Part shown: positions 1-64,000 of the stretch, one piece after another | How positions within the stretch are numbered: position 1 is the stretch's first letter | How the letters are laid out: each line of letters opens with the position of its first letter | NCBI GenBank assembly: GCA_003222275.1 | Contig: QHVJ01000150.1 | Coordinates: 10,518 to 74,517, forward strand | Direction: 5' to 3' | Length of the DNA stretch: 64,000 bases | From: Acidobacteriota bacterium | Lineage (GTDB): Bacteria > Acidobacteriota > Vicinamibacteria > Fen-336 | Made by a program: the position numbers and the translations under genes | The notes under the pieces: generated by a model | Told to the model about the DNA's origin: nothing | The model's database searches: none | Seen by the model: only the letters and a program-made list of their open reading frames with translations

Positions 1-257
1 ATCGCGGCGGGGAGCTGCGGGTGGGCGTTCTGGATGAGGAAATGGTCGACGACGCTTTCGCCCGCCACCTCCCGGCCGGCCGCCATCGACGACTCGACGT
101 CGGCCACCATGCCGCCGATCATGATCAGGTACTTGCCGCGCGGTACGATGAGGGTCATGAGCAGCTCGACGCCCGCCGTCTTCATCATGGCGTCGGTGGC
201 TTCGATGCCCCGGGCGATGGAGCTGGTCTCCAGGAAACCGATGGCAGGCCCGTTCAT
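1..257 (-). CDS. Bacterial microcompartment shell protein, BMC-H domain (PduA/EutM-like). Partial: the 3' end runs off the left window edge.
   Basis: Hand translation of the minus strand from the ATG at 257: MNGPAIGFLETSSIARGIEATDAMMKTAGVELLMTLIVPRGKYLIMIGGMVADVESSMAAGREVAGESVVDHFLIQNAHPQLPAA. This aligns along its length with the BMC domain of PduA (IGxxETxGxxxxIEAxDAMxKxAxVxL ... GDVxAVxxAxxAG ... VHVIxxPH). The ORF track omits it because no stop lies inside the window. Confidence 0.6.
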   Translation of the reverse strand, partial: MNGPAIGFLETSSIARGIEATDAMMKTAGVELLMTLIVPRGKYLIMIGGMVADVESSMAAGREVAGESVVDHFLIQNAHPQLPAA

Positions 258-282
258 GATCGGAGAAAGGATACGCTGAACC

Positions 283-2109
283 ATGGCCGTTGACGACGAC
301 ACCCTGCACAAGATGGCCCAGCGGCTGCGCCGCGATTGCCTCGAGTCGACCGCGGAGGCCGGTTCGGGCCACCCGACGAGCTGCATGTCCGCGGCGGAGC
401 TGGTCTCGGTCCTCTTCTTCGACGAGATGCGCTTCGACCCCCGCGATCCGAGCGGGCGGGACCAGGACGTCTTCGTGCTCTCCAAGGGCCACGCCGCCCC
501 CGTGCTCTGGGCCGTGCTGAAGGAAGCCGGCGGCATCGACGACGACCTCAAGACGCTGCGCCGCTTCGACAGCCGGCTGGAAGGCCATCCCACGCCGCGC
601 GTGCCGTGGGTGAGGGTCGCCACCGGGTCGCTCGGCCAGGGCCTGTGCGCGGGCGTGGGCATGGCCTGGGCGCGCAAGCTCGACCGCTCCGAGGGGCGCG
701 TCTACGCGCTCCTCGGCGACGGCGAGGCCGCCGAGGGCTCGGTGTGGGAGGCGGCCGAGTTCGCCTCGTTCTACGCCCTCGACAACGTGTGCGCGATCTT
801 CGACGTCAACCGGCTCGGCCAGAGCGGCCCCACCATGTACGAGCATCACCTCGAGCCGTACCTCTCACGGCTGCGCGGGTTCGGTTGGGAGGCGGTGGGG
901 GTGGACGGCCACGACGTGAAGGCGGTGAGAGAGGCGTACGCCCGCGCCCGTGCCACCAAGGGCAAGCCCTTCGGCATCGTGGCGCGGACCTTCAAGGGCA
1001 AGGGCGTGTCCTTCCTCGAGAACAAGGACGGCTGGCACGGCAAGGCAGTCAAGAAGGGCGAGGAGCTGAGGAAGGCCCTCGCCGAGCTGGGCGATACGTC
1101 GGTCACGATCAAGGTCGAGCCGCGGCGCTATGCGCCCAGCCAGGCGCCCTCGCCCAGCGAGCCACGCGTATCCCCCGCCTACGAGCTGGGGCAGGAAGTC
1201 GCGACCCGGGAGGCCTACGGCAGTGCGCTGGCCGCCCTGGCGCGGACGGCACCCCAGGTCGTGGCGCTCGACGGCGACGTCAAGAACTCCACCTTCAGCG
1301 AGAAATTCAAGGAAGCGGCCCCCGAGCGCTTCGTCGAGGCGTACATCGCCGAGCAGAACATGGTCGGCGCGGCCCTCGGCATGTCCACCGAGGGCAAGGT
1401 CCCGTTCGCGTCCACCTTCGCCTGCTTCCTCACCCGCGCCTACGACTTCATCCGCATGGCCGTCTACTCGCGGCCATCGCACCTCGTGCTGTGCGGCAGC
1501 CACGCCGGGATCTCGATCGGCGAGGACGGCCCGTCGCAGATGGCCCTCGAGGACCTGGCGATGATGCGCGCGCTCCTCGGCACGACCGTCCTCTACCCGA
1601 GCGACGCCGTGAGCGGCGAGCGGCTCGTGGAGACGGCCGCCCGCACACAAGGCATCGTCTACATCCGCACCTCACGTCCCAAGACGAAGGTGCTCTACGA
1701 CAACGGCGAGGCCTTCCCGGTGGGGGGTTCGAAGACGCTGCGGTCCGGCCCCAAGGACCGGGTGACGATCGTGGCCGCGGGGGTTACGGTGGCCGAGGCG
1801 CTGAAGGCGCACGAGGTGCTCGGCAAGGACGGGATCGCGGCCCGGGTCATCGATCTCTATTCGGTGAAGCCCGTCGACGAGGCCACGCTGCGCAAGGCGG
1901 CGGAGGAGACGCGCGGGATCGTGACCGTCGAGGACCACAGCGCCGCGGGCGGCATCGGCGACGCGGTGGCGGCGGCGGTCGCGGGTCGGACGCGCGTCGA
2001 GATCCTCGGCGTGCGCGACATTCCCCGCTCGGGCAAGCCGGAGGAGCTGATGAAGGCCTACGGGATCTCCGCGGAGTCGATCGTCGAGGCGGCACGTCGT
2101 TTAAGCTGA
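283..2109 (+). CDS. tkt: Transketolase (single-polypeptide short form, 608 aa)
   Basis: TPP-binding N-terminus (GSGHPTS, GDGEAAEGSVWEA) plus transketolase pyrimidine-binding and C-terminal domains. The start may instead be Met11 (313). Confidence 0.85.
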   Translation: MAVDDDTLHKMAQRLRRDCLESTAEAGSGHPTSCMSAAELVSVLFFDEMRFDPRDPSGRDQDVFVLSKGHAAPVLWAVLKEAGGIDDDLKTLRRFDSRLEGHPTPRVPWVRVATGSLGQGLCAGVGMAWARKLDRSEGRVYALLGDGEAAEGSVWEAAEFASFYALDNVCAIFDVNRLGQSGPTMYEHHLEPYLSRLRGFGWEAVGVDGHDVKAVREAYARARATKGKPFGIVARTFKGKGVSFLENKDGWHGKAVKKGEELRKALAELGDTSVTIKVEPRRYAPSQAPSPSEPRVSPAYELGQEVATREAYGSALAALARTAPQVVALDGDVKNSTFSEKFKEAAPERFVEAYIAEQNMVGAALGMSTEGKVPFASTFACFLTRAYDFIRMAVYSRPSHLVLCGSHAGISIGEDGPSQMALEDLAMMRALLGTTVLYPSDAVSGERLVETAARTQGIVYIRTSRPKTKVLYDNGEAFPVGGSKTLRSGPKDRVTIVAAGVTVAEALKAHEVLGKDGIAARVIDLYSVKPVDEATLRKAAEETRGIVTVEDHSAAGGIGDAVAAAVAGRTRVEILGVRDIPRSGKPEELMKAYGISAESIVEAARRLS

Positions 2110-2151
2110 TGTGCCGCGCTCCGCTGCGCGCGGCAGACGCTGAGCTCGGAA

Positions 2152-3384
2152 CTACGCCCCCGGGGTGGCCGGCGTCTCAATGCGCCGTATCACGACCGCG
2201 GTGGCGTCGTCCTCCCACGACCCGCCGTCACCGAAGGCGAAGGCGGCGGTGAAGATGCGGTCGAGCAGCTCGGCGGCGGGACGCCCGTTCGACTCCTCGA
2301 CGACGCGATGCAGTTGGGTCTCCCCGAAGAACTCGCCCCCCTTGCTCCGGCGGTCGAAGATACCGTCCGTCAGGGCGACGAGCACGTCCTCCGGTTCCAT
2401 CCGCACGACGCCCCGGTTGAACTTCACCTCGGGCAGCGGCCCGATGACCGTCCCCCCGATCGTCAGCTCGCTCACGCGGCCGCGGGAGAACAGCAGCGGC
2501 GGCTGGTGGCCGGCGTTGACGTAGATCAGGTTGCCCGACGCCTCCAGCTCGCCGTAGAAGACCGACACGAAGCGGCTCGACAGGCGACTGCGGTGGATCA
2601 CGCGGTTCAGCTTGGTGAGCACGGGCGCCACCTTCAGCTCGCGCTCGATCCCCATGCGCAGCCCCGTCACCAGGTCGCGGACGAGCAGCGCCGCGGGCAG
2701 GCCGTGGCCGCTGGCGTCGCCGATGGCGAGACCGAGCATCTCGCCGTCGAAGGGTATGAAGTCGAAGAAGTCGCCCCCCACCTCCTCCGTCGGCACCGAG
2801 CGCGCGGCCAGCTCGTAACCGGGGAACTCGGGCAGCTCGTCGAGGAGCAGGCTCTGCTGGATCTCGGCCGCTTCGCGGAAGCTGCCCCGCGCGCGCTCCT
2901 CCATGAGCCGGGAGCCGAGGGCGGCGCGGACGGTGTTGAGGGCGAAGTCCAGCTCCTCGCGGACCCAGCCCTCGCCCACGAGCAGGAAGATGAGGTGGCG
3001 GTCGCCGCGGGAGCCGACGGCCAGCGCCGCCGCCGGGCCTCTCGGAAGGATGCCGGTCCGGGCCGGCGTGCCTTCCGCCCCCGGGTCGGGGAAGATGTAC
3101 ACGCCGTGCTGCAGGACGAGCGACACCGGCGGAGCGCCCCGGTCGAGGGAATCGCGGGTGGGGTTGCGCAGGTCGCCGACCGCTTTTACGAAAGTGAAGC
3201 CCTCGCGCCCTTCCGCGTAGAGGACGGCGGCGCGCAGGCGCAGGTCTTCCCGCAGCGTGCGAAAGGCCTCTTCGAGGAAAGACACCACGACCTTCTTGCC
3301 GGGGCGGGAGACGTCGAGCGCGGCGAGCACGCTGTCGAGCCGCCGGTAGAGGAGCTTGGCCTCGAGTCGGGAAGAGCCGTCCAT
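2152..3384 (-). CDS. PP2C-family (SpoIIE/RsbU-like) protein serine/threonine phosphatase with an N-terminal sensor-like domain
   Basis: PP2C/SpoIIE motifs GGDFFDF...LAIGDASGHGLPAAL...VNAGH...LTDG. Start chosen at MDGSSRLEAKLLY (3384); the ORF extends to 3495, but the extra N-terminus is low-complexity. Confidence 0.7.
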   Translation of the reverse strand: MDGSSRLEAKLLYRRLDSVLAALDVSRPGKKVVVSFLEEAFRTLREDLRLRAAVLYAEGREGFTFVKAVGDLRNPTRDSLDRGAPPVSLVLQHGVYIFPDPGAEGTPARTGILPRGPAAALAVGSRGDRHLIFLLVGEGWVREELDFALNTVRAALGSRLMEERARGSFREAAEIQQSLLLDELPEFPGYELAARSVPTEEVGGDFFDFIPFDGEMLGLAIGDASGHGLPAALLVRDLVTGLRMGIERELKVAPVLTKLNRVIHRSRLSSRFVSVFYGELEASGNLIYVNAGHQPPLLFSRGRVSELTIGGTVIGPLPEVKFNRGVVRMEPEDVLVALTDGIFDRRSKGGEFFGETQLHRVVEESNGRPAAELLDRIFTAAFAFGDGGSWEDDATAVVIRRIETPATPGA

Positions 3385-3886
3385 GAGAACCCGTAATCGT
3401 AGCAGACGTGCGGGCCTGCTCTTTCTCGCCTTCCTCGTGCCGGCCTCCGCGATGGCCGAGGAGCTGTCGCGGACGCTTCCTCGCGAGACTCCCACCGCCG
3501 AGACGCTGGCGGCGTGGGAGCGCGCCGGCGGGCAAGCGGAGGACGGAGAGCAGGTGGTCGTCTATGCGCTGTTCGTCAACCCGCTCCGGCCCGGGCTCTA
3601 CGAGGTCACCCGCTTCCGGATCGATCGCATCGAAGGGCGCCCCGGAGGCCGGGAGCGACGGGTGAAGGACACCGAGAAGCTGATCTGGAACGCGCGGCCC
3701 GGTACGCGGGAGCCCCTCCTCTGCTACGAAAGAACGGCTCGTCGCGGGTGGCGGACGCTCTGGCTCCGCCGGTGGGAGTGGCGGCGCCTCGCACCGGGCT
3801 CCGCCGAATACCGGGCGGCGATGTTCACCGCGCTGCGGGTGTACGGCCTCCACCGCGCCCGGCTGGGCCTGCCCCCCCTGGGCTAG
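3383..3886 (+). CDS. Hypothetical secreted protein
   Basis: Start at MRTRNRSRRAGLLFLAFLVPASAMAEE (signal peptide); no recognisable family. Overlaps the divergent PP2C start by 2 nt. Confidence 0.4.
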   Translation: MRTRNRSRRAGLLFLAFLVPASAMAEELSRTLPRETPTAETLAAWERAGGQAEDGEQVVVYALFVNPLRPGLYEVTRFRIDRIEGRPGGRERRVKDTEKLIWNARPGTREPLLCYERTARRGWRTLWLRRWEWRRLAPGSAEYRAAMFTALRVYGLHRARLGLPPLG

Positions 3887-4371
3887 GCGAGTCTCCGCAA
3901 TATTCGCGGGGGAAGGTACCATGCGAGCGTGCCGCCGTCGGCCAGCGATCCGGGTACGTCGACGAGGGCCACCCCCCCCTTCTTGAAGGTGAGCCGCTCA
4001 CCGTGCGAGGTCCCGAGCAGCCGCCCCAACAGGGTGGAGAGATCGGGCTCGTGCCCGACGATGGCTACCGTGGATTCCGCGGGAAAGCGCCCGAGGGCAG
4101 TGGCGATCTCGTTATAGCTGCCTCCGGCCAGGGCGGGCTCCTCCTCCACCTCCACCTTTCCCCACGCCTTGGCCGCGATCTCGGCCGTCTGGACGGCGCG
4201 AGGCAACGGGCTGCTGAGGAGCGTATCGGGACGCTTCATGAGCCGGGCCAGTCCCTCGGCGGCCCGCCGGAACCGCCGTACGCCCCGCTTGGTGAGGGGT
4301 CTCTCGTCGTCGGGCATGTCGGGGGCGCCGCGGGGTACAGCGGTTGCGTGTCGGATCATCAGCAATCGCAT
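3883..4371 (-). CDS. sixA: Phosphohistidine phosphatase SixA (histidine phosphatase superfamily)
   Basis: MRLLMIRHATA...LTKRG...SSPLPRAVQTAE...GHEP motifs; 162 aa. Confidence 0.75.
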   Translation of the reverse strand: MRLLMIRHATAVPRGAPDMPDDERPLTKRGVRRFRRAAEGLARLMKRPDTLLSSPLPRAVQTAEIAAKAWGKVEVEEEPALAGGSYNEIATALGRFPAESTVAIVGHEPDLSTLLGRLLGTSHGERLTFKKGGVALVDVPGSLADGGTLAWYLPPRILRRLA

Positions 4372-4450
4372 GGCGATGCTCCCTCCTCGGGTGTCAGGTC
4401 TATCTTCTATTCTAGTCCCCGGTTCCGCGGCGGGGGGACGCGGAAGCGCG

Positions 4451-5338
4451 TCAGGCCGCGGTCCGCGAAGCGCCCATGGCCTCGAGCCCGCGGCGCACCG
4501 TGGCCGAGGGAGACAGGGCCAGGAAGGAGCGGTGATGCTGGTGGCTCCTTTCGAGGAAGAACGCCTCCTCTTCGCGGGCCGCGGCGGCGAGCGACGCCTG
4601 GCCCCGGGCGACGGCGGCCGACGCCTGGCGGCCCATCCAGCACGAGAGCACGTGGGCGTCCCGGACGTGGCCGAGCGCGTCCTGGAGCTGCCGGAAGAGC
4701 GCCGGCGCCTCGCTCGTCTGGCCCGTCATCTTCTCGGCCAGCTCGGCCGCGTAGCGAAGCCGGCGCAACCGGATCCGAAGGCGATGCAGCGGGGCGGGGT
4801 CGAAACCGTCGCCCAGGGCCTCGAGCGACTCCAGGATGGCGGTGCCGCGCACGTCCCGCGCGTCGCGCAGGCGAAGAAGCGCGGTGAAGACCAGCTCCGC
4901 CCGGTGGGAGACGACGACCCGCAGGTCGCGCCGCACGCGAGCGATGTCGATGTCCATGAGGGCCTCGGCCATCCGGACCCGGCTCCGGCTGCGCGCCGAC
5001 CGCAGGCGCTGGCGCAGCGTGCGCCGCTCGGCCTCCGTCTCTCCGCGCTCCCTCAGCCGCTCGTCGAAAAGGGCGACGCCGACGTCGAGGTCGCGGCTCG
5101 TCCCCGCCGAGCGCGTCAGCTCGCGCAGGATCCGGCGGGCCCGGCGCACCCGCCGGCCGTTGGGCTTGCGGGCGAGGAGCGGCAGCGCCACGCGCAACCG
5201 GCGGCCCGCCACCCGCATCTGGTGGATCGCCTCCTCGTCGCCGGCCAGGGCCGGCGGGAGCTGGCGGAAGAGGGCCCGGACGTGTGCCTTCAGTAGGGGA
5301 GTGGCGTGATCGACGATGGTCGTGGGCACGGCAGTCAA
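4451..5338 (-). CDS. CHAD domain-containing protein (polyphosphate-granule associated)
   Basis: CHAD signature with conserved His/Arg: HQMRVAGRRLRVAL, RLRIRLRRLRYAAEL. Basic helical protein of 295 aa. Confidence 0.8.
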   Translation of the reverse strand: MTAVPTTIVDHATPLLKAHVRALFRQLPPALAGDEEAIHQMRVAGRRLRVALPLLARKPNGRRVRRARRILRELTRSAGTSRDLDVGVALFDERLRERGETEAERRTLRQRLRSARSRSRVRMAEALMDIDIARVRRDLRVVVSHRAELVFTALLRLRDARDVRGTAILESLEALGDGFDPAPLHRLRIRLRRLRYAAELAEKMTGQTSEAPALFRQLQDALGHVRDAHVLSCWMGRQASAAVARGQASLAAAAREEEAFFLERSHQHHRSFLALSPSATVRRGLEAMGASRTAA

Positions 5339-5389
5339 TCCCGAAAGGGGAGAGGGTATACCACGTCCCCTCGTCCGAACTCAACCCTA

Positions 5390-5425
5390 TTGTCGCAGAG
5401 TCGTCACCCGGGCAAGGCTTACAAT
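5390..5425 (+). promoter_or_regulatory. Possible Pho box (TTGTCGC-agag-TCGTCAC) followed 12 bp later by -10 TACAAT, upstream of ppx
   Basis: Two 7-mers with a 4-bp spacer occupy the -35 position relative to a good -10 hexamer 8 nt before the ppx ATG. It matches the porin box CCGTCAC at 6/7 in the second half-site only. Confidence 0.3.
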
Positions 5426-5433
5426 GAGCAAAG

Positions 5434-7002
5434 ATGAGGATCGCCGCCATCGACATCGGCAGCAACTCCTTTCACATGGTCATCGTAGAGAGCCGCTCCG
5501 GCGGGTTCCACGTGATCGACCGCGAGAAGGAGATGGTCCGCCTCGGCGAGCGCACGCTTTCGCGGGGCCGGCTGTCCGCGGCCTCCATGCGGCGGGGACT
5601 CGACGCGCTGCGCGAGTACAAGCGGCTGGCGGACATGCACGGCGTCGACAAGCTCCTGGTCGTGGCCACCTCCGCCGTGCGCGAGGCCGCCAACGGCGAG
5701 GATTTTCTCGAGCGTGTGGGCGGGGAGATCGGCTTCTATCCGCAGGTCGTCTCGGGCGAGGAAGAGGCCCGGCTGATCTATCTGGCCGCGCTCCACAGCG
5801 TCAACCTCGAGGGGCGGCGTACCCTGGTGGTGGACATCGGCGGGGGCAGCGTGGAGCTGGCCATGGGGGTGGGCCCCCAGGTGGAGTGGGCCGTCTCCGA
5901 GAAGCTCGGCGTGCTGCGAATGACCGAGCGCTTCGTCCACAGCGACCCCCTGGCCGCCCGCGACGAGCGGCGCCTGGTCGGCTACGTGAGGCAGTTCATG
6001 GTGCCGCACGCCGCCCGGGCGCGGGACGACGGCTTCGACCTCGTGGTCGGGACCTCGGGGACAGCCTTGGCCCTGGGGGCCATGGCCACTGCAGCGGGAA
6101 TACTACCCGAATCGCTCCACCACCTGACGGTGCCGGCGGCCGCTCTTCACGCCCTGCGCCGGCGCCTCGTCGGGACCACGCTCAAGGGGCGCCGGCGGCT
6201 GCCCCTCATGGACGAGCGGCGCACCGACATCATCGTGGCCGGCGCCGTCGTGCTGGACGAGATACTCGACGCTCTCGAGGCGAAGGAGATCGTCCTCTGC
6301 GAGTGGGCGCTGCGCGAGGGGTTGCTGCTCGACTACTTGACGGGCCACAAGCGCGCGGTCGCGCGCGCCGAGGCGTACCCCGACGTTCGCCGCCGCAGCG
6401 TCGTGGCCCTGGCCGAGCGCTGCCATTTCCACGAGGCGCACGCGCGGCAGGTGGCCGCCCTCGCCCTGGGCCTGTTCGACGCGACGGCGTCGCGGCACGG
6501 TCTGCAGGCACCGGAGCGCTCGCTGCTCGAGTACGCCGCGCTCCTTCACGACGTCGGCCGGCACATCTCCTATCCCGACCGGCACCGGCACACCGAGTAC
6601 CTCGTCCGCAACGGCGGGCTGCGCGGCTTCGATCCCCGCGAAGTCGAGATGATGGCGCTCGTGGGGCGCTATCACCGGCGCGGCGTCCCGCGGAAGAAGA
6701 ACCTGGCCTTCGCCGCGCTGGCCCGTCCCGACCGCGAAGCCGTGCGCATGATGGCGGGGCTCCTGCGGCTGGCCGACGCGCTCGATCGCAGCCATCGCGG
6801 CGTCGTCAAGGCGGTGGCCGTCTCCGAGACGTCACGGGGCCTGCGCTTGCGCTGCGAGGCGGAGGGCGACGCCGGCCTGGAGCAGTGGGCGTCGGGACGG
6901 CGGGTCGATCTGCTGGAGCGCGCGCTCGACCGGGCGATCCAGGTCGAATTCGCGCCCGTGCCCGCGGCCACCGCGGTGCGCGCGCGAGCGGCGGGCGCCT
7001 GA
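5434..7002 (+). CDS. ppx: Exopolyphosphatase / guanosine pentaphosphate phosphohydrolase (Ppx/GppA) with C-terminal HD domain
   Basis: Ppx/GppA N-terminus IAAIDIGSNSFHMVIVE...VATSAVREAANGEDF. HD region LLHDVGRHISYPDRHRHTEYL. Confidence 0.85.
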   Translation: MRIAAIDIGSNSFHMVIVESRSGGFHVIDREKEMVRLGERTLSRGRLSAASMRRGLDALREYKRLADMHGVDKLLVVATSAVREAANGEDFLERVGGEIGFYPQVVSGEEEARLIYLAALHSVNLEGRRTLVVDIGGGSVELAMGVGPQVEWAVSEKLGVLRMTERFVHSDPLAARDERRLVGYVRQFMVPHAARARDDGFDLVVGTSGTALALGAMATAAGILPESLHHLTVPAAALHALRRRLVGTTLKGRRRLPLMDERRTDIIVAGAVVLDEILDALEAKEIVLCEWALREGLLLDYLTGHKRAVARAEAYPDVRRRSVVALAERCHFHEAHARQVAALALGLFDATASRHGLQAPERSLLEYAALLHDVGRHISYPDRHRHTEYLVRNGGLRGFDPREVEMMALVGRYHRRGVPRKKNLAFAALARPDREAVRMMAGLLRLADALDRSHRGVVKAVAVSETSRGLRLRCEAEGDAGLEQWASGRRVDLLERALDRAIQVEFAPVPAATAVRARAAGA

Positions 7003-8612
7003 TGCCCAGCCCCCGCCGGCGCAGCCTGACCCCCAAGACCGCCCCCCCCGTGCCGGTCCCGGCGGAGGCCCCGCGGCCGGTGGCCGTGATCGACATGGGC
7101 GCCAGCGCCATCCGGCTCCTCGTCGCGGAGGCGGCTCCCGGCCAGCCCGTACGCATTCTCGAGGAGGCCTCCCGCGGCGTCCTGCTCGGCAAGGACACCT
7201 TCACGCACGGACGGCTCGGCGCGGCCACGGTGGAAGCCACGCTCAAGGCCCTCGAGGGCTTCCGCCGGATCATGGACGGCTACGGCGTCGTGCGCTACCG
7301 GGCGGTGGCGACGAGCGCGGTGCGGGAGGCCCAGAACTCCGACGCGTTCCTGGACCGGGTGCGCCTTCGCACCGGCATCGACGTCGAGGTGATCGACGGC
7401 TCGGAGGAGAACCGCCTCACGTACATGGCGGTGCGCGAGACGCTGCGCGACCACCCCGCCCTCACCAGCGGCGACACCCTCCTCCTCGAGGTCGGCGGGG
7501 GGAGCGCCGACATCTCCTTCCTGCGGAAGGGGCAGCCGATCAACTCCGGGACGTATCCCCTCGGCTCGATCCGCATGCGGCAGAGCCTCGCCTCCTGGCA
7601 CGGCAGCCAGGAGCAGGGGATGCGCCTCCTGCGCCGGCACATCCACAACGTGGTCGACGACATCCGCCGCGAGATCCCGCTGCGCGAGGCGCAGCACGTC
7701 ATCGCCCTCGGCGGCGACGTCCGCTTCGCCGCGCAGCAGATGGTGGGGGATCGGGCGGACGGCGCCCCCGCCATCCTCGGGCGCGAGCCCTTCGTGGCCT
7801 TCTGCGACCAGGTCACCTCCTGGGACGTCGAGCAGCTCGTGGAGCAGTATCACCTGCCGCAGGCGGAGGCGGAGACGCTCGTGCCCGCGCTCGTCGCCTA
7901 CCGCGAGCTGCTGCAGGAGACGGCGGCGCAGGAGGTGATCGTCCCCGACGTGTCCCTTCGGGCCGGCCTCCTCCTCGACGTGGCGCAGGTGGACGCCGGC
8001 CAGGGGATCGAAGACTTCAGCCGGCAGGTGCTCTCGAGCGCGGTCGCGCTCGCCGAGAAGTACCGCTGGGACGCGCCGCACTCGAAGAAGGTCGCGCAGC
8101 TCGCGACCCGGATCTTCGACGAGCTGAAGGCGGAGCACGGCCTCGGCGATCGCGAGCGGCTGCTCCTGGAGGTGGCCGCGCTCCTGCACGACATCGGCAA
8201 CTACGTCAACCTCCGCGGCCACCACAAGCACACCTGGTACCTGCTCTCGGTGTCGGACATCTTCGGCCTTTCGGGTGACGACATGGCGCTGGTCGCGAAC
8301 GTGGCCCGCTATCACCGCCGCGCCCTGCCCCAGAAGTCGCACCTGCCCTACATGGCCCTCGACCGCGAGGCCCGCGTGGTGGTCAACAAGCTGTCGGCCA
8401 TCCTCCGCCTCGCCAACGCGCTCGACGCCGACCATCTCCAGAAGGTGAAGGACGTGCGGGTGCTGTCGGAAGAGGGGGACTGGGTCCTGGACGTGGATGG
8501 GGCGGGCGACCTCACCATGGAGCGGCTGGCTTCCCTCGCGCGCGGCGATTTCCTGACCGAGGTGTTCGGCCGGAAGCTCACCTTCCGGGAATCGAGGGCC
8601 CGCGCATCGTGA
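7002..8612 (+). CDS. ppx: Second Ppx/GppA-family exopolyphosphatase with HD domain (paralog)
   Basis: Start MPSPRRR at an ATGA overlap with the upstream ppx stop. VAVIDMGASAIRLLVAE...VATSAVREAQNSDAF and HD region LLHDIGNYVNLRGHHKHTWYL. The 5316..8612 ORF upstream of 7002 is antisense/frame noise over the first ppx. Confidence 0.8.
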   Translation: MPSPRRRSLTPKTAPPVPVPAEAPRPVAVIDMGASAIRLLVAEAAPGQPVRILEEASRGVLLGKDTFTHGRLGAATVEATLKALEGFRRIMDGYGVVRYRAVATSAVREAQNSDAFLDRVRLRTGIDVEVIDGSEENRLTYMAVRETLRDHPALTSGDTLLLEVGGGSADISFLRKGQPINSGTYPLGSIRMRQSLASWHGSQEQGMRLLRRHIHNVVDDIRREIPLREAQHVIALGGDVRFAAQQMVGDRADGAPAILGREPFVAFCDQVTSWDVEQLVEQYHLPQAEAETLVPALVAYRELLQETAAQEVIVPDVSLRAGLLLDVAQVDAGQGIEDFSRQVLSSAVALAEKYRWDAPHSKKVAQLATRIFDELKAEHGLGDRERLLLEVAALLHDIGNYVNLRGHHKHTWYLLSVSDIFGLSGDDMALVANVARYHRRALPQKSHLPYMALDREARVVVNKLSAILRLANALDADHLQKVKDVRVLSEEGDWVLDVDGAGDLTMERLASLARGDFLTEVFGRKLTFRESRARAS

Positions 8613-10765
8613 TGAAGGCCCCCGGACGGCCGCGCAAGAAGGAGCCCGAGCTCTTCATCAACCGGGAGCTGTCCTGGCTGGAGTTCAACGGCCGCGTGCT
8701 CGAAGAAGCGATGGACCCCGCCACCCCGCTGCTGGACCGGCTGAAGTTCGCCATCATCGTCTCGACGAACCTCGACGAGTTCTTCATGGTCCGGGTGGCG
8801 GCTCTGAAGCACGCATTCGCGGAGGGCGACAACGAGCCCGACCTCGCCGGGCTGCGCCCGCGCCAGCAGCTGCACGTGATCGCCGAGCGCGCTCATGAGA
8901 TGGTGGACACCCTGGGCCGGACCCTGACCGAGCAGATCCTGCCCGCGCTCGCCGAGCACGCCGTGCGCATCGTCCCCCTGGCCACGCTGGAGGAGGCGCA
9001 GCGCACGTTCCTCGCCCGTTACTTCCGCGGGGAGGTGCTTCCCGCCCTCACGCCGCTGGCCACCGACGCCTCGCGGCCCTTTCCCCGGCTGGCCAACCTC
9101 AGCCTGAACCTCGCGATCCTCCTCGCGCCCGGCGAGGGCGAGGAGCAGCCGCGGCTGGCCCTCGTCCAGGTTCCGGGCGGGCTGCGGCGGCTGGTGCGGC
9201 CGGTCGGAGGTGAGGGCAGCACCTACGTGCTCCTCGAAGAGGTCATCCGTGCCGAGCTGGCCGAGCTGTTCCCCGGCCAGCGGGTGCTGGCCTCGGCCGC
9301 CTTCCGCATCGCCCGCGACGCGGAGATAGAGCTGGACGACGAGGGCGGCCGGCCCTACCTGGAAACGGTGGAGGAGGAGCTGAAGAAGCGTCGCAGCAGT
9401 CAGATCGTCCGCCTGGAGGTCGAGTCGGAGGCGGACGACGCGCTGCTCGCCCTGCTGCTGGAGCGCCTGGGGGTAGAGATCCCTGACGTCTACCACGTCC
9501 GCGGCCCGCTGGACATGCGGGCGCTGCAGCCGCTCGTCGACATTCCCTCCCTGGAGCACCTGCGGGAGCCGGCCCTGAAGCCCCTCCCGGTGCTCGACGA
9601 GCACGAGCTGCGCAACATCTTCTCGGTCGTGGCCGAGCGCGACGTGCTCCTCTACCACCCCTTCGACTCGTACGAGCCGGTCCTCGCCTTCCTGTCGACC
9701 GCCGCCTCCGATCCCGACGTGCTGGCCATCAAGCAGACCCTCTACCGCACGAGCGGCGATTCCCCGGTGGTGCAGGCGCTGGCCCGGGCGGCGGAGAACG
9801 GCAAGCAGGTCACGGTGGTGGTGGAGCTGATGGCCCGCTTCGACGAGCAGTCGAACATCCGGTGGGCGAAGAGCCTCGAGGAATCGGGCGCCCACGTGAT
9901 CTACGGCATCCAGGGGTTCAAGACGCACGCCAAGGTCTGCCTCGTCGTCCGTCGCGGCCGGCAGGGTATCGAGCGCTACGTCCACATGGGCACCGGCAAC
10001 TACAACGACCGCACCGCGCGCGTCTACGCCGACTTCGGCTCCCTGACCGCGGACCGGGTCGTGGGCGAGGACGTGTCGGCCTTCTTCAACGCGCTCACCG
10101 GCTACTCCGACCCGCCGAAGATGAAAAAGCTGGCCATGGCTCCGACCAACCTCCGCGAGCGCTTCCTTCGCCTCATCGAGCGCGAGCGGCGCCGGGCGGA
10201 GGAGGGGCAGGCGGCGGAGATCCGGGCCAAGATGAACTCCCTCGTCGACGAGGAGATCATCCGCGCCCTCTACGATGCGTCCGGGGCCGGCGTGCGGATC
10301 CGGCTCAACGTGCGCGGCATCTGCTGCCTGCGTCCGGGCATCAAGGGCGTCAGCGAGACGATCGAGGTGATCTCCATCGTGGACCGCTTCCTCGAGCACG
10401 CGCGCGTCTACCAATTCCGCAACGGCGGCGACGAGGAGGTGTACCTCTCCAGCGCCGACTGGATGCCCCGGAACCTGGACCGCCGGATCGAGCTGCTCTT
10501 CCCGGTGACCGCGCCCGAGCCGCGCCGAAAGGTCCTCGAGGTGATGGACGCCATGTTCCTCGACAACGTGAAGGCTCGGCGACTCATGCCGGACGGGACC
10601 TACAAGCGCAAGCGACCGCCCAAGGGCGAGGAACCCTATCGCGCCCAGATCCAGCTCTACCGCGAGTGGAAGAGGACCCTGGAGCGCACTCGGGCCGCGA
10701 CGAGCGTTGCGTTCGAGCCGGCCCCCGCCCCCGGACCCGTCGAGAAGGTATCGTCGACCGGATGA
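8609..10765 (+). CDS. ppk: Polyphosphate kinase 1
   Basis: 718 aa; PPK1 N-terminus FINRELSWLEFNGRVLEEA and PLD-like C-terminal domains (HAKVCLVVRR). ATGA overlap with the upstream ppx. Confidence 0.9.
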   Translation: MMKAPGRPRKKEPELFINRELSWLEFNGRVLEEAMDPATPLLDRLKFAIIVSTNLDEFFMVRVAALKHAFAEGDNEPDLAGLRPRQQLHVIAERAHEMVDTLGRTLTEQILPALAEHAVRIVPLATLEEAQRTFLARYFRGEVLPALTPLATDASRPFPRLANLSLNLAILLAPGEGEEQPRLALVQVPGGLRRLVRPVGGEGSTYVLLEEVIRAELAELFPGQRVLASAAFRIARDAEIELDDEGGRPYLETVEEELKKRRSSQIVRLEVESEADDALLALLLERLGVEIPDVYHVRGPLDMRALQPLVDIPSLEHLREPALKPLPVLDEHELRNIFSVVAERDVLLYHPFDSYEPVLAFLSTAASDPDVLAIKQTLYRTSGDSPVVQALARAAENGKQVTVVVELMARFDEQSNIRWAKSLEESGAHVIYGIQGFKTHAKVCLVVRRGRQGIERYVHMGTGNYNDRTARVYADFGSLTADRVVGEDVSAFFNALTGYSDPPKMKKLAMAPTNLRERFLRLIERERRRAEEGQAAEIRAKMNSLVDEEIIRALYDASGAGVRIRLNVRGICCLRPGIKGVSETIEVISIVDRFLEHARVYQFRNGGDEEVYLSSADWMPRNLDRRIELLFPVTAPEPRRKVLEVMDAMFLDNVKARRLMPDGTYKRKRPPKGEEPYRAQIQLYREWKRTLERTRAATSVAFEPAPAPGPVEKVSSTG

Positions 10766-11292
10766 GGCTCTTTGCCGGCCGCGCGTGGCCGGGCCTCGGC
10801 CTGGCCGCGGCCGTCATCGTGTCGCTCGGCGTGGGCGCGATCGAGCCGGTGGCGGCGGCTCCGCGCGCCGCCCGGAAGACGGTGGCGAAGAAGGCCCCGG
10901 CGAAGAAAGCGCCTCGGAAGAAGCCGGCGCCGAAGAAGAAGAAGGTCGTGGGCCTCGACCTGCCGCCGCTGCCGCCCGGCCGGAGCTGTTACCGGGCGGA
11001 CACCGAAGTGCCGGAGCCGCCGCTGCTGAAGACGGCCGAGATCAAGGTGGACGACAAGGCGCGGGGTGGCCTCCTCAAGTCCGTGCTGCTCGTCTACGAG
11101 GTGACCGTGGACAAGAGCGGGCGCATCTCGGAGGTGAGGACCATCGGCGAGCGGCCAAAGGAGCCGCCGTGGCCACAGCTCCATGACGCGGCCATCGCGG
11201 CCCTGAAGCAATACAAGTACGCGAAGACGGTCGTGCGGGGGGCGGCGGCTCCGGTGTGCCTCATGATCAGCCTCAACGTGGACCTTCGATGA
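10762..11292 (+). CDS. TonB-like energy-transducer family protein (signal/TM anchor, Lys/Pro-rich linker, TonB_C-like domain)
   Basis: Start MRLFAGRAWPGLGLAAAVIV at an ATGA overlap with the ppk stop. KKAPAKKAPRKKPAPKKKK linker, then a C-terminal domain resembling TonB C-terminus. Confidence 0.45.
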   Translation: MRLFAGRAWPGLGLAAAVIVSLGVGAIEPVAAAPRAARKTVAKKAPAKKAPRKKPAPKKKKVVGLDLPPLPPGRSCYRADTEVPEPPLLKTAEIKVDDKARGGLLKSVLLVYEVTVDKSGRISEVRTIGERPKEPPWPQLHDAAIAALKQYKYAKTVVRGAAAPVCLMISLNVDLR

Positions 11293-11302
11293 GCGAGACC
11301 GA

Positions 11303-11785
11303 ATGAGCAACTCGGAGGAAACGAAGAAACGGGCTGCGCGCGGAGGCGAATTCATTTCGCCGGAGCGCGCGGGGGGTCAGGGGGGGTGCGACGCAGCACC
11401 CCCCCTGCTCAGTGACGAACAGCGGGTTGCCTTCGACCGGGGGGTGGCCGAGTTCAACACCGGGTACTACTTCGAGTGCCACGATACGCTGGAGGACATG
11501 TGGACCGGAATCCGCGGCCCGTCCCGGGACTTCTTCCAGGGGCTCATCCAGGTCTCGGTCGCGTTCTACCACCTCAATGGAGGCAACCTGCCGGGGGCGG
11601 AGAGCATGCTCCGGCGCGCGCTCAAGCGCTTCGCGCGCTACCCGGACCGCTACTTCGGCTTCGACCTCGCCGCCCACCGCGAAGAGCTGCAAGCGTGGCT
11701 CGACCGGATCGTGTCGGCGCGCGTGGAGGGCCTCACCGTCGCCGACCTGCCCAAGTGGAGCTTCGGTCCTCCGGAGCCCGGATGA
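11303..11785 (+). CDS. DUF309 domain protein
   Basis: FNTGYYFECHDTLEDMWTG...GLIQVSVAFYHL motif block. The N-terminal 35 codons contain the 45-bp G-run repeat element, so the true start may be the internal GTG near 11444. Confidence 0.55.
   Translation: MSNSEETKKRAARGGEFISPERAGGQGGCDAAPPLLSDEQRVAFDRGVAEFNTGYYFECHDTLEDMWTGIRGPSRDFFQGLIQVSVAFYHLNGGNLPGAESMLRRALKRFARYPDRYFGFDLAAHREELQAWLDRIVSARVEGLTVADLPKWSFGPPEPG
11365..11410. repeat. G-run hairpin element GCGGGGGGTCNGGGGGGGTGCG-N-AGCACCCCCC (copy inside the 5' region of the DUF309 ORF)
   Basis: About 90% identical over 45 bp to 54441..54486 (intergenic). A more diverged relative lies at 51452..51484. Confidence 0.45.
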
Positions 11786-13314
11786 AATGGCGCGTCGCCG
11801 TTCCGCTGCTCGGCCTGCTCCTCGCCGCCTCGTCGTTCGTACGGGCCGCCGAGCCCGAGGTGAGCGTGATCCTCTGGTTCGACACCGAGGACTACCTCCT
11901 TCCGGCCAGCGACGACGCCGCGAAGCGGGTGGCCGAGATCCTCACCGGCCGCGGTATCCGTGGCACGTTCAAGGTCGTCGGCGAGAAGGCCCGCGTCCTC
12001 GAGCAGCGCTCCCGCGCCGACGTCATCGCGGCCCTCCGGAAGCACGACATCGGTTACCACTCCAATCTCCACTCCGTGCACCCGACGCCGGCGGAGTACC
12101 TTTCCGAATGTGGCTGGCTCGACGGCATCGCCGAGTTCGTGCGTCGTGAGCGCGCGGGGGCCGGGGACGTGAGGCGGATCTTCGGGGTCCCCGGCCTCAG
12201 CTGCTACGGGCAGCCGGGCTCGTCCTGGGCACCGCAGGCCCACGCTGCCCTGCTGCAGATCGGCGTCGTGACTCCCGGCGGCATCTCCGTCTATCTCGAC
12301 GAGGGCAGCCAGGTCGGCCTCGACGAGAAGCCGTTCTGGTACGGCGGCGCGCTGAACGTCTTCAACATGGGACGCAACCAGCTCCGCATGGACCTCCACG
12401 AGACCGGCGGCCTCGAGAAGGGCTGCGCGGAGTTCAAGGCCGCCTACGACCGGCTCCGGGGTGAAGGCGGCGGGCTCGTCAGCATCTACTACCACCCCGC
12501 CGAGTGGGTGCACCAGGAGTTCTGGGACGCGGTGAACTTCCGCCGCGGCGCGAACCCGCCCCGCGAGGAGTGGAAGCGGCCACCGCAAAGGCCGCCCGCG
12601 GAGACCGAGGCCGCCTATGAGCGCTTCGGGGCGTACCTCGACTTCCAGCGCTCCCTTCCCGGCGTCAGGCACGTGACCGCCTCGGAGCTCCCGGCGATCT
12701 ATCGCAACCGCATTCGCGAGGAGGGCGCCGACCTCGCCACCGTAAACGAGATCGCGGAGCGCCTCGCGCGCGGCGGCGCGGTCGACATCCTGCGCGACCG
12801 GCGCGGCCGGTTCGTCTCGCCGGCGGAGCAGTTTGCGCTGATCACGAGCTTCCTCGAGCGCTCGATCGGAAATGGCCGGCTCCCCGCGCTCGTCGAGGTG
12901 AGTGGACTGCGGGGCCCCTCGGAGAGGCCGCCCGTGACCGAGGTCGCGGAGCTGCCGTGGCGCGCCTTCCGCGACGCTCTCCTCGACGCGGTCGACGAGG
13001 CGCACGTGCGCGCGCAGGTGCCCGCGCGCGTCTTCGCGGGCGCGAAGAAGATCGCACCCGCGGACTTCCTCCGGGCGGCGGCCGCGGTGGCCTTCGCCCT
13101 GATCGAGGCCGGACCGGGCGCGCCCCCCCGCTTCCCGGCGGCGGTCGCGATCCCGAGCGGCACTGCCGTCGCCACCGAGCGTTTCGTCGCCGAAGACTCG
13201 CCGGACCTCTTCGGCGGCTGGATCATCCACCCGGAAGGCTTCCGCGCGCCGCGCATCGTCGAGATGGCGAAGCTCCAGGCGTGGACGCTCAAGCCCGCGG
13301 AGAGAGCTCCGTAG
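11782..13314 (+). CDS. Secreted hypothetical protein, possibly carbohydrate deacetylase/esterase-like
   Basis: Start MKWRVAVPLLGLLLAASSFVRA (signal peptide) at an ATGA overlap with DUF309. Weak similarity to the NodB-like fold (LWFDTEDY). Function uncertain. Confidence 0.45.
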   Translation: MKWRVAVPLLGLLLAASSFVRAAEPEVSVILWFDTEDYLLPASDDAAKRVAEILTGRGIRGTFKVVGEKARVLEQRSRADVIAALRKHDIGYHSNLHSVHPTPAEYLSECGWLDGIAEFVRRERAGAGDVRRIFGVPGLSCYGQPGSSWAPQAHAALLQIGVVTPGGISVYLDEGSQVGLDEKPFWYGGALNVFNMGRNQLRMDLHETGGLEKGCAEFKAAYDRLRGEGGGLVSIYYHPAEWVHQEFWDAVNFRRGANPPREEWKRPPQRPPAETEAAYERFGAYLDFQRSLPGVRHVTASELPAIYRNRIREEGADLATVNEIAERLARGGAVDILRDRRGRFVSPAEQFALITSFLERSIGNGRLPALVEVSGLRGPSERPPVTEVAELPWRAFRDALLDAVDEAHVRAQVPARVFAGAKKIAPADFLRAAAAVAFALIEAGPGAPPRFPAAVAIPSGTAVATERFVAEDSPDLFGGWIIHPEGFRAPRIVEMAKLQAWTLKPAERAP

Positions 13315-13317
13315 TTA

Positions 13318-13438
13318 CCTTTAAGCAGAGGACGCGGAGGGAACAGAGAGGACGCGGAGGGAAAAAGCAGATGCTCTCTTCCTTCTCTGCGTCCTCGAAC
13401 CAGTGTCGCCTTACTCCGCGTTCTCCGCGTTGAAAGGC
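13318..13438. repeat. GC-rich palindromic MITE-like element, family CGCAGAGG (copy 1, diverged arms GCAGAGGACGCGGAGGG)
   Basis: Shares termini cttt-a-gcagagg ... ctccgcgttgaaagg and the internal ttctctgcgtcctcgaacc block with copy 3. Sits between the convergent secreted-protein gene and ggt. Confidence 0.55.
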
Positions 13439-13449
13439 AGTTCGCTCGC

Positions 13450-15138
<1,689 letters not shown>

Positions 15139-16589
15139 TCGTCCGCTCCTCCCTTCTCCACCGGGTGGCCGGCCGCGATCCAGGCGCTCGTGCCCCCGAT
15201 GACGTTCACGAGATCGGCAAAGCGATGACGCTCGAGCAGGCTCGTGGCCGCGCTCGATCGGTAGCCGCCGGCGCAGATCGCGGCCGTCGGTCGCGACGGA
15301 TCGAGCTGGCCCACGTCCCGCTCGAGCCGGTCGAGAGGGAGATGCCGCGCGCCCGGCACGTGCCCGGCGGCATACTCGCCCTTGCGGCGGACGTCCACCA
15401 CCTGCAGGTCCGGGACCTCGAGCCGGCGGGCGGCGAGCTCGTCGACCGTGATCTGCGGCCGCGCGACGAGCGGCAGCCCGGCGTGGTGCCAGGCGGCGAC
15501 GCCGCCGGCGAGATGGCCCGCCACCTTCTCGAGTCCCACCCGCGCCAGCCGCATGGCGGCCTCGCGCACCTCGTCCTCGTCTTCGGCCACGAGGACGATG
15601 GGGACGGCGGCCGGAACGAGCGTGCCGGCCCAGGACGCGAACTGGCCCGACAGACCGAGATTGAGCGAGCCGGGGAGGTGGCCGGTGCCGTAGGCCGCGC
15701 TACGCCTCACGTCGAGAAGCGTCGTGCCCGCCGCGGCGCGCACCGTCTCGGGAGAGAGCGCCACGGGCCGGACGTCGGCCAGGGGGGGCGCTCCCGCGCG
15801 GTTGATCTCCACGTCTTTCGCGAAATAGGCGGGAAGCTCCGGCAGGTCGGCCGTCATCATCTTTATGAAGACATCGCGCGCCATGGGCTGAACCGCGTAA
15901 TTCGACCGCCGCTGCTCGCCGATCGTGGAGGAGGTCTGGGTCGAGATGTTCCGGCCGCACAGCGAGCCCGCGCCATGGGCGGGATACACGAGAACGTCGC
16001 CGGGCAGCTTCATGAGCTTGCCGTGCAGGGAGTCGTAGAGGAGTCCCGCCATCGTCTCGGGCGTGCCGCCGCGGCCGGCCGCGAGGTCGGGCCGGCCCAC
16101 GTCGCCGATGAACAGCGTGTCCCCGGTGAGGACCATCCTCGGGCTCGGCGAGGCCGCGGTGTCGATGACGAGGATGGACACGCTCTCGGGCGTGTGACCC
16201 GGCGTCTCGAGGAAGCGCAGCACGACCGCGCCCACACGCAGTTCGTCGCCGTCGCGGACCGGACGATGAGGGACCGCCGCTCGCGCCTGCGCGCCGAACA
16301 CCACCGTGGCCCCGGTGCGCTCGGCCAGCTCACGGTGGCCGCTCACGAAGTCGGCGTGGAGGTGCGTCTCGACGACGTAGCGGATGCGCAGGCCCTGCGC
16401 CTCGGCCTCGGCCAGGTACTCCTCCACGTCGCGGCGCGGATCCACGACCGCGGCCTCGCCCTCGGAGCCGATCAGGTAGGACGCGTGGGCCAGGCAACCC
16501 AGATAGAACTGCTTGAAGTACAAGCCAGGGCCCTCGCCGGATTCTCGGACCGGCGGCGCCGGAAAGCAAGGCTGGGGTAGGATTCCTGC

Positions 16590-19091
16590 ATGTTTGCCAA
16601 GACCCGGATCAGCGCCCCGCTCGTTCTCCTTTTCGCCGCCGTGCCCGCCCTGGCCGGCCCGCCCGGTCCCGAAGGCGGCGGCGTGACTCTGCTTCCCAAC
16701 GGCTGGCGCATCGCGCCCGCGGGGCGCCACATCACGGTGGGGGACCTTCCCCTGGCGATGGTGGAGTCCGCCGATGGCCGCTACCTCATCGTGAGCAACA
16801 ACGGCTACGCGAAGCCGACGCTGGTCGTGGTCGACACCGCACGGATGATGATCAAGTCCAGGGTGTTGCTGGACAATGCCTGGCTGGGCCTGGCCTGGCA
16901 TCCCGACGGAACGCGGCTCTACTCCTCGGGCGCGGGAGAGAGCACGGTGAAGGAGCTGGGGTGGGCCAACGGGAGGCTGACCCCCGGGGCAAGCTTCGTG
17001 CTGCGGCGGCCGAGCAAGGAGAGCTTCGTGGCGGGCATCGCCGTCAGCCCCGACGGCACGCGCCTGTTCGCGGTGCACGCGCTCGGCGAGCTGCTCTCGG
17101 CCGTCGACCTGACGCGGGAAGAGCCGACGTCCGCCGACATCGGTCTCCCCGCCGAGGCCTACGCGGCCCTCGTCTCGTCCGACGGCCGCACGGTCTACGT
17201 CTCGCTGTGGGGAGGCGCGAAGATCCTGGCCTTCGACGCGGCCACCCTCGAGAAGCAGGCAGAGATCGCGGTCGGGGAGCACCCCAACGCGATGGTCTTC
17301 TCGAAAGACGGGACACGGCTGTTCGTTGCTTGTGCCAACACGAACGCGGTGTGGGTGGTGGACGTCGCGTCCCGCACGGCGAAGGAGCAGGTCTCGGTGG
17401 CGCTGCATCCGGGCGCGCCCGCAGGCAGCACGCCCAACGCGCTCGGCCTCTCGCCCGACGGCCGGACGCTGCTGGTGGCCAGCGCCGACAACAACGCGGT
17501 CGCCGTCGTGGACGTGAGCCGGCCCGGCACGAGCACGGTCAAGGGCTTCATCCCCACGGGCTGGTACCCGACCGCCGTCCAGTTCAGCCGCGACGGGAAG
17601 CTCATCTATGTGCTCAGCGGCAAGGGACTGACCTCCCAGGCCAACCCCCGCGGCCCCCAGCCCGGCATCGGCTCCGGCGACGGCCAGTACGCCGGATCCA
17701 TGCTCCTCGGCTCCCTGTCGGTCGTGCCCGTGCCCGACGACGCGCAGCTCGCGGCGTACACGAAGAAGGTCATCGAGATCACCCCCTACACCGATGCCGC
17801 CCGGCTGGCGCCGCTGCGCGCCCCCGCGGGCTCGCCGATCCCCCGGAAGGTGGGCGATCCCTCGCCGATCAAGCACGTCTTCTACGTCATCCGCGAGAAC
17901 CGTACGTTCGACCAGATCCTCGGCGACATGGAGAAGGGCAACGCGGACCCGACGCTGTGCCTGTTCGGGGAGGACGTCACGCCGAACGCCCACGCGCTCG
18001 CGCGGGAGTTCGTGCTCCTCGACAACTTCTACGTCGACGCCGAGGTCAGCTACAGCGGGCATGCCTTCTCCACCGCGGCCTACGCCACGGACTTCGTGAA
18101 CAAGGTGTGGCCGATGAACTACGGGGGCCGGGGCGGCAAGTACCTGAGTGAGGGCGGCGGCACGATGCGCAACGCATACGGGAACATCACCGCCCCCGAG
18201 CAGGGCTACATCTGGGACGCCTGCAAGCGCGCGGGCGTCAGCGTGCGCAGCTACGGCGAGTTCGCCACGCGCGACTCGGGTCGCCTGAGCCAGGCCGCGG
18301 AAGCGAGCCGCGCCGGTGGCCAGGGACCGATCGAAGCGACGGTCCCGGGCCTGGCGGGTCTCGTGAGCCCGGACTACCCGCCGTGGGACCTGTCGCTCCC
18401 GGACAACCGCCGCGTGGACGTGTGGCTGAAGGAATTCGCGGAGCTCGAGGCGAACGGCAAGCTGCCCGCGCTGTCGATCATCCGCCTCGGCAACGACCAC
18501 ACCGCGGGCACGCAGGTCGGGTACCCCACGCCGACGGCGATGATCGCGGAGAACGACCTGGCCCTCGGGCGCGTGGTGGAGGCGATCAGCAAGAGCCGGT
18601 ACTGGAAGGAGTCGGCGGTCTTCGTCCTCGAGGATGACGCACAGAACGGCCCGGATCACGTGGACGCGCACCGCTCGGTGGCCTTCGTCGCCAGCCCCTA
18701 CGTCCGCCGCGGTGCGGTCGACAGCGCGCTCTACACCACGTCGGGGATGCTCCGCACGATGGAGCTGATCCTGGGCCTGCCGCCGATGAGCCAGTACGAT
18801 GCGGCCGCGGCGCCGATGTACGGCTCCTTCCAGCCGACGCCGGTCCTCACCCCGTTCACGCACCGGGAGGCGCGGGTGAGCCTCGACGAGAAGAACGACG
18901 CGAGCGCTCCCGGAGCCGCGGCGTCGATGGCGATGGACTGGGACGAGCCTGACCGGGCCCCCGACCTCGAGCTGAACGAGATCATCTGGCGCTCGGTGAA
19001 GGGGCCGGCCTCGTCGATGCCCCCGCCCGTGCGGGCCGCCTTCGTCCGCCCGCACGACGACGACCGGGAAGCGGAGGAAAAGGACCGCTAG
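16590..19091 (+). CDS. Bifunctional YncE-like beta-propeller / phosphoesterase (PlcN-AcpA family) protein, secreted
   Basis: Signal peptide, then repeated beta-propeller blades (SPDGTRLF, SKDGTRLFVA, SPDGRTLLVA), then phosphoesterase family block HVFYVIRENRTFDQILG...DHTAG...GPDHVDAHRS. Confidence 0.8.
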   Translation: MFAKTRISAPLVLLFAAVPALAGPPGPEGGGVTLLPNGWRIAPAGRHITVGDLPLAMVESADGRYLIVSNNGYAKPTLVVVDTARMMIKSRVLLDNAWLGLAWHPDGTRLYSSGAGESTVKELGWANGRLTPGASFVLRRPSKESFVAGIAVSPDGTRLFAVHALGELLSAVDLTREEPTSADIGLPAEAYAALVSSDGRTVYVSLWGGAKILAFDAATLEKQAEIAVGEHPNAMVFSKDGTRLFVACANTNAVWVVDVASRTAKEQVSVALHPGAPAGSTPNALGLSPDGRTLLVASADNNAVAVVDVSRPGTSTVKGFIPTGWYPTAVQFSRDGKLIYVLSGKGLTSQANPRGPQPGIGSGDGQYAGSMLLGSLSVVPVPDDAQLAAYTKKVIEITPYTDAARLAPLRAPAGSPIPRKVGDPSPIKHVFYVIRENRTFDQILGDMEKGNADPTLCLFGEDVTPNAHALAREFVLLDNFYVDAEVSYSGHAFSTAAYATDFVNKVWPMNYGGRGGKYLSEGGGTMRNAYGNITAPEQGYIWDACKRAGVSVRSYGEFATRDSGRLSQAAEASRAGGQGPIEATVPGLAGLVSPDYPPWDLSLPDNRRVDVWLKEFAELEANGKLPALSIIRLGNDHTAGTQVGYPTPTAMIAENDLALGRVVEAISKSRYWKESAVFVLEDDAQNGPDHVDAHRSVAFVASPYVRRGAVDSALYTTSGMLRTMELILGLPPMSQYDAAAAPMYGSFQPTPVLTPFTHREARVSLDEKNDASAPGAAASMAMDWDEPDRAPDLELNEIIWRSVKGPASSMPPPVRAAFVRPHDDDREAEEKDR

Positions 19092-19100
19092 CGCCGGACC

Positions 19101-21230
19101 CTACTTGCCCCTCTTGCTCTCGGCCGGCACGGGAAATCCTCGCTTGCGCATCAGGGCGGCGATGCCGGGGTCGCGGCCGCGGAACGCGCGGTACGCTTCG
19201 GCGGGGTCCACGGTATTGCCGGCGGAGAACACGTTGTCGTGGAGCCGCTTGGCCACTGCCTTGTCGTAGGGACCGCCGGCCTCGGTGAACGCCTCCCAGG
19301 CGTCGGCAGACAGCGTGTCCGACCACAGGTAGCTGTAGTAGCCGGCCGAGTAGCCGTCGCCCGAGAACACGTGGCCGAACTGGGGCGTGCGGTGGCGCAT
19401 CACGATCTCGGACGGCATGCCGAGCGCCTTCAGCGTGTCGCGCTCGAACGCGTCGGGATCGATCGTCTGTTCCCCCGCCAGGTGCAGCTTCATGTCGACG
19501 AGCGCGCTCGCCAGGTACTCGACGGTCGCGAAGCCCTGGTTGAAGGTGGAGGCCTTCTCGATCTTGTCCACCAGCGCGGGCGGGATCGGCTGGCCGGTCT
19601 GGTAGTGGAGCGCGAAGCGGTTCAACACCTCGGGCGTCGACAGCCAGTGCTCGAGCAGCTGCGACGGGAACTCCACGTAGTCGCGGGCCACGCTCGTGCC
19701 CGACAGCGACGGGTAGCGGACCTTCGAGTTCAGGCCGTGGAGCGCGTGGCCGAACTCGTGGAAGAGCGCGATGGCGTCGTCCCACGAGATGAGGATCGGC
19801 TCGCCGGGCGGGCCCTTCACGAAGTTTGTGTTGTTGGAGACGATGGTGGTGATCGGGCGCTCGAAGCTCTCCTGGTTGCGGTAGGCGTTCATCCAGGCCC
19901 CGGAGTTCTTGCCTGTCCGCGCGTAGGGGTCGAAATACCAGAGCCCCACCAGCGTGCCGGACGGGTCGGTGACCTTGAACACGCGCATGTCCGGGTTGTA
20001 GACGGGGATGCCGTCGACCGGGGTGAAGGTGAAGCCGAACAGCTGCCCGGCCACCCAGAACATCCCCTCGCGCAGCTTCTCGAGCTGGAGGTAGGGCTTC
20101 ACCTCGTTCTGGTCGAGGTCGTACTTTGCCTTGCGCACCTTCTCGGCGTAATAGCGGTAATCCCAGGGCTCGATCTTGATCTTCGCGCCCTCCTTGTCCG
20201 CGACCGCCTGCATGTCGGCGACTTCCTCGCGGACGCGGGCCACCGCCGGCTTCCACACCGCCTCCATCAGCTCCAGGGCCCGCTCCGGGGTGCCGGCCAT
20301 CGTGTTCTCCAGCCGCCAGTGGGCGTGGGTCCGGTAGCCGAGCAGCTTCGCCCGCTCGGCGCGCAGCTTCAGGATCTCCGTGATGATCGCGTTGTTGTCG
20401 TGGGCGTCGCCGTGGTCGCCGCGGCTGTAGAAGGTGCGCCAGACCTTCTCGCGCAGGTCGCGGCGGTCGGAGTAGGTGAGGAACGGCTCCATGCTCGACC
20501 GCGTGTTGAGCACGGCCCACTTGCGCTTCTGGCCCCGCTGCTCGGCGGCGGCGGCCGCGGCGGAGCGCAGCGAGTCGGGCAGGCCGGCGAGGTCGGACTC
20601 CTGGTCGAGGAAGAGGACGTAGTCCGCCTCGTCGGCGAGCAGGTTCTGGCTGAACCTCGTGTAGAGCGCGGCCAGCCGCTGGTTGATCTCCGAGAGCCGC
20701 TTCTTGGCCGCGGGGTCGAGCCGGGCGCCCGCGCGGACGAAGTTGGTGTAGTCGAGCCACGCCAGGCGCTTCTGCTCCGAGGTGAGCTTCGCGGCGTCCC
20801 GCGCCCCGTACACCGCGGCGATGCGCGCGAAGAGCTTCTCGTTCTGCGTGATCTGGTCGGAGAACGCGGCCAGCTTCGGGGCCATCTCCTCCTCGACCTT
20901 CTGGAAGTCCGGCGTGCTCATGGTCCCGCTGTAGACGCCGAAGATCGTTCCCACGCGGTCGAGGGTGCGGCCCGAGCGTTCGAGCGCGGCCAGCGTGTTC
21001 TCGAAAGTCGGCGGTGCGGGGTCGTTCGCGATCTTGTCGACCTCGGCCAGCTGCTCCGCCATCGCCGCCGCGAGGGCGGGCTGGAAGTGCTCGACTTTCA
21101 CCTTGTCGAAGGGCGGAACGCCCCCGTAGGGTCCGGTCCACGGCGCCAGCAGCGGGTTCTGCACGGTGGCCTCCGCGGCCAGGGATGCTATCGCGACCGC
21201 ACCGGCGGTCGCGATGAGGACTCTGATCAT
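19101..21230 (-). CDS. dcp: Peptidyl-dipeptidase Dcp (M3 family zinc metallopeptidase), secreted
   Basis: Start MIRVLIATAGAVAIASLAA (signal peptide) with RBS GGAGAGG. HEFGHALHG zinc motif; M3A family length. The ORF track's longer N-terminus (to 21542) is unsupported. Confidence 0.85.
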   Translation of the reverse strand: MIRVLIATAGAVAIASLAAEATVQNPLLAPWTGPYGGVPPFDKVKVEHFQPALAAAMAEQLAEVDKIANDPAPPTFENTLAALERSGRTLDRVGTIFGVYSGTMSTPDFQKVEEEMAPKLAAFSDQITQNEKLFARIAAVYGARDAAKLTSEQKRLAWLDYTNFVRAGARLDPAAKKRLSEINQRLAALYTRFSQNLLADEADYVLFLDQESDLAGLPDSLRSAAAAAAEQRGQKRKWAVLNTRSSMEPFLTYSDRRDLREKVWRTFYSRGDHGDAHDNNAIITEILKLRAERAKLLGYRTHAHWRLENTMAGTPERALELMEAVWKPAVARVREEVADMQAVADKEGAKIKIEPWDYRYYAEKVRKAKYDLDQNEVKPYLQLEKLREGMFWVAGQLFGFTFTPVDGIPVYNPDMRVFKVTDPSGTLVGLWYFDPYARTGKNSGAWMNAYRNQESFERPITTIVSNNTNFVKGPPGEPILISWDDAIALFHEFGHALHGLNSKVRYPSLSGTSVARDYVEFPSQLLEHWLSTPEVLNRFALHYQTGQPIPPALVDKIEKASTFNQGFATVEYLASALVDMKLHLAGEQTIDPDAFERDTLKALGMPSEIVMRHRTPQFGHVFSGDGYSAGYYSYLWSDTLSADAWEAFTEAGGPYDKAVAKRLHDNVFSAGNTVDPAEAYRAFRGRDPGIAALMRKRGFPVPAESKRGK

Positions 21231-21312
21231 GTATGCCTCTCCATTATTGCCGCCCATCCAACCCCCCATTTTAGCGCGAGCCGTTGTTAAAGTTGGTGAA
21301 GGGGGAGGAACG

Positions 21313-21804
21313 ATGGCCGAGCAGGCGGAGGGCGACGCGGTCCGCGCGGGCCTGAGCGAGGCGGAGATGCGCGAGCGGGTGATCCGGCTCGCCTTCGGCG
21401 GAGATCCCCGCCGGCTGGACCAGTTCTGCGCGGCGGTCCGCGAGGCCCTCCCCCCGGACACGGCCGCCGTCCTGCGCGGGAGCGCCGTCACCGGGTACCG
21501 CCACGACGACCACGCGCCGTTCGACGCCGACGGCGCCGGCACGAGCGACCTCGACCTGACCCTGGTGGGCGACGAAGTCGTCGGGCTCTACAGCGCGTTC
21601 TGGATCCCCGGGATCAACAGCCGCCCGCTCAGCGACGAGGACCCCGACATCTGTCCCGCGCTGGTGCCGCTGCGGCGCCGCCTGATGCAGATGGTCGGGC
21701 GCCCGGTGAACATCCAGGGCACGCGCGACTGGATCATGTTCGTGCGCGAGCACCTGATGGGCCAGCCGTACCTCATGCTCGTGGGCAAGCTCGAGAGCCC
21801 GTGA
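21313..21804 (+). CDS. Minimal nucleotidyltransferase (Pol-beta superfamily)-like hypothetical protein
   Basis: Start MAEQAEG with RBS GGGGGAGGA. Pol-beta NTase signature RGSAVTG-x13-GTSDLDLTLV (GS...DhDh). Confidence 0.45.
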   Translation: MAEQAEGDAVRAGLSEAEMRERVIRLAFGGDPRRLDQFCAAVREALPPDTAAVLRGSAVTGYRHDDHAPFDADGAGTSDLDLTLVGDEVVGLYSAFWIPGINSRPLSDEDPDICPALVPLRRRLMQMVGRPVNIQGTRDWIMFVREHLMGQPYLMLVGKLESP

Positions 21805-21805
21805 G

Positions 21806-22552
21806 GTGCGGCTGCTCACCTACAACATCCGCTTCGGGGGAGCAGGGCGCGTGGGGGCGCTGGCGGCCGTCGTCAACCACTGCGCCCCCGACGTGGTGGT
21901 GCTGCAGGAGGCGACCCTTCCGCCCGTCGTCGAGCAGCTGGCCGCGGCGACCGGCATGACCGCCTGGGGCGCGCGGCCGCGGCAATCCCTCGCCTTCATG
22001 AGCCGCGTGCCCATCGCGCACCACGAGTGGCACCGCCCGCGGGCGAGCCGCCGTGCTTTCCTCGAGATCGTGCCCGCCGCCGGCTCCCTGCGGATCTTCG
22101 GCGTCCATCTGAGCGCCGTCCATTCCAACTGGACGGAGCGGCGGCGGGTGAGGGAGCTGCGCGCGATCCGGCAGGGCGTCGCTCGCTACCAGGGCGATTT
22201 CCACGTCGTCGCCGGCGACTTCAACACCCTCGCCCCCGGGGAGGAGCTGGACCTGCGCAAGCTGCCCCCGCGGCTACGGGCGATCGTCTGGCTCACGGGC
22301 CGACGGATCCGGTGGGAGACGATCCAGATCATGCTCGACGCCTCGTACGTCGACGGCTACCGTTCCCTGCACGGCCACGACCCCGGGTACACGTTCCCCA
22401 CCTGGGACCCCCACGTGCGCCTCGACTACGTGTTCGTCCCTTTCGCCTGGTCCCGGCGTCTCGCCGACTGCGCGGTCGTGAGCGACCATCCCGCGCTCGC
22501 CCAGGCCTCCGACCACCTCCCCCTGCGGGCGGAGGTGGAGCTCGAGCCTTGA
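21806..22552 (+). CDS. Endonuclease/exonuclease/phosphatase (EEP) family protein
   Basis: EEP motifs LLTYNIRFG, VVVLQEA, GDFN, SDHLPL. GTG start 2 nt after the upstream NTase stop. Confidence 0.75.
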   Translation: MRLLTYNIRFGGAGRVGALAAVVNHCAPDVVVLQEATLPPVVEQLAAATGMTAWGARPRQSLAFMSRVPIAHHEWHRPRASRRAFLEIVPAAGSLRIFGVHLSAVHSNWTERRRVRELRAIRQGVARYQGDFHVVAGDFNTLAPGEELDLRKLPPRLRAIVWLTGRRIRWETIQIMLDASYVDGYRSLHGHDPGYTFPTWDPHVRLDYVFVPFAWSRRLADCAVVSDHPALAQASDHLPLRAEVELEP

Positions 22553-22584
22553 CACCGTCCGGTTTTAGACTTAGTCTAAACAGC
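22549..22584 (+). promoter_or_regulatory. Putative sigma70-like promoter (TTGACA-17-TAGTCT) with embedded 8-1-8 palindrome TTTAGACTtAGTCTAAA (22564..22580) immediately upstream of the perR-like ATG
   Basis: Perfect inverted repeat in an AT-rich island of a 70% GC genome. The -10 lies about 7 nt before the ATG at 22585, implying a leaderless mRNA. Confidence 0.45.
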
Positions 22585-22998
22585 ATGACGCGGGACGTGC
22601 CGGGCATCCTCCGGCAGCACGGCATCCAGCCCTCGGCGCAGCGGGTGGCGGTGGCGGCCTTCGTGCTCGAGACCGAAGCCCACCCCTCGGCCGACCAGGT
22701 CTTCGCCGCCGTTCGCAAGAGGCTGCCCGTGCTGTCCCGGGCCACCGTCTACAACACGCTGCACCTGATGGTGAAGAAGGGCCTGCTGCGCGAGCTGGTG
22801 CTGGCGCCGGGCCGGGTGGTGTTCGACCCCAAGACGGGCCCCCACCACCACTTCATCGAGGAGAGGACGGGCCGCATCCACGACATCCCCTGGGAGGCGG
22901 TGGACGTGTCGCGGGTGGGCTCGCTGAAGGGGTTCGAGGTGCACGAGTACCAGGTCGTGATGAAGGGCCGCGCGGCGGGCGCTCGCCCGCGCCGGTGA
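22585..22998 (+). CDS. Fur-family transcriptional regulator, PerR-like (peroxide-responsive)
   Basis: Fur family DNA-binding and metal-binding regions (HHHF, C-terminal dimerisation domain); directly upstream of ahpC-ahpD. Confidence 0.8.
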   Translation: MTRDVPGILRQHGIQPSAQRVAVAAFVLETEAHPSADQVFAAVRKRLPVLSRATVYNTLHLMVKKGLLRELVLAPGRVVFDPKTGPHHHFIEERTGRIHDIPWEAVDVSRVGSLKGFEVHEYQVVMKGRAAGARPRR

Positions 22999-23062
22999 CG
23001 CTCTCTTTTTGGCCGCTTGATTGGACGCTGTCTAGAACTGGAAGAAGTACAAAGGAGGATCC

Positions 23063-23602
23063 ATGCTGACCGTTGGCGACAAGTTCCCGCCCTTCAAGCT
23101 CCAGGCGGTGGTGAGCCGCGAGAAGGGCCGCGAGTTCCAGGAGATCACGGAGAAGAGCCACCCCGGCCAGTGGACGGTGGCGTTCCTGTGGCCCATGGAC
23201 TTCACGTTCGTGTGCCCGACCGAGATCGCGGAGTTCGGCCGCCGCCACCGCGACTTCCAGGACCGGGACGCGCAGGTGCTGGGGATCAGCACCGACACGC
23301 ACTTCGTCCACCTCGCGTGGCGCAACGATCACGAGGACCTCCGGGACCTGCCCTTCCCGATGGTGGCCGACACGAAGCGCGAGCTGTCGTCCGCGCTCGG
23401 GGTGCTGCACAAGCAGGAGGGAGTGCCCCTGCGGGCGACCTTCATCGTCGATCCCGAGGGCACGATCCGCTTCGCCTCGGTGAACGACCTGTCGGTCGGG
23501 CGCAACGTGGACGAGGTGCTGCGGGTGCTGGACGCGCTGCAGACGGACGAGCTCTGCCCCTGCAACTGGAAGAAGGGCGAGCCCACCCTCGAGGTGGCGT
23601 GA
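23063..23602 (+). CDS. ahpC: Peroxiredoxin AhpC
   Basis: FTFVCPTE peroxidatic Cys motif; C-terminal resolving Cys (ELCPCNW). Confidence 0.85.
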   Translation: MLTVGDKFPPFKLQAVVSREKGREFQEITEKSHPGQWTVAFLWPMDFTFVCPTEIAEFGRRHRDFQDRDAQVLGISTDTHFVHLAWRNDHEDLRDLPFPMVADTKRELSSALGVLHKQEGVPLRATFIVDPEGTIRFASVNDLSVGRNVDEVLRVLDALQTDELCPCNWKKGEPTLEVA

Positions 23603-24150
23603 TGGGAACGGAGCTGGAGGCGGTCCGGGACATGCTGCCGGAGGCGGCCAAGGACATCCGCCTGAACCTGCAGTCGGTGCTGCAGGGCGGGCCGCTCACC
23701 CCGGCCCAGCGGTGGGGGACGGCCGTCGCGGCCGCCCTCGCCGCCCGCAACCCCCGACTGCGCGATGCGCTCGTGGCGGAGGCGCGGCGGGAGGTGGAAG
23801 AGGCCGTGATCGAGGACGCGCGGGCGGCGGCGGCGATCATGGCGATGAACAACGTCTACTACCGGTTCCGGCACATCGTGGGCAAGGCGTCCTACGGCGA
23901 GAAGCCGGCGCGCCTGCGCATGAACCGCCTCGTGCAGCCGGCGGGCAGCAAGGTGGACTTCGAGCTCTACGCGCTGGCGGTGAGCGCCCTCAACGGGTGC
24001 GAGACCTGCGTGCAGGCCCACGAGCGCACGGTGCTCGAGGGCGGGCTGACCGAGGACCACGTGCACGACGCCGTCCGCATCGCGGCCACGGTCAAGGCCG
24101 CGGCCGTCGCGCTGGAAATGGTGGAGGCGCCGGCGGCGATGACGGCCTAA
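23602..24150 (+). CDS. ahpD: Alkylhydroperoxidase AhpD (carboxymuconolactone decarboxylase family)
   Basis: ATGA overlap with ahpC. AhpD core LNGCETCVQAH (CxxC-H). Confidence 0.8.
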   Translation: MGTELEAVRDMLPEAAKDIRLNLQSVLQGGPLTPAQRWGTAVAAALAARNPRLRDALVAEARREVEEAVIEDARAAAAIMAMNNVYYRFRHIVGKASYGEKPARLRMNRLVQPAGSKVDFELYALAVSALNGCETCVQAHERTVLEGGLTEDHVHDAVRIAATVKAAAVALEMVEAPAAMTA

Positions 24151-25145
24151 GAGCCCGTGACGGCGCGAATCGCCAGGTAGCTGATCGCCGCCACCAGGGC
24201 GGCGAGGGGGATGGTGAGGATCCACGCCCACACGATGGTTCCCGCCACCCCCCATTTCACCGCGGAGATCCGCCGCGTGGCTCCCACCCCGATGATCGCG
24301 CCCGTGATCGTGTGCGTGGTGGACACCGGGATGCCGAGATGCGTGGCCAGGAACAGCGTGATCGCGCCGGAGGTCTCGGCGCAGAAGCCGCCGAAGGGCT
24401 GAAGCTTCGTGATCTTGGTGCCCATCGTCTTGACGATGCGCCAGCCGCCGAACATCGTGCCGAGCGCGATGGCGGCGTGGCAGGTGATGATGACCCAGAA
24501 GGGGATCTCGAAGCCCTGGTGGTAGCCGGCGGTGACGAGCAGGCCGGTGATGATGCCCATCGTCTTCTGGGCGTCGTTGCCGCCGTGGCCGAGGCTGTAG
24601 AGCGCGGCGGAGACGAGCTGCATCCGCCGGAAGAGCTGGTCGAGCCGAAAGGGGTGCCAACGCCGGAAGATCCACGTCACGGACACCATGAGGACGAAAC
24701 CCAGGAACGCGCCCATGACCGGCGCGAGCACGATGAAGATCAGGGTCTTCGTCCATCCCGAGAGAAGGATTGCGCTCGTCCCCGCCCGCGCCACGGCGGC
24801 GCCGGCGTAGCCGCCGATGAGCGCGTGCGACGAGGAGACTGGCAGCCCGTAGTACCACGTGAACAGGTTCCACGTGATGGCGCCGATGAGGCCGGCGAGG
24901 ATCACGTGCTGGTTCACGACCGTGATGTCGATCATCCCCTTGCCCATCGTCTTGGCCACGGCGGTGCCCATGACGAAGGCGGCCACGAAGTTGAAGAAGG
25001 CGGCCCACAACACCGCCTTCTGCGGAGAGAGCACGCGCGTGGAGACGACGGTGGCGATCGAGTTGGCGGCGTCGTGGAAGCCGTTCAGGAAGTCGAAGGT
25101 GAGCGCGACCAGGATGATGAAGACGACGCCGAGGTCGAAGGTCAA
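24147..25145 (-). CDS. pit: Inorganic phosphate transporter, PiT family
   Basis: PiT signature LTFDFLNGFHDAANSIATVV and internal repeat GGNDAQKTMGII. TTG start inferred at 25145, just after the upstream DUF47 stop; the ORF track's longer N-terminus would overlap DUF47. Confidence 0.8.
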   Translation of the reverse strand: MTFDLGVVFIILVALTFDFLNGFHDAANSIATVVSTRVLSPQKAVLWAAFFNFVAAFVMGTAVAKTMGKGMIDITVVNQHVILAGLIGAITWNLFTWYYGLPVSSSHALIGGYAGAAVARAGTSAILLSGWTKTLIFIVLAPVMGAFLGFVLMVSVTWIFRRWHPFRLDQLFRRMQLVSAALYSLGHGGNDAQKTMGIITGLLVTAGYHQGFEIPFWVIITCHAAIALGTMFGGWRIVKTMGTKITKLQPFGGFCAETSGAITLFLATHLGIPVSTTHTITGAIIGVGATRRISAVKWGVAGTIVWAWILTIPLAALVAAISYLAIRAVTGS

Positions 25146-25153
25146 GGCCTGGC

Positions 25154-25807
25154 TCAGGCGTTCTTCACGAGCACGTTGCCGAGGGCGTGGGTGAAGTCCT
25201 TGCACTCGTCGCAGGCGTCTTCCAGGCCCTGGTAGATCTCCTTCCACTTCATGATCTCGAGCGGCTTCTTGCCCTCGCCGCCGCGGAAGAGCTCGGCGAT
25301 CACGCTGAAGTAGACGGTGTCGGCCTCGTTCTCGAGCTGGGAGATCCGGACGATCGACTCCCGGATGACCTTGTCGTTCCCGAGGTCCCAGATGAGGGAG
25401 GTCGCCTTGTGGATCTCCTCGACCATCGACACGATGATCTCGGCGAACTTCCGCAGCGGCGGCGGGCTCTCGCCGATCTCGAACAGGATCAAGAACTGGG
25501 CCACCCCCTCCAGGTAGTCGAGGATGTCGTCGAGGTCGCTGGCGATGACGCGGATGTCCTCCCGGTCGAGCGGCGTGATGAACGTCGAGTTGAGGGCGTC
25601 GAAGATCTCCTTCGTGATCTGGTCGCCCTCGTGCTCCAGCGCCTTCAGCTCCGCCACCTTCGTCCGGCGCACGTCCAGGCTCTGGCTGGCCGCGATCTCG
25701 CCGAAGAGGCGCGCGGCCCGCAGGAGGTGCTGGGTGTCGCGGTCCAGCAGCTCGTGAAACCGCTCCTCCTTCGGCATGAAGAACTTGACGATCTTGTCGC
25801 CTCGCAT
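25154..25807 (-). CDS. DUF47 (PhoU-like, TIGR00153) Pit accessory protein
   Basis: DUF47 family organisation, upstream of and co-directional with pit. Confidence 0.8.
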   Translation of the reverse strand: MRGDKIVKFFMPKEERFHELLDRDTQHLLRAARLFGEIAASQSLDVRRTKVAELKALEHEGDQITKEIFDALNSTFITPLDREDIRVIASDLDDILDYLEGVAQFLILFEIGESPPPLRKFAEIIVSMVEEIHKATSLIWDLGNDKVIRESIVRISQLENEADTVYFSVIAELFRGGEGKKPLEIMKWKEIYQGLEDACDECKDFTHALGNVLVKNA

Positions 25808-25988
25808 GCCTCGACCCCCCTCGATACCGACGACAATGACATCGACGCTACTTTTTGGTGATGTTCCCGTGATCGTAGCACGGCCGCAATTCCTCTTGCG
25901 TTCCGGCCCCCGCCCTGCACTCGTGCCCCTGGCTCGAGCCGTCGTCGTTCCGAATGCGGCGTGCCCCGAATGCGGCTCCGCTTGATCC

Positions 25989-26024
25989 TTGACAAAACCT
26001 ATAGTTCTAGTATATTGGAACTAT
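25989..26024 (+). promoter_or_regulatory. arsR promoter/operator: TTGACA-16-TATATT with inverted repeat ATAGTTC-N10-GAACTAT overlapping the -10 and the arsR ATG
   Basis: Near-consensus sigma70 hexamers in an AT-rich island. The -10 is about 7 nt before the ATG at 26023 (leaderless); the dyad typical of ArsR/SmtB operators overlaps -10/+1. Confidence 0.5.
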
Positions 26025-26352
26025 GGATGAGAAACGGGCAGTGGCCGCCCTCGGGGCGCTGGCCCAGGAATCGCGCCTGAAAGTGTTCCGCCTCCTCGTG
26101 CGCCGAGGGCCGTCGGGCCTGGCCGCGGGCGAGATCAGCCAGCGTGTGGGCGTGCCGCCTACGACGCTTTCCTTCCATCTGGCGCAGCTGAACCGCGCCG
26201 GGCTCGTGACCTCGCGGCGAGAGGGCCGCTCCATCCTCTACGCGGCGGACTACGACGGCATGCAAACCCTGATGGGCTTCCTGGTCGACCACTGCTGCCA
26301 GGATGGAACCGGTTGCGCGCCGCCCGAAGCGGCGCCAAGGAGACGAAGATGA
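26023..26352 (+). CDS. arsR: ArsR/SmtB family metalloregulator
   Basis: HTH ArsR family (ESRLKVFRLL...GEISQRVGVPPTTLSFHLAQL). C-terminal Cys cluster CCQDGTGC. Confidence 0.85.
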   Translation: MDEKRAVAALGALAQESRLKVFRLLVRRGPSGLAAGEISQRVGVPPTTLSFHLAQLNRAGLVTSRREGRSILYAADYDGMQTLMGFLVDHCCQDGTGCAPPEAAPRRRR

Positions 26353-27167
26353 CCGAAGAGCTGGTACGGAAGGTCCGGGAGCGCTATGCCCAGATTGCCG
26401 AAGGACAGGTCAGCGGGTGCTGCGGCCCGCAGACTTCGGGGTGCGGGTCCGAGTCCGCGGTGACCCTCGGCGTCGGGTACGACGCGAGCGAGCTGGCTCT
26501 AGTGCCCGCCGAGGCGAATCTGGGCCTGGGCTGCGGCGCCCCCATCGGCTTCCTGTCGCTGAAAGCCGGCGAGACCGCTCTCGACCTCGGCTCGGGGCCG
26601 GGCCTGGACACGTTCCTCGCCGCCCGTCAGGTCGGGCCGGAGGGCCGCGTGATCGGGGTCGACATGACGCCGGCGATGCTGGAGCGCGCCCGCGCGAACG
26701 CCGCCAAGATCGGCGTCTCGCACGTGGAGTTCCGGGAGGGCCGGCTGGAGGCGCTGCCCGTCGAGAGCTCCTCGATCGACGCCGTGACCAGCAACTGCGT
26801 GATCAACCTGGTGCCGGACAAGCGGGCGGTTTTCGCGGAGATCGCGAGGGTGCTGCGGCCCGGCGGGCGCGTGGTGATCTCGGACATCCTGCTCGACGGA
26901 CGGCTTCCGGCGGTGGTCGAGCAGGACCTGCTCGCCTACGTGGGCTGCGTCTCGGGGGCGATGAGACGCGAGGAGTATTTCGCCCTCGTGGGCGCGGCCG
27001 GACTCGAGAAGGTGGAGGTCCTTCGGGACGTGGACTACCTGGCCACGCTCATCGAATCCGCCCCCGATGAGGTGGGCGCGCTCGAGGCGCGAACGGGCGT
27101 CACCCGAGAACAGGTTCTCGGTCGCGTGCACTCCGTGACCTTCCGCGCCGAGAAGCCGGCGCGCTGA
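26349..27167 (+). CDS. arsM: Arsenite S-adenosylmethionine methyltransferase ArsM
   Basis: ATGA overlap with arsR. N-terminal Cys pairs (GCCGP...GCGSE); SAM-MTase motif LDLGSGPGLD; ArsM C-terminal region. Confidence 0.8.
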   Translation: MTEELVRKVRERYAQIAEGQVSGCCGPQTSGCGSESAVTLGVGYDASELALVPAEANLGLGCGAPIGFLSLKAGETALDLGSGPGLDTFLAARQVGPEGRVIGVDMTPAMLERARANAAKIGVSHVEFREGRLEALPVESSSIDAVTSNCVINLVPDKRAVFAEIARVLRPGGRVVISDILLDGRLPAVVEQDLLAYVGCVSGAMRREEYFALVGAAGLEKVEVLRDVDYLATLIESAPDEVGALEARTGVTREQVLGRVHSVTFRAEKPAR

Positions 27168-27319
27168 AGGAGATCGTCGCCCCGCCCGCGGGGACCGGGC
27201 CGTCACCACGTCGCCTCTCGACGGTCACGCTCCGGTCGGGCCGGCCACCGATGCTCTGGCCCATGAGCTTCGCCGGCGTCCTCGATTCAGACGAGAATGC
27301 GGTTCAGGGAGCCGCCACC

Positions 27320-27730
27320 GTGGACAGGGTGATCTTCGCCTGCGTACGCAGCGCCGGCCGGTCGCAGATGGCGGCCGCGTTCTTCAACCGGCTCGCCGAT
27401 CCTGAGAAGGCGCGCGCCGTGTCGGCCGGCACCGAGCCCGCGGAGCGCGTCCATCCCGAGGTCGTCGAAGCGATGCGCGAGGCCGGCTACGACCTGTCCG
27501 GTGCCCGGCCCTCGCTCCTGCAGAAAGAGCTGGCCACCCCCGCGAGCCTGCTCGTCACGATGGGCTGCGGCGAGGCCTGCCCCTACGTACCGGGGCTCCG
27601 CCGGGAGGATTGGGCTCTCGATGATCCCAAGGGGCGGGACAAGGACGAGGTGCGCCGGATCCGAGACCAGGTCCGCGGCCGCGTCGAGAGGCTGGTCGCC
27701 GCGAACCGCTGGGCAGGTCCGTCGTCCTGA
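27320..27730 (+). CDS. arsC: Arsenate reductase ArsC (LMW-PTP / thioredoxin-coupled type)
   Basis: GTG start after RBS AGGGAG. P-loop CVRSAGRS (CX5R) and downstream Cys residues. The ORF track's longer N-terminus (27251) lacks an RBS. Confidence 0.7.
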   Translation: MDRVIFACVRSAGRSQMAAAFFNRLADPEKARAVSAGTEPAERVHPEVVEAMREAGYDLSGARPSLLQKELATPASLLVTMGCGEACPYVPGLRREDWALDDPKGRDKDEVRRIRDQVRGRVERLVAANRWAGPSS

Positions 27731-27766
27731 TCCGGCCGCGGCCGGCCCCGCCGCTTCTTTACCCTC

Positions 27767-27799
27767 CCGTGATCTGCCCGTCACACTACCGTCACACCG
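27767..27799 (+). promoter_or_regulatory. Putative Pho box: three tandem 11-bp units CCGTGATCTGC / CCGTCACACTA / CCGTCACACCG about 40 bp upstream of the porin-pst operon
   Basis: 7-bp direct repeats (CCGTCAC) separated by 4 bp match the PhoB box architecture CTGTCAT-N4-CTGTCAC; located upstream of a pstS-containing operon. Confidence 0.5.
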
Positions 27800-27837
27800 A
27801 GAGCACATCTTGGGGCTGTTCCACCGAGGAGGCTGAT

Positions 27838-28953
27838 TTGAACGACGCGCTGAGATCCGCTGTTCGCCTGGCCACGCTCGCCGGGGCCATCGCCCTCGCC
27901 GCCCCCGCGTTCGGCCAGGTCACGCCCGCCGCGGGCGGCACCCCCCCCGACGACACCCCGAGCGTGCGGGTGGGGACGACGATCTTCACCGACTACACGT
28001 ACACGGACCAGCCGACCGCGAAGGATGCCGACGGGAACGTCATCCACCCGAACGCATTCAACGTCGGGCGCGCCTACATCAACGTCACCGGCAACCTCTC
28101 GCACCTGGTCGCGTTCCGCGTCACGCCCGACGTCACCCGGGAGAGCGGGACCGGCAGCAGCCTGTCGGGCAGCCTGACCTTCCGGCTCAAATACGCCTTC
28201 GGCCAGCTCAACTTCGACGACTGGCTCACCCACGGGTCGTGGATCCGCATCGGGGTGCAGCAGACGCCCTACGTCGATTTCATGGAGGGCATCTACCGCT
28301 ACCGCTTCCAGGGCACGATCTTCGCGGAGCGGGAAGGCTTCCTCTCCTCGTCCGACTTCGGCATCTCCGGTCACTACAACCTGCCCGGCAACTACGGCGA
28401 CATCCACGCCGGCGTCTACAACGGCGACACCTACAGCCGCGCGGAGCCGAACGACCAGAAGGCCTTTCAGGTGCGGGGCACGCTGAGGCCGCTGCCGCTG
28501 GGGGGGTTCTGGAAGGGACTGCGCCTGTCGGCCTTCTACGACGCGGACCACTACGTCAAGAGCGGGGCCCGCAACCGGTTCATCGGGACGGCCACGTTCG
28601 AGCACGCGCACCTCAACGCCGGGGTCGATTACCTGGCGGCGAAGGACCGGACCGCCGTCACCGCCGCGGAGGTCAAGAGCGACGGCTGGTCCGTGTGGGC
28701 GGTTCCCAGGCTCGTGGCCCTGGCCGAGAGCAAGTCCGGGTTCGAAGGCCTCTTCCGCTACGACTCGCTCCGGCCCAACAAGACCGTCGATGCGCGCCGC
28801 CATCGCCTGATCGTGGGCCTGGCCTACTGGTTCCCGCTGCTGCGGGGACCGTCGGCGGCGCTGCTCCTGGACATGGACCGCGACACCTATGACAAGGCGT
28901 TCAACCGGCCAAACGGGCGGCGCTACTCGCTGCATGCGCTCTTCAACTTCTGA
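27838..28953 (+). CDS. Outer-membrane beta-barrel porin, putatively phosphate-selective (OprO/P-like)
   Basis: TTG start with RBS GAGGAGG. Signal peptide; alternating beta-strand pattern; C-terminal ...ALFNF terminal Phe. First gene of the pst operon. Confidence 0.55.
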   Translation: MNDALRSAVRLATLAGAIALAAPAFGQVTPAAGGTPPDDTPSVRVGTTIFTDYTYTDQPTAKDADGNVIHPNAFNVGRAYINVTGNLSHLVAFRVTPDVTRESGTGSSLSGSLTFRLKYAFGQLNFDDWLTHGSWIRIGVQQTPYVDFMEGIYRYRFQGTIFAEREGFLSSSDFGISGHYNLPGNYGDIHAGVYNGDTYSRAEPNDQKAFQVRGTLRPLPLGGFWKGLRLSAFYDADHYVKSGARNRFIGTATFEHAHLNAGVDYLAAKDRTAVTAAEVKSDGWSVWAVPRLVALAESKSGFEGLFRYDSLRPNKTVDARRHRLIVGLAYWFPLLRGPSAALLLDMDRDTYDKAFNRPNGRRYSLHALFNF

Positions 28954-28986
28954 GCGTGAGCACGCTCCTTTCCGAGAGGTAGACCG

Positions 28987-30009
28987 ATGAGAGCTCGAGA
29001 CGCGGCCGTCGCCCTGGCCCTCGCCGCCGCCGCGGCCGTGCCCGCGGCCGCCCAGAACCTGCAGATCAACGGGGCGGGCGCGACGTTCCCGTATCCGATC
29101 TATTCCAAGTGGTTCTCCGAGTACAACAAGCTGCACCCGACGATCCAGATCAACTACCAGTCGATCGGGTCCGGCGGGGGCATCCGGCAGCTCACCAACC
29201 AGACGGTGTTCTTCGGGGCCAGTGACGGCCCGATGACCGCCGATCAGATCCAGGCGGCGGGGGCCCGAATCCTGCACTTGCCGGCCGTGCTGGGCGGCGT
29301 GGTTCCCGTCTATAACATCCCCGACCTTTCCGGCGAGCTCCGTTTCAGCGGGCCGCTCCTGGCCGACGTCTTCCTGGGCAAGGTCACCAGGTGGAACGAT
29401 CCGGCCATCGCCCGCGAGAACCCCGGAGTGACGCTTCCGGGGAGCGACATCACGGTCGTGCACCGGTCGGACGGATCCGGCACCACGTACATCTGGGTCG
29501 ATTACCTCGCGAAGGTGTCGCCGGAGTGGAAGCAGAGGGTCGGGGTCGCGACCTCCGTCAACTGGCCGGTGGGAGTGGGCGGCAAGGGCAACGAGGGCGT
29601 GGCGGGCCTCGTCAAGCAGACACCCGGATCCATCGGCTACGTCGAGCTGATCTACGCCCTGCAGAACAAGATCGCATATGGCGCGGTCAGGAACATGGAC
29701 GGCAATTACGTGAAGGCGTCGCTCGACACGATCACCCAGGCCGCGGCCGCCACTGAAGGAAAGATGCCGGCCGACTTCCGGGTCTCCATCACCAACGCAC
29801 CCGGCAAGAACGCGTATCCGATCGCTTCTTTCACCTGGCTGCTCTTCTACGAGTCGCCGAAGGACAAGGATCGGGCGCGGGCGATGGTGGACTTCATGAA
29901 ATGGGCGCTCGGCGACGGCCAGAAATACGCCGCGGATCTGGGCTATGCCCCGCTGCCCGCCAGTGTGGTGAAGCTGGAGCTGGCCGCGCTCAGCCGGATC
30001 AAGATTTAA
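28987..30009 (+). CDS. pstS: Phosphate ABC transporter substrate-binding protein PstS
   Basis: GAGATFPYPIYSKWF...SIGSGGG...HRSDGSGTT PstS motifs; signal peptide. Confidence 0.9.
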   Translation: MRARDAAVALALAAAAAVPAAAQNLQINGAGATFPYPIYSKWFSEYNKLHPTIQINYQSIGSGGGIRQLTNQTVFFGASDGPMTADQIQAAGARILHLPAVLGGVVPVYNIPDLSGELRFSGPLLADVFLGKVTRWNDPAIARENPGVTLPGSDITVVHRSDGSGTTYIWVDYLAKVSPEWKQRVGVATSVNWPVGVGGKGNEGVAGLVKQTPGSIGYVELIYALQNKIAYGAVRNMDGNYVKASLDTITQAAAATEGKMPADFRVSITNAPGKNAYPIASFTWLLFYESPKDKDRARAMVDFMKWALGDGQKYAADLGYAPLPASVVKLELAALSRIKI

Positions 30010-30081
30010 CGCAGCGTTAACCGGGGCGCAATGCGTCGTTTACCTCGGCGGCCTATTGTTGGGTGATCCCAGGAGACGCCA

Positions 30082-31164
30082 ATGACTCGCTCCCTCCGTC
30101 GTCTCGTCGTCCTCTGGGCCGGCCTGGCCGCCGCCTGTTCGGGCGGCGGGGCGCCCCAACGTCAGACCTCGACGCTGCCGGCCGGCGAAGCGTCCGCCGG
30201 TCCCTCGGCCGCTCCGGGGCAGATCAACGGCGCGGGCGCCACGTTCCCGTACCCCATCTACTCGAAGTGGTTCTCGGAGTACAACAAGATCCGTCCCGAC
30301 GTCCGGATCAACTACCAGTCGATCGGCTCGGGCGGCGGCATCCGCCAGCTCACCAACCAGACGGTCTTCTTCGGCGCCACCGACGGGCCCATGACCGAAG
30401 AGCAGCTGAAGGCCGCTCCGGGCCCGATCGTCCACCTGCCCACGGTCCTGGGGGGCGTGGTGCCCGCCTACAACCTGTCCGGCCTTTCCGCCGAGCTGCG
30501 CTTCAGCGGGCCCCTCCTCGCCGACATCTTCCTGGGCAAGGTCAAGAAGTGGAACGACCCGGCCGTGGCCAGGGAAAACGCGGGCGCGAAGCTTCCCGCC
30601 ATGGACATCACCGTCGTGCATCGTTCGGACGGCTCGGGCACCACCTACATCTGGGTGGATTACCTCTCGAAGGTCTCGCCGGAGTGGAAGGACCGGGTCG
30701 GGGTGGCGACGTCGGTGAACTGGCCGGTGGGCGTGGGCGGGAAGGGCAACGAGGGCGTGGCCGGCCTCGTCAAGCAGACGCCGGGATCCATCGGCTACGT
30801 CGAGCTGATCTACGCCACCCAGAACAACATCGCCTACGGCTCGGTGAAGAACGCGGCCGGCAAGTACGTGAAGGCCTCCCTGCCCTCGGTGACGGCGGCG
30901 GCCGCCTCCAGCGTCGACACGATGCCGGCCGACTTCCGCGTCTCGATCACGAACGCTCCCGGGGAGGACGCGTATCCGATCTCGTCCTACACCTGGCTGC
31001 TCCTCTACGAGCATCCCGCGGACAAGGAACGCGCGCGCATCATCGTGGACTTCATGAAGTGGGCCCTCACGGGCGGCCAGAAGTACGCGCCCGAGCTCGG
31101 CTACGCGCCCCTGCCCGAGAAGGTCGTCGGGCGGGAGCTCGAAGCCCTCACGAAGATCGGATAG
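30082..31164 (+). CDS. pstS: Phosphate ABC transporter substrate-binding protein PstS (second paralog, lipoprotein-type signal)
   Basis: About 80% identical to the upstream PstS over the mature domain; lipobox LAAAC. Confidence 0.9.
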   Translation: MTRSLRRLVVLWAGLAAACSGGGAPQRQTSTLPAGEASAGPSAAPGQINGAGATFPYPIYSKWFSEYNKIRPDVRINYQSIGSGGGIRQLTNQTVFFGATDGPMTEEQLKAAPGPIVHLPTVLGGVVPAYNLSGLSAELRFSGPLLADIFLGKVKKWNDPAVARENAGAKLPAMDITVVHRSDGSGTTYIWVDYLSKVSPEWKDRVGVATSVNWPVGVGGKGNEGVAGLVKQTPGSIGYVELIYATQNNIAYGSVKNAAGKYVKASLPSVTAAAASSVDTMPADFRVSITNAPGEDAYPISSYTWLLLYEHPADKERARIIVDFMKWALTGGQKYAPELGYAPLPEKVVGRELEALTKIG

Positions 31165-31167
31165 CCT

Positions 31168-32112
31168 TTGTCCAAGCACGACGACAAGCTGTTCCGGCTC
31201 GTCACGGCGATCGTGGCCGCCAGCGTGCTTCTCGTCGTCGTCGGCATCGCGGCGACGCTCATCCAGGGATCCTGGCTCTCCCTGCGGCAGTTCGGCTTCA
31301 GCTTCTGGCGGACGCGCACCTGGGACCCGGTGGCCGGGCAGTTCGGCGCGCTGCCCTTCATCTGGGGCACGCTGTACTCCTCGCTCCTCGCCCTGCTCCT
31401 GTCGACGCCGGTGGCCCTCGGCATCGCGGTCTTCCTCGCCGAGCTGAGCCCGCGTCTCCTGCGCCAGCCGCTCATCTTCCTCACGGAGCTGCTGGCCGCC
31501 ATCCCGTCGATCGTCTATGGGCTGTGGGGCATCTTCGTGCTCGTTCCCGTGGTGCGCAGCCTGGAGGCCGCGACCCCGGAGTGGCTCCGGCGCGTGCCGC
31601 TCTTCTCGGGACCTCCGCTCGGGGTGGGGATGCTCGCGGCCGCCCTGATCCTCGCGGTCATGATCACCCCGTTCTCCGCCGCGGTGGCCCGCGAGATCCT
31701 CCGCGCGGTTCCCACCTCCCAGCGCGAGGCGGCCTACGCGCTGGGTGCCACCCGGTGGGAGGCCATCCGCCTCGCGCTCTACTACGGCCGGACCGGGATC
31801 ATCGGGGCGGTGATGCTCGGGCTGGGCCGCGCGCTGGGGGAGACCATCGCCGTGACCATGGTCATCGGAAACAACCCGCAGGTCTCGGCCTCGCTCTTCG
31901 CTCCGCAGTACACGATGGCGGCGGTCATCGCCAACGAGTTCACGGAAGCCGCCGACGACCTCTACCTCCACGCCCTGGTCGAGATCGGGTTGGTGCTCTT
32001 CCTCATCACCATCGTCGTCAACGCGCTGTCCCGGCTCCTCCTGTGGCGGGTGGCGGACAAGCCGGTGGCGGTGGCGCCTTCGGCGGCGGCCCCGGTCGCC
32101 GCGGCGGCATGA
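31168..32112 (+). CDS. pstC: Phosphate ABC transporter permease PstC
   Basis: ABC permease EAA-like loop; PstC family; TTG start. Confidence 0.9.
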
Positions 32113-32972
32113 AGACGACCGCCTACGACCTGCGCCGGCGCGCCACCTCCCGGGCGGTGGAGATCTTCTGCGCGGCCTCGGTCGTCCTGGCCCTGGTGCC
32201 GCTCGGCCTCATCCTGTTCTTCGTCGTGCGCCAGGGGCTGCCCGCCCTGCGTCCGGCTTTCTTCACCCAGATGCCGAAGCCGGTGGGCGAGCCCGGGGGT
32301 GGGATGGCCAACGCGATGGTGGGCACCCTGATCCTCCTCGGCCTCGCCGCCGCGCTCGCGGTGCCCGTGGGGATCGTGAGCGGCGTGTTCCTCTCCGAGT
32401 ACAAGGGCAGCCGCATCGGCTCCGCCGTCCGCTTCGCCGCCGACGTTCTCAACGGCGTGCCCTCCATCGTCATCGGGATCTTTGCGTACACCGTGGCCGT
32501 GCTCCCGTTCCAGCGCTTCACCGCGCTGGCGGGAGGCCTGGCCCTGGGAGTCATGATGCTGCCCCTCATCGTGCGCACGACCGAGGAGCTGCTGCGCCTG
32601 GTGCCGGAATCCTTCCGGGAAGGGGCGCTCGCCCTCGGCGCCACCCGCTCCCGGGCGGTCTGGACGGTGATCCTGCCCGCCGCCCTGCCCGGCATCCTCA
32701 CCGGTGTCCTGGTGGCCCTGGCCCGGGTGGCGGGGGAGACGGCGCCGCTGCTCTTCACCTCGCTCAACAACCGTTTCTGGTCGACGCGCCTCGACCAGCC
32801 GATCGCCTCCCTGACGGTGCAGGTCTACACCTACGCCAACTCCCCCTACGACGACTGGCACCGCCAGGCCTGGGCGGGAGCGACGGTGCTCATCGCCTCC
32901 GTCCTGACTTTCTCCCTGCTCGCCCGGTTCGTCACCCGGCGCCTGGAGCGAATGCATCGAGGGACCGTATGA
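32109..32972 (+). CDS. pstA: Phosphate ABC transporter permease PstA
   Basis: ATGA overlap with pstC; PstA family TM pattern. The 30063..32972 ORF upstream of 32109 is alternate-frame noise over pstS/pstC. Confidence 0.9.
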
Positions 32973-33808
32973 GCCGCGACGTCGAGACGCCCGCCGATCC
33001 CGGCATCCGGATCCGGACCGAGGTGCGGGCGTCGGAGGCGCCGCGGGCGGCGGCCAGCACCGCCATCACGCTCCAGGGGGTCAACTTCAGCTACGGGCCG
33101 AACCAGGTCCTGCACGACGTCTCCCTGGACGTGGACGAGAAGCGCGTGACCGCCTTCATCGGGCCGTCGGGGTGCGGGAAGTCCACGCTACTGCGCTGCC
33201 TCAACCGCATGAACGACCTCATCGAGAGCGCCCGCCTCGCGGGCAGCGTACGGGTGAAGGGCCAGGACATCTACGCCCCCGGCACCGACGTCATCGCCGT
33301 CCGGCGGCGGATCGGGATGGTGTTCCAGAAGTCCAACCCCTTCCCGAAGTCGATCTTCGACAACGTGGTCTATGGGCTCCGCATCAGCGGGGTCCACGAC
33401 CGCCCGACGCTGGAGGCGGCCGTCGAGAAGAGCCTCACGCTGGCCGCGCTGTGGGACGAGGTGAAGGACCGGCTGCACCAGAGCGCGCTGTCGCTGTCGG
33501 GCGGCCAGCAGCAGCGGCTCTGCATCGCGCGCGCCATCGCGGTCGAGCCGGAGATCCTCCTCATGGACGAGCCCTGCTCGGCCCTCGACCCCATCGCCAC
33601 CCTCAAGATCGAGGAGCTGATCTACTCGCTCAAGGAGCGCTACACGATCGTGATCGTCACCCACAACCTGCAGCAGGCGGCGCGCGTCTCGGACAAGACC
33701 GCCTTCTTCTGGCTGGGACGGCTGGTCGAGTACGGCCCGACCGTCGACCTCTTCACCAACCCGAAGGAGAAGCTGACCGAGGACTACATAACTGGCCGAT
33801 TCGGCTAG
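32969..33808 (+). CDS. pstB: Phosphate ABC transporter ATP-binding protein PstB
   Basis: Walker [10 protein letters not shown]; LSGGQQQRL signature; Walker B LLMDEP. Confidence 0.9.
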
Positions 33809-33818
33809 AGGAGTGAAT

Positions 33819-33873
33819 GGCAGCACTCAGCAGTCAGCACTCAGCAAATGCTGAACGCTGATCGCTGAGCGCT
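33819..33873. repeat. Heptad-periodic palindromic repeat element (CAGCANT x4 / GCTGANC x4 arms), copy A
   Basis: Intergenic between pstB and phoU. The left arm is tandem 7-mers and the right arm is their inverted complement; the same architecture recurs at 38791..38877. Confidence 0.5.
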
Positions 33874-33889
33874 ACCGAACGAGGAAGAC

Positions 33890-34600
33890 ATGGAGGAACG
33901 TCGAGCGAGCGACCAGCGCCGCCATTTCGAGCGGCATCATTTCGAGGAGGAGCTGCAGGCGCTCAAGAACCGCCTGCTGAACATGGGCGCCCTCGTCGAA
34001 GAACGGGTGCACGACGCCACCCATGCCCTCATCGAGCGCCGGCTGGATACGGCGGAACGCATCATCGGCTCGGACCAGGACGTCAACGACCTGCAGATCG
34101 AGATCGACGAGCGGTGCCTGCGCCTGCTCGCCCTCCAGCAGCCCATGGCCTCCGACCTCCGGCTGATCACCGCGGCCATGAAGATCAACGCCGACCTCGA
34201 GCGGATCGGCGACCAGGCCGTGAACATCGCCGAGCAAGCGGTGCGCATCCTGGCCCACCCGCCGCTCAAGCCCATCATCGACCTCCCGCGCATGGCCGAG
34301 ATCTCCGAGCGGATGACCCGCGAGAGCCTCGACGCCTTCGTGCGCAAGGACGCCAAGCTGGCCCGCGCCATCCTGGCCCGCGACGACGAGGTGGACCAGC
34401 TCAAGGACCAGGTGTTCCGGGTGCTGCTCACCTACATGATGGCCGACCCCGGCACCATCGAGCGGGCCCTCGGCCTCATCCTGATCAGCCGGCACCTGGA
34501 GCGCATCGCCGACCATGCCACCAACATCGCCGAGGACGTGATCTTCGTGGTGGAGGCCAAGGACGTCCGGCATCACCACGAGGAGAGGCCGGGCTCGTGA
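33890..34600 (+). CDS. phoU: Phosphate signalling complex protein PhoU
   Basis: Two PhoU repeats with (D/E)xxxD motifs (ADLERIGDQAVNIAE, LERIADHATNIAE). Confidence 0.9.
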   Translation: MEERRASDQRRHFERHHFEEELQALKNRLLNMGALVEERVHDATHALIERRLDTAERIIGSDQDVNDLQIEIDERCLRLLALQQPMASDLRLITAAMKINADLERIGDQAVNIAEQAVRILAHPPLKPIIDLPRMAEISERMTRESLDAFVRKDAKLARAILARDDEVDQLKDQVFRVLLTYMMADPGTIERALGLILISRHLERIADHATNIAEDVIFVVEAKDVRHHHEERPGS

Positions 34601-35346
34601 AGGCCGGAGGAGCCGGCCGGGCCGACGCCCCGCCCCCGCCCGCCGACGCTCGCCGCCGCGTCCTGCTGATCGAGGACGACCGCGACATCGCGGAGGCCAT
34701 CGCATACCAGCTCGACAAGGCCGGACTGCAGGTCCGACGGGCCTTCACCGGCGAAGAGGGCCTGGAGGCCTCCCGCCGGGGAGTGGACCTGGTGCTCCTG
34801 GACCTCAACCTGCCGAGCATGGACGGGCTCGAGGTCTGCCGGATGATCCGGCGGCAGGCCGCCACCGCCCACGTGCCCATCATCATCGTCTCCGCCCGCA
34901 GCGACGAGGTGGACCGGGTGCTGGGCCTGGAGATGGGCGCGGACGACTACATGGTCAAGCCATTCAGCCTCAAGGAGCTGGCGGCCCGGTGCCGCGCGGC
35001 GTTGCGCCGGTCGGAGACGGCGTCCGGTCCCGCGGCGGCGTACGTGGACGACAACTTCGAGGTGGAGTTCGACGCCTATCTCGTGCGTTATCGCGGGCAG
35101 GAGGTGCGCCTCACCCCCAAGGAGTTCGAGCTGTTCCGCTACATGGTCGAGCGGCCGGGGCGCGTCGTCACCCGCGAGCGAGTGCTCGAGCACGTCTGGG
35201 GCTACGACACCGACATCGAGACGCGGAGCATCGACGCCCACATCCGGCGGCTGCGCATGAAGCTGGGCCCCGCCCGCGACCATGTCGAGACGATCGTGGG
35301 CCTGGGCTACCGCTTCGTTCCCAATCCCCACCCGCCTTCGTCCTGA
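34597..35346 (+). CDS. phoB: OmpR/PhoB-family response regulator (PhoB-like)
   Basis: GTG start overlapping the phoU stop. Receiver domain (LLIEDD...D...LVLLDLNLP...K) and winged-helix trans_reg_C (GLGYRF). Confidence 0.8.
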   Translation: MKAGGAGRADAPPPPADARRRVLLIEDDRDIAEAIAYQLDKAGLQVRRAFTGEEGLEASRRGVDLVLLDLNLPSMDGLEVCRMIRRQAATAHVPIIIVSARSDEVDRVLGLEMGADDYMVKPFSLKELAARCRAALRRSETASGPAAAYVDDNFEVEFDAYLVRYRGQEVRLTPKEFELFRYMVERPGRVVTRERVLEHVWGYDTDIETRSIDAHIRRLRMKLGPARDHVETIVGLGYRFVPNPHPPSS

Positions 35347-35353
35347 ACGCCGT

Positions 35354-37141
35354 TCACGCCGTCCGGCCCGCGCGCCCCGGCGGCACCGTCACCGTGAAGC
35401 GCGTGCCGCGGCCCGGCTGGCTTTCGACGCTCACCGTCGCGCCCATGCCTTCGGCCAGGTGCTTGGCGATGGAGAGCCCGAGGCCCGTGCCCCCCAGCTC
35501 GCGGCGGCGGGCCTTGTCGACGCGGTAGAAGCGCTCGAAGATGCGGGGGAGATGCTCGGGAGGGATGCCGGGCCCGTCGTCCGCCACGACCACCTCCGCC
35601 CCGCCATCGGCCGCGCGCCTGGTCGTGATCTCGATCCGGCCGCCAGCCGGCGTGTACTTCACCGCGTTCTCCACGAGGTTCTCCAGGATCTGCCGCAGGC
35701 GGTCGGCGTCGCTCACCACCGTCGGCGCGCCGTGGTCCGCGCGGTGGAGGGCGACCCGCTTCCGCTCGGCCGCACCGGCGAGGGAGGCCGCCACGTCTTC
35801 GGCCACCTCGGCGGGGGCCACCGGCTCCCAGCTGGGGGCGCGCTCCCCGGATTCCAGGCGCGACAGCTCGAGCAGGTCCGAGACGAGCCCCGCCATGCGG
35901 TCGGCGTGCAGGCGGATCTTCTCCAGGAACCGGCGCCCGGTCGCCGGCTCCTCCATCGCCCCGTCTTCCAGCGCCTCCACGAAGCCACGGATGGAGGTGA
36001 GCGGCGTGCGCAGCTCGTGCGAGGCGTTGGCCACGAAGTCGCGCCGTACGCGCTCCACGCGGTGGCGCTCGGTCACGTCGTGGAAGGTGAGCACGGCGCC
36101 CGGCGGCTGGCCTTCGGGGCCCGGGAACGGCACCCCGATGACCGCGTACGTGCGGCCCCCGCGGAGCATCTCCACCTCGTCCACGCGGCGGGCGCCCGCG
36201 CGCAGCACCTCTTCGATCAGCTCGCCCACCTCGCGCTGCCGGACGACCTCGAGGTAGTGCCGCCCCACCGGCTCGTGCAACCCTAGGCTGGCGCGCAGCG
36301 CCTGGTTGGCGAGGAGCACGGCGCCGCGGTGGTCCACCGCGATGACGCCGTCCTCCATCGCCGAGAGCATCGCGTCGATGCGCGCGCGGTCGCGCGCGAT
36401 CTCGGTGATCCGCTGCTGAAGCTGGTCGGCGGAGCGGTTGAGGATCCGGGCCAGCTCGCCGATCTCGTCGGAGCGGCGCACGGGGCTGCGGGCCGCGAGG
36501 TCGCCGGTAGCGAAGCGGCGCGCGGCGTCCATCACCTCGGCCAGGGGGCCCGCGAGCGACGAGGAGAAGGCCGCCGACAGGAGGGCGATCAGCGCGAACG
36601 CCACCGCGAGGGCGACGGTGACCGCGCGCTGCAGGTCGTCGATCTGCCCCTCCACGCCGGCCAGCGACAGCGCCACCCGGGAGACGCCGACGAGCCGTTC
36701 CTGGGAGCGGATGGCCACCGCGGCGTAGAGCAGGTCGTCGCCGACGGTCGTGCTGTGGCGGACGGAGCTGCCCGCGCCGGAAACGAGGGCCCCCTGCACC
36801 TCCGGCCGGTTACGGTGGTTCTCGACCGCGCGCAGCGCCTCGCCGGAAAGAGCGGAGTCCGCGATCACCGTCCCGTCGGGAGCGATGATGGTCACGCGGG
36901 CCCCGACCTCCCGGGCCGCCTCGTCGACGAGCGCGTCGATCTCGCCGGACGGGCGCCCCTCCGCGAGCGGCTGCGCCACGACCCGCGCCATCAGGCGCGC
37001 CTCCGCGAACAGCGTCGCCCGCACCTGCTCGACCGCCCGCCGGTGCAGGTCCGGCCCCTCGAGCGCGAGCACGACCACGAGCGCCGTCGCCGTCGCCGCG
37101 ACCGCGGTCACCGTCATGCGGCCCCGGAGCCCCAGGGTCAT
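35354..37141 (-). CDS. phoR: Sensor histidine kinase, PhoR-like (TM, HAMP, PAS, HisKA, HATPase)
   Basis: Start MTLGLRGRMTV at an ATGA overlap with the upstream response regulator. H-box ANASHELRTPL; G-boxes DDGPGIP and GGTGLGLSIA. Confidence 0.8.
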   Translation of the reverse strand: MTLGLRGRMTVTAVAATATALVVVLALEGPDLHRRAVEQVRATLFAEARLMARVVAQPLAEGRPSGEIDALVDEAAREVGARVTIIAPDGTVIADSALSGEALRAVENHRNRPEVQGALVSGAGSSVRHSTTVGDDLLYAAVAIRSQERLVGVSRVALSLAGVEGQIDDLQRAVTVALAVAFALIALLSAAFSSSLAGPLAEVMDAARRFATGDLAARSPVRRSDEIGELARILNRSADQLQQRITEIARDRARIDAMLSAMEDGVIAVDHRGAVLLANQALRASLGLHEPVGRHYLEVVRQREVGELIEEVLRAGARRVDEVEMLRGGRTYAVIGVPFPGPEGQPPGAVLTFHDVTERHRVERVRRDFVANASHELRTPLTSIRGFVEALEDGAMEEPATGRRFLEKIRLHADRMAGLVSDLLELSRLESGERAPSWEPVAPAEVAEDVAASLAGAAERKRVALHRADHGAPTVVSDADRLRQILENLVENAVKYTPAGGRIEITTRRAADGGAEVVVADDGPGIPPEHLPRIFERFYRVDKARRRELGGTGLGLSIAKHLAEGMGATVSVESQPGRGTRFTVTVPPGRAGRTA

Positions 37142-37827
37142 TGCGGCTCGTCGCTCAGCCGGTAGCCCAGCGTCTTCACGGTGAGGATCGACGGCGCGAG
37201 CTCGGGGATCTTCTCCCGCAGCCGGCGCACGTGCACGTCCACGGTGCGCGTGCCTTCCGCGTAGGAGTAGCCCCACACCTCCTCGAGGAGGGACTGCCGC
37301 GAGAGCACGCGCCCCCGCGCCTCGACGAGCGCCACCAGCAGCGCGAACTCCTTGGCGGTCAGGCGCACGGGACGGTCGGCCCACTTCACGGTGTGGCGGG
37401 CGTGATCGACGTGAAGGGCGCCGAAGGTGAGCGGCTCGTCGGAAGCGGGCTTGCGGTCCAGCCGGCGGAAGAGCGCGCGCACGCGCGCCACCAGCTCCTT
37501 GGGGCTGAAGGGCTTCACCACGTAGTCGTCCGCGCCCATCTCGAGCCCCACGATGCGGTCCGCCTCGTCACCGCGGGCGGTGAGCATCACCACCGGCAGG
37601 TCGCGGGTGGCCGCCTCCCGCCGCAGCTCGGCGCACAGGGTCAGCCCGTCGATCCCCGGCAGCTGCAGGTCGAGGATCACGAGCTGATAGCCCCCGGAGC
37701 GGGCGCGGTCGAGGGCGCGGCGGCCGTCGGCGAGGGCGTCCACCGCCCAGCCGTCCGCGGACAGGTAGTGCACGAGCAGCTCGACGATGTCGGGGTCGTC
37801 CTCGACGACGAGAGCGCGGCGGGACAT
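37138..37827 (-). CDS. OmpR-family response regulator (partner of the kinase)
   Basis: Receiver domain plus trans_reg_C winged helix; 229 aa. Confidence 0.85.
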   Translation of the reverse strand: MSRRALVVEDDPDIVELLVHYLSADGWAVDALADGRRALDRARSGGYQLVILDLQLPGIDGLTLCAELRREAATRDLPVVMLTARGDEADRIVGLEMGADDYVVKPFSPKELVARVRALFRRLDRKPASDEPLTFGALHVDHARHTVKWADRPVRLTAKEFALLVALVEARGRVLSRQSLLEEVWGYSYAEGTRTVDVHVRRLREKIPELAPSILTVKTLGYRLSDEPQ

Positions 37828-37885
37828 GCCGCATCATTCTACGCGTCGGGGGGTGGACGTCCCTCGCGCCGCCGACGTATAAAGT

Positions 37886-38788
37886 GTGCGCATGCGCATC
37901 GTGGTGACGGGGGGCACCGGCTTCATCGGCCGGGAGGTCGTGGAGCGCCTGCTGGAGACCGGCGACGACGAGGTCGTCGTGACGACCCGCCATCCCGACC
38001 GCGATCCCTGGGGCGGGCGGGTCCGGCTGGTCCAGGCCTACGCGGGTGATCACGTCAGCCTGGGGAAGGCGTTCATGGGCGCCGCCGTCGTCGTCCACGC
38101 CATTCAGTTCCCGAACCATCCCGTCGAGGATCCGGCGAAGGGACGCACCTACCTCGAAGTCGACGGGCGCGGCACGACGCTGGCCGCGCAGACGGCCAAG
38201 AAGCTGGGCGTGCGCCGCTTCGTCTATCTTTCGGGCGCGGGCGCGGGCCAGGGGCGGCCGCAGCCGTGGTTCCAGGCCAAGGACATGGCGGAGGCGGCCA
38301 TCGTCGCCACCGGCATGGAGCACGTTCTCCTGCGCCCCTCGTGGATCTACGGCCCGCGGGACCGGAGCATGAACCGCTTCGTCTCCTTCTGCCGGCACCT
38401 GCCGGTGGTGCCGGTCATCGGCAACGGCCGGACGCCGGTCTACCCGGTCTACGTGAAGGACGTGGCGCGCTGCGTCGTCGAATCCGCTCGCCGCGAGGAC
38501 GCCACTGCCCGGAAGCTGGACCTGGGCGGGCCGCAGCGGATGACGATGGACGAGGTCATCCGCGCCATCCAGGATGTCCTGGGGCGCCGCCGGCCGCTGC
38601 TGCACCATCCCGTGGGCCTGATGAAGCTGCTCGTGCTTCCGATGAAGGTCATGCCGGAGCCGATGCTGTCGTCCTCCGCCATCGACTTCATCACCCAGGA
38701 GGTCGAGCTCGATCCGCGGCCGGCCATGGACTACTTCGGGTTTCCCTTCCGGCCGCTCGCCGAAGGGCTGCGGGAATATCTGCCCTAG
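37886..38788 (+). CDS. NAD(P)-binding atypical SDR / NmrA-like epimerase family protein
   Basis: Rossmann TGGTGFIG N-terminus; complex I NDUFA9-like SDR family features. Confidence 0.65.
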   Translation: MRMRIVVTGGTGFIGREVVERLLETGDDEVVVTTRHPDRDPWGGRVRLVQAYAGDHVSLGKAFMGAAVVVHAIQFPNHPVEDPAKGRTYLEVDGRGTTLAAQTAKKLGVRRFVYLSGAGAGQGRPQPWFQAKDMAEAAIVATGMEHVLLRPSWIYGPRDRSMNRFVSFCRHLPVVPVIGNGRTPVYPVYVKDVARCVVESARREDATARKLDLGGPQRMTMDEVIRAIQDVLGRRRPLLHHPVGLMKLLVLPMKVMPEPMLSSSAIDFITQEVELDPRPAMDYFGFPFRPLAEGLREYLP

Positions 38789-38790
38789 AA

Positions 38791-38877
38791 GCAGTCAGCA
38801 ATCAGCGTTCAGCGGTCAGGATGGCAACGGAACTCCTCTGGCTGAGCTGATGGCTGATTGCTGATTGCTGAGCGCTG
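38791..38877. repeat. Heptad-periodic palindromic repeat element (TCAGCNN arms), copy B
   Basis: gcagtcagcaatcagcgttcagcggtcagg ... gctgagctgatggctgattgctgattgctgagcgctgc. Inverted arms of tandem 7-mers, immediately after the SDR stop and before ispH. Confidence 0.5.
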
Positions 38878-38892
38878 CCGTATTCTCTCTAC

Positions 38893-40092
38893 GTGAGCCA
38901 GACGTACTTCCAGAAGGGCTTCGGCCTGCGCTCCGCGGTGGGTCCCGTGCTCTCCGAGAGCTACGACAGCCGCGTCGTGGACCGGCTGCGCGAGCTGGGG
39001 CACACGGCCCGGGCGGGGGACCTCGTCCTCAAGCTCGCCCGCGAGTTCGGCTTCTGCTACGGCGTCGACCGGGCCGTCGAGTACGCCTACGAGACGCGGC
39101 AGCAGTTTCCCGAGCGCCGGATCTTTCTCTCCGGCGAGATCATCCACAACCCGGAGGTGAACGGGCGGCTGGAGGCCATGGGCGTCCGCATCCTGCCTCC
39201 CGCCCACGATCCGGGCGTGCGCTACCGGGACGTGGATGCGGGCGACGTCGTCCTGCTGCCCGCCTTCGGGGTGCCGGTCGCGGAGATGGCGCACCTGCGC
39301 GGCAAGGGCTGCGTGCTCGTGGACACGACCTGCGGCAGCGTCCTCAACGTCTGGAAGAACGTCCACAAGTACGCGCGCGACGGGTTCACGGCCGTCATCC
39401 ACGGCAAGCACCATCACGAAGAGACCAAGGCCACCGCCTCCCAGGCGCTGACCCACGGCGGGGGCCACTACCTCTGCTTGAAGGACAAGTCCGAGGCGGC
39501 GGAGGTCTGCGAGTTCATCCGCGGGGTGGGGGAAGGCGAGGACCTGCGCCGCCGGTTCGCACACGCCACGGACCCCGGCTTCGATCCCGTCCGCGACCTC
39601 GCGCGCATCGGCCTCGCCAACCAGACCACGATGCTCATGAGCGAGAGCCTGGAGATCCAGGAGATGCTCCGCTCCGCCATGCGCCAGCGCTACGGCGAGG
39701 CGGAGCTGCCCGCCCGTTTCCAGGCGATGGATACCATCTGCTCGGCGACCCAGGACCGGCAGGACGCGGTCCTCAAGATGCTCGACGAGGGCGGCCTCGA
39801 CCTGATGGTCGTGATCGGCGGCTACAACAGCAGCAACACGCAGGCGCTGGCCCGCATCTGCACGGAGCGGCTGCCCACGTACCACATCGACGGCGCATCC
39901 TGCATCGAGCCGGAGCTGATCCGCCATCAGCCCGTGGGGAGCCACGCGGAGTCCCGCACGGCGGCGTGGCTGCCGGCGGGGCCGCTGCGCATCGGCCTGA
40001 CCGCCGGTGCGTCCACGCCCAACAACGTCGTGGGCGAGGTGGTGGCGCGGCTCCTGGCGTTGCGCGGGCTCCGCCCGGCCGACCTGTCCTAG
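38893..40092 (+). CDS. ispH: 4-hydroxy-3-methylbut-2-enyl diphosphate reductase IspH (long form)
   Basis: Conserved IspH blocks GFCYGVDRAV, IIHNP, VDTTCGSV, ANQTT, GGYNSSNT. GTG start. Confidence 0.85.
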   Translation: MSQTYFQKGFGLRSAVGPVLSESYDSRVVDRLRELGHTARAGDLVLKLAREFGFCYGVDRAVEYAYETRQQFPERRIFLSGEIIHNPEVNGRLEAMGVRILPPAHDPGVRYRDVDAGDVVLLPAFGVPVAEMAHLRGKGCVLVDTTCGSVLNVWKNVHKYARDGFTAVIHGKHHHEETKATASQALTHGGGHYLCLKDKSEAAEVCEFIRGVGEGEDLRRRFAHATDPGFDPVRDLARIGLANQTTMLMSESLEIQEMLRSAMRQRYGEAELPARFQAMDTICSATQDRQDAVLKMLDEGGLDLMVVIGGYNSSNTQALARICTERLPTYHIDGASCIEPELIRHQPVGSHAESRTAAWLPAGPLRIGLTAGASTPNNVVGEVVARLLALRGLRPADLS

Positions 40093-40137
40093 CCCGCTCC
40101 GCGCGGATGGTATAGTCGCCCCTTCGGAGGCCGATCC

Positions 40138-40914
40138 ATGCTGCTCGAGGGCAAGGTCGGACTGGTGCTCGGCATCGCCAACAAGCGCTCTCTCGCCTGG
40201 GGCATCGCCCAGGCGGTCTCGCGGGAAGGCGCGCGGCTGGCCGTGACCTACCAGGGCGAGCGTCTCGAGGAGAACGTGCGGGAGCTGGCCGCGGGCCTGC
40301 GCGACCCCGTGATCCTGCCCTGCGACGTCGGCCGGGACGAGGACATCGAGGTCCTGATGCAGGGCGTGCAGAAGGAGCTCGGGGGCCTCGACTTCGTGGT
40401 CCACGCCGTCGCCTACGCGCTGCGGGAAGAGCTCGACGGCGAGTTCCTCAACACTTCGCGCGAAGGCTACCGACTGGCGCAGGACATCTCGTCGTACTCC
40501 CTGACGGCGGTGGCACGGCGCGCGGCTCCCCTCATGGAAGGGCGGGCGGGCAGCATCGTCACCCTCACGTACCTGGGCGGCGAGCGGGTGGTGCCGCACT
40601 ACAACGTGATGGGCGTGGCCAAGGCCGCCCTCGACATGTCGGTCCGCTACCTGGCCGCCGACCTCGGACCCCGCGGCATCCGCGTGAATGCCATCTCGGC
40701 GGGACCCGTCAAGACCCTCGCGGCCTCGGGCGTGCACGGCATCTCGAAGATGCTCGAGTACCACCGCATGCACGCCCCCTTGCGCAAGAACACGGAGCAG
40801 GAGGAGGTGGGCGACGCCGCGCTCTTCCTGGTCTCGCCGCTCTCCCGAGGGGTCACGGGCGAGGTCGTCCACGTGGACGGTGGGTTCCACGTGATGGGCA
40901 TGTCCAGCCTCTGA
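40138..40914 (+). CDS. fabI: Enoyl-ACP reductase FabI
   Basis: GKVGLVLGIANKRSLAWGIA N-terminus; Tyr-x6-Lys catalytic region; SDR fold. Confidence 0.9.
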   Translation: MLLEGKVGLVLGIANKRSLAWGIAQAVSREGARLAVTYQGERLEENVRELAAGLRDPVILPCDVGRDEDIEVLMQGVQKELGGLDFVVHAVAYALREELDGEFLNTSREGYRLAQDISSYSLTAVARRAAPLMEGRAGSIVTLTYLGGERVVPHYNVMGVAKAALDMSVRYLAADLGPRGIRVNAISAGPVKTLAASGVHGISKMLEYHRMHAPLRKNTEQEEVGDAALFLVSPLSRGVTGEVVHVDGGFHVMGMSSL

Positions 40915-40979
40915 CCGCGCCGCCGCGCTCACGGCCGGCCGAGGCCGCGTGGTAACCTCAGCTTCGATCGAGAGACCGT

Positions 40980-43247
40980 TTGCGATTCCCCTGGCCCGCC
41001 TTCGCCCTCTGCTCCATCTTGATGCCCGGCCTCGCGGCCGCTCAGGCGCCCGTCTCGCCGAGCCCGTCACCCGCCCCGTCGCCCGCCGCGACGGCCGTTC
41101 CCCCCGCCGAGGCTCCGTGCGACCCGGCGAAGTCCCCGGACTGCACCACCATCACCGCGAACAAGCAGGAGAAGATCGACGCGTCGCACTACCGCGCCAA
41201 CGGCTTCGTGGACCTGCAGTTCGGTGACATACGGATCCAGACCGACCAGATCGACGTGTACACGACCGTGCACGAGAACGGGACGGAGTCCAAGCGGATC
41301 GAAGCCTCGGGCAACGTCGTCTTCCTGCGCGGCGAAGAGCGCCTGGCGGGGGAAAAGCTCGCCATGGACCTCGAGACCGGCCACGGCACCTTCGAGAACG
41401 CGATCGGGTACATGCAGCCGGGCGTGTTCGTGGAGGCGCGACGCATCGAGCGCATGTCCGCCGACACCTACAAGATCGAGGGCGGCCACTTCACGTCGTG
41501 CTCGCAGCCGACGCCGCGCTGGAGCTTCAGCGCCAGCTCGGCCACCCTGCAGGTGGACGACCACATCTCGGCCCGGAACGTGATCTTCCGGGTGAAGGAC
41601 GTACCCGCCCTCTACGTCCCCTATTTCATGTACCCGATCCAGCAGGACCAGCGCTCGACGGGCTTCCTCATCCCCCACGTCGGGTACTCCTCGACCCGCG
41701 GGTTCAATACGGGCGGTGGCTTCTTCTGGGTCATGGGCCGCAGCTTCGACCAGACCTTCTACGCCGACTCCTACTCGCTGTACGGCCGCGGGTTCGGCCA
41801 CGAGCTGCGCTACCTGCTGAAATCGCCCTCGCGCGGCACCTTCCGCAGCTACTTCATCCGCCGGACCGGCGGCGGCTGGGAGCACGACCTCAACTGGAGC
41901 GCGGTGCAGATGCTGCCCGGGCACGCCCGGGCCACGGTCTACGTCCAGGATTCGAGCACCTTCAACTTCAACCAGCAGTTCCAGGACAACCTGGACCGCG
42001 CCCTCACCCGCAATCGGCGCTCGTCGATCAGCCTCCAGAAGACGTTCTTCGGCCTGACCGCCCAGGCCCTGGCCGACTCCACCGATACGATCTTCGACTC
42101 CACCGAGAACTTCATCCGCCGGCGCCACCTGCCTTCCCTGACCCTGACCCAGTCGCCGCGCAAGCTCGGCAAGAAGCTGGGGCTCGTGCTCGCCTTCGAT
42201 TCCGCCGCCGAGCGGCTCCAGCAGGGAAACCAGGACCGGATCGACGACTACAAGCGCTTCGACGTCCATCCGCGGCTCTCCCGGCCGTTCTCGCTCAGCT
42301 TCCTGCAGGTCAACCCCGAGGTGCAGTACCGCTATACCCACTACGACGCCAGCCTGGGAGCGCGCGACAAGCTGGTCGGACCGCCGCTCGACCGCCAGTA
42401 CTTCGAGGGCAGCCTGGACCTGCGCGGCCCCACCTTCTCGCGCGTGTTCAGCACCCCGGACAACTTCTACTCCGAGCGTTACAAGCACGTGATCGGACCC
42501 GAGGTGAACTGGACCTACCGCAGCAAGGTGGAGGATTTCGACGCCATCCCGCGCTTCGACTATTACGACGTGATCCTCGGGACCAACCAGCTGAGCTACG
42601 CCCTCGTCCAGCGCCTCTACGCGAAGCGCCCCGGCCGCTCGGGCAAGCTCGAGGCGTACGAGTTCTTCAACTGGCGCGTCGGCCAGACGTATTACGTGGA
42701 CATCGCCGACGGGCAGAACGAGTTCGACCCCAACTACTCCTCGGCCGTCTTCGACGCCAGCGGCAACCCGAGCCACCTCTCCCCGATCCAGTCCCGCATG
42801 CGCTTCCGGCCCACGACCGCCTTCACCACGAACTTCGACATCGAATACGACGTGAACTTCCATACGGTGAAGAGCCTCGGCTTGTCGACGAACTACAACG
42901 GGAGCCGTTTCGTGACCCAGGCCGCCTGGTCGCGGGGGAAGCGCCTGGACCCCTCCCAAACGCTCGTGAACCGCAACACGATCCGCGGCTCGGCCGCATT
43001 CTTCGTGCTGCCGCGCCGGCTGACCCTGCAGGGCTCGGCCGCCTACGACCTCATCAACAAGGAGATGGTCCAGTCGACCGCGCGCCTGCGCTACGACGTC
43101 CAGTGCTGCGGCTTCATCATCGAGACGCTGCAGAGCCGGTTCCGTGACGACCGCCAGTACCGCTTCTCGATCGAGCTCGCCAACATCGGCTCCATCGGCA
43201 GCTTCATGGGCGACCAGACGACCGGCCTCGGCGGAGGCTTCCGTTGA
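40980..43247 (+). CDS. lptD: LPS-assembly protein LptD (OstA N-terminal domain plus C-terminal beta-barrel)
   Basis: Signal peptide; OstA-like N-domain (ANGFVDLQFGDIRIQTDQIDVY...ASGNVVF); large beta-barrel region with aromatic-rich strands. Confidence 0.8.
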   Translation: MRFPWPAFALCSILMPGLAAAQAPVSPSPSPAPSPAATAVPPAEAPCDPAKSPDCTTITANKQEKIDASHYRANGFVDLQFGDIRIQTDQIDVYTTVHENGTESKRIEASGNVVFLRGEERLAGEKLAMDLETGHGTFENAIGYMQPGVFVEARRIERMSADTYKIEGGHFTSCSQPTPRWSFSASSATLQVDDHISARNVIFRVKDVPALYVPYFMYPIQQDQRSTGFLIPHVGYSSTRGFNTGGGFFWVMGRSFDQTFYADSYSLYGRGFGHELRYLLKSPSRGTFRSYFIRRTGGGWEHDLNWSAVQMLPGHARATVYVQDSSTFNFNQQFQDNLDRALTRNRRSSISLQKTFFGLTAQALADSTDTIFDSTENFIRRRHLPSLTLTQSPRKLGKKLGLVLAFDSAAERLQQGNQDRIDDYKRFDVHPRLSRPFSLSFLQVNPEVQYRYTHYDASLGARDKLVGPPLDRQYFEGSLDLRGPTFSRVFSTPDNFYSERYKHVIGPEVNWTYRSKVEDFDAIPRFDYYDVILGTNQLSYALVQRLYAKRPGRSGKLEAYEFFNWRVGQTYYVDIADGQNEFDPNYSSAVFDASGNPSHLSPIQSRMRFRPTTAFTTNFDIEYDVNFHTVKSLGLSTNYNGSRFVTQAAWSRGKRLDPSQTLVNRNTIRGSAAFFVLPRRLTLQGSAAYDLINKEMVQSTARLRYDVQCCGFIIETLQSRFRDDRQYRFSIELANIGSIGSFMGDQTTGLGGGFR

Positions 43248-44248
43248 AGATCCTCGTCACCGGCGGGGCCGGCTTCATCGGCTCGAACTTCGTGCGCCAC
43301 GTGGCCCGGGTGCATCCGGACTGGGAGATCGTGGTCCTCGACAAGCTGACCTACGCCGGCCGGCGGGAGAATTTGGCCGACCTCGAGGAGCGGCCGGGCT
43401 TCCGGTTCGTCAAGGGTGACATCGCCGACCCGCCCGCGGTGGCGGACGTGCTCCCGGGCTGCGACTACGTGGTGAACTTCGCGGCGGAGACGCACGTCGA
43501 CCGGTCGCTCTACGACGCCGGCAGCTTCATCATGACGGACGTGTACGGCACGTTCGTGCTCCTCGAGGCCGCCCGCCGGGCGCCGGGCCTGAAGCTGTTC
43601 GTGCAGATCTCGACCGACGAGGTCTACGGCAGCGTGGAGTCGGGGTCCTCGTCGGAGGGCGATCCGCTGATGCCGCGCAACCCGTACTCCGCCAGCAAGG
43701 CGGGCGCAGACCGGCTCGCCTACTCGTACTGGGCCACCTACGACGTGCCGGTGATCGTGACCCGGGCGTCCAACAACTACGGCCCCTACCAGTTCCCGGA
43801 GAAGATCATCCCTCTCTTCGTGACCCACGCCCTCGACGACATCCCTTTGCCCCTGTACGGCGACGGCCTGAACGTGCGCGACTGGCTGCACGTCGACGAC
43901 CACTGCCGCGCGGTCGACCTGCTCATCGAGAAGGGCACCCTCGGCGAGACCTACAACGTCGGCGGGGGCAACGAGGTCCCGAACATCGAGCTGACCCGCC
44001 ACATCCTCGGCCTGCTCGGGAAGCCGGAGACGCTGATCCGGCGCGTCGCGGACCGCCCCGGCCACGACCGCCGCTACAGCCTCGGCTGTGAGCGGCTGCG
44101 CGGCCTGGGCTGGTCGCCCCAGGTGCCTTTCGACGAGGGGCTGCGGGCGACGGTGGAATGGTACCGCGCGAACGAAGCGTGGTGGCGCCCGCTCAAGGAG
44201 GCCAACCCCGCCTTCCGCGAGCATTACCAGCGTCACTACGAAGGTTAG
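43244..44248 (+). CDS. rfbB: dTDP-glucose 4,6-dehydratase
   Basis: MKILVTGGAGFIGSNF; catalytic YSASKAG; extended SDR; ATGA overlap with lptD. Confidence 0.9.
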   Translation: MKILVTGGAGFIGSNFVRHVARVHPDWEIVVLDKLTYAGRRENLADLEERPGFRFVKGDIADPPAVADVLPGCDYVVNFAAETHVDRSLYDAGSFIMTDVYGTFVLLEAARRAPGLKLFVQISTDEVYGSVESGSSSEGDPLMPRNPYSASKAGADRLAYSYWATYDVPVIVTRASNNYGPYQFPEKIIPLFVTHALDDIPLPLYGDGLNVRDWLHVDDHCRAVDLLIEKGTLGETYNVGGGNEVPNIELTRHILGLLGKPETLIRRVADRPGHDRRYSLGCERLRGLGWSPQVPFDEGLRATVEWYRANEAWWRPLKEANPAFREHYQRHYEG

Positions 44249-44249
44249 C

Positions 44250-45219
44250 GATGCAGGTGCTGATCACCGGCGTGGCGGGCTTCGTGGGCGGCCACATGGT
44301 GGACTTCCTCCGCCACCAGCACCCGGAGGCCACCATCGTCGGCCTCGACAACCACCCTGGCGCCCGCGCCCGCGCCCTGGGCATCGAGATCATCCAGGCC
44401 GACCTCGAAGACGCGGCGTCGGTCCGCGCGGCGTTCGCCCGGCTCCGCCCGGACCGGGTGATCCACCTCGCGGCGCAGTCGAGCCCGCAGCGCTCGTGGG
44501 AAGACCCGGCGGGCACGCTGCGGACGAACGTGCTGGGGATGCTGCACCTGCTGGAGGCGGTCCGGTCGGGAGCGGCGGCGCCCCGGATCCTCGCGATCGG
44601 CAGCGCGGACGAGTACGGCCTCGTCTCGCCGCACGAGGCTCCACTGCGCGAGGACGCCCCCCTCCGGCCCGCGTCGCCCTACGCCGTGAGCAAGGTGGCC
44701 CAGGGGTATCTCGCCCTGCAGTACGCCCTCTCCCCGGGCCTGCACGTCGTGCGCACCCGGACCTTCCACCACACCGGTCCCCGCCGGGGAGAGCAGTTCG
44801 CCGAGAGCTCGTTCGCCCGGCAGCTGGCCGAGATCGAGGCCGGCCAGCGCCCCCCGAGGCTCGAGGTCGGGAACCTGGAAGTCGTGCGCGACTTCACGGA
44901 CGTGCGCGACGTCGTGCGGGCGTACTGGATGCTGCTGGACCGGGGCGTGCCCGGCGAGGTCTACAACGTATGCTCGGGGCGGGGCGTGCGCCTGGCCGAG
45001 TTGCTCGAGCGGCTCATCGCGCTCTCGGAGCGGCGGGTCGAGGTCCATGTCGACGTTTCGCGGTTGCGTCCGGTGGACGCCCCCATCCTCATCGGCGACC
45101 CCGGCCGCCTGCGCGCCGCCACCGGGTGGGAGCCGGGCATCCCGCTCGAGCGCACGCTCGCCGACCTCCTCGACTACTGGCGCGAGCGCGTCGGCCTGAA
45201 TGCCGCCCCTGCCAACTGA
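44250..45219 (+). CDS. NAD-dependent epimerase/dehydratase (GDP-mannose 4,6-dehydratase / GDP-6-deoxy-mannose reductase-like)
   Basis: Start MQVLITGVAGFVGGH; YAVSKV catalytic motif; extended SDR. Confidence 0.75.
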
Positions 45220-45223
45220 CCGG

Positions 45224-45370
45224 CTTTTCCACGCAGAGGCCGCAGAGGATACGCAGAGGCCGCAGAGGGCAATGAAGAAGAGCCAGATCCGCATCGAGGA
45301 TCGGCGGCCATCGTCATGCTCTCGTTCTCTGCGGCCTCTGCGGACTCTCTGCGGCCTCTGCGTGGAAAAG
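45224..45370. repeat. GC-rich palindromic MITE-like element, family CGCAGAGG (copy 2, about 147 bp, near-perfect 44-bp terminal inverted repeats)
   Basis: cttttccacgcagaggccgcagaggatacgcagaggccgcagagg ... ctctgcggcctctgcggactctctgcggcctctgcgtggaaaag. The arms are tandem 9-10-mers CGCAGAGGNN. Abuts the epimerase stop, and its right end supplies the ATG of the next gene. Confidence 0.6.
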
Positions 45371-45372
45371 CA

Positions 45373-46722
45373 ATGGTACTGACGCCGGCGGAGGCCAAGC
45401 GGAAGCTGGTCCACATGGCCGTGGGCTCCTTCGCGCTCCTCCTCCGCTTCATGACGTGGCGTCAGGCCGCCTTGATGGCCGTGGCCGCCTTCTTCTTCAA
45501 CTGGCACGCGCTGCCGCGCCTCGGCGGACGCGGGTTGTGGCGGGAGGCGGATCACGGCCGCGGCTACCCGCTGGGCATCCTCCTCTATCCGCTCGCGGTG
45601 CTCGCCCTCGTCCTCGTCTTCCACGACGAGCTGTGGAAGGCGGCCGCGGTGTGGGGCCTCCTCGCCATCGGCGACGGCATGGCCGCGTTCTTCGGCCTCG
45701 CCGCCGGAGGGCCGCGCCTGCCGTGGAACCGTGACAAGAGCTGGGCGGGATTTCTGGCCTTCGTCGTGTTCGGCACCATGGCCGCCTCGGTGCTCGCCGC
45801 GTGGACGCTGCGGCTGCCTCTCGTCGCGGGGGCCTCGGCGCGCATCCTCGCCGTGATCGTCCCCGCGGCGCTCGTTTGCGCCCTGGTCGAGTCCATGCCT
45901 ACGACGCTCGACGACAACCTCACGGTGCCCCTGGTGGGGGCGGCGGCCATCGCTCTCTTCTCGCTCGCCGAGCCGGCCCGGCTCCTCGAAGACCCCGAGG
46001 CCGGCCCGCGCCTCCTCCTCGGGCTCGTCGTCAACGGCGTGATCGCGATGGCCGCCCGCGCGACGTCTTCCCTCGACACCGCAGGAGCGGTCTCGGCCGT
46101 GATCATCGGCACCGCGATCACGGCCGGGCTCGGGCTGGCGGGCCTGCTTCTCATGATCGCCTTCTTCGTGCTCGGCAGCGCGGCCACCCGCCTGGGCCAT
46201 GCCCGCAAGACCGCGCGCGGGATCGCGCAGGAAAAGGGCGGAGCCCGCGGATGGCGCAACGCGTGGGCGAACGGCAGCGTGCCGGCGGTCCTCGCGCTGA
46301 TGGCCGCGATGGCGCCCTCCGAGCTGAGAGCGGTCTTCACGCTGGCCTACGCGGCCGCGGTCGCCACCGCCGCCGCCGACACCTGTTCCTCCGAGGTGGG
46401 GAAGGCCTATGGCGACCGGACCGTCGTCATCGCCACCCTGCAGCCGGCCCCACCCGGCACGGAAGGAGGGGTGAGCCTCGAGGGGACGCTGGCCGCGGCC
46501 GCGGCGGCGGCGCTGGTGGCGGCGATGGGGCCCGTGGGGCGGCTCTACGCCTGGACGCTCGTCCCGCTCGTCGCCGTGGCCGGTGTGCTGGGCAGCCTGG
46601 CCGAGAGCGTTCTCGGCCCGGTGGCGGAGCGCCGGGGCTGGATGGGCAACGACGTGCTGAATGTCTTGAACACGGCATTCGGTGCCGCGATCGCCGTATT
46701 GATGCTGCGAGTGCTGTCTTGA
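45373..46722 (+). CDS. Polytopic membrane protein: N-terminal CTP-dependent phytol/dolichol-kinase-like region fused to a DUF92 (TMEM19-like) domain
   Basis: Start MVLTPAEAKRK. Multiple TM helices; DUF92-like C-terminus (ARGWRNAWANGSVPAVLAL...AAADTCSSEVG). Confidence 0.55.
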   Translation: MVLTPAEAKRKLVHMAVGSFALLLRFMTWRQAALMAVAAFFFNWHALPRLGGRGLWREADHGRGYPLGILLYPLAVLALVLVFHDELWKAAAVWGLLAIGDGMAAFFGLAAGGPRLPWNRDKSWAGFLAFVVFGTMAASVLAAWTLRLPLVAGASARILAVIVPAALVCALVESMPTTLDDNLTVPLVGAAAIALFSLAEPARLLEDPEAGPRLLLGLVVNGVIAMAARATSSLDTAGAVSAVIIGTAITAGLGLAGLLLMIAFFVLGSAATRLGHARKTARGIAQEKGGARGWRNAWANGSVPAVLALMAAMAPSELRAVFTLAYAAAVATAAADTCSSEVGKAYGDRTVVIATLQPAPPGTEGGVSLEGTLAAAAAAALVAAMGPVGRLYAWTLVPLVAVAGVLGSLAESVLGPVAERRGWMGNDVLNVLNTAFGAAIAVLMLRVLS

Positions 46723-46725
46723 GCC

Positions 46726-47490
46726 CTACTTCTCTTCGTCGTCCAGCAGGCCGTCGAGCAGGGACTCGGCCGACGACGGAGGTGTGGTGGCCGCATCCTC
46801 CGCTTCCGTGCGGGCGATGATGTCCTCCAGGCTCGGCTCGCCCTCGGCCGCCGGCCTCGACGGCGCTTCGGCCGCGATGCCCGGCCCCGACCGGCCCTCC
46901 CCGGCGACGGCGCCGTCGCGGTACTCGCCCAGGACCACCCGCGAGGGCCGCGCGATGCGATCTTTCAGCCGCCAGCCGCGCTGCAGCTCCTTGACGACCA
47001 CGTTGTGGTGCTCGGACTCGGTGACCGGCTCGATGGCGACGGCTTCGCTCACATGGGGGTCGAAGGGCAGGCCGAGCACGGGGATGCGCTCCAGTCCCTC
47101 TTCCTTGAGCGTCTGCAGGAGCTGGGTGCGGACGAGGATCAGGCCTTCGACCAGGGGGGGGCTCGCGAAGTTCACCTGCGCCGCCTCGAGGGCGCGGTCC
47201 AGGTTGTCCATGATGTCGATGAACTTCAGCAGCAGGCGCTCGTGCCGCCCCTCGAACCGGCGCTCGACGTTGCGGGAGGTGCGGTCACGGAACGTTTCGT
47301 TTTCGGTCTTGAGCTGCCGGTAGGCTTCCAGCACCTCGTTCAACCGGTCCTCGGCGAGGCGGGCGCGCTGCGTGGCCGGATCGGGAGGGGGGGCTTCGTC
47401 CGTTTCGAGCAGGTCGGCGAGCCCTCCCGTGGCCTCCTCGGAAGGAGGCGGGTCCAACTCGCGGTCTTTGGCGGGCCGCTTTTCGGCCAC
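46726..47490 (-). CDS. grpE: Nucleotide exchange factor GrpE (with extended acidic C-terminal tail)
   Basis: GrpE core LLKFIDIMDNLDRAL...PFDPHVSEAV...VVKELQRGW. Confidence 0.85.
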   Translation of the reverse strand: MAEKRPAKDRELDPPPSEEATGGLADLLETDEAPPPDPATQRARLAEDRLNEVLEAYRQLKTENETFRDRTSRNVERRFEGRHERLLLKFIDIMDNLDRALEAAQVNFASPPLVEGLILVRTQLLQTLKEEGLERIPVLGLPFDPHVSEAVAIEPVTESEHHNVVVKELQRGWRLKDRIARPSRVVLGEYRDGAVAGEGRSGPGIAAEAPSRPAAEGEPSLEDIIARTEAEDAATTPPSSAESLLDGLLDDEEK

Positions 47491-47532
47491 AGTCCTCCTG
47501 AGCTCGCGACGGAAACCCTTTGGCTCCGCCGA

Positions 47533-48996
47533 TTATAGCCCGTGGCGCCGCTGCGCGCGCGTGCCCGCGACGAGCGCCGTGAGATCCATGACGTTCGTGC
47601 CCGTGGGCCCGGTGATGATCAGGTCGCCCAGCGGGCCGAGGAAGCTCCACGAGTCGTTGTCGTCCAGGAAGGCCGAGGCCGGCGCCAGCCCGAGCTGCCC
47701 GGCCCGGGCGAGCGTCCGGTCGTCCACCACCCCACCGGCCGCGTCGCTGTTTCCGTCGATGCCGTCGGTGGCCAGGCTCGCGATCACGGCGCCAACCGGA
47801 AACCCCGCCAGCGGCTCCGCCGCGGCGAGCACCAACTCCTGGTTGCGCCCGCCCCGGCCGGCCCCCTTCACCGTCACCGTCGTTTCACCGCCCGCAAGCA
47901 GGCACACGGGAGGCGCGGCGGGCCGGCCCTCCTCCACGCACTCCCGCAACATCGCCGTCAGCGCCCGGGCCACTTCCGCCGCCTCGCCTTCGAGGCGGGT
48001 GGTCAGCACGAGGGGGCGCAGGCCCTGCCGGCGCGCCTCGCGGGCGGCCGCGGCCACCGAGAGCCGGTTGCTGCCCACGACGTCGAAGGCCACCCGGCGG
48101 AAGAGGGGATCGCCCGGCTTGGGCGTCTCGGGCCGCTCGCCCCGCGCTCCCGCTTCGAGATGGCGCCGCACGGCGGCCGGCACCCTCTCGCGCACTCCCT
48201 TCCGCTCGAGCACCTCGAGGGCCGTGTCGTAGGTGGTGGGGTCGGGGGCGGCCAGGCCGGAGGCGATCGTCGATGGATCGTCGCCGACGACGTCGGAGAG
48301 CGCGAGACAGGCCACCCGCGCGGGGGCCGCCACCCGCACCAGCCCGCCGCCCTTGAGGCGGGAGAGGTGCTTGCGCACGGCGTTCAGCTCGGCGATGGTC
48401 GCGCCGGCGCGCAGGAGCGCGGCGGTGGTCCGCGCCTTGTCGTCGAGCGTGAGGCCCTCGGCCGGCGCGGGAAGGAGGGCCGAGGCGCCGCCGGAAACGA
48501 GCAGCAGCAGCAGGTCGTCGGGACCCAGGGAATGGGCGAGCGCCTCCACCTCGTCGGCGGCGCGGCGGCCGGCCTCGTCGGGGACGGGATGGCCGGCGAG
48601 CAGGCGGCGCGTCCGCGCGAGGGGAATGCGGTCGGACACGTCGACGGCCAGCGCATCGGAGAGGACGGGCCCGAGGACGTCCTCGGCGGCGCGGGCCATG
48701 GCGGAAGCCGCCTTGCCGGCGGCCACGAGGACGAGGCGTCCGTGGCCCACACGGTGGCGCCGCCGCGCCACCCGGAGGATACGACCGTTCAAGACCAGAT
48801 GGCGGCGGACGAGGCGGGCGGGATCGGCGGCGGCGAGACCGGCCGCGAGGACGGCGGCGGCGGCGCGGCGCAGGCGGGGACGGTCCCCGCGCCTGCTCAG
48901 TGTCCCTGACGCGGATCCAGCTCGCTGAGGCGGGTGAGCAGCTCGAAGTTCTGCAGCAGCGTCTCCGCCACGGCGGGGAAGTCGTCGCGACAGCAC
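47533..48996 (-). CDS. Glycerate kinase, MOFRL family (glycerate 2-kinase type)
   Basis: VAAGKAASAMARAAE N-terminal motif; MOFRL C-terminal domain GGETTVTVKG...GRGGRNQE. The start at 48996 overlaps the upstream small gene by 100 nt, so the true start is uncertain. Confidence 0.7.
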   Translation of the reverse strand: MLSRRLPRRGGDAAAELRAAHPPQRAGSASGTLSRRGDRPRLRRAAAAVLAAGLAAADPARLVRRHLVLNGRILRVARRRHRVGHGRLVLVAAGKAASAMARAAEDVLGPVLSDALAVDVSDRIPLARTRRLLAGHPVPDEAGRRAADEVEALAHSLGPDDLLLLLVSGGASALLPAPAEGLTLDDKARTTAALLRAGATIAELNAVRKHLSRLKGGGLVRVAAPARVACLALSDVVGDDPSTIASGLAAPDPTTYDTALEVLERKGVRERVPAAVRRHLEAGARGERPETPKPGDPLFRRVAFDVVGSNRLSVAAAAREARRQGLRPLVLTTRLEGEAAEVARALTAMLRECVEEGRPAAPPVCLLAGGETTVTVKGAGRGGRNQELVLAAAEPLAGFPVGAVIASLATDGIDGNSDAAGGVVDDRTLARAGQLGLAPASAFLDDNDSWSFLGPLGDLIITGPTGTNVMDLTALVAGTRAQRRHGL

Positions 48997-49199
48997 ACCT
49001 GGTCCAGGTCGGCCATGAGCTTGGTGCAGGCCCGTTTCATGACGGCGCGGTTGCCTTCGTTCACCAGCCCGTTCAGCTCGAGCTGCTCGAGGTGCCGGAG
49101 GAACTCTTCACGGTAGAAGTCGGAAAGGGCCGCTCGTACGGCAGGGTCGCTCTTCTCTGATCCCACGTCTCCTCCGCAAACGGTTCGAATTGTACTCAT
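48897..49199 (-). CDS. Small conserved hypothetical protein
   Basis: Protein-like composition (DFYREEFLRHLEQLELNGLVNEGNRAVMKRACTKLMADLDQV). Start taken at the MSTIRT Met; no family recognised. Confidence 0.35.
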   Translation of the reverse strand: MSTIRTVCGGDVGSEKSDPAVRAALSDFYREEFLRHLEQLELNGLVNEGNRAVMKRACTKLMADLDQVCCRDDFPAVAETLLQNFELLTRLSELDPRQGH

Positions 49200-49242
49200 C
49201 GTAGCCAACGCCGGCAGGGCTGTCAATTTTTGTGTCGACGCC

Positions 49243-50268
49243 TCATCCCAGCGGCAGATGGGGCTCGGCGTCGAGGTCCCACCCCGCGCGTACGCCCTTG
49301 CGGAACGCGACCTCGCCCGCCGCCGCGATCATCGCCGCGTTGTCGGTCGAGAGCGCGATCGGCGGCGCGAAGAGCGGCCGCCCGAGCTCCTCGGCGGCGC
49401 GCGCGGCCTCGCGGCGGAGCAGGCTGTTGGCGGCAACGCCGCCCGTCAGGATCAGGCTGGCCGGACAGCGCTCCTCCGCGGCCCGGCGCAGGCGCCGCAC
49501 GAGGGCGGTGACGACCGCGCGCTGGAACGAAGCGACGAGGTTCTTCACCTCGTCGGGCACGCGCGCCGGATCGGACACGGGAGCGATCCCGTTCTTGCGC
49601 ACGTGATGCAGCACGGCCGTCTTGATCCCGCTGAAGGAGAAGTCGGCCTTGCCGTCCTTGATCCGGGCCACCGTGAACTCCACCGCCCGGTCGTCGGCCC
49701 CCTGGGCCAGGCGGTCGATGACCGGCCCCCCGGGATAGCCCAGGCCGAGCAGCTTCGCCACCTTGTCGAACGCTTCGCCCGCGGCGTCGTCGCGGGTGCG
49801 GCCGAGCAGGTGGAACTCGCCCTCCGCGGGCACCTCGAAGAGGCTCGTGTGGCCGCCGGAGACGACGAGGGCGAGCGCGGGCAGCCGCACCGCGCCCGCA
49901 TGGGCGAGGAACGGGGCCTGGAGGTGGCCCGCGATGTGGTGCACGGGAACGAGCGGCTTGCCATGGACGTAGGCGAGGCCCTTGGCCGCCTGCACGCCCA
50001 CGAGCAGCGAGCCGACGAGCCCCGGCCCCTGCGTCACCGCCACTGCGTCGAGGGCCGCGTACTCCATCGCCGCCTCGGCCATCGCGCTCGAGATGACGGG
50101 GCAGATGTTCTCGATGTGGTGGCGGGAGGCGAGCTCGGGCACCACGCCCCCGAAGGGCGCGTGGATGGCGGCCTGGCTGGAGACGATGCTGGACAGGATG
50201 CGGGTCCCGTCCTCCACCACCGCCGCCGCCGTCTCGTCGCAGGACGTCTCGATACCGAGGATGCGCAT
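49243..50268 (-). CDS. tsaD: tRNA N6-adenosine threonylcarbamoyltransferase TsaD
   Basis: MRILGIETSCDETAAAVV; HHIAGH metal-binding motif; Kae1/TsaD family. Confidence 0.9.
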   Translation of the reverse strand: MRILGIETSCDETAAAVVEDGTRILSSIVSSQAAIHAPFGGVVPELASRHHIENICPVISSAMAEAAMEYAALDAVAVTQGPGLVGSLLVGVQAAKGLAYVHGKPLVPVHHIAGHLQAPFLAHAGAVRLPALALVVSGGHTSLFEVPAEGEFHLLGRTRDDAAGEAFDKVAKLLGLGYPGGPVIDRLAQGADDRAVEFTVARIKDGKADFSFSGIKTAVLHHVRKNGIAPVSDPARVPDEVKNLVASFQRAVVTALVRRLRRAAEERCPASLILTGGVAANSLLRREAARAAEELGRPLFAPPIALSTDNAAMIAAAGEVAFRKGVRAGWDLDAEPHLPLG

Positions 50269-50283
50269 GGCTAGGCCAATGGT

Positions 50284-50398
50284 CTTTCAACGCAGAGGCC
50301 GCAGAGGAACGCAGAGGCCGCAGAGAACAGTGACGTCATTTCCCTTTCTCTGCGTCCTCGAACCGGGTTGCCTTCTCTGCGTTCTCTGCGTTGAAAGG
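50284..50398. repeat. GC-rich palindromic MITE-like element, family CGCAGAGG (copy 3, 14-bp perfect TIR CTTTCAACGCAGAG)
   Basis: ctttcaacgcagaggccgcagaggaacgcagaggccgcagag ... ctctgcgttctctgcgttgaaagg. Lies between the mtnA 3' end and the tsaD start. The mtnA stop codon and last ~21 codons lie inside the element. Confidence 0.6.
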
Positions 50399-51448
50399 CA
50401 ATGCGGCGATCCGGGCCAGGCTCTCGGTGTAGGGCTCCCGGGCGATTCCGTTCTCGGTGATGATCGCGCTGACGTAGCGGTGGGGCGTGACGTCGAACGC
50501 GGGATTGCGCACCGCGACGCCTTCGGGGGCCATGCGCCGCCCGCCGTGGTGGGTCACCTCCGCGGCCGCCCGCTCCTCGATGGGAATGCCGTCGCCCGAG
50601 GGAGTGGCGAGGTCGATCGTGGAGACGGGCGCGGCCACGTAGAAGGGCAGGCCGTTCTCGTGGGCGAGGACGGCCACGGTGTAGGTGCCGATCTTGTTCG
50701 CGACGTCCCCGTTGGCGGCGATGCGGTCGGCTCCCACCACCACCGCGTCCACCTCTCCCCGCGCCATGAGGTGGCCGGCCATGCTGTCGGCGATGAGCGT
50801 GGTGGCGATCCCGTCCTGGGCCAGCTCCCATGCCGTCAGCCGCGCGCCCTGCAGGTGGGGACGGGTCTCGTCGGCGAAGACGTTCACCACCTTGCCCTGC
50901 CGCGCCGCGGAGCGGATCACCCCGAGGGCGGTGCCGTAACCTGCCGTCGCCAGCGCCCCCGCGTTGCAGTGGGTCAGGAGCCGGGCCCGAGGTGGGATCA
51001 GCTCCGCTCCGATGTCGCCCATGCGCCGGCACGCGGCGAGGTCCTCGGACTGCATCGCCAGCGCCTCGTCGAGCAGCGCCTGCCTGACGGCGGCGCCGCC
51101 GCGAGCCTGCTCGGTCTCGAACCGGCGGCGCATCCGCGCGATGGCCCAGAACAGGTTGATGGCGGTCGGGCGCGTGGACGCGAGCTCCTGGCAGATGCCG
51201 TCGAGCTCGGCGCGCAGCGCGGGCCCTTCCCCCGCCGCGTTGCGCACGCCCAGGGCGATGCCGAAGGCCGCGGCCACGCCGATGGCGGGCGCGCCCCGGA
51301 TGGCCATGTCCTTGATCGCGGCCGCCACCTCCGCGTGGCTCCGGCAGCGGATCATCACCTGCTCGGCGGGCAGCCGCCGCTGGTCGATGAGCACCACTTC
51401 GCCGTCCTGCCACTCCACGGTGGGGACCATTCGAGGATCGTAATGCAA
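50336..51448 (-). CDS. mtnA: S-methyl-5-thioribose-1-phosphate isomerase MtnA (eIF-2B alpha/beta/delta family)
   Basis: [16 protein letters not shown]-terminus and eIF2B-like Rossmann core. The start may be Met7 (51430). The C-terminal ~21 residues are encoded by the repeat element. Confidence 0.8.
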
Positions 51449-51621
51449 TTCGGGGGGGTAAGAGCATGCGAAAGCACCCCCCCGCGCGCATTCGCGCTCC
51501 CCCCCAAGTCGCTGACTCGAGTGCAGACCGAGCGTAGCGAGGTCCCGCGGGCGCGGCTCCGCTCGGCGGAGGCGCGCAGCAATCGCTTCGCTCGCTGCTA
51601 CGTGCTACCTGCTCCATCTTC

Positions 51622-52893
51622 TTGTTCCTTGCGTGTACCGATAGAATGGTTGTGGGGTACAGAGCGGTGATTCTCGTCGACAAGGCATTGGAGATCGTTT
51701 TGGGCCATACCCCGGTGCTGCCCGCCGAGGAGGTCGACCTCCCGAGCGCCGTCGGCCGCGTCCTCGCCGAGGATGTCCACGCGGACCTCGACATGCCCCC
51801 CTTCGACCGCTCGGCGATGGACGGCTATGCGGTGCGGGCGGCCGACGTCGCCCGCGCGCCCGTCGTCCTCGACGTGGTGGGTCAGATCCGCGCCGGCCAC
51901 TGGCCCGACCGCGCGCTCGAGCCGGGACAGGCGATCCAGATCATGACCGGAGCCCCGGTGCCGGCGGGAGCGACCGCCGTGCAACCGGTGGAGAAGACGC
52001 GTCCGGTGGAGGGGGGCCGGCGGGTGGAGATGCTCGCGCCGGTCGAGCCGGGCGCCCACATCGCGCGGCAGGGCGCCGAGGTGCGGGCGGGTGACCGGCT
52101 GGTGGAGCGCGGCCGCACGATCGATCCCGCCACGGTGGCGGTGCTGGCCGCGGCCGGCAAGGGGCGCCTGCGAGTGGGCCGGCGCCCGACCCTCGCGATG
52201 CTCGTCACGGGGGACGAGCTCGTCGACGTGTGGGAAACGCCCAGCCGCGGGCGGATCCGCAACAGCAATGGGTACGCGGTGATGGCCCAGGCGCGGTGGG
52301 CGGGGGCGGAAGCGCGGTCGCTGGGGGTGGTGCCGGACGTCTCCGAACGCATCGCGGACGCGGTTCGGGACGGCTTCCGCGACGACGTACTCGTGATCTC
52401 CGGCGGCGTCTCCGAGGGAGCGTACGACCTCGTGGAGGAGGTCCTCGCCCAGTTCGACGTGGGGCTCCTCTTCACCAAGGTCGCGATCAAGCCGGGCGCG
52501 CCCCTCGTCTTCGGGCGGCGGGGAGACAAGCTCGTCTTCGGGCTGCCCGGAAACCCGGTCTCCGCCCAGGTGACCTTCGACGTGTTCGTGCGCGCCGCCC
52601 TGCTCCGCATGCAGGGGGCGACGGTCGTGTCCCGGCCCCGAGTCGAGGTCGAGCTGCTCGACTCCGTGAAGAACCGCTCCGGCCGCCAGGCCCACTCGCC
52701 GGCCCGCGTCGCGTTCGAGGCCGGCCGGCTCGTGGCCCGGCCGCTCGCCTCGCAGGGCTCGGCGGACGTGGTCGCGCACGCCCAGGCCAACGCCCTCGTC
52801 ATCCTCGAGGCGGGCCAGCTCCGGGCCGAGGCCGGCGAGAAGGTTCCCGCCCTGCTGCTGGGCAATTTCCTGGAGCGCGACGGTTCCGCGTAG
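51622..52893 (+). CDS. moeA: Molybdopterin molybdotransferase MoeA
   Basis: MoeA N- and C-domains; MoCF biosynthesis GGVSEG motif ([11 protein letters not shown]); PGNPVSA. The start may be Met9 (51646). Confidence 0.85.
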
Positions 52894-52942
52894 GCGTACG
52901 GTCCCGCGGCTCACCCACCTCGACGCCGGCGGGGCGGCGCGC

Positions 52943-53371
52943 ATGGTCGACGTGTCCGCCAAGCCGGTCACGAGCCGCGAGGCGGTGGCGCGGTGCCGCA
53001 TCCGCATCGCTCCCGCCGCCCTGCGCCTGGCGCTCAGCGGGCGGCTCCCGAAAGGGGGCGTGGCCGAGGTGGCCCGCCTGGCCGGGATCCTGGCCGCCAA
53101 GCGCACGGCCGAAGCCATCCCCCTCTGTCACCCGTTGCCCCTCACCCTCGTCGACGTCGACGTGCGGCCCCGCCGGGACGGCTTCGAGATCGAGGCCCGC
53201 GTCCGCACGGAGGCCCGCACGGGCGCGGAGATGGAGGCGCTCCACGCGGTGGCCGTGGCCGCCCTCACCGTCTACGACATGGTCAAGGCCGCGGACAAGA
53301 CGATGACCATCACCGACATCAGGCTGGTGAAGAAAACCGGAGGCAAGAGTGGGGCTTACATCCGGCGATAG
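52943..53371 (+). CDS. moaC: Cyclic pyranopterin monophosphate synthase MoaC
   Basis: MVDVSAK...[15 protein letters not shown]...GAEMEAL...DMVKA. The in-frame upstream codons encode [11 protein letters not shown], matching the conserved MoaC N-terminus, but contain no ATG/GTG/TTG. The listed start is therefore a minimum. Confidence 0.8.
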
Positions 53372-54389
53372 GCGCGCGGGAAGGACGTGGCCGACGCTGC
53401 TCGGAGTCGTCGCCGCCGCGGCCGCGCTCGCGACAGGACGGGCGGACGCGCAACCCGCGAACGCCGCGCCCAATCCCTACCGCACGGTGGAGGGCTGGGC
53501 GAAGATGCCCGAGGGGCGGACGTGGGGCGCGACGAGCGCGGTCGACGTCGCCCGCGACGGCCGGTCCATCTGGGTCGCGGAGAGATGCGGCGCCAACACC
53601 TGTGCCGGCTCGACCCTGCCCGCGGTCCTGCTGTTCGACGAGTCGGGCCGGCTCCAGAAGAGCTTCGCCGCGGGGGTCTTCGTCTTTCCCCACGGCATCC
53701 ACGTCGATCGGGGCGGGAACGTCTGGGTGACCGACGCGCGGGGCCGCGACGGGAAGGGGCACCAGGTCTTCAAGTTCAGCGCGGACGGGAAGCTGCTGCT
53801 GACGCTGGGCAAGGCGGGCGTCACCGGCGAGGGTCCCGACGTCTTCAATCAGCCCTCCGACGTGGCGGTCGCCGCCAACGGCGACGTCTTCGTGGCCGAC
53901 GGCCACGACGAGAACTCCAACGCGCGCATCGTGAAGTTCACCAAGGACGGCAGGTTCATCAAGACATGGGGCAAGCGGGGGACGGCCGCGGGCGAGTTCG
54001 ACACGCCGCACGCGCTGGCCTTCGATTCACGCGGGCGGCTCTTCGTGGCCGACCGCGGCAACAACCGCATCCAGATCTTCGACCAGGAGGGTAAGTTCCT
54101 CGAAGAGTGGAAGCAGTTCAGCCGGCCGAGCGGGATCTACATCGACAAGCACGACGTGATCTACGTGGCCGACTCCGAGTCCAACCGCAAGACCAACCCG
54201 GGCGGGAAGCGAGGCATCCGCGTGGGCAGCGCGAAGGACGGCAAGGTCACGGCGTTCATCCCCGACCCGGAGCCGGACCCGGAGAAGGTGGTCACGAGCG
54301 GGTCGGAGGGCGTCGCGGCCGACGCCCAGGGCAACGTCTACGGCGCGGAGGTCGGCCCGCGTGCCCTCAAGAGATACGTGAAGAAGTAG
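53349..54389 (+). CDS. Secreted NHL-repeat (six-bladed beta-propeller) protein
   Basis: GTG start with RBS GGAGG; signal peptide. Repeated NHL-like blades ([40 protein letters not shown]). Confidence 0.7.
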
Positions 54390-54454
54390 GCGTTCCCAAA
54401 TTGCAAGGCTGCGAGCGAAGCGCGATTCACTCGCGCGCAGCGAGCGGGGGGTCT

Positions 54455-54479
54455 GGGGGGGTGCGCCGCTAGCACCCCC
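54455..54479. terminator. GC-rich hairpin (GGGGGGTGC-7nt-GCACCCCCC) between convergent NHL genes; part of the G-run repeat family
   Basis: 9-bp perfect stem with a 7-nt loop in a 94-bp convergent intergenic region. No obvious U-tract, so possibly a bidirectional factor-independent or Rho-assisted terminator. Confidence 0.35.
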
Positions 54480-54483
54480 CAGC

Positions 54484-55683
54484 TCACTTGACGCCCCAGG
54501 GCGTCCCCTGGTCCGGCTTCACCGGCCCGAGACCCTTGTAGACGAACTTCTGCAGGCGCTTCCCTTCGTAGGTCTCGGTGGTGTAGATGTTCCCCTTCGA
54601 ATCGGTGGCGATGCTGTGAACGCCGAAGAACTGGCCCGGCTGGCGCCCGCCGTCGCCGAACGCCGTGAGGATCTTCAGCGTGTCGCGGTCGAGGATGTAG
54701 ACCTTCTCGTTCTTGCCGTCGGCGAGGTAGAGGTACTTCTGCCGGGGATCCTTCGAGAAGGCGATGTCCCAGACCGAGCCGTCGCCCAGCGTCTTCTTCG
54801 CGATGAACGTCTCCTTCACGAAGCTCCCGTCCTTCTGGAACACCTGGATGCGGTCGTTCGGGCGGTCGCAGACGTACAGGAGGCCGTCGTTCGCCAGCTC
54901 CGCGCAGTGGACCGGCGTGCGGAACTGCTGAGCGGGCAGGGCCGCGGGGTCGTAGTTCCCCAGGTCCGTGTCGTCGGGCTTGTGGCCGTAGGCGCCCCAG
55001 TAGCGCTTGAACTTCCCGGTGTCGGCGTCGATCACCACCACCCGCTTGTTGCCGTAGCCGTCGGCGATGTACGCCTCGTTGGCCTTCGGATCGACGAAGA
55101 TCTTCGCGACCTGGCCGAAGTTCTCCATGTCGTTGCTGCCCTTGCCCTGGCCCTGGTGCCCGAACTGCATCAGGAACTTCCCGTCGCGCGTGAACTTCAC
55201 GACGTGGGCATCGCCCTTGGCGTTGCCGCCGATCCAGACGTTGCCCTTGTCGTCGGCGGTGATGCCGTGGTTCGAGGCGGGCCATTCGTAGCCCGGCCCG
55301 GGGCCGCCCCAGTGCCCGACCAGGTTCCCGGCCGGATCGAACTCCAGGATGGGCGGCGCGGGCAGGCAGCAGTCCTCCGCGCTCGGCGGGGTCGAGGCGA
55401 GGCCGATCTCCGTCCGCGCGTTGAGCGTGCCCGCGCCTCGATGGACGATGAACACGTGGTCACGCGCGTCCACCGAGACGCCCACGGCGGAGCCCAGGAC
55501 CCAGTGGTTCGGCAGGGGCTTCGGCCACAGCGGGTCCACTTCGAACCGCGGCGCCTGGACCGCGCCCGCCGCTTGCGCGGCCGCCTTCGCCGCGAGCGCC
55601 GCCTGGCCGGCGCCGAGGGCGGCGAGCACGGCGAGGAACGACGCTCCCACGAGGACGTTGTGCGTCTGCCTCGATCGTGCCAT
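54484..55683 (-). CDS. Secreted NHL-repeat beta-propeller protein (second, convergent)
   Basis: Signal peptide; NHL blades (VFIVHRG, VWIGGNAKGD, AYIADGYGN, LYVCDRPNDRIQVF, LYLADGKNEKVYILD, IYTTETYEG). Confidence 0.7.
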   Translation of the reverse strand: MARSRQTHNVLVGASFLAVLAALGAGQAALAAKAAAQAAGAVQAPRFEVDPLWPKPLPNHWVLGSAVGVSVDARDHVFIVHRGAGTLNARTEIGLASTPPSAEDCCLPAPPILEFDPAGNLVGHWGGPGPGYEWPASNHGITADDKGNVWIGGNAKGDAHVVKFTRDGKFLMQFGHQGQGKGSNDMENFGQVAKIFVDPKANEAYIADGYGNKRVVVIDADTGKFKRYWGAYGHKPDDTDLGNYDPAALPAQQFRTPVHCAELANDGLLYVCDRPNDRIQVFQKDGSFVKETFIAKKTLGDGSVWDIAFSKDPRQKYLYLADGKNEKVYILDRDTLKILTAFGDGGRQPGQFFGVHSIATDSKGNIYTTETYEGKRLQKFVYKGLGPVKPDQGTPWGVK

Positions 55684-55736
55684 GGTCTCTTTCCTCGAAG
55701 GGCGGCAGTATACACTCGCGCCGTATCGCGCAACCC

Positions 55737-57059
55737 ATGAGAACGCGTCTGCTTCTCGCGCTGCCGGCCGCGCTGGCCTTCGGGCTCGCGCCGCCGGCGT
55801 CCCCCCACGACATCGCGCCGGACGTGGCCGTGCAGGCGTTCCTCAAGCCGGAGGGCCAGCGCCTGCGCCTGCTTGTCCGCACGCCGCTCGCCGCCCTGCG
55901 GGACGTGGTCTACCCGACGCGCGGGCCGGTGTACCTGGACATCGCGCGAGCCGATCCGTCGCTGCGGGACGCCGCCAACCTCTGGATCGCCGGCGCGGTC
56001 GAGCTCTACGAGGAGGACGAGCGCCTGCCCTCCCCGCGCATCGTCACCGTGCGCGTGTCGCTGCCCTCCGACCGCAGCTTCGGAAGCTACGAGGAGGCGC
56101 TGGAGCACGTCACGGGCCCGCCCCTGCCCGACGACACCGAGATCTACTGGAGCCAGGCGATGCTCGACGTGCTGTTCGAGTATCCGATCCGTTCCGAGGG
56201 CTCCCGCTTCTCGATCCATCCCGCGCTCGGCCGTCTCGGCCTGCGCGTGGTCACCGCGCTCCGGTTCCTGCCCCCCGGCGGCGCGGTGCGCGCGTTCGAG
56301 CTCGAGGGCGATCCGGGCCTCGTCCGTCTCGATCCGCGCTGGCACCAGGCCGCGCTCCGGTTCGTCGGGCTGGGCTTCCGGCACATCCTCGACGGCACCG
56401 ACCATCTCCTCTTCCTGCTGTGCCTGGTGATCCCGTTCCGGCGGCTGCGCGCGCTCGTGCTCGTCGTCACCTCGTTCACCGCCGCGCACTCGATCACGCT
56501 GATCGCGTCGGCGTTCGGTCTCGCGCCGGACGCGCTCTGGTTCCCGCCCCTCGTCGAGACCCTGATCGCGGCCTCCATCGTCTACATGGCGCTCGAGAAC
56601 ATCGTCGCCCCCCAGCTGCGCCGCCGATGGATCATCACGTTCGCATTCGGCCTCGTCCACGGGTTCGGCTTCTCGTTCGCCCTCCGGCAGACGCTGCAGT
56701 TCGCCGGATCGCACCTGCTGACGTCGCTGCTGTCCTTCAACGTCGGGGTCGAGCTCGGGCAGCTCCTGGTCCTGCTGGTGCTGGTTCCGGCCCTCGATCT
56801 CCTCTTCCGCCGCGCAGTGCCCGAGCGGACGGGGACCATCGTGCTGTCCGCTCTCGTGGCCCACACGGCCTGGCACTGGATGATCGAGCGCTGGGACCGG
56901 CTCCGGCAGTTCCGCTTCCCGTGGCCGGCGCTGGACGCCGCGCTGCTGGCGAGCACGATGCGCGGGCTGATGGTGGTGGTCGTAGCGGCAGGGCTCGTCT
57001 GGCTGGTGCGCAGCGTGGTGCGGCCCGCCCGGCGGCGCGTCGCCAAGGAGGTCGAATGA
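55737..57059 (+). CDS. HupE/UreJ-family membrane protein (putative Ni/Co transporter) with N-terminal periplasmic domain
   Basis: Start MRTRLLLALPAALAFGLA (signal peptide). HupE/UreJ_2 signature HILDGTDHLLFLLCLV and second half FGLVHGFGFSF. Confidence 0.7.
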   Translation: MRTRLLLALPAALAFGLAPPASPHDIAPDVAVQAFLKPEGQRLRLLVRTPLAALRDVVYPTRGPVYLDIARADPSLRDAANLWIAGAVELYEEDERLPSPRIVTVRVSLPSDRSFGSYEEALEHVTGPPLPDDTEIYWSQAMLDVLFEYPIRSEGSRFSIHPALGRLGLRVVTALRFLPPGGAVRAFELEGDPGLVRLDPRWHQAALRFVGLGFRHILDGTDHLLFLLCLVIPFRRLRALVLVVTSFTAAHSITLIASAFGLAPDALWFPPLVETLIAASIVYMALENIVAPQLRRRWIITFAFGLVHGFGFSFALRQTLQFAGSHLLTSLLSFNVGVELGQLLVLLVLVPALDLLFRRAVPERTGTIVLSALVAHTAWHWMIERWDRLRQFRFPWPALDAALLASTMRGLMVVVVAAGLVWLVRSVVRPARRRVAKEVE

Positions 57060-58438
57060 CGGATCCGACGCGGCGGTCTTTCCTGCAGGCCATGGCGGGC
57101 GTAGGCTTCTGGGCCATGACCGACAAGCCGAGACCGGCGGGGGCCCAGGCCGCACCGGCATGGGATCCGTCGCAGCCGCTGCCCGCGGACCTCCCCGTGC
57201 CCGTCGACGACGGCGCATGCAAGCATCTGCCGGGCCTGGCGGTGCCCGCGATCAAGCTCCGGTCCACCAAGGATCGCTGGGTGGACCTCGCGGCGGTTCG
57301 TGCCCCGCGCGTCGTCGTGTACTGCTATCCGCGAACGGGGGTCCCGGGCCAGCCCCTGCTTCCCGGGTGGGACGCGATCCCGGGCGCGCGCGGCTGCACG
57401 CCGGAGACCTGCGGCTTCCGCGACCATCACAAGGACCTGCAGCAGCTCGGAGCCGAGGTGTTCGGCTTCAGCACGCAGACGACCGAGTACCAGAAGGAGA
57501 TGGCCGAGCGGCTCCACCTGCCGTTCGAGGTGCTGAGCGACGCCGACCTCGCCTTCGTGCACGCGCTCCGGCTGCCGACGTTCGACATCGAGGGCATGAC
57601 CCTCGTGAAGCGGCTCACGCTCGTGCTGTCACGGCAGCACATCGAGAAGGTCTTCTACCCGGTGTTTCCGCCCGACAAGCATGCAGCCGAGGTGATCGAG
57701 TGGCTGCGCGCGCATCCGGCCGAGGCGAAGGGCGCGGAGAAGGTCATCGCCCTGGTCGCGTTCCCGGACCTCACGCTGCTCGATCTCGTCGGGCCCCTGC
57801 AGGTCCTGAAGGCGCTGCCGGCGCCCTATCGGACCGTGGTCGTGGGGGAGCGCAAGGAGCCGATGTCGACCGACACCGGCCTCACGCTCACGCCCGAGCG
57901 GACCTTCGCCGAGGTGCCGCAGCCGTTCGCGATCGTCGTGCCCGGCGGGCCGGGATCGGTGGCGGCGATGGCCAATCCCGCGCTGCAGTCGTATCTGCGC
58001 TCGGCCGCGCCGAGCGCCGACGTCGTCGGCTCCGTGTGCACGGGCGCGCTCGTCCTGGGCGCCGCGGGGCTGCTCGAGGGCCGCCGGGCGACCACGCACT
58101 GGGCCTACTCCGGCGAGCTGGAGAAGCTCGGCGCGCGCTACGTGCGGGAGCGGTGGGTGGAGGACGGCAAGCTCGTGACGGCGGGCGGGGTCTCGGCGGG
58201 CATCGACATGGCCCTCGCCCTCGCCGCCCGCCTCAGCGATCCCGCCACCGCGCAGCGCATCCAGCTCGGGATCGAGTACGATCCGCACCCGCCGCTCGGC
58301 CCCATCGACTGGAGCCACGTGGGCGACGCGGAGCGCGAGCGGCAGCGCCAGGGCGGCACGGGCCGGCGGCTGAAGGACGCGCGCCAACTTCTCGTCGGCC
58401 GGCCCGACCTGCTCCGCCGCCTGGGGATCGAACCCTGA
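57056..58438 (+). CDS. Tat-exported fusion protein: BCP/PrxQ-like peroxiredoxin domain + DJ-1/PfpI (class I glutamine amidotransferase-like) domain
   Basis: ATGA overlap with the HupE gene. Twin-arginine motif TRRSFLQA. Prx motif GCTPETCGFRD. DJ-1/PfpI nucleophile elbow VCTGALVLGAAGLL with HWAYS. Confidence 0.7.
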   Translation: MTDPTRRSFLQAMAGVGFWAMTDKPRPAGAQAAPAWDPSQPLPADLPVPVDDGACKHLPGLAVPAIKLRSTKDRWVDLAAVRAPRVVVYCYPRTGVPGQPLLPGWDAIPGARGCTPETCGFRDHHKDLQQLGAEVFGFSTQTTEYQKEMAERLHLPFEVLSDADLAFVHALRLPTFDIEGMTLVKRLTLVLSRQHIEKVFYPVFPPDKHAAEVIEWLRAHPAEAKGAEKVIALVAFPDLTLLDLVGPLQVLKALPAPYRTVVVGERKEPMSTDTGLTLTPERTFAEVPQPFAIVVPGGPGSVAAMANPALQSYLRSAAPSADVVGSVCTGALVLGAAGLLEGRRATTHWAYSGELEKLGARYVRERWVEDGKLVTAGGVSAGIDMALALAARLSDPATAQRIQLGIEYDPHPPLGPIDWSHVGDAERERQRQGGTGRRLKDARQLLVGRPDLLRRLGIEP

Positions 58439-58456
58439 TTTGATTCCTGTGTTAAT

Positions 58457-58486
58457 GTGATACTGTGAAGAATGTCACAGTATCAC
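58457..58486 (+). promoter_or_regulatory. 12-6-12 perfect inverted repeat GTGATACTGTGA-agaatg-TCACAGTATCAC spanning the vapB start codon (likely VapB/VapBC autoregulatory operator)
   Basis: Perfect dyad in an AT-richer patch; the GTG start of vapB lies inside the left arm. Confidence 0.45.
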
Positions 58487-58707
58487 TACCGGAGCTGGTC
58501 TACCGCCGCGCCCGCATCAAGGCCGCCGAGCGCGACACGTCGGTAACTGCCCTCGTCCGCGAGTTCCTGATGAAGCTGGGGGAGGAGGAGTCGGACTTCG
58601 AGCGGCGCCAGCGGCTTCAGGACGAAGTGCTCGCCTCGGTGCGAGGCTTCAGCGCCGGCGATCGCCGGCCGCGGAGCGACGTGCACGGGCGCCGTGCGCT
58701 TCGTTGA
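58465..58707 (+). CDS. vapB: Type II antitoxin (VapB-like, ribbon-helix-helix/AbrB-like N-terminus)
   Basis: 80 aa; N-terminal DNA-binding-like region MKNVTVSLPELVYRRARIKAAE...ALVREFL. Overlaps the downstream PIN toxin by 14 nt. Confidence 0.6.
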   Translation: MKNVTVSLPELVYRRARIKAAERDTSVTALVREFLMKLGEEESDFERRQRLQDEVLASVRGFSAGDRRPRSDVHGRRALR

Positions 58708-59125
58708 CACGAACGTCCTGCTCTACGCGGTCAGCACGGCCGCCGGCGAGCGCGCCAAGGCGGATCTGGCCCGGGCGGTGTTGGAGTCCTCCGACCTCGG
58801 CCTGTCCGTCCAGGTCTTGCAGGAGTTCTATGTCCAGGCGACGCGCCCGACCAAACCTGACCGGCTCAGTCATGAGCAGGCCGCCATGCTCGTCGAGAGC
58901 TTCTTGAGGTATCCGGCGCAGGAGATCACGGCGGCCCTGATGCGCGCCGCCCTGGAAACGACGCGCCGTTTTCGTATCGCGTACTGGGACGCCGCCATCG
59001 TAGAAGCAGCCCGGGCGCTCGGTTGCCGGACGCTCCTTTCGGAAGACCTGGCGCACGGCACCGATTACGAAGGCGTCACCGTCGAGAACCCGTTCCGCAC
59101 GGGCCGGACGCGGCGCCGGACCTGA
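58694..59125 (+). CDS. vapC: PIN-domain ribonuclease toxin VapC
   Basis: MRFVDTNVLLYA N-terminus with conserved Asp residues; 143 aa; GTG start. Confidence 0.8.
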   Translation: MRFVDTNVLLYAVSTAAGERAKADLARAVLESSDLGLSVQVLQEFYVQATRPTKPDRLSHEQAAMLVESFLRYPAQEITAALMRAALETTRRFRIAYWDAAIVEAARALGCRTLLSEDLAHGTDYEGVTVENPFRTGRTRRRT

Positions 59126-59219
59126 CGCTCCCGCTCACGGTGCCCGAGGCCGTGGCCGCCGGCACGCGTAGCACGCAGGTGAACACTTCGGTCGCGCGCT
59201 TCATCCGCGAAGAGCCCGA

Positions 59220-60368
59220 TCAGGCCGCTCTCGCGGTGACCCCGAGGATCCGGCCGAACACGTCCGTGGCGCGCTTCATCTCGTCGAGCGTGCCGATCGA
59301 GACCCGCACGTGGCTCTTCTCCAGAGGCGGGAAGTCCCGCGCCACGAGCACGCCCTGCTCGCGGCAGGTGTCGCGGAAGGCCTTCGCCGGGCGCTTGATG
59401 TCGACGAACACGAAGTTGGTCTGCGAGTCCGTGGACGCGAAGCCCGCCTTGGAGAACCAGTCGATCGTGAACCGCCGGGCCTCGGTGTTGCGCGCGCTCT
59501 CGCGCTGGAGCCGGGCCTGGTCCTGGATGGACGCGGTGGCGGCGACGATGCCGGCCACGTTCAGGGCCATCGACCCCTCCCAGTCGAGCCGCTTGATCGT
59601 CTCGGGGTGCCCGATCGCGTAGCCGACGCGCATGCCCGCCATCCCGTGCGCCTTGGAGAACGTGCGCGCCACCACCACCCGCGGGTCCTTGACCGCGCGC
59701 GCCGCCTGCGTGCGGTGGGACGGATCGGTGACGTAGTCGTGGTACGCCTCGTCGATCAGGACGAGGGCGTCGGGCGCCGCGGAGTGCACGCGCTCGATGA
59801 ACGCGTCCACCGCGTCGCCGGTGAGGAGGGTGGCGGTGGGGTTGTTGGGGTTGTTGAGGAACACCAGGCCCGCGCCCTTCGCGGCCTCGGCCATCGCGTC
59901 CAGGTCGAGCTTGAGCGAGCGGTCGAGCGGGATCGCGCGCACCGGCGTGCCGATGAGGTCGGCGTAGCCCGCGCACTCCTCGTAGGTGAGCTGGCCCGCG
60001 ACCAGCGGCTTCGCGGGCGAGGTGAACGTCTGCACCGCCACCCGCAGCACCTGGGTCGAGCCGCAGCCGCTCGTCACGTTCTCGGGGCTCACGCCGAACT
60101 TCTCGGCGATGGCCTGGTGGAGATGCGCCACGTGCTCGAAGGGATAGCGGCCGGCCGGACCGCCTTCGGCGAGGGCGCGGCGCACGGAGTCGAGGACGGC
60201 CTCGCCCGGGCCCAGCGGGTTCTCGTTGTTGTGGAGGAGCAGCGGCCGGGGCGGGCGCGCCGCCCCCGACCCCTGGAAGAGCCCGGCCCAGGCCTCGCGG
60301 CGGGCCGCGAGCAGGCTGGCTCCGCCGATGCCCACCGTCTTCACGAACGCGCGGCGCGTGAACGACAT
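59220..60368 (-). CDS. Class I/II PLP-dependent aminotransferase (HisC-like) with N-terminal Tat signal peptide
   Basis: Start MSFTRRAFVKTVGIGGASLLAA after RBS AGGAGG. LNNPNNPT...SKAHGMAGMRVGY (PLP lysine) block. The 59220..62738 ORF is a read-through artefact merging this gene with antisense sequence. Confidence 0.8.
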   Translation of the reverse strand: MSFTRRAFVKTVGIGGASLLAARREAWAGLFQGSGAARPPRPLLLHNNENPLGPGEAVLDSVRRALAEGGPAGRYPFEHVAHLHQAIAEKFGVSPENVTSGCGSTQVLRVAVQTFTSPAKPLVAGQLTYEECAGYADLIGTPVRAIPLDRSLKLDLDAMAEAAKGAGLVFLNNPNNPTATLLTGDAVDAFIERVHSAAPDALVLIDEAYHDYVTDPSHRTQAARAVKDPRVVVARTFSKAHGMAGMRVGYAIGHPETIKRLDWEGSMALNVAGIVAATASIQDQARLQRESARNTEARRFTIDWFSKAGFASTDSQTNFVFVDIKRPAKAFRDTCREQGVLVARDFPPLEKSHVRVSIGTLDEMKRATDVFGRILGVTARAA

Positions 60369-60397
60369 GTCTGCCTCCTTGCGCGGCATGCCCGCCC

Positions 60398-61594
60398 TCA
60401 CCGGGGCCTCCGGGGTTCGTTCACCGACCCGGCCGGGGCCGGCCGGCCCCCGCCGAGCACCTCGGCGATGACCACCCCCGCCCGCTGCATCTCGTCGATC
60501 GTGCCGATGGAGACGCGCGCGTGGGTCTTCTGGAGCGGCGGGAACTCGCGTCCGACCAGGATGCCGCGCCGCGCGCAGTCTTCCTTGAACGCCTTGGCGG
60601 GGCGGCCGATGTCGACGAACACGAAGTTGGCCTGCGAGTCCATGACCCGGAAGCCCATGTCCTTGAAGATGCGCGTCGTGAACGCCCGCGCCTCGGTGTT
60701 GCGCGCGCGCTCGGCCTCGATGTGGGCGGGATCGTCCAGCGCCGCGATCGCCGCGGCGACGGCGAGCGAGTTCTGGTTGAACGTGATCCCCCAGCGGTTG
60801 AAGGCGTCCATCGTGTGCTTCTGGCCGATCGCGTAGCCCACGCGCATCCCGGCCATGCCATAGGCCTTGGAGAGCGTGCGCGCGACGATGACGTTCGGGT
60901 GCTCGAGGGCGAGCGGCACCGCGGTGGCGTAGCCGGGATCCGTCACGTAGTCGTGATAGGCCTCGTCGACGAGGATGGCGGTCTCCGGCGATTCCTGGCC
61001 GACGCGCGCGATGAAGTCCGCCACCGCGCGGGCCGGGTGGAGCGTGCTCGTGGGGTTGTTCGGGTTGCACAGGAACACCAGCCCCGCCCAGCGGGCCGCC
61101 TGCGCCATCGCGTCGAGGTCGAGCCGGCCGTCCTTGTCGACCGGGACCCGCCGCACGCCGATGCCGAGCTGGTCGGCCATCTTCTCGGGCATCTCGAAGG
61201 TCGGCGCCGCCGTGACCAGCGGCCGCGACGACGACGTGTAGAGACGCACCGCGATGCGCAGCAGCTCCCAGGAGCCCGAGCCCATCGACACGTTCTCCGG
61301 CTTCACGGAGTTGCGGCGGGCGATCGCCTCGCGTAGGTCGCCCATCGAGGGCCGCGCGTTGGTGGGGTAGCGTCCCGCGTCGACGAAGGCGCGCGTCAGC
61401 GCCTCCATCGCCGCCCGGCCCGGGCCGAGCGGGTTCTCGTTGCTGTCGAGCAGGATCTTGGCTTCGGAGCGCGGGGTCGGCGCGGCGCCTCCGGCCGTGA
61501 ACGCCTCGCGGCCGCGGGCGGCGACGATGGCCGGGGAGTAGGCTGCGGTCCCGGGCGAGATGGCGCCCAGGAACGAGCGTCGGGAGACCGGCAT
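60398..61594 (-). CDS. Class I/II PLP-dependent aminotransferase (HisC-like) with N-terminal Tat signal peptide, paralog
   Basis: Start MPVSRRSFLGA after RBS GAGGAGG. LCNPNNPT...SKAYGMAGMRVGY. About 55-60% identical to the downstream paralog. Confidence 0.8.
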   Translation of the reverse strand: MPVSRRSFLGAISPGTAAYSPAIVAARGREAFTAGGAAPTPRSEAKILLDSNENPLGPGRAAMEALTRAFVDAGRYPTNARPSMGDLREAIARRNSVKPENVSMGSGSWELLRIAVRLYTSSSRPLVTAAPTFEMPEKMADQLGIGVRRVPVDKDGRLDLDAMAQAARWAGLVFLCNPNNPTSTLHPARAVADFIARVGQESPETAILVDEAYHDYVTDPGYATAVPLALEHPNVIVARTLSKAYGMAGMRVGYAIGQKHTMDAFNRWGITFNQNSLAVAAAIAALDDPAHIEAERARNTEARAFTTRIFKDMGFRVMDSQANFVFVDIGRPAKAFKEDCARRGILVGREFPPLQKTHARVSIGTIDEMQRAGVVIAEVLGGGRPAPAGSVNEPRRPR

Positions 61595-61624
61595 GGTAGT
61601 CCTCCTCTAAGCGACGGATCGGGG

Positions 61625-62923
61625 CTAGGTGGGTCGATTGTACCGCACGCGCCCCAACGCCAGATACAGGAAAAACCCGGCGACGAGCGCCGCCACGCCC
61701 GTGGCGGCCTGGGAACGTTCGAGGCCGGTCAGCAGCCAGAGGGACAGGCCCGCGGCCGCCGCCGGGACGAGGAGCCCGCCCGGCACGCGGAAGCGCCGCT
61801 CCGCCGCGGGCATCTTGCGCCGGAGGACGGGCACCGCGAGACACGTCGCCGCGCTGAACACGAGGCGGGCGACCGCGCTCACGGCCGCGAGGCGGGCGAA
61901 GTCTCCGAGGAGCGCCGCTGCCCATGCCAGCAGGGTGAACACGACGACGGCGACGTGCGGCGTGCGGTGGCGCTCGTGGACGCGCGCCAGCGCCGCCGGG
62001 AGCTGCCCGCCCTCGGCCAGGGCGTAGAGGATCCGGGGGCCCACCAGCGCCAGGGCGCTCGAGCTGCCCGCCGTGGAGACGACGGCCCCCAGCGCGATCG
62101 CGAGGGCGCCCGCGGGCCCGAGGAAGCTCCGCGCCGCCGAGGCGAGCGGGGTGGGATCGCTCGCGAGGCCGGGGAGCGTGCCGAGCGCCACGATCTGGAC
62201 GAGGACGTAGAGCACGGCCGTCAGCCCGATCGCCGCCAGCAGCGCGACGGGCAGGTGGCGCTTCGGGTCCTTCGACTCGTCGCCGGGGACCGAAGCGTTC
62301 TCGAATCCGCCGAAGGCAAAGATCAGCAGCAGGCTCGCCTGCCGCAGCCGGCTCGAGTCGGGAAGGGCGAGGAGCACGTAGCGGTTCGGGTCGGCGTAGA
62401 CCAAACCCACCGAGACGAAGAGGAGCAGCGGGACCAGCTTCGCGACCGTCAGCACGTTCACCGTCCAGCCGCCGTAGCGCACGCCGACGACGTTCACCGC
62501 CGCAAGAGCGGCGAGCAGGGCCGTGATCGCGAGCGCCCGGCCGGCTCCGCCCGCCGCGGCGGGCCAGAGGTAGCCGAGGTAGGCGGCGAACGCGTTGCCG
62601 ATCGCGGCGGCGGCCGCGAGCCGGGAGAGGAAGAACGCCCAGCCCACCTGGAACGCGACGAACGGCCCGAAGGCCTTGCGGGCGTACAGGTACGGGCCGC
62701 CGGTGCGGTCGAACAGGCTGCCCGCCTCGGCGAAGCACGCCACGACGAGCGCGGCCACGAGGGCCGCCACCAGATAGGCGACGGGGCTCGCGGGCCCGAG
62801 CAGTCCCGCCACCGTCGCCGGGAGCACGAAGATGCCGGAACCGATGACGCCGTTGACGGCGATGGCGGTCAGGCCCGGCAAACCCACGACCCGGAGAAGG
62901 CGCGGGCGCGGCGGGCTCGCCAT
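61625..62923 (-). CDS. APC-superfamily amino acid permease
   Basis: 12-TM pattern; GSGIF motif (VNGVIGSGIFVLP); APC family. Confidence 0.8.
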   Translation of the reverse strand: MASPPRPRLLRVVGLPGLTAIAVNGVIGSGIFVLPATVAGLLGPASPVAYLVAALVAALVVACFAEAGSLFDRTGGPYLYARKAFGPFVAFQVGWAFFLSRLAAAAAIGNAFAAYLGYLWPAAAGGAGRALAITALLAALAAVNVVGVRYGGWTVNVLTVAKLVPLLLFVSVGLVYADPNRYVLLALPDSSRLRQASLLLIFAFGGFENASVPGDESKDPKRHLPVALLAAIGLTAVLYVLVQIVALGTLPGLASDPTPLASAARSFLGPAGALAIALGAVVSTAGSSSALALVGPRILYALAEGGQLPAALARVHERHRTPHVAVVVFTLLAWAAALLGDFARLAAVSAVARLVFSAATCLAVPVLRRKMPAAERRFRVPGGLLVPAAAAGLSLWLLTGLERSQAATGVAALVAGFFLYLALGRVRYNRPT

Positions 62924-62927
62924 CGGG

Positions 62928-63938
62928 CTAGACGTTGTTGAGGATCGAGAGCGCGGTGCCGCTGAAGATCCGCTGCTTCTCCTCGTCGGGGATCGCGAGC
63001 GCCTCGATCGAGGAGACGGCGCGGTCGATCGAGCCGAGCAGGTGCGGGTAGTCGCTGCCCATGACCATGTGGCTCGTCCCCACCAGATCGCGCGCCATGC
63101 TCAAGGTGTACGGGCTGAACGTCACCGTGTCGTAGTAGAGCTTCTTCAGGTACGTGCTGGGCAGGGCGTCGATCTTCGCGCGGCACTCGGCGAAGTCGCG
63201 GAAGCCGTTGTCGAGCCGTTCCATCAGGTACGGGATCGCGCCGCCGAGGTGGCCGACGATCCAGCGGATGTCGGGCCGATCGCGCAGCATGCCGTCGAAG
63301 CACATCCGGGCCACGGCCAGCGTCGTGTCGAAGGGGAAGCCCACGAGGGGGCCCAGCACGTACTCGCCGAACGGCTCCGCGTTCGCGGGCAGCATGGGAT
63401 GGAGCAGGATGCACAGTTTCATCCGGTTCGCCTCCTCGAAAAAGGGGCGATAGGCGGGCGCGGTCAGCGGCCGCCCGCGGATGTTGCTCAGGAGGATCAC
63501 GCCGTTCAGCTTGAGCTCGCCGATGGCGCGGTGCAGCTCGGCCAGGGCCGCGTCGGGCGCGTCCATCGGGATCGACGCGAAGGCCTTGAAGCGGCGCGGA
63601 TGCGTCGCGACGAGCTCGGCGTACGCGTCGTTGATCTGCCGCGCGACCGCGGGCTGGCGCCGCTCGTCCACGAAGAAAACGTTGGGCGTCGAGAGCGAGA
63701 CGACCTCGACGTCGATGCCCACGCGGTCCATGTCCTCGAGCCGCTGCGCCGGGTCGCTCATCGGCGGCGTGATGCCGAAGAAACGCGAGCCGCGGTACTT
63801 GATGATCGTGCGCCCGGCGGGGTCGCGGTCGAACGAGAAATCGCCGCCGCCCTCGCGGATGAGGTCGAAGTACGGGGGCGGGTAGTAATGGGTGTGCAGG
63901 TCGAGCTTCACGGCCGTTGAGATTGCCATAGAAGTCAC
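62928..63938 (-). CDS. Amidohydrolase-2 (ACMSD-like metal-dependent hydrolase) family protein
   Basis: LDLHTHY metal-binding start; HLGG and DYPH motifs. The start is the GTG at 63938 or the ATG at 63929. Confidence 0.75.
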   Translation of the reverse strand: MTSMAISTAVKLDLHTHYYPPPYFDLIREGGGDFSFDRDPAGRTIIKYRGSRFFGITPPMSDPAQRLEDMDRVGIDVEVVSLSTPNVFFVDERRQPAVARQINDAYAELVATHPRRFKAFASIPMDAPDAALAELHRAIGELKLNGVILLSNIRGRPLTAPAYRPFFEEANRMKLCILLHPMLPANAEPFGEYVLGPLVGFPFDTTLAVARMCFDGMLRDRPDIRWIVGHLGGAIPYLMERLDNGFRDFAECRAKIDALPSTYLKKLYYDTVTFSPYTLSMARDLVGTSHMVMGSDYPHLLGSIDRAVSSIEALAIPDEEKQRIFSGTALSILNNV

Positions 63939-64000
63939 CGCGATTCAGGGAAACCCTTCCCACGATTTCAGGGTCCACCTGATTGTCTCTCGACCTCCGC

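Follow-up and report, generated by a model that had tools for sequence, protein, structure and literature searches.

With a probability of about 0.8, the shell-gene fragment at the left edge of the window (the whole stretch of 64,000 nucleotides that was analysed) covers the 5' half of a gene that encodes a BMC-T(s) shell protein and stands alone, as a satellite of the ACI-type microcompartment. The same explanation, to which this probability applies as a whole, treats the divergently oriented transketolase (tkt) as an ordinary cytosolic enzyme, a neighbour by chance in this lineage. The edge gene belongs to BMC-T(s), the tandem non-permuted PduT-like class, and not to BMC-H. The features discussed are listed below.

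1..257, minus strand: 5' part of the BMC-T(s) shell gene, first 85 codons, comprising the N-terminal BMC domain and the start of the inter-domain linker
258..282, no strand: divergent spacer of 25 bp between the two start codons
283..2109, plus strand: transketolase of the short single-chain type, 608 aa (Pfam Transketolase_N, Transket_pyr, Transketolase_C)
9427..9975 of scaffold L001, minus strand: complete BMC-T gene, 182 aa, with two PF00936 stretches

On the minus strand, window positions 257..1 give a stop-free translation of 85 residues (MNGPAIGFLETSSIARGIEATDAMMKTAGVELLMTLIVPRGKYLIMIGGMVADVESSMAAGREVAGESVVDHFLIQNAHPQLPAA); the 85-codon open frame begins MNGPAIGFLETSS. This fragment matches Pfam PF00936 (BMC) with E=3.6e-21 and 75.3 bits (gathering score 24.5), and the match, residues 5-77 on model positions 1-74/75, corresponds to the full BMC domain. 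The PF00936 shell-protein gene that the preliminary description had claimed at the edge is therefore confirmed by the profile search. Its account of the gene arrangement was also accurate: the shell gene (257..1, minus strand) diverges from tkt (283..2109, plus strand), and exact counting of 258..282 gives the 25-bp gap between the two start codons. The BMC-H label did not hold, the fragment being the first of two BMC domains in a BMC-T of 182 aa.

The complete gene is found in L001, a 41-kb soil-metagenome scaffold retrieved via the exact transketolase protein. Window positions 1..8056 align with L001 9719..17778 at 99.55% identity over 8,060 bp, and thus L001, being near-identical to the window, reveals 9.7 kb past its left edge. 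The missing 97 codons of the 182-aa gene lie there, at L001 9427..9718. Two stretches of the full-length protein are matched by PF00936 (143.3 bits, E=2.3e-42), the second BMC domain occupying residues 97-171; both domains span model positions 1-74/75 in the canonical (non-permuted) order. The solved BMC-T 3NWG is matched full-length with E=3e-42 (protein residues 5-179 on 3NWG 4-180), and the PduT structures 3PAC and 3N79 at about 1e-35 (residues 4-180 on 3N79 3-181). The protein is assigned to BMC-T instead of BMC-H because the gene runs to 182 aa with a second domain and aligns end-to-end with tandem structures; a BMC-H chain has a single BMC domain in about 90-120 aa, a BMC-T(s) chain two non-permuted ones in about 180-205 aa. 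NCBI and ENA gene calls likewise give 182 aa. An upstream in-frame minus-strand ATG at window position 284, which could yield a protein of 191 aa, was rejected as the start, since the residues before MNGP are not conserved (L001, L002, P0003).

The D-x-x-x-K edge motifs, D22/K26 and D114/K118, are invariant in an alignment of 21 sequences, and the C-terminus of domain 2 carries VIPRAH, a PRxH-like motif. The pore cysteine of PduT (Cys38), a ligand of its 4Fe-4S cluster, aligns with Pro39, with Arg40 as the next residue. All acidobacterial sequences of the alignment carry this Pro-Arg pair; most sugar-phosphate-utilisation (SPU1) proteins of Elusimicrobia have Ala-Arg at the position, and more distant relatives retain the cysteine. 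The whole 182-aa protein has zero cysteines, and its domain-2 loop is two residues shorter than that of PduT. PduT proper, the Fe-S shell protein, was considered and ruled out by the replacement of the cysteine with Pro39 and by the PduT equivalog TIGR02526, which the protein does not pass (102.2 bits vs. a cut-off of 250.3). Comparison with the orthologues in L002 and L082 gives dN/dS values of 0.08-0.12; the gene is therefore maintained under strong purifying selection.

Relatives were collected by a scan of a genome collection with one genome per species, which gave 80 loci. The closest matches, at 70-91% identity, are metagenome-assembled genomes (MAGs) of Acidobacteria, Vicinamibacteria and Blastocatellia, and the NCBI names of the cluster members agree with an acidobacterial host. 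As judged from these sequences, the host can be taken as a Vicinamibacteria-like acidobacterium within the range of subdivisions 4 and 6 that is characteristic of ACI.

The gene stands alone among these relatives too. BMC-H and BMC-P genes are absent within ±10 kb of BMC-T in all 25 fetched acidobacterial loci, and so are genes for aldehyde dehydrogenase, PTAC and DeoC. All-against-all clustering of the ORFs within ±6 kb revealed no neighbour common to all loci, the only universal members being BMC-T and its shadow-frame ORFs. Below these rank clusters (AstE/AspA-like, ECF sigma factor, ABC transporter, gluconate-2-DH subunit 3) that are limited to 5-9 loci each. Six-frame translations of the window and the 25 acidobacterial loci contain no PduS-like G-x-G-G-x-G-F-P motif. 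A class II aldolase occurs in a single acidobacterial locus, L008, where tblastn placed it 6 kb from BMC-T; it was considered as a mark of the ACI main locus and rejected, as it adjoins a carboxyl transferase and has no shell genes beside it.

Such an isolated position corresponds to what has been catalogued for the ACI type, which is exclusive to Acidobacteria, chiefly subdivisions 4 and 6, and has scattered satellites (Sutter et al. 2021, PMC8217296). According to this catalog, the ACI main locus comprises a class II aldolase, a 2-hydroxyacid dehydrogenase, BMC-H and a BMC-P triplet, and the aldehyde dehydrogenase is encoded on a satellite; PduT-type BMC-Ts are found "occasionally" at satellite positions, paired with PduS. 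Its BMC-Ts tree has two relevant entries, DMF83_13245 (A0A2V7U826; "ACI (sat), 182aa, pduT-like") and DMF78_13520 ("ACI (sat), 189aa"). Both are located in the clade Ts_asparagus_SPU1-Elusimicrobia, amid SPU1 main-locus proteins that include one from the MAG RIFCSPHIGHO2_02_FULL_57_9 (PMC8217296).

The protein clusters assembled here also include members of 182 aa and 189 aa from the same soil MAG series (PYQ16247.1, PYQ20027.1 and PYQ37884.1, named "propanediol utilization protein"). Their likeness to DMF83_13245 and DMF78_13520 is one of lengths, MAG series and clade neighbours. The catalog attaches a satellite to the main locus of the same genome (PMC8217296), and the designation "satellite of ACI" used here rests on this consolidated-locus assignment of the orthologues. 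Since such satellites are listed in PMC8217296, this type of gene, the clade it falls in and its isolation are already on record. A search of the later literature on ACI or Vicinamibacteria compartments returned nothing relevant.

The nearest non-acidobacterial relatives of the BMC-T are SPU1 proteins of Elusimicrobia, one of them from the RIFCSPHIGHO2_02_FULL_57_9 MAG named above. These orthologues are 52-59% identical over their full length, and the one in locus L021 reaches 68%. The locus of that MAG (L030) encodes 5'-nucleotidase, TIM, PTAC, BMC-H, BMC-P, aldehyde dehydrogenase (AldDh), BMC-T, RpiB, two BMC-P and DeoC; L021 (54% GC) encodes PTAC, BMC-H, BMC-P, AldDh, PilZ, BMC-T, two RpiB, two BMC-P, DeoC and BMC-H. 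Both are complete SPU1 loci. The guess of a sugar-phosphate type in the preliminary description is thus echoed indirectly, the closest main-locus orthologues being those of Elusimicrobia SPU1, while the catalog files the acidobacterial proteins as satellites under ACI.

By analogy with PduT and with BMC-T1 of Haliangium ochraceum (HO), the protein would trimerise as a hexamer mimic and tile the facets of the ACI shell. The pore would form an open, cluster-free and positively charged central conduit. Since the Fe-S cysteine is lost and the domain-2 loop is shortened, the protein is likely to be a shell tile and not an electron relay. To judge from the literature on the group, the remaining ACI parts (BMC-H, the BMC-P triplet, class II aldolase and 2-hydroxyacid dehydrogenase) would be encoded elsewhere in the genome, and the aldehyde dehydrogenase of the metabolosome on another satellite. 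A location separate from the main locus may permit independent regulation of shell permeability, a suggestion made in the catalog for satellites at large (PMC8217296).

The isolation of the gene could also be read in another way. The host could lack a complete microcompartment, and the BMC-T could be an orphan with a compartment-independent role or what remains of an SPU1-type locus gained by horizontal transfer. The protein is encoded alone in 25 of 25 fetched loci and, according to the Pfam tables of called genes, in three further contigs; its clade branches within the SPU1 proteins of Elusimicrobia, suggesting transfer. A decaying remnant, however, is at odds with a dN/dS of about 0.1 and with 70-91% identity across two acidobacterial classes, and the motifs used for tiling are invariant. 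In addition, the catalog ties the orthologues to consolidated ACI loci, i.e., to genomes holding a main locus, and the subdivisions in which they occur (4 and 6) are those of ACI. An orphan protein is accordingly considered unlikely.

A more far-reaching possibility, also regarded as improbable, is that the cysteine-less Pro-Arg BMC-T, lineage-wide in subdivisions 4 and 6, was captured from an SPU1-type locus and is always kept apart from other shell genes. It could then serve as a gate under its own regulation and alter what the ACI compartment takes in (e.g., phosphorylated sugars), or have a role outside a compartment in hosts without the main locus.

The transketolase reaches 904 bits with the NCBIfam equivalog NF004559, well over the cut-off of 488, its residues 6-607 covering model positions 16-623 of 627. 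This end-to-end alignment shows no N- or C-terminal extension able to serve as an encapsulation peptide. A tkt gene lies within 5 kb of BMC-T in L001, L002, L016, L017, L019, L020, L082, L083 and the P0004 contig. Such proximity, over distances of 25 bp up to about 5 kb, is restricted to Vicinamibacteria-like contigs and absent from all Blastocatellia-type loci.

The tkt start is well marked. A CCATGG palindrome (281..286) includes the tkt ATG, and a Shine-Dalgarno-like GGAGAAAGGA is located inside the spacer at 262..271 (plus strand). L002 and L082 likewise have the AGAAAGGA/GGAGG motif (GGAG/AGGA) ahead of the tkt ATG. On the BMC-T side no purine-rich RBS motif is present in the window, L002 or L082. 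Scanning the divergent region for the sigma-70 consensus gave zero sites, this consensus being uninformative for Acidobacteria.

With a spacer of only 25 bp, the promoter of tkt would necessarily extend into the 5' end of the BMC-T coding region, and the BMC-T gene would be either leaderless or transcribed from inside tkt. The overlapping promoters or leaderless transcripts that had been proposed for this region thus follow logically from the gap, but the tight spacing is not conserved. Since the spacer of 25 bp in the window contrasts with 73 bp (L002) and 141 bp (L082 and L083) in relatives, the tight head-to-head spacing is best regarded as a local accident.

The same data bear on the possibility that tkt and BMC-T form a co-regulated divergent pair, a sugar-phosphate module whose compartment would handle transketolase substrates or products. 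Such a pair would fit the presence of tkt within 5 kb in nine Vicinamibacteria-like contigs, the linkage of the BMC-T clade to SPU1 loci elsewhere, and the overlap of regulatory regions forced by the short spacer. It is nevertheless very unlikely. The pair is missing in all Blastocatellia-type loci with the same BMC-T, the two genes lie anywhere between 25 bp and 5 kb apart, with intervening genes and a spacer of unconserved length, and the transketolase is of housekeeping type, without an encapsulation extension. Moreover, the other side of tkt is syntenic with an unrelated polyphosphate block, as plain lineage synteny predicts.

The preliminary description had further proposed a microcompartment locus just outside the window and named BMC-P/BMC-T shell genes, AldDh, PTAC and DeoC as what a leftward extension should reveal. 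To the left of BMC-T, L001 encodes, in order, a dodecin (convergent with BMC-T), a hypothetical protein of 195 aa, a periplasmic binding protein, a multihaem-cytochrome/TPR protein and a spermine-synthase/TPR protein. BMC-H, BMC-P, aldehyde dehydrogenase, PTAC and DeoC are all absent from these 9.7 kb. The gene is completed there with no other shell genes near it, which is the outcome that the description itself had set against its proposal; a locus adjoining the window is therefore not borne out.

Searches by domain and by sequence gave the same picture over the surrounding DNA. No PF03319 (BMC-P) or extra PF00936 gene occurs on either side, over 9.7 kb leftward and 64 kb rightward. By tblastn, PduA, EutN, CcmL and the BMC-T itself detected no further shell gene in L001 or the 64-kb window, and SPU1 AldDh, PTAC, DeoC, RpiB and TIM, together with FucA, had zero matches in the 64-kb window. 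In L082, L083 and the P0004 contig, which belong to the same genus-level group and were judged from Pfam tables of called genes, the order is polyphosphate block, SpoIIE, tkt, BMC-T, dodecin, hypothetical protein, spermine-synthase/TPR protein and TonB-dependent receptors; no shell or core-enzyme genes appear in these tables.

That the edge gene forms the end of a main locus lying just to the left (shell genes with AldDh, PTAC and DeoC) would agree with the usual clustering of shell genes and with the SPU1 loci (AldDh, PTAC, RpiB, DeoC) of the closest non-acidobacterial orthologues, but it is extremely improbable, being contradicted within 10 kb by L001 (99.55% identical, 9.7 kb leftward without PF00936 or PF03319), by the continuation of L082, L083 and the P0004 contig into TonB-dependent receptor genes, and by a window devoid of AldDh, PTAC, DeoC, RpiB and class II aldolase.

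The edge gene is best regarded as a functional satellite shell gene of a kind already catalogued for soil Acidobacteria, and its significance lies mainly in annotation. Public records name such proteins "BMC-H", "CcmL/EutN" or "propanediol utilization protein"; a suitable annotation would be that of a pduT-like BMC-T(s) shell protein which lacks the Fe-S site and belongs to an ACI-type microcompartment as a satellite. Such a gene should not be taken as a flag for an adjoining metabolic organelle locus. The SPU1-clade origin and the arginine-bearing pore loop of the ACI BMC-T provide a small hint on the substrate class.

Among the known systems, PduT of Salmonella and Citrobacter (3N79, 3PAC) and the Desulfitobacterium homologue 3NWG share with the present protein the tandem non-permuted BMC domains, a length of about 182-184 aa and the DxxxK edge motifs. 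The protein described here differs from PduT in having Pro39 in place of the 4Fe-4S cysteine, in being cysteine-free and in having no PduS partner. BMC-T1 of Haliangium ochraceum (5DIH; solved HO shell) is a single-layer trimeric BMC-T(s) at the hexamer positions of the facets and is matched with E=4.5e-22; it is a more distant relative and, unlike the edge gene, is encoded in the HO main locus.

The Elusimicrobia SPU1 BMC-T(s) proteins have likewise lost the Fe-S cysteine, carry an arginine after its position and have a shortened second pore loop. Their genes are located inside a complete locus and their loop is Ala-Arg, whereas here the gene stands alone and the loop is Pro-Arg. The pduT-like ACI satellites are mentioned in the catalog as paired with PduS, whereas the loci considered here have no PduS motif; in other respects they correspond to the edge gene, sharing its phylum and subdivisions, lengths of 182 or 189 aa, a position away from BMC-H and BMC-P, and probably a clade beside Elusimicrobia SPU1.

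In five Vicinamibacteria-like contigs, the gene for the tandem-domain shell protein BMC-T is accompanied by a gene for the flavin-binding protein dodecin (67 aa), which is located just left of the window, at 9214-9417 of the 99.55%-identical soil-metagenome contig L001. The dodecin gene is convergent with the BMC-T gene and lies 6 to about 115 bp off its 3' end in L001, L002, L082 and L083. The arrangement differs in L016, where dodecin is encoded upstream of BMC-T and co-directionally with it. The association is recurrent among these five contigs; it is absent from the Blastocatellia loci.

On the other side, a conserved polyphosphate-related block (window 2152-10765) is situated to the right of the transketolase gene tkt, with a gene order common to the window, L082, L083 and the P0004 contig.

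Polyphosphate-related block (window coordinates)
2152-3384, minus strand, SpoIIE-type phosphatase
3452-3886, plus strand, hypothetical protein
3883-4371, minus strand, His_Phos_1 protein
4451-5329, minus strand, CHAD protein
5434-7002, plus strand, first of two Ppx/GppA genes (522-aa ORF, as called in L001 and L082)
about 7002-8612, plus strand, second Ppx/GppA gene
8609-10765, plus strand, PPK1

Part of the 1098-aa ORF at 5316-8612 is a high-GC shadow frame. Its Pfam matches begin only from residue 603, and the first Ppx gene is read in a different frame.

The tkt start codon is contained in a CCATGG palindrome (281-286), so that the minus strand also carries an ATG, at 284, in frame with BMC-T. 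JGI gene calls start BMC-T at this codon, giving a 191-aa version, the nine extra residues of which show no conservation among relatives.

Public annotations of BMC-T orthologues vary between "microcompartment protein CcmL/EutN" and "propanediol utilization protein". Both names are misleading for a BMC-T that has no cysteine and whose genomic surroundings contain no pdu genes; the former denotes the wrong fold family, since it belongs to BMC-P.

A class II aldolase (PF00596) was found near BMC-T in only one locus, the Blastocatellia contig L008 (9209-10027). It lies 6 kb from BMC-T, adjoins a carboxyl transferase, extends about 50 residues beyond the PF00596 domain and has no shell genes close to it.

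An SPU1-like (sugar-phosphate microcompartment) main locus is present in L021 (1-7793), a contig of 54% GC that was assigned to an Elusimicrobia bin. Its BMC-T (68% identity) carries the acidobacterial signatures LPRGKY and a shortened ARN-QPGGKG loop, and a PilZ-domain gene is inserted between the aldehyde dehydrogenase and BMC-T genes. This locus may represent a donor-like arrangement for the acidobacterial satellite BMC-T, encoded apart from any main locus.

Follow-up and report, generated by a model that had tools for sequence, protein, structure and literature searches.

A double-hairpin repeat within the DUF309 gene of an acidobacterium: probably one of an interspersed family, read through from a displaced start codon

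MITEs such as the Correia elements of Neisseria are non-autonomous repeats of ~100 nt that lie near gene ends and can donate expression signals or codons, and the miniature elements derived from IS200/IS605 (PATEs) are moved as single-stranded hairpin DNA. Rickettsia palindromic elements (RPEs) are reportedly inserted in protein-coding genes and read through as extra residues. RPEs are also named in a paper on REPs (PMC3733652), in which the donation of stop codons by REP termini and the presence of REPs within protein termini are already documented and REP families are distinguished by the tags GTAG and CGTC (Di Nocera et al., 2013, PMC3733652).

The window, by which we mean the whole 64-kb stretch of DNA that was analyzed, carries a repeat of this general kind inside its DUF309 gene (copy 1, Table 1). 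We consider it highly probable that copy 1 belongs to a family of interspersed repeats of ~86-89 nt in soil Acidobacteria and is now inserted and read through in DUF309, a judgment that covers family membership and read-through insertion jointly and not the mechanism of transposition. The initial annotation had drawn attention to a G-run hairpin here, an observation that is confirmed but was understated, the repeat being 89 nt long (11325-11413) rather than 45 and comprising two stem-loops, SL1 and SL2. The 45-mer itself is real: at 11365-11410 it matches 54441-54486 in 40 of 46 positions (~87%, where ~90% had been given), it lies within the annotated N terminus of DUF309 (ORF 11303-11785) as had been said, and it encodes ...AGGQGGCDAAPPLL. 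The diverged third copy that had been proposed also exists, but the interval assigned to it, 51452-51484, covers no more than its second hairpin; the whole is a long-form copy that spans ~51445-51601 on the minus strand. Copies 1 and 2 are identical at 74 of 89 positions (83%), and a repeat search of the window returned an 80-nt match between 11332-11411 and 54407-54486.

Table 1. Positions of the repeat copies, their parts and the DUF309 locus in the window. R1 is a covariance model built from repeat copies; copies 1 and 2 are both part of its training alignment.
Feature	Position	Strand	Remarks
Copy 1, short form, 89 nt	11325-11413	+	Inside the DUF309 ORF, codons 8-37; R1 90.3 bits, model positions 1-87 of 87
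SL1 of copy 1	11336-11370	+	Outer stem GCGCGC/GCGCGC, 3x3 internal loop, inner stem GGCGAA/TTCGCC, loop TTCAT; MFE fold
First G-run (G6) of copy 1	11371-11376	+	Unpaired in the consensus fold
SL2 of copy 1	11378-11407	+	CAGGGGGGGTGC / loop GACGCA / GCACCCCCCCTG
Copy 2, short form	54400-54488	+	R1 90.4 bits; between two convergent NHL-repeat genes
Copy 3, long form	51445-51601	-	Alignment with long-form copies; R1 only 10 bits because its SL1 is interrupted
57-nt module splitting the SL1 loop of copy 3 between GATT and CACTC	51524-51580	-	
Empty site matching a long-form copy of the 89%-identical contig L213	62867-62939	-	
Upstream 176-aa gene, stop 11290-11292	10762-11292	+	No Pfam family
Remnant of the ancestral DUF309 start (ATGA over the stop of the 176-aa gene), now MSETE and stop	11289-11306	+	
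DUF309 ORF as now translated, 160 aa	11303-11785	+	Start ATG 11303, 10 nt after the upstream stop
Downstream flanking gene, 510 aa	11782-13311		No Pfam family

That this is an ordinary conserved coding region whose similarity to other sequences reflects chance low complexity has next to no probability, even in a GC-rich genome with many G and C runs. There are exactly two occurrences of the double-G-run motif GGGGGGTCWGGGGGGGTGCG in the 64-kb window, whereas none of 100 shuffles gave two or more, and G7T..AC7 hairpins are present at 11380-11405 and 51452-51483 with 0 expected by chance. The segment is moreover missing in most orthologues, and it has at least 129 other copies with covarying stems. 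These were found with a 24-base signature, GATTCACTC-N9-16-G6-N2-20-G6TGC, in at least 120 loci on soil metagenome contigs, and R1 detects more of them on these contigs, as many as 4-5 in 13-14 kb. No match to the signature was found in viral contigs. The full architecture (stem, GATTCACTC loop, stem, G6-7, short spacer and G7TGC hairpin) was present in MAGs labeled Acidobacteria, Vicinamibacteria and Rokuibacteriota (Rokubacteria), where it was identified by re-screening matches to the second hairpin only (G7TGC-N3-12-GCAC6) for complete copies. As a family marker that second-hairpin pattern was itself rejected as too generic, with at least 117 loci in all phyla. An "Acidobacteria bacterium" MAG encodes a protein that matches the window's DUF309 protein at 100% identity, and another part of the window has 72% DNA identity to a Vicinamibacteria MAG. 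The window itself belongs to an Acidobacteria MAG of probably Vicinamibacteria-like affiliation.

One of two readings offered by the initial annotation was a small mobile hairpin element, to be checked by counting copies and comparing homologues, and both comparisons bear it out. The copy search, run here with the signature pattern, shows that the element is not unique to the window; the N-terminal peptide is not conserved, as most DUF309 orthologues are without the 25-aa segment; and a relative with ~90% identity (L002) is without the copy. The family appears to be undescribed in Rfam and in the literature searched. Rfam gave no matches in the window at the gathering threshold and, at E ≤ 1 in L163, L118 and L213, only an unrelated weak SorX match away from the element; literature searches on REP or palindromic repeats in Acidobacteria and on the loop sequence found no description of it. 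Of 10 contigs of the window's own population that carry the upstream gene, four (L253, L255, L256 and L257) break off within the element or directly behind it, as is usual for repeats in assemblies; in L253 and L255 a T-to-C change produces a C8 run just before the break, probably through assembly confusion with other copies.

The repeat unit consists of a 5' tail (AGCaACgG), SL1 with its GATTCACTC loop, an unpaired G6, a 3-nt spacer, SL2 (G6-7TGC, loop, GCAC6-7) and a 3' tail (GCTCAAT). The short form, to which copies 1 and 2 belong, is ~86 nt long and begins AGCaACgG-CTGCG, while the long form, represented by copy 3, opens with GTAG at its 5' end, carries an additional mini-hairpin in the space separating the G-runs and has a longer loop in its second hairpin. 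Long-form copies in L127, L150, L154, L165 and L191 begin, like copy 3, with GTAGCAGCG; copy 3 continues from GTAG-CAGCGAGCG... through a G7 run and the mini-hairpin AGCGCGAATGCGCGC to G7TGC...AC7, and its end lies ~15-20 nt upstream of the mtnA ATG (51430, minus strand). Copy 2 is 92-96% identical to copies in L174, L123 and L175, and fills the gap between its convergent NHL neighbors, its 3' GCTCA overlapping the stop codon of the minus-strand gene at 54484-54486. All eight tandem arrays examined are head-to-tail (L163 x4, L135 x3, L151, L173, L197, L200, L216 and L224), with a period of 78-84 nt in, for example, L163 and L135.

The 57-nt module of copy 3 occurs at the same position of the SL1 loop in L130 (~953-1010) and L167, and thus in three different host copies in all. 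It has a covarying hairpin of its own and represents either an optional additional domain or an insertion nested site-specifically in the repeat. Contigs L130 and L155 were ruled out as a clean filled and empty pair for this module, the difference between them being an 83-nt indel; their DnaB helicase genes differ by a 1.28-kb intein, found in L130 (3958-5241; CVTAETL...VSHNS) and missing from the 94-96% identical L155 (~4320-4337). The window also contains two pairs of tandem paralogous segments, at 29061-30518 and 59242-61124, that are 70-80% identical and spaced ~1.16 and 1.21 kb.

The double G-run hairpin recurs in a second family, which has no SL1: its units read G7-N3-G7TGC-NNN-GCAC7 and continue with TCAAAGAAAGC or a near variant. 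This family was seen in L060, L067, L109 and L103, and in the last of these the two units (5120-5174, plus strand; 5369-5437, minus strand) form an inverted pair ~190 nt apart. G7TGC...GCAC7 hairpins were likewise found on several contigs of the same genome, namely L019, L025 and L115 of one Planctomycetota MAG and L061, L066, L091 and L119 of one Rokubacteria MAG. Given this recurrence within single genomes of other phyla, palindromic repeats with G-runs and C-runs may be widespread in soil and groundwater bacteria.

Family membership and the covariation of the hairpins are matters of observation. In an alignment of 69 non-redundant copies (copy 1 and 68 others), both stem-loops are supported by covariation, with 13 of 23 pairs changing on both sides and a score of 0.173 vs. 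0.048 in shuffles; none of 500 shuffles reached the observed value, and slid controls gave at most 0.025. The inner-stem pairs of SL1 covary (GC:53/CG:16 and GC:55/CG:12), its outer stem alternates between a tandem G.A mismatch and G-C/C-G pairs, and the basal pair of SL2 covaries as well (UA:40, CG:9, AU:8). The SL1 loop has the family consensus GATTCACTC, which in copy 1 reads TTCAT. Folding, which the initial annotation had also suggested, gave -61 kcal/mol for the 96-nt region at copy 1 (z = -6.2). As for the G-quadruplex or i-motif that the G- and C-runs might form, the perfect GC hairpin SL2 is a strong competitor for any such alternative structure. The unpaired first G-run may matter, since it is conserved across the repeat family, four of its six columns in the 69-copy alignment being invariant and two nearly so (≥90%).

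Among described elements with hairpins, an integron attC site was considered and rejected, the ends of the repeat not fitting the RYYYAAC/GTTRRRY cores and its copies being dispersed among housekeeping genes (ppk, mtnA and moeA are among the neighbors). Nor does the unit resemble an intrinsic terminator, as the hairpins are strong but no U-tract follows them; what follows is AGCTCAAT on one strand and AGACCCCCCGC on the other.

Presence and absence of copies between close relatives can be observed directly. The cleanest comparison is between L177 and L175, where an 85-nt element sits at a stop codon in the former, with a new TGA supplied by the element's end, and the latter is empty. At the DUF309 locus, L002 (~89-90% DNA identity over 20 kb) is without the copy, for a net difference of 89 nt, and a long-form copy in L213 (2150-2275) corresponds to an empty site in the window. 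The ORF upstream of this L213 copy runs on to a TGA within the 5' end of the element, and a permease gene has its ATG directly after the 3' end. Two of the comparisons are not clean, as 27 nt and ~39 nt of the empty allele have apparently been replaced rather than split; the 27 nt are those of L002, encoding PPVAAPLLT, which have no counterpart in the window. The ancestral DUF309 sequence at the site (GCCGCACCCCTCCTCAC) resembles the element's 3' end, and the target in the L213/window comparison resembles its 5' end. Homology-assisted integration is possible, on the strength of two cases only. No target-site duplication was detected in L177/L175, window/L002 or L213/window, where divergence of 10-15% blurs the junctions.

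The distribution of filled alleles at DUF309 is not a simple one. Some lineages that have them (74-86%) are more distant from the window than is the empty L002 (~89%), a pattern that calls for loss, recombination or repeated insertion. In L001 (93% identical) the 89 nt are absent, the last ~26 nt of the element are retained and the old start is in use again, which is best read as a secondary 89-nt deletion that revived the old start. In L004, SL1 has been lost and the G-runs have decayed.

The gene order ppk / 176-aa gene / DUF309 / 507-aa gene is conserved in the relatives examined. In L001, L002 and L003 there is a 4-nt overlap between the DUF309 start and the upstream stop, and the 135-aa orthologues have a GTGA overlap. 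Most DUF309 homologues are of this short form, and a clade at 74-100% identity has 25 extra residues. The insertion had originally been described as in-frame. Its net length of 89 nt is no multiple of 3 and the old start is dead, so that this description fails for the original start; the frame is nevertheless restored, by a different ATG at 11303. In L244, L245 and L004, the ATG or GTG equivalent to 11303 re-establishes a 4-nt overlap with the upstream stop. There is no in-frame ATG, GTG or TTG from ATG 11303 to codon 48 (GTG 11444). The Pfam DUF309 domain comprises amino acids 44-102, and four residues (P34, L36, A43 and G47) are invariant in 32 of 32 aligned sequences (the window protein and 31 homologues), element-free ones included. 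The invariant residues thus begin at P34, upstream of GTG 11444. Taken together, the lack of an alternative in-frame start and the invariant residues indicate that translation must begin at 11303 and cross the element; the call of a start codon at 11303 is right, and on these sequence grounds the segment is probably translated. Read-through peptides predicted from the ORF include SNSEETK and AGGQGGCDAAPPLLSDEQR. No stop interrupts the ORF in filled orthologues at 74-99% identity.

The other original reading, in which DUF309 starts at a downstream GTG and the element is a structure of the 5' UTR, does not stand up to these data. GTG 11412 is in another frame, and the only in-frame GTG, 11444 (V48), lies within the Pfam domain, so that a start there would lose the first 4 Pfam positions, A43 and G47, both of them invariant, and F44, which is nearly so. 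The conservation of an ATG or GTG equivalent to 11303, which in three orthologues overlaps the upstream stop, and the absence of frame-disturbing indels in filled orthologues at 74-93% identity also weigh against an untranslated leader, whether it ends at GTG 11444 or at the rare start CTG 11405. On the other hand, no strong or clear Shine-Dalgarno sequence precedes ATG 11303, frames can be open by chance in GC-rich DNA, and many REPs annotated as N-terminal are really extragenic (Di Nocera et al., 2013, PMC3733652). On balance we regard an untranslated element as very unlikely.

Slipped-strand changes in the length of the G6, G7 and C7 runs, which would make DUF309 phase-variable, appear more improbable still. 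The ORF does contain three homopolymer runs of at least 6, and in one protein (P0013) the domain follows on from another upstream frame, probably because a run has changed in length. However, run lengths are constant in all eight of the population contigs (of 10) that cover the runs; no off variants were found among these, and only two kinds of point substitution were seen. In P0013 the same DNA is read in frame +2, and the DUF309 frame is regained at the C-run, which suggests that the continuity of the ORF matters and the peptide sequence itself is unconstrained.

A history consistent with read-through insertion can be proposed for the locus. The DUF309 start would first have overlapped the upstream stop (GTGA/ATGA) in a ppk / 176-aa gene / DUF309 operon, and because of this overlap a copy landing just after the stop would have fallen within the first dozen codons of DUF309. 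The net gain of 89 nt would have moved the old start out of frame, and the gene would have survived because ATG 11303 is in frame with the remainder. The ribosome would then read through both hairpins, adding ~25 residues, with the element's own 3' arm supplying A-P-P-L-L at the position of the ancestral PxL. The 3' arm of SL2 in copy 1 does encode the APPL of the conserved PxL motif, and APPLL falls at the exact ancestral PxL-x6-AF spacing. The 27-nt leader preceding the copy (11298-11324) was ruled out as a part of the repeat, being confined to orthologous DUF309 loci.

The hairpins have been retained in the filled orthologues by compensatory changes (TGC/GCA to GGC/GCC or CGC/GCG, and GAA/TTC to GAG/CTC), the sole non-Watson-Crick pairs being G.T on the sense strand, and SL1 is 85-97% identical among them vs. 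66-87% at third codon positions of the domain. This pattern hints at function or gene conversion over neutral junk, and the hairpins may still be acting, for instance on the mRNA of the upstream genes as a 3'-end or stability element. The repeat could accordingly be viewed as a functional cis-acting module rather than selfish DNA, that is, as a terminator, a 3'-end stabilizer or a stop-proximal regulator, which at DUF309 would act on the mRNA by ending or stabilizing the ppk / 176-aa transcript or by tuning DUF309 translation. In addition to the compensated hairpins and the conservation of SL1 beyond that of synonymous sites, the conservation of the loop and unpaired G-run across phyla speaks for such a role, as does the excess of G.U-type over A.C-type pairs (16 to 7) on the plus strand family-wide.

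Placement is the other argument for a cis-acting role, and stop-codon-flush placement was observed on both sides of the repeat. The flanks of the 129 copies listed were scored with a crude GC3-based coding-frame caller. Among these matches, a convergent gene was called in 58 of 123 evaluable 3' flanks, with its stop 0-16 nt past the C-run in 49 of the 58; on the same side, among the matches listed, an ORF ends inside the element in eight cases, seven of them at the TGA of the first loop. A same-strand gene ends in 30 of 111 evaluable 5' flanks among these matches, and 22 of the 30 stops lie within -8 to +11 nt of the element. The element often occupies the entire spacer between convergent genes, filling the gap exactly. 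In the 3' flanks of L130b, L139, L145, L153, L197b, L207 and L228, convergent ORFs enter the element for ~52-60 nt and end at the SL1-loop TGA, so that their last ~20 residues are repeat-encoded.

Other observations are difficult to reconcile with a dedicated regulatory module. No U-tract follows the hairpins on either strand, and copies face either way relative to the genes beside them, some preceding starts, lying in spacers between divergent genes or forming head-to-tail arrays. L001 and L004 have deleted or degraded the copy yet retain the gene, and the CGC/GCG variants occur elsewhere in the family, which means that gene conversion could explain the compensatory changes. We rate a cis-acting function as rather unlikely as the primary explanation, and it is in any case compatible with a mobile repeat, as for REPs.

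The mechanism by which a mobile repeat of this kind would have spread could take more than one form. First, hairpin DNA could be transposed in single-stranded form through an HUH/RAYT-like enzyme, which we put forward tentatively as a possibility short of even chances. A tblastn search with an E. coli RayT sequence and a regular-expression search for HUH/Y motifs found no transposase in 1.6 Mb of loci, a sample too small to be informative, and an inverted pair of copies in L135 flanks an amino-acid permease rather than a transposase. Second, the element could be a protein-recognized, stop-codon-proximal module common to Acidobacteria and Rokubacteria, which enters gene termini by homology-assisted replacement rather than cut-and-paste, brings its own stops and starts, rewrites the N and C termini of host proteins and acts as a 3'-end or termination-coupled regulatory structure. 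The hints at such a module are the compensatory hairpin changes in the DUF309 ORF, the conserved unpaired G-run, targets that resemble the element's ends at two empty sites and the eight proteins that end inside copies; the codons in question are present, as the SL1 loop and each terminal sequence have a TGA and the ends have an ATG. As a complete scenario we nonetheless think it improbable.

The importance of these results lies mainly in the annotation, assembly and repeat biology of uncultivated soil bacteria. Where proteins of these uncultivated soil Acidobacteria have N- or C-terminal extensions with much G, P, A and R, the extension can be repeat-derived, and the 160-aa form of DUF309 is a lineage-specific chimera. 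The locus offers a worked example of a gene that outlives a frame-breaking early insertion by switching its start, with the repeat replacing a conserved motif. The family is abundant, reaching one copy per 3-5 kb on some contigs; it breaks metagenome assemblies and marks gene ends with unusual precision; the covariance model R1 is now usable to mask the family or to take a census of it.

The element behaves like REP/BIME or MITE-type non-autonomous repeats, being multicopy, present or absent between relatives, arranged in tandem arrays and flush with stops. With REP/BIME it shares short, imperfect, GC-rich palindromes at high copy number (SL1 of ~35 nt and SL2 of ~30 nt here), a position in the spacers at gene ends with stop codons provided by the repeat termini, occasional intragenic copies at protein N or C termini, clustering into arrays, insertion of other small elements into the repeat and, in the long form, the GTAG start. 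It differs in that its unit is a fixed head-to-tail pair of unlike hairpins with a conserved unpaired G-run between them, and in that the same loop is found in Acidobacteria and Rokubacteria MAGs. Membership in the RAYT-REP system is not established, because the short form (copy 1) is without a GTAG or CGTC tag, the arrays are head-to-tail whereas REP dimers are mostly head-head or tail-tail, and no RAYT gene is linked to the repeat in the 1.6 Mb of loci, too small a sample for the absence to mean much.

Like the Correia elements, this is a ~100-nt non-autonomous repeat by gene ends that is present or absent between strains. Unlike MITEs, it has no terminal inverted repeats, the ends AGCaACgG... 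and ...GCTCAAT not being complementary apart from a weak TGAGC/GCTCA match in a subset of copies, and no target-site duplication was detected. PATEs resemble it in that a hairpin lies close to either end, neither inverted terminal repeats nor a target duplication are present, and arrays run head-to-tail, as could arise by insertion next to an existing end; here, however, the two hairpins are unlike each other, and no TnpA gene or defined target tetranucleotide was identified.

At DUF309, finally, the element would seem to work like an RPE incorporated into a protein. In both cases a palindromic repeat lies in a coding gene and is read through without destroying the protein, as start-codon logic and the conserved residues suggest for the present locus. 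The two have no sequence relationship, most copies of the present family are intergenic, and at DUF309 the net inserted length is not divisible by 3, the gene having been saved by a switch to another start codon. REP/BIME and the RPEs of Rickettsia are the closest analogues: the repeat is a new family of a known kind, and a repeat insertion read through as extra protein is a type of event that was already known.

Follow-up and report, generated by a model that had tools for sequence, protein, structure and literature searches.

Background

Among the described systems closest to the elements reported here, the 23S rRNA intervening sequence (IVS) of Coxiella has an inverted-repeat stem at its ends, a small ORF and heptamers (GACAGAT) in tandem, and is excised by RNase III (PMC4990558). 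The number of heptamers varies between strains, and the host RNA tolerates the insert because its stem is cut by RNase III (PMC4990558). Xanthomonas (GGGAATC) and cyanobacteria (STRR, GGGGAYT) contain intergenic tandem 7-mers that vary in length among close relatives and whose function is unknown; the Xanthomonas arrays are frequently arranged in convergent pairs (70-75 pairs) that could fold into stem-loops, and the arrays of both groups were reported without a mobile-element association (PMC4692102). REP sequences are defined by a palindromic unit of 20-40 bp tagged with GTAG or CGTC and by an associated RAYT (PMC3733652). The function of the GxxExxY protein family, to which the elements are linked below, is listed as unknown by Pfam and by Steczkiewicz 2012, and the literature documents no nuclease activity, DNA binding or transposition for this protein.

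Palindromic elements in the window

The window, that is, the whole 64-kb stretch of DNA that was analysed, contains exactly three homologous GC-rich palindromes of 115-150 bp, as established by alignment of all three; none is assigned a strand. An earlier note had described them as one family of MITE-like palindromes at gene boundaries, built from tandem words and their inverted complement, and this description stands. The arms (42-51 nt, separated by loops of 22-59 nt) follow a common plan, TTTCA(A/C)C and then 3-4 tandem CGCAGAG-type words. The strict 9-mer that had been proposed as the repeat unit does not hold: the word is a core of 7-8 nt, CGCAGAG[G], plus a spacer of 1-3 nt, which gives a period of 9-11 nt.

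Copy 1 (13318-13438) is ORF-less and has a core that extends from TTTAAGC, starting at 13320, to GTTGAAA at 13429-13435. Its left arm (13320-13361) reads TTTAAG-CAGAGG-ACGCGGAGGG-AACAGAGAGG-ACGCGGAGGG, and its right arm (13385-13435) comprises three CTCYGCG words, a 16-nt insert and GTTGAAA. Copy 2 (45223-45371) is the most symmetric of the three, with TTTTCCAC and then four CGCAGAGG words in each arm; the near-perfect terminal inverted repeats attributed to it are confirmed as two arms of 45 nt (45223-45267 and 45327-45371) that are 93% complementary and enclose a 59-nt loop. In copy 3 (50284-50398), TTTCAAC begins at 50285 and GTTGAAA finishes at 50396; the left arm (50284-50325) has four words, and the right arm (50348-50396) has three words, the insert GAACCGGGTTGCCTT and GTTGAAA. 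Copies 1 and 3 share an asymmetric design in which the right arm consists of three words plus an insert TCCTCGAACC..GCCTT, and an arm of this type also occurs in the MAG 'Acidobacteria bacterium AA32' (L024). The arms of copies 2 and 3 are about 95% alike, and their loops are unrelated.

The arm pattern TTTCMACGCRGAGRMCGCRGAG, with up to three mismatches allowed, matches five of the six window arms and no other site in the window, against 0.01 matches expected by chance from shuffled sequence. An nhmmer profile derived from 279 arms found in other genomes recovers exactly these six arms in the 64 kb, with no further arm at E below 0.1. Hairpin energies on the two strands are -59/-61 kcal/mol for copy 1, -110/-108 for copy 2 and -66/-65 for copy 3, and the folding z-scores range from -4.3 to -13.8 (about -12 for copy 2). 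All three copies thus have the terminal inverted repeats around a short non-coding element that characterize MITEs. Rfam gives no match in the window at gathering thresholds, rRNA families included, and only chance miRNA-like hairpin matches at E values up to 10. The FopS sRNA of Bacteroides is a separate family present in Rfam, to which the element gave no match.

Gene junctions and the MtnA tail

Copy 1 lies between convergent genes. It starts 3 nt past the TAG (13312-13314) of a gene for a secreted protein that ends at 13314, and it ends 11 nt short of the stop, at 13450, of a convergent gamma-glutamyltranspeptidase gene (13450-15138, minus strand). Copy 2 starts 3 nt past a TGA (45217-45219) and ends 1 nt before an ATG at 45373; it takes up the 153 nt that separate the epimerase stop (45219) from the start of the DUF92 gene (45373). 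Copy 3 is located at the junction of the minus-strand genes mtnA and tsaD, directly upstream of tsaD. The statement that all three copies immediately follow stop codons is therefore correct for copies 1 and 2 only, since the mtnA stop codon (50336-50338, minus strand) falls within copy 3. In relatives, the places occupied by two of the three elements are tight operon junctions, one of them directly upstream of tsaD.

The element-derived 3' end of mtnA (50336-50401, minus strand) comprises the last 21 codons and the TGA stop. The encoded MtnA has 370 residues, and its alignment stops at query residues 344-355 in all 80 relatives compared, whose C-termini are unrelated to the 21-residue tail. 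Judging from these alignments, MtnA has probably gained a new C-terminal tail encoded by copy 3. Elements of this kind produce false C-terminal extensions in genome annotation; MtnA, with 21 extra residues, and a Sphingomonas GxxExxY CDS are two such cases.

Occurrence in other genomes

The additional copies that the earlier note anticipated exist in other genomes: arm-bearing loci number more than 110 among the matches listed and come from at least 15 phyla, including cultured Gemmatirosa, Bacteroides and Scytonema, which carry the same arm. The host genomes range from 42 to 73% GC, and the arms are alike regardless of GC content. Two Gemmatirosa megaplasmids carry elements in at least 32 and 31 places (at least 63 together), and PLSDB contains 57 places in 18 records, mostly from Bacteroides. 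Arms occur in 11 viral contigs, and phage-like contigs are among the carriers; no cultured phage in INPHARED was matched. CACAGAT-type words are present in loci L056 and L101.

In two homologous phage-like loci (L116 and L117), the elements are 86-94% identical and the genes 76-80%, a difference which suggests recent activity or homogenisation. A second element is nested inside the loop of another in Gemmatirosa, and an IS256-like element lies within an element's loop in L097. The transposase of the latter was rejected as the mobiliser, having its own inverted repeats and merely interrupting an element. A classical autonomous IS was also rejected: the ORFs between widely spaced arm pairs (14 loci) are unrelated housekeeping genes.

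Eleven nucleotides of the arm (TCAACGCAGAG) are shared with a commercial template-switch oligo. An artefact of this origin is rejected because the elements are found in long-read complete chromosomes and in genomes of cultured isolates, vary between lineages and are embedded in frame at gene ends.

A permuted form, arm'-GTTAAAG-AGCCA-TTTCAAC-arm, in which 5 nt separate the two heptamers, dominates in Pyrinomonadaceae, where it constitutes a dispersed family. This 'inside-out' arrangement could be read as an unrecombined circle junction if the elements were sites of a tyrosine recombinase, such as integron attC or attP, with TTTCAAC/GTTGAAA as cores and the words as arm-type sites. The R''/R' consensus of attC is RYYYAAC/GTTRRRY, and the terminal heptamers agree with it at six of seven positions. 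Such an origin is nevertheless very improbable: the neighbours of the elements are housekeeping genes in conserved order rather than cassettes, no integrase lies beside the copies that were examined, the pairing of the arms is nearly perfect and lacks the bulged bases conserved in attC, and the gene linked to the arms encodes a PD-(D/E)XK protein, not a recombinase.

Insertion at conserved gene junctions

In relatives L123-L128 (71-76% amino acid identity), mtnA and tsaD almost abut and no element separates them, where the window has the 115-nt copy 3. The spacer between the epimerase and DUF92 genes is 25 nt long and without an element in L123, compared with 153 nt in the window. The emptiness of these orthologous junctions in the closest relatives implies that the window elements are insertions; the empty-site relatives being only about 70-75% identical at the amino acid level, gain rather than loss is probable but not formally certain at each single site. 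Two junctions in Bacteroides and its relatives are comparable: an element separates gmd from fcl in B. finegoldii and B. ovatus, where Phocaeicola has an overlapping TAATG stop/start, and radA and the gene for a FAD-protein, 13 nt apart in Parabacteroides, have a 470-bp full cassette between them in B. finegoldii. These comparisons indicate that the window palindromes are insertions, and that elements of this family arrived as whole units where relatives have an empty junction. The elements thus show the dispersed multiple copies and the presence or absence at orthologous sites that are typical of MITEs.

The loci nearest to the window are metagenome contigs, about 75-80% identical at the amino acid level. 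Among loci around relatives of mtnA, 4 of 80 (663 kb) contain any word array. An apparent empty site in the L116/L117 pair turned out to contain another sequence, which may be a decayed one, and is left out of the evidence.

The elements insert where a few nucleotides separate one gene's stop codon from the start that follows, or within a gene's final codons. Target-site duplications, which the earlier note had named as a feature to look for, were not found: a direct repeat is lacking both in the flanks of 60 complete elements and at the radA junction, although the divergence of the empty sites leaves room for a duplication of 1-2 bp. Neither set of flanks contains a conserved insertion target. 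The absence of a duplication would fit single-strand transposition, as expected if the elements were of the REP/REPIN type and a domesticated IS200/IS605-like Y1 transposase (RAYT) moved them in the form of single-stranded hairpins; they also resemble REPINs in size, in being extragenic hairpins and in their high copy number. This origin too is highly unlikely, because the arms have neither a GTAG or CGTC tag nor a REP unit of 20-40 bp, each REP family is confined to a lineage, in contrast to this arm, which many phyla share, and no Y1 transposase was present among the ORFs inspected, which are a sample and not a genome-wide set.

The proximity to gene ends raises the question of a role in the host transcript. 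The median distance from an element to a stop codon is about 10 nt, a gene 3' end is adjacent in 47 of 54 cases, and one phage-like tail gene cluster has an element at nearly every junction. The hairpins are very stable, and their arms are conserved where the loops have diverged, as between copies 2 and 3. Such features would be expected of RNA structures selected by the host at cistron boundaries as RNase III sites, 3'-end stabilisers or partial terminators. The function as terminators suggested in the earlier note is not upheld: there is no U-tract, the stems being followed by GTTGAAAGG, and a terminator scan of 44500-51500 calls neither copy 2 nor copy 3. Neither strand folds consistently better than the other, and G-U pairs are not in excess over A-C on the sense strand; this lack of asymmetry argues against selection on one transcript. 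In addition, the orthologous junctions of relatives function without elements, and structure alone does not require identical words across phyla of 42-73% GC. Host selection of this kind is accordingly a rather improbable explanation of the elements.

Association with GxxExxY genes

Longer relatives of the elements carry a gene. A full cassette, about 470-660 bp in length, has a small gene between a left arm and its inverted counterpart on the right; in the left arm, TTTCA(A/C)C precedes 3-5 tandem C-R-C-R-G-A-G(G) words with a period of 9-11 nt. The gene encodes a GxxExxY protein of roughly 125 residues (TIGR04256/PF13366), a member of the PD-(D/E)XK nuclease superfamily. A D..ExK motif is invariant in the GxxExxY proteins compared, and matches to the Cas4 core are weak. 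In L087, the cargo matches TIGR04256 at 1e-45 and PF13366 at 3e-43, and its arms are matched exactly by the search pattern that identifies the window arms, which links the two. In B. finegoldii (L210), an annotated GxxExxY CDS lies between TTCAC-(CACAGAGG/CGCAGAGG/CACGGAGG) arms. Besides radA and its next gene, GxxExxY genes are wedged between fabD and fabG and between ade and a manC-like gene.

Tandem-word arrays adjoin the GxxExxY gene in 12 of 12 loci examined, and they are present in all GxxExxY loci that were sampled independently of arms (6/6 viral and 4/4 plasmid). In 8 of 11 GxxExxY loci, the flanks score higher for inverted repeats than any of 400 random controls. Two clades of the protein correspond to two types of word, and some of the words are AT-rich 12-mers unrelated to CGCAGAG. 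In L087 and L211 the last words of the array overlap the first codons of the gene, which indicates one integrated unit. Readings of the words as Shine-Dalgarno or anti-SD mimicry, boxA, parS, DnaA-box, dif, a CRISPR-repeat tag or a Type III restriction site found no support; they explain neither the AT-rich words nor the GxxExxY link.

No GxxExxY ORF exists in the window, either between the arms or elsewhere in the 64 kb. Coding remnants of the gene were not detected in the loops of ORF-less elements with the profile used, which was a poor one. As the window copies have both arms and a short loop but no such ORF, they would be ORF-less derivatives, and the evidence as a whole makes it probable that they are non-autonomous, MITE-like copies of the GxxExxY cassette family.

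Several observations run against this assignment. The gene is present in only 2 of about 120 arm-bearing loci, and 108 of 110 pattern loci, like the window, are without it. The Gemmatirosa gene, which is frameshifted, lies between two complete mini-elements and not inside one, and the arrays in L212 and L220 are direct rather than inverted. Simple cut-and-paste, moreover, does not explain the permuted form of Pyrinomonadaceae. The scarcity of the gene, the Gemmatirosa arrangement, the nesting of elements in one another's loops and the IS256-like element in the L097 loop would also suit a hairpin repeat that is primary and mobilised by host functions or by some other enzyme; the GxxExxY gene would in that case be a separate selfish gene, such as a free-standing homing endonuclease, with a preference for hairpin loops. 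This alternative appears unlikely, given that every independently sampled GxxExxY gene has word arrays, that the type of word, AT-rich 12-mers included, tracks the protein clade, and that words extend into the first codons of the gene in L087 and L211.

Proposed mechanism and implications

If the window elements belong to the cassette family, a GxxExxY nuclease supplied in trans by a full-length copy may bind the tandem words, and a cut at or near the terminal heptamer would then move or copy the element, by transposition or by nuclease-driven homing. After transcription, the arms would pair into a stem of 35-60 bp that RNase III could cut, by analogy with the 23S rRNA IVS, parting the upstream from the downstream cistron. 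It is proposed that this separation by stem cutting allows insertions inside operons, even those of rRNA, to be tolerated. The present effect of the window elements is likely to be a processed or stabilised 3' end of the upstream genes together with the new MtnA tail, and a dedicated host function is less likely.

A broader interpretation is put forward more tentatively, as a possibility that falls short of being probable: GxxExxY proteins (about 125 aa, PD-(D/E)XK) may be the catalytic component of an unrecognised class of bacterial mobile elements, the smallest autonomous ones (about 470-660 bp), with ends made of tandem protein-binding words and a transcript self-excised from host RNA via RNase III. 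This class would extend over at least 15 phyla and phages and would be the source of ORF-less hairpin populations, including the window copies, and possibly of the ORF-bearing 23S IVS and of the heptamer arrays of Xanthomonas and cyanobacteria.

Should the link between arms and gene hold, it would give the large 'unknown function' nuclease family PF13366/TIGR04256 a function, the mobilisation of tiny cassettes, and would account for intergenic hairpin repeats that abound in bacteria of soil, water and the gut, cultured Bacteroides and Gemmatirosa among them, as well as in phage-like contigs. Three findings that have lacked an explanation for decades would also be connected: the ORF-bearing 23S IVS, intergenic tandem heptamer arrays and small 'orphan' genes in conserved operons. 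The elements put double-stranded RNA stems of 35-60 bp into operons, and mRNA processing should be affected.

Comparison with known systems

The IVS-type architecture and the GxxExxY gene family are already known; no description of the window element itself was found. The searchable literature, queried with the arm sequences and for MITE, foldback and REP elements in these phyla, holds none. The earlier suggestion of a possibly undescribed repeat class is only partly right: it fits the element, for which Rfam and the searchable literature gave no description, and not its IVS-like plan or the GxxExxY family, which already has a name.

Bacterial MITEs (Correia, RUP, Nezha) resemble the elements in having terminal inverted repeats, a length of 100-300 bp and a dispersed intergenic distribution, in occasional fusion to gene ends and in the existence of longer relatives that have the same termini and carry a gene. 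The elements differ from them in that no target-site duplication is seen, the partner gene encodes a PD-(D/E)XK protein of about 125 aa and not a DDE or known transposase, and the arms, which have the same sequence across phyla, are built of 9-11 nt words in tandem. REP, BIME and REPIN sequences are likewise extragenic hairpins at gene 3' ends, mosaic or nested and of high copy number, with a proposed role in mRNA stabilisation; however, no GTAG- or CGTC-tagged unit or RAYT was found here, and REP sequences are species-specific whereas this element is cross-phylum. The Xanthomonas and cyanobacterial arrays use other words and have no reported terminal heptamer or linked gene.

Eukaryotic Foldback (FB) transposons have long inverted arms of tandem short repeats, and hAT and CACTA elements have a short terminal motif followed by multiple short transposase-binding repeats. 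These belong to another domain of life and use other enzymes, so that they resemble the elements in architecture alone. Phages carry free-standing homing endonuclease genes, small nuclease genes that lie between conserved genes without disrupting them; unlike the cassettes, these genes have a single cognate locus and neither inverted-repeat arms nor dispersed ORF-less copies.

The 23S rRNA IVS (Coxiella, Leptospira, Brucella, Xanthomonas S23p type) shares with the elements its small size (about 430 nt), an inverted-repeat long stem and a sporadic, horizontally transferred distribution, and with the cassettes tandem heptamers that adjoin a small ORF. The IVS occupies helix 25 or 45, whereas the window contains no rRNA and its copies lie at mRNA gene junctions; the IVS ORF encodes the four-helix-bundle S23p (PF05635), as opposed to GxxExxY (PF13366) in the cassettes, and the window copies are ORF-less. 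The stem and tandem heptamers of the published Coxiella IVS (PMC4990558) are both found in the window elements.

Structure and homology of the window elements

Alignment on both strands identified a common plan in the three palindromic elements of the window, c1 (13318-13438), c2 (45223-45371) and c3 (50284-50398): a terminal (C)TTTCA(A/C)C, three or four tandem (N)CGCAGAG(G) words spaced 9-11 nt, a loop of 22-59 nt and a reverse-complement arm ending in GTTGAAA(G). c2 is nearly symmetric (45-nt arms, 93% complementary). In the right arm of c1 and c3 one word is substituted by TCCTCGAACC(A/G)G..GCCTT, a common asymmetry indicating that these copies share an orientation and are related by descent. 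All three form a long hairpin on either strand (-59 to -110 kcal/mol; z-scores -4.3 to -13.8). A degenerate arm 22-mer (at most three mismatches) matched five of the six window arms and nothing else, against 0.01 expected from shuffles, and a profile of 279 arms taken from other genomes recovered exactly the six arms within the 64 kb. The proposal of the earlier note that the copies form one homologous family, alike beyond their GC composition, is borne out by the alignment, the 22-mer and the profile; an artefact of composition is ruled out by the shuffle expectation, the profile and the hairpin z-scores.

The window also contains a second, unrelated intergenic repeat of 80 nt (11332-11411 and 54407-54486; 74% identical) that contains two hairpins, among them GGGGGGGTGC-N6-7-GCACCCCCC. 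Each copy lies on the plus strand just outside genes, and the hairpin pattern has two matches versus none expected. Tandem paralogous duplications at 59242-61124 and 29061-30518 (periods of ~1211-1214 nt at 70-76% identity and 1158 nt at 80% identity) and a 167-nt inverted repeat (34849-35015 versus 37457-37623, 77%) are unrelated to the palindromic elements.

Gene context

According to Pfam, c1 lies between convergent genes for a secreted protein (TAG at 13312-13314) and a gamma-glutamyltranspeptidase (stop at 13450), c2 fills the 153-nt gap from the TGA of an NAD-dependent epimerase/dehydratase gene (45219) to the ATG of a DUF92 membrane protein gene (45373), and c3 separates mtnA (IF-2B family) from tsaD, both on the minus strand. 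The mtnA frame enters c3 for 21 codons and reaches a TGA in the loop (50336-50401). Thus, the elements do sit at gene boundaries; their placement immediately after stop codons, also claimed earlier, is correct for c1 and c2 only, as c3 contains the mtnA stop. The suggested role as terminators finds no support, since c1, c2 and c3 lack a U-tract and a terminator scan calls neither c2 nor c3.

Spurious C-terminal tails arise where annotated or apparent coding sequences enter arms, as in the 21 extra residues of the window MtnA and in a 142-residue Sphingomonas parapaucimobilis GxxExxY protein (locus L219, 310-738), in which the right arm encodes the final ~20 residues.

Evidence for insertion

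A metagenome scan for MtnA obtained 80 relatives, whose alignments all stop by residues 344-355 of the window protein (370 residues). For the six closest (loci L123-L128; 71-76% identity), tsaD starts ~0-60 nt past the mtnA stop with no element, and in L123 the epimerase/DUF92 junction is kept, with 25 nt from TGA to GTG. Thus, the nearest available relatives lack an element at two of the three sites occupied in the window. Such word arrays occur in only four of the 80 MtnA-relative loci (663 kb), versus three elements in the 64-kb window. Bacteroides finegoldii and B. ovatus both carry an element between gmd and fcl, genes that overlap at TAATG in Phocaeicola. From sequence comparison, the window elements are insertions, the empty sites being seen in fairly distant relatives (71-76% identity for MtnA). 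Elements are gained as units and are dispersed.

In the aligned junction region the gmd/fcl elements of B. finegoldii (L207) and B. ovatus (L209) are far more diverged than their flanks, with words exchanged among CACAGAGG, CACGGAGG and CGCAGAGG and the loop replaced, suggesting that elements turn over rapidly or undergo gene conversion.

The label MITE-like, used in the earlier note, fits except for a target-site duplication, which was not found in the flanks of 60 complete elements or at the radA junction, and a proven transposase. ORFs between widely spaced arm pairs in 14 loci included no DDE-type autonomous partner; the IS256-like gene of locus L097 merely interrupts an element. This insertion sequence of the IS256 family has inverted repeats of its own and lies inside an element loop (L097, 235-1888), so loops tolerate or attract other mobile DNA. 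The arms carry no REP-type GTAG/CGTC tag, and the elements do not qualify as REPINs. They correspond to no Rfam family, show no strand bias in folding and are not members of the Bacteroides FopS sRNA family.

Distribution across bacteria, phages and plasmids

A 22-mer scan of 185,579 species genomes found at least 110 loci, and the family therefore has copies beyond the window. Phyla among the matches listed, by record title, include Acidobacteriota, Planctomycetota, Verrucomicrobiota, Chloroflexota, Pseudomonadota (alpha, beta, gamma), Desulfobacterota, Binatia, Gemmatimonadota, Cyanobacteria, Nitrospirota, Latescibacterota, Vulcanimicrobiota, Abditibacteriota, Ignavibacteriota (Melioribacteraceae) and Synergistota. 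Words and terminal heptamer recur in the opposite arm, which the 22-mer pattern left free. The composition of flanking DNA runs from AT-rich (cyanobacteria) to 73% GC; thus, arm sequence is kept whatever the host composition. The pan-bacterial word consensus is C-R-C-R-G-A-G(G), with C1, C3 and GAG fixed and changes almost all A/G at positions 2 and 4, a pattern that a hairpin requirement alone is insufficient to yield. Complete elements (n = 60) have a median length of 126 bp (range 70-314 bp). In a rough tally, a gene 3' end adjoins 47 of 54 elements at a median stop-to-element distance of ~10 nt, both figures being approximate because the heuristic miscalled c1.

The arm is present in 11 viral contigs. 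Two (L116 and L117; IMG/VR 3300035696) contain homologous phage- or GTA-like tail gene clusters with an element at nearly every gene junction, and identity is 86-94% between elements versus 76-80% between genes. In L116, one element (3509-3711) has a ~130-nt cargo whose short ORF belongs to no known family, and another tail-cluster observation is that the last nine codons of one gene are supplied by an element. Cultured hosts, identified via PLSDB, are Gemmatirosa kalamazoonensis, B. finegoldii, B. ovatus and Scytonema. The G. kalamazoonensis megaplasmids contain elements at no fewer than 32 and 31 places, one nested within the loop of another. The Bacteroides form, TTTCAC-(CACAGAGG/CACGGAGG/CGCAGAGG)x3-loop-inverse-GTGAAA, directly follows dnaN and miaB and is also present downstream of eno and in the gmd/fcl junction.

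Variant arrangements also exist. An "inside-out" dispersed family of Pyrinomonadaceae and other Acidobacteriota, (CTCTGCG)x4-GTTAAAG-AGCCA-TTTCAAC-(CGCAGAG)x4, often lies within a further palindrome, GGTGCCCTAAAT...ATTTAGGGCACC (loci L005, L020, L029, L030, L061, L064, L071, L077, L085, L090, L091 and L093); a circular intermediate or tandem copies may underlie it. One Planctomycetota MAG has direct-tandem arms with no inverted partner (L079, 3100-3382; L087, 5337-5520): L079 has head-to-tail copies of a 60-nt unit (arm plus TTTTTTGTATCAACAACAAATAAAACAGC), and three successive arms precede a GxxExxY gene in L087. Other tandem words form inverted pairs within or nested with elements (GATGAGT/GATGAAT, CGGTTAATCA, GATTACACG, GGTAAAT, CGATCAC, CACAGAT and CATCCGG; L006, L007, L008, L012, L027, L045, L054, L056, L058, L101 and L103), which suggests many sister families.

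Link to GxxExxY nuclease genes

In L087, exact-pattern arms a few hundred bases apart enclose an ORF matching NCBIfam TIGR04256 "GxxExxY protein" (1e-45) and Pfam PF13366 "PDDEXK_3" (3e-43). An annotated GxxExxY CDS of B. finegoldii (WP_032839887.1) is similarly bounded, by GTTCAC-CACAGAGGA-CGCAGAGGA-CACGGAGG on the left and CTCTGTGA-CCTCTGTG-TCCTCTGTG-GTGAAA on the right. This unit of ~470 bp occupies the gap from the radA stop to the next ATG; in Parabacteroides distasonis, radA and the same neighbour are 13 nt apart. The radA/FAD-protein junction is a hot spot, empty in Parabacteroides (L221), filled by the cassette in B. finegoldii (L210) and occupied in Phocaeicola massiliensis (L222, 480-1180) by a cysteine-rich gene that is unrelated, spans ~640 bp and lacks word arrays.

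To guard against circularity, further GxxExxY genes were sampled independently of the arms. The terminal motif and tandem-word arrays adjoin the gene in each of the six viral loci that a GxxExxY alignment retrieved, five of which use quite different AT-rich 12-mers (for example, TTTACTTAAAAT). Four further loci, on plasmids or chromids, have the same layout: those of Gemmatirosa, Prevotella, Sphingomonas (where the gene separates fabD from fabG) and Bernardetia (where it lies between ade and a guanylyltransferase gene). For 8 of 11 loci, none of 400 random controls reaches the inverted-repeat score of the 170-nt flanks; in a ninth, from Sphingomonas, the right arm lies within the annotated CDS 3' end. 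Two GxxExxY protein clades match two word types. The D..ExK nuclease motif is kept in all proteins compared, with weak similarity to the Cas4 core and no solved structure detectable by sequence. These data show that the elements are physically linked to GxxExxY genes and, as far as sequence can indicate, the link to the nuclease is specific. No description of it was found in the open-access literature; the sole survey listing PF13366 classes it as of unknown function, with multiple transfers between divisions (PMC3424549).

The GxxExxY nuclease may bind the words and mobilise both full-length and ORF-less copies. Once transcribed, the stem would be a substrate for RNase III. Under this model, elements placed between cistrons would do no harm, and the mRNA upstream would keep a stem at its 3' end.

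Comparison with known systems

MITEs and REPINs are the nearest functional categories, and among described systems the 23S rRNA intervening sequence (IVS) comes closest in architecture. The Coxiella IVS is a 428-nt "selfish element" excised by RNase III, with three tandem GACAGAT heptamers, variable in number among strains, just upstream of a small ORF (S23p) (PMC4990558). The window elements share the stem and tandem words; however, they are ORF-less and lie outside rRNA, and the gene of their full-length relatives is GxxExxY, not S23p. The word arrays are also paralleled by the Xanthomonas GGGAATC arrays, often in convergent pairs, and the cyanobacterial heptamer arrays, described but unexplained (PMC4692102). 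The family consists of small inverted-repeat mobile elements of the IVS type.

Follow-up and report, generated by a model that had tools for sequence, protein, structure and literature searches.

What is the role of the AT-rich palindrome that lies just upstream of a gene for a Fur-family regulator, itself followed by ahpC and ahpD, and to which signal would that regulator respond? The 64,000-nucleotide stretch of acidobacterial DNA analysed here (the window) has a GC content of 70%. Direct reading of it gave TTTAGACTTAGTCTAAA at positions 22564-22580, the perfect 8-1-8 dyad announced in the original prediction, composed as TTTAGACT-T-AGTCTAAA with arms at 22564-71 and 22573-80 and a central T at 22572. 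The regulator probably represses its own gene chiefly through this dyad, named box B, in what would be a PerR-like peroxide switch with a leaderless mRNA. Self-regulation is known for B. subtilis perR. The locus would be a well-conserved oxidative-stress switch of an essentially ordinary, already-known type. The boxes described below were assigned no strand; the genes, hexamers and other oriented elements are on the plus strand.

Among the 22 perfect palindromes of the window whose arms reach 8 bp or more, the dyad is the sole AT-rich one, at an A+T content of at least 50%. No further copy was found in the window with up to three mismatches allowed, 100 dinucleotide shuffles produced no match, and no AT-rich palindrome appeared in 30 first-order Markov simulations. 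Box B, with its 15-bp core TTAGAC-N3-GTCTAA at 22565-79, scored 34.9 bits with a PWM trained without the window and without its close relatives. A hairpin or terminator was considered and rejected, because AT arms of 8 bp closed by a single-nucleotide loop are unable to fold; the absence of a T-run and the position upstream of the predicted transcription start also speak against a terminator. The Rfam scan of the whole window showed no family reaching its gathering score, and a literature search on the exact box strings found no paper.

About 85 related loci (84 non-redundant) from soil metagenomes and MAGs were compared; their sources include MAGs of Acidobacteriota, Thermoanaerobaculia, Binatia, 'Deltaproteobacteria' and Anaeromyxobacteraceae. 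With a box counted as present at the regulator promoter at no more than two mismatches over 12 positions, TTGAC(a/g)-N10-TTAGAC-N3-(G/A/T)TCTAA was located upstream of the regulator in 70 of the 84 non-redundant loci. The next gene, too, has a box with at most two mismatches before it in 39 of 57 loci; most of these boxes end 27-35 nt upstream of the start codon. The next genes are ahpC-ahpD, by far the commonest neighbour of the regulator, or ahpD, katG, catalase, dps or rubrerythrin, which is an association and not regulation as such. The anticipated recurrence of the box before oxidative-stress genes was thus found, in the orthologous loci as well as at ahpC of the window. Across related loci totalling 307 kb, the PWM reached 14 bits or more 147 times, and 145 of these hits were at the regulator promoter or just past the regulator gene; as training of the PWM had used sites from both locations, this count is to some extent circular. 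The gene upstream of the regulator was matched in only 3 other loci among the 73 with at least 400 nt of upstream sequence, indicating that the module travels with the regulator and not with the upstream gene.

The regulator promoter is built around the dyad. The -35 hexamer TTGACA (22549..22554) is separated by a 17-nt spacer from the -10 hexamer TAGTCT (22572..22577), which occupies the dyad centre and right arm, and the regulator ATG follows at 22585-87. The seven bases between TAGTCT and the ATG (AAACAGC), which put the first base of the start codon 8 nt past the end of the hexamer, contain no GGAGG-like run, that is, no Shine-Dalgarno (SD) sequence. The originally proposed placement of the dyad between TTGACA and the ATG, the distance of about 7 nt and the lack of an SD were all reproduced. 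The transcription start is predicted at 22584..22585, 7-8 nt past the -10, from this spacing and its conservation; it would coincide with the A of the ATG or lie 1 nt before it and give a leaderless mRNA. The generic sigma-70 scan did not call the regulator promoter, since TAGTCT agrees with TATAAT at only 3 of 6 positions (T1, A2 and T6), and comparative spacing among the relatives was used in place of it. TTGAC stands at the fixed 17-nt spacing from a TAnnnT hexamer in about 65-68 of the 70 loci, where box positions 7, 8 and 12 are T, A and T in 45, 60 and 69 loci, respectively. The start codon, taken as the first in-frame ATG or GTG, follows the -10 by 7-8 nt in 52 of 70 loci (7 nt, n = 26; 8 nt, n = 26), a fixed distance that is hard to explain without initiation there, and an SD-like 4-mer precedes the regulator in none of the 70. 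The central TA of box B is not retained in the boxes preceding ahpC or katG, which fits a TA acting as -10 solely at the regulator promoter. These observations support the leaderless layout as first proposed, with the transcription start itself a predicted one. An in-frame GTG is present at regulator codon 5. The upstream gene, of the endonuclease/exonuclease/phosphatase family, has the same orientation as the regulator and ends 32 nt before its ATG; its TGA stop (22550-52) falls inside the -35 TTGACA.

A second, weaker box, which goes beyond the original prediction, overlaps the -35. This box A (CTTGACACCGTCCGG, 22548..22562) has its centre 17 bp upstream of that of the dyad. Its window copy is poor (-5.9 bits by the PWM), and we infer box A from the relatives rather than from this copy. 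Besides C-TTGAC, the positions -7 T (57/70), -6 C (57/70) and -4 A (52/70) are kept, a conservation beyond what the sigma-70 consensus explains. The mean PWM score at offset -17 from box B forms a sharp peak of -1.2, compared with about -30 to -40 elsewhere. Tandem box pairs are present at both promoters, that of the regulator and that of the downstream gene, with a spacing of exactly 17 bp.

The downstream unit consists of ahpC, encoding a peroxiredoxin (23063..23602; PF00578, 128.6 bits; TIGR03137 below cut-off), and a gene for an ahpD-family alkylhydroperoxidase (23611..24150; PF02627; TIGR00777, 174 bits against a cut-off of 192). A strong SD, GGAGG at 23054..23058, precedes ahpC, in contrast to the regulator, which has none; aGGAG is conserved in related loci. 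Box 2 (TTGGACGCTGTCTAG, 23021..23035), a degenerate form of the operator box, ends 27 nt before the ahpC ATG and scored 16.6 bits, compared with a maximum of 12.9 in 20 shuffles; its variant TTGGAC..TCTAG is also found in the close relatives L012 and L014. Box 3 (CTGGAAGAAGTACAA, 23038..23052) starts exactly 17 bp past box 2 and is weak, its 8.2 bits being not significant alone, and the mean PWM score around box 2 across loci peaks only at +17 (+6.9; at least 5 bits in 26 of 39). The ahpC-ahpD unit probably has its own promoter besides its own box pair. Given this pair, the first box need not control ahpC-ahpD directly; of the initial view that one dyad governs both the regulator and ahpC-ahpD, the recurrence of the box before ahpC stands, and direct control from the first box is not required.

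The T-run TTTTT followed by TTGGCC (23006..23014) may be the tail of a regulator terminator, a candidate ahpC -35, or both. Many loci have such a T-run, its end 9-10 nt upstream of box 2. Considered as an intrinsic terminator between regulator and ahpC, the window hairpin folds no better than shuffles (z = 0.9), and a convincing terminator-like hairpin abuts the T-run in just 9 of 39 loci. A plausible ahpC promoter in some relatives consists of a TTGnnn -35 where the T-run ends and a TAAnnT straddling boxes 2 and 3. The window version of this scheme, TTGGCC-18-TAGAAC, is weak and may be taken as an idea only. The only further box candidate given by the PWM in the 64-kb window, at 31160, was rejected, as its 8.8 bits are within the shuffle range and it lies at a gene end with no stress gene adjacent.

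The regulator gene (22585..22998) encodes a Fur-family protein of 137 aa of the PerR/Irr type (PF01475, 67.3 bits against a cut-off of 23.1), and the N-termini of 40 homologues coincide at its Met. The AlphaFold model (pLDDT 86) shows a winged-helix and dimerisation-domain fold and matches Fur and PerR structures at TM 0.74-0.78, including PerR-Zn-Mn 3F8N and Leptospira PerR 5NL9; Leptospira PerR and B. subtilis PerR rank best among the relatives with solved structures. Residues H33, D81, H87, H89 and D100 align with H37, D85, H91, H93 and D104 of B. subtilis PerR. These five PerR regulatory-site ligands (His3Asp2) are invariant among the 40 homologues and show the same conservation in genuine Irr proteins, as also described in PMC8638967. 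Being common to PerR and Irr, the ligands leave peroxide sensing and haem/iron sensing inseparable by sequence alone. In the recognition helix, ATVYN57TL aligns with ATVYN61NL of PerR; Asn in the DNA-recognition helix H4, where Fur has Arg, is a marker described in PMC8638967. The regulator contains zero cysteines. The structural Zn(Cys)4 site and its CxxC motifs are accordingly absent from it, E92 and T95 replacing C96 and C99, as is a C-terminal CxxC, and it has no Cys-Pro haem regulatory motif because it has no Cys at all. The HHH motif (87-89) is present and invariant in the homologues. Judged by its sequence, the regulator is a cysteine-free PerR/Irr-type protein and not a canonical PerR; the original assignment as PerR-like holds for the Fur-family membership and the five PerR ligands.

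Dyad and B. subtilis Per box (TTATAAT-N-ATTATAA) share the 7-1-7 geometry and are equal at 10 of 14 positions, with G and C in the dyad at half-site positions 4 and 6 where the Per box has T and A. The likeness to the alpha-proteobacterial Irr ICE box (TTTAGAA-N3-TTCTAAA) extends to 12 of 14 positions; the Per-box-like reading is right in geometry, and the site is nearer to the ICE box. The inner half-site base, A/T in the ICE box, is changed to C/G in most related loci, and perfect ICE half-sites are present in some relatives, for example in locus L063 (TTAGAATCATTCTAA).

Curated NCBIfam models for PerR all scored the regulator below threshold (Clostridia type, 68.7 vs 180 bits; Thermus type, 58.1 vs 200), as did those for PerRA (84.7 vs 200), PerRB (73.8 vs 250), Irr (82.5 vs 170) and IrrA (85.2 vs 150), the last being the top match though below its cut-off. 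In common with B. subtilis PerR are the Fur-family fold, the five regulatory-site ligands, the recognition-helix Asn, the 7-1-7 box geometry and targets of the catalase/ahp/dps type; the classical PerR regulon of B. subtilis is the set ahpC/katG/catalase/dps/rubrerythrin. The differences are an identity of about 29%, the regulator without a Zn(Cys)4 site and the partner ahpD instead of ahpF. By sequence, the best solved relative is Leptospira interrogans PerRA (5NL9; 68.6 bits), which likewise has no CxxC. The two differ in sequence (identity about 30%, with the regulator reaching less than half of the PerRA model cut-off) and belong to different phyla, and we know of no leaderless arrangement or tandem 17-bp boxes for perRA. 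PerRA is described in PMC8638967 as an atypical PerR without CxxC or structural metal site, with autoregulatory sequences that are Irr-box-like and not Per-box-like. With Irr/IrrA, the locus has in common the 12 box positions, the 7-3-7 layout, the HHH motif, the Asp and Asn markers and a cysteine-free C-terminal part, at identities of 31-33% to Rhizobium IrrA and Microvirga Irr. Irr is confined to alpha-proteobacteria (PMC8638967), whereas the regulator family is not alpha-proteobacterial and its adjacent genes are of peroxide defence, not of iron or haem. Compared with the two irr loci inspected, only the regulator locus has an operator-embedded promoter, which is predicted to be tightly autoregulated.

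From these elements, a promoter built into its operator is proposed, with the -35 TTGACA within the weak box and the -10 TAGTCT within the strong one. A metal-loaded repressor dimer, probably two of them side by side 17 bp apart, would bind there and, as both hexamers are inside the boxes, occlude RNA polymerase. When transcribed, the mRNA would begin at the A of the ATG or 1 nt earlier and be translated without an SD. The second 17-bp-spaced pair, before ahpC-ahpD, would let the same protein repress the peroxidase genes. Peroxide is the most probable signal and would be sensed in a PerR-like way, by metal-catalysed oxidation of a His ligand at the conserved His3Asp2 site; the oxidised protein would be released, and the regulator and ahpC-ahpD units would be derepressed. 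We observed the sequence elements, how they are conserved and at what constant distances they stand, which genes lie beside them, and the retained ligands of the regulator; from these observations we infer binding by the regulator, the transcription start, the repression and the nature of the signal, peroxide or iron/haem.

The same operator and protein could instead sense iron or haem status, as Irr does, and repress iron- and haem-containing and iron-storage proteins at iron scarcity. The 12/14 agreement with the ICE consensus and the perfect ICE half-sites in some relatives, IrrA as best NCBIfam match, the HHH motif and the structural Cys4 site being absent as in Irr all point this way; KatG, catalase, Dps and rubrerythrin are haem or iron proteins, and irr deletion in Rhodobacter sphaeroides is reported to raise peroxide resistance (PMC3413700). 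The scores of 82.5 vs 170 bits for Irr and 85 vs 150 for IrrA are nevertheless far under the cut-offs, and a protein without Cys has no Cys-Pro haem regulatory motif. The commonest neighbour, ahpC-ahpD, requires neither iron nor haem, and ahpC, katG, catalase, dps and rubrerythrin form the classical PerR regulon. Two real irr genes inspected showed neither such a promoter-operator module (no ICE or autoregulatory boxes were found at them) nor adjacent peroxide genes. An Irr-like signal is therefore considered rather unlikely, and a PerR-like response to peroxide is preferred.

Transcription of the regulator from farther upstream, by read-through or from another promoter, or translation from a downstream codon, would make the dyad a roadblock or an ordinary upstream operator. 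The co-oriented upstream gene that stops just 32 nt before the ATG, the weak -10 with no promoter called by the generic scan, and the in-frame GTG at codon 5 would agree with it. This is very unlikely in view of the retention of TTGAC, the 17-nt spacing and TAnnnT in nearly all of the 70 loci, the first in-frame start at 7-8 nt in most of them, the SD that is strong at ahpC and found at none of the 70 regulator genes, the varying upstream gene and the homologue N-termini aligned at the Met of 22585. Least credible, and barely worth entertaining, is that the boxes are bound by an OxyR-like LysR protein or that the palindrome arose by chance or is structural. TTAGAC-N3-GTCTAA does contain T-N11-A and TAG-N7-CTA, a likeness to LysR/OxyR sites, and the latter resembles the OxyR core ATAG-N7-CTAT. 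The boxes, however, co-occur with the regulator gene and its own promoter in about 70 loci of several phyla, their tandem period is 17 bp and not the 22 bp of OxyR sites, and the motif is nearly that of the ICE, which is bound by the homologous Irr. No LysR-type regulator was detected among the Pfam-scanned neighbouring ORFs (19101-27167), a few of which had no Pfam match. Chance is excluded by the shuffles and Markov simulations, and the short AT stem cannot form a hairpin terminator. Autorepression by the adjacent PerR-like regulator from a leaderless promoter accounts best for the locus.

A broader reading, which we hold only tentatively and regard as doubtful, is that the regulator typifies a large and uncharacterised clade of cysteine-free Fur-family proteins between PerR and Irr, found among soil Acidobacteriota, Myxococcota-like bacteria and related phyla. 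There, an operator of the ICE type, which has been regarded as alpha-proteobacterial, would run a PerR-type peroxide regulon; tandem dimers would bind with a strict 17-bp period, the -35 and -10 being operator parts, and the mRNA would be obligatorily leaderless, perhaps keeping repressor translation going under oxidative stress. If true, this would show the evolution of Irr from a peroxide sensor. The clade is common in soil metagenomes, numbers thousands of homologues and has no characterised member. It receives here a consensus operator open to testing, cTTGACr-N10-TTAGAC-N3-GTCTAA, arranged as tandem pairs with a 17-bp offset, and a predicted peroxide regulon of ahpCD, katG, catalase, dps and rubrerythrin. 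ICE-like boxes and cysteine-free PerR/Irr-type proteins would thereby be extended beyond alpha-proteobacteria and spirochaetes, and leaderless regulator mRNAs outside Actinobacteria would gain a conserved example. The expected mechanism is standard Fur-family promoter occlusion, tidy and not surprising to a specialist.

Partial precedents exist for the separate features. The mycobacterial furA gene, upstream of katG, is leaderless, its mapped 5' end being the initiation codon (PMC2358910). In both systems a Fur-family gene lies directly upstream of a peroxide-detoxifying gene; FurA belongs to another Fur subfamily with another operator, whereas the partner here is mostly ahpC-ahpD with its own boxes. 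For delta-proteobacteria, PerR operators were predicted as lineage-specific palindromes, with perR beside peroxide genes (Rodionov et al. 2004; PMC545781), and TTAGAC-N3-GTCTAA is not among the consensuses given there. The Geobacter PerR box overlaps the -10 (PMC545781), and the Geobacter perR genes, unlike the window regulator, have predicted SD boxes in the upstream alignment of that source (Fig. 11 legend). The Desulfovibrio consensus AwnAGnAAtngTTnCTnwT has the frame TAG..A-N3-T..CTA in common with the window box.

The gene for a 137-aa Fur-family protein (PF01475; 22585-22998, plus strand) is preceded by the sequence ...gagccTTGACAccgtccggtTTTAGACTTAGTCTAAAcagcATGacg..., from which a −35 hexamer TTGACA (22549-22554, plus strand), a perfect 8-1-8 dyad TTTAGACT-T-AGTCTAAA (22564-22580) and a putative −10 hexamer TAGTCT (22572-22577, plus strand) were read. 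The two hexamers are 17 nt apart, and the 7 nt between TAGTCT and the ATG at 22585 (AAACAGC) contain no Shine-Dalgarno sequence, confirming the arrangement that the original prediction had described between TTGACA and the start codon. In the window, which has a G+C content of 70%, the dyad is a single copy even with three mismatches allowed (0/100 shuffles matched), and it is the only AT-rich member among the perfect palindromes whose arms are 8 bp or longer; no AT-rich palindrome of that kind arose in 30 Markov simulations. A simple sigma-70 scan called no promoter at the dyad because TAGTCT agrees with TATAAT at T1, A2 and T6 only, and the −10 is weak when judged by the E. coli consensus. 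The TGA stop (22550-22552) of the co-oriented upstream endonuclease/exonuclease/phosphatase-family gene (21806-22552, plus strand) sits within the −35, so that the regulator promoter and the end of the upstream coding region overlap. Between this gene and an M3 peptidase gene lies a 212-aa ORF (21166-21804) with no Pfam match; the soil contig L011, identical to the window, also has this ORF, and it is partly conserved in the related locus L014.

Conservation of the promoter was analyzed in 10 loci from species-representative genomes (MAGs labelled Acidobacteriota, Thermoanaerobaculia, Binatia and 'Deltaproteobacteria', with single MAGs labelled Aquabacterium, Fibrobacteraceae, Papillibacter and Porphyromonadaceae) and in 80 further loci from metagenomes, including one soil contig 100% identical to the window. 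When the loci were anchored at the best box 5′ of each regulator gene, the same module was found at almost all of them. Of 84 non-redundant loci, 23 match the pattern TTAGAC-N3-GTCTAA (12 specified positions) exactly, 35 with one mismatch and 12 with two, and these 70 loci were used for the count matrix. Their consensus is C-TTGAC-(A/G) at positions −17 to −11, T at −7, C at −6 and A at −4, followed by TTAGAC-tTA-(G/A/T)TCTAA at 0 to 14. The hexamer TAgTCT at box positions 7-12 falls exactly 17 nt after TTGACr, with T1, A2 and T6 present in 45/70, 60/70 and 69/70 loci. Boxes before ahpC or katG do not keep the central TA; its retention only at the regulator promoter is expected if the dyad there must double as the −10. 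Sequence 5′ of the −35 is unrelated from locus to locus, and the upstream gene of the window was matched in only three other loci (L011, L013 and L014) with at least 400 nt upstream present in 73, indicating that the module belongs to the regulator gene. A subgroup (L033, L056, L029 and L062) lacks the standard layout. L033 has a box at 753 and another (TTAGAAGCGTTCTAG) abutting the GTG start at ~904, so that the left rather than right arm of the latter would be the −10, and both L033 and L056 (box at 2362) carry an extra strong box 140-150 nt 5′ of the regulator gene.

The same loci point to a leaderless mRNA, as had been predicted. The first in-frame ATG/GTG follows the end of the −10 by 7 or 8 nt in 52/70 loci (26 each) and by 6-12 nt in 62/70, no 4-mer of AGGAGG occurs in the 15 nt before the start (positions −18 to −4) in any of the 70, and homologue N-termini line up at this methionine. 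A start codon kept at the canonical −10-to-+1 distance in dozens of diverged loci, with no Shine-Dalgarno sequence, is difficult to account for unless it marks the beginning of both the transcript and its translation, an observation that gives strong indirect support to leaderless initiation. A close precedent for a leaderless Fur-family mRNA beside a peroxide gene is mycobacterial furA, upstream of katG, whose transcript 5′ end is the furA initiation codon (PMC2358910).

Downstream of the regulator, after a 64-nt gap, lie genes for an AhpC peroxiredoxin (23063-23602, plus strand), preceded by a strong ribosome site AAAGGAGGA, and an AhpD-family protein (23611-24150, plus strand). With a PWM whose training set left out the window and its nearest relatives, the dyad scored 34.9 bits and a site at 23020-23036 (TTGGACGCTGTCTAG), which stops 27 nt short of the ahpC ATG, scored 16.6 bits (shuffle maximum 12.9, n = 20); no other significant site was detected in the 64-kb window. 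In related loci the regulator is mostly followed by ahpC-ahpD, and in the others by ahpD on its own, by katG or by a gene for a monofunctional catalase, a Dps-type ferritin-like protein or rubrerythrin; 39/57 such loci have an intergenic box (up to 2 mismatches), usually ending 27-35 nt before the start codon. The copies that were anticipated before oxidative-stress genes thus exist for ahpC in the window and, in related loci, for ahpC, ahpD, katG, catalase, dps and rubrerythrin. The related loci (307 kb in total) gave 147 matches of at least 14 bits, of which 145 are located at the promoter of the regulator or no more than 300 nt past its stop codon, a count that is partly circular since the PWM was trained on sites at those two places; the near absence of matches elsewhere is still informative.

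Scanning PWM score against offset revealed one sharp secondary peak. Mean scores were −1.2 at −17 from the regulator box, compared with about −30 to −40 elsewhere, and +6.9 at +17 from the ahpC-type box, with at least 5 bits in 26/39 loci. As judged from the relatives, each promoter would carry two 15-bp boxes 2 bp apart; the weak boxes of the window score poorly individually. The pairs in the window are 22548-62 with 22565-79, where the −35 is inside the weak box and the −10 inside the strong one, and 23021-35 with the weaker 23038-52 (CTGGAAGAAGTACAA) before ahpC, 2 nt between them. The order is reversed in L001, L007, L016, L022, L040 and L084, where the strong box holds the −35 (e.g., cTTGACAttGTCTAA) and the weaker lies over the −10, ~20-45 nt upstream of the regulator start and still with a 17-bp period. 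At 23006-23052 a T-run, 10 nt, the degenerate first ahpC box, 2 nt and the second box directly precede the ahpC ribosome site. This T-run-box-NN-box layout recurs in relatives, the T-run following the regulator stop and ending a fixed 9-10 nt before the first box in many loci, which suggests that it is part of the ahpC promoter, beside or instead of a terminator. The T-run could serve as terminator tail, promoter part or both; the hairpin at the T-run in the window is not significant.

The regulator is placed between subfamilies, under every curated NCBIfam cut-off: IrrA 85 bits (cut-off 150), Leptospira PerRA 85 (200), Irr 82.5 (170) and PerRB 74 (250). Among proteins of known structure it is closest in sequence to Leptospira interrogans PerR (5NL9) and to B. 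subtilis PerR (2FE3/3F8N), and its AlphaFold model (pLDDT 86) superposes at TM 0.74-0.78 on PerR-Zn-Mn, Leptospira PerR and DNA-bound Magnetospirillum Fur. In HMMER alignments, the PerR regulatory ligands H37, D85, H91, H93 and D104 are matched by H33, D81, H87, H89 and D100, and the PerR-type Asn of helix H4 by N57; all six residues of the regulator are unchanged across 40 homologues. Having no cysteine, the protein lacks the Zn(Cys)4 site found in classical PerR, as do Leptospira PerRA/B and Irr (PMC8638967). The family is large, with 4649 database clusters at E ≤ 1e-10, a threshold that also admits other PerR/Irr-type proteins; members are almost all metagenomic and often automatically annotated as 'iron response regulator'.

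We regard it as likely that the regulator promoter is autorepressed and yields a leaderless mRNA, its core elements being embedded in the operator of the PerR/Irr-type repressor it encodes, and that the same repressor would act on the second box pair before ahpC-ahpD, with peroxide inactivating the metal site and causing derepression. The same parts would also serve a regulator sensing iron or haem like Irr. The dyad is identical to the Irr box ICE, TTTAGAA-N3-TTCTAAA (PMC1698941), at 12/14 positions and to the B. subtilis Per box, TTATAAT-N-ATTATAA (quoted in PMC545781), at 10/14 specified positions; several relatives have an ICE-type right arm (TTCTAA) and L063 a perfect ICE. Haem- or iron-containing neighbours (KatG, catalase, Dps and rubrerythrin) point the same way, and Rhizobium IrrA and Microvirga Irr (31-33% identity) have the same regulatory ligands, so PerR-like and Irr-like sensing are not separable by sequence alone. 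Iron or haem sensing is nevertheless unlikely, as ahpC-ahpD, which need no iron, predominate and two real irr genes inspected have no such module. A likeness to Irr boxes has already been noted for the autoregulatory sequences of Leptospira PerRA, which is cysteine-free as well (PMC8638967).

A regulator transcript with a leader is considerably less probable still, given the conserved spacing, and recognition of the boxes by a different protein, or their occurrence by chance, is highly improbable, since they co-occur with the regulator gene and the statistics are against it. The original reading of a Per-box-like dyad at a promoter giving a leaderless mRNA for a PerR-like regulator with ahpC-ahpD holds. 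Peroxide-type Fur-family regulators autorepressed via a promoter-overlapping dyad are a known kind, of which this is a well-documented new case; the exact box strings gave no match in the searchable literature. Worth noting are an ICE-like box outside the alpha-proteobacteria and a strictly conserved leaderless layout with tandem boxes 17 bp apart.

Among the related loci, ahpD without ahpC follows the regulator in L037, L038, L043, L049, L050, L055, L057 and L075; remnants matching AhpC residues 149-175 only (L037, 2936-3016; L038, 2963-3043) suggest ahpC loss. Apparent frameshifts split or truncate ahpD in L005 (4072-4579), ahpC in L067 (1818-2353) and a short ORF of no detected family after the first ahpC-type box in L002 (3484-3717), probably reflecting assembly errors in MAG or metagenome contigs. 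Beside the ahp genes of the window, the minus strand encodes a PiT-type phosphate transporter with a PhoU-like DUF47 protein (24147-25807), and the plus strand an ArsR-type HTH regulator overlapping a SAM-dependent methyltransferase (26023-27167); no box is found near either pair. An ARAGORN 'tRNA-???' with a four-base anticodon (cctg; 26519-26609) inside the methyltransferase ORF (26313-27167) has no Rfam match and is probably a false positive. The ArsR-type regulator and methyltransferase are possibly an arsenic or metalloid methylation pair.
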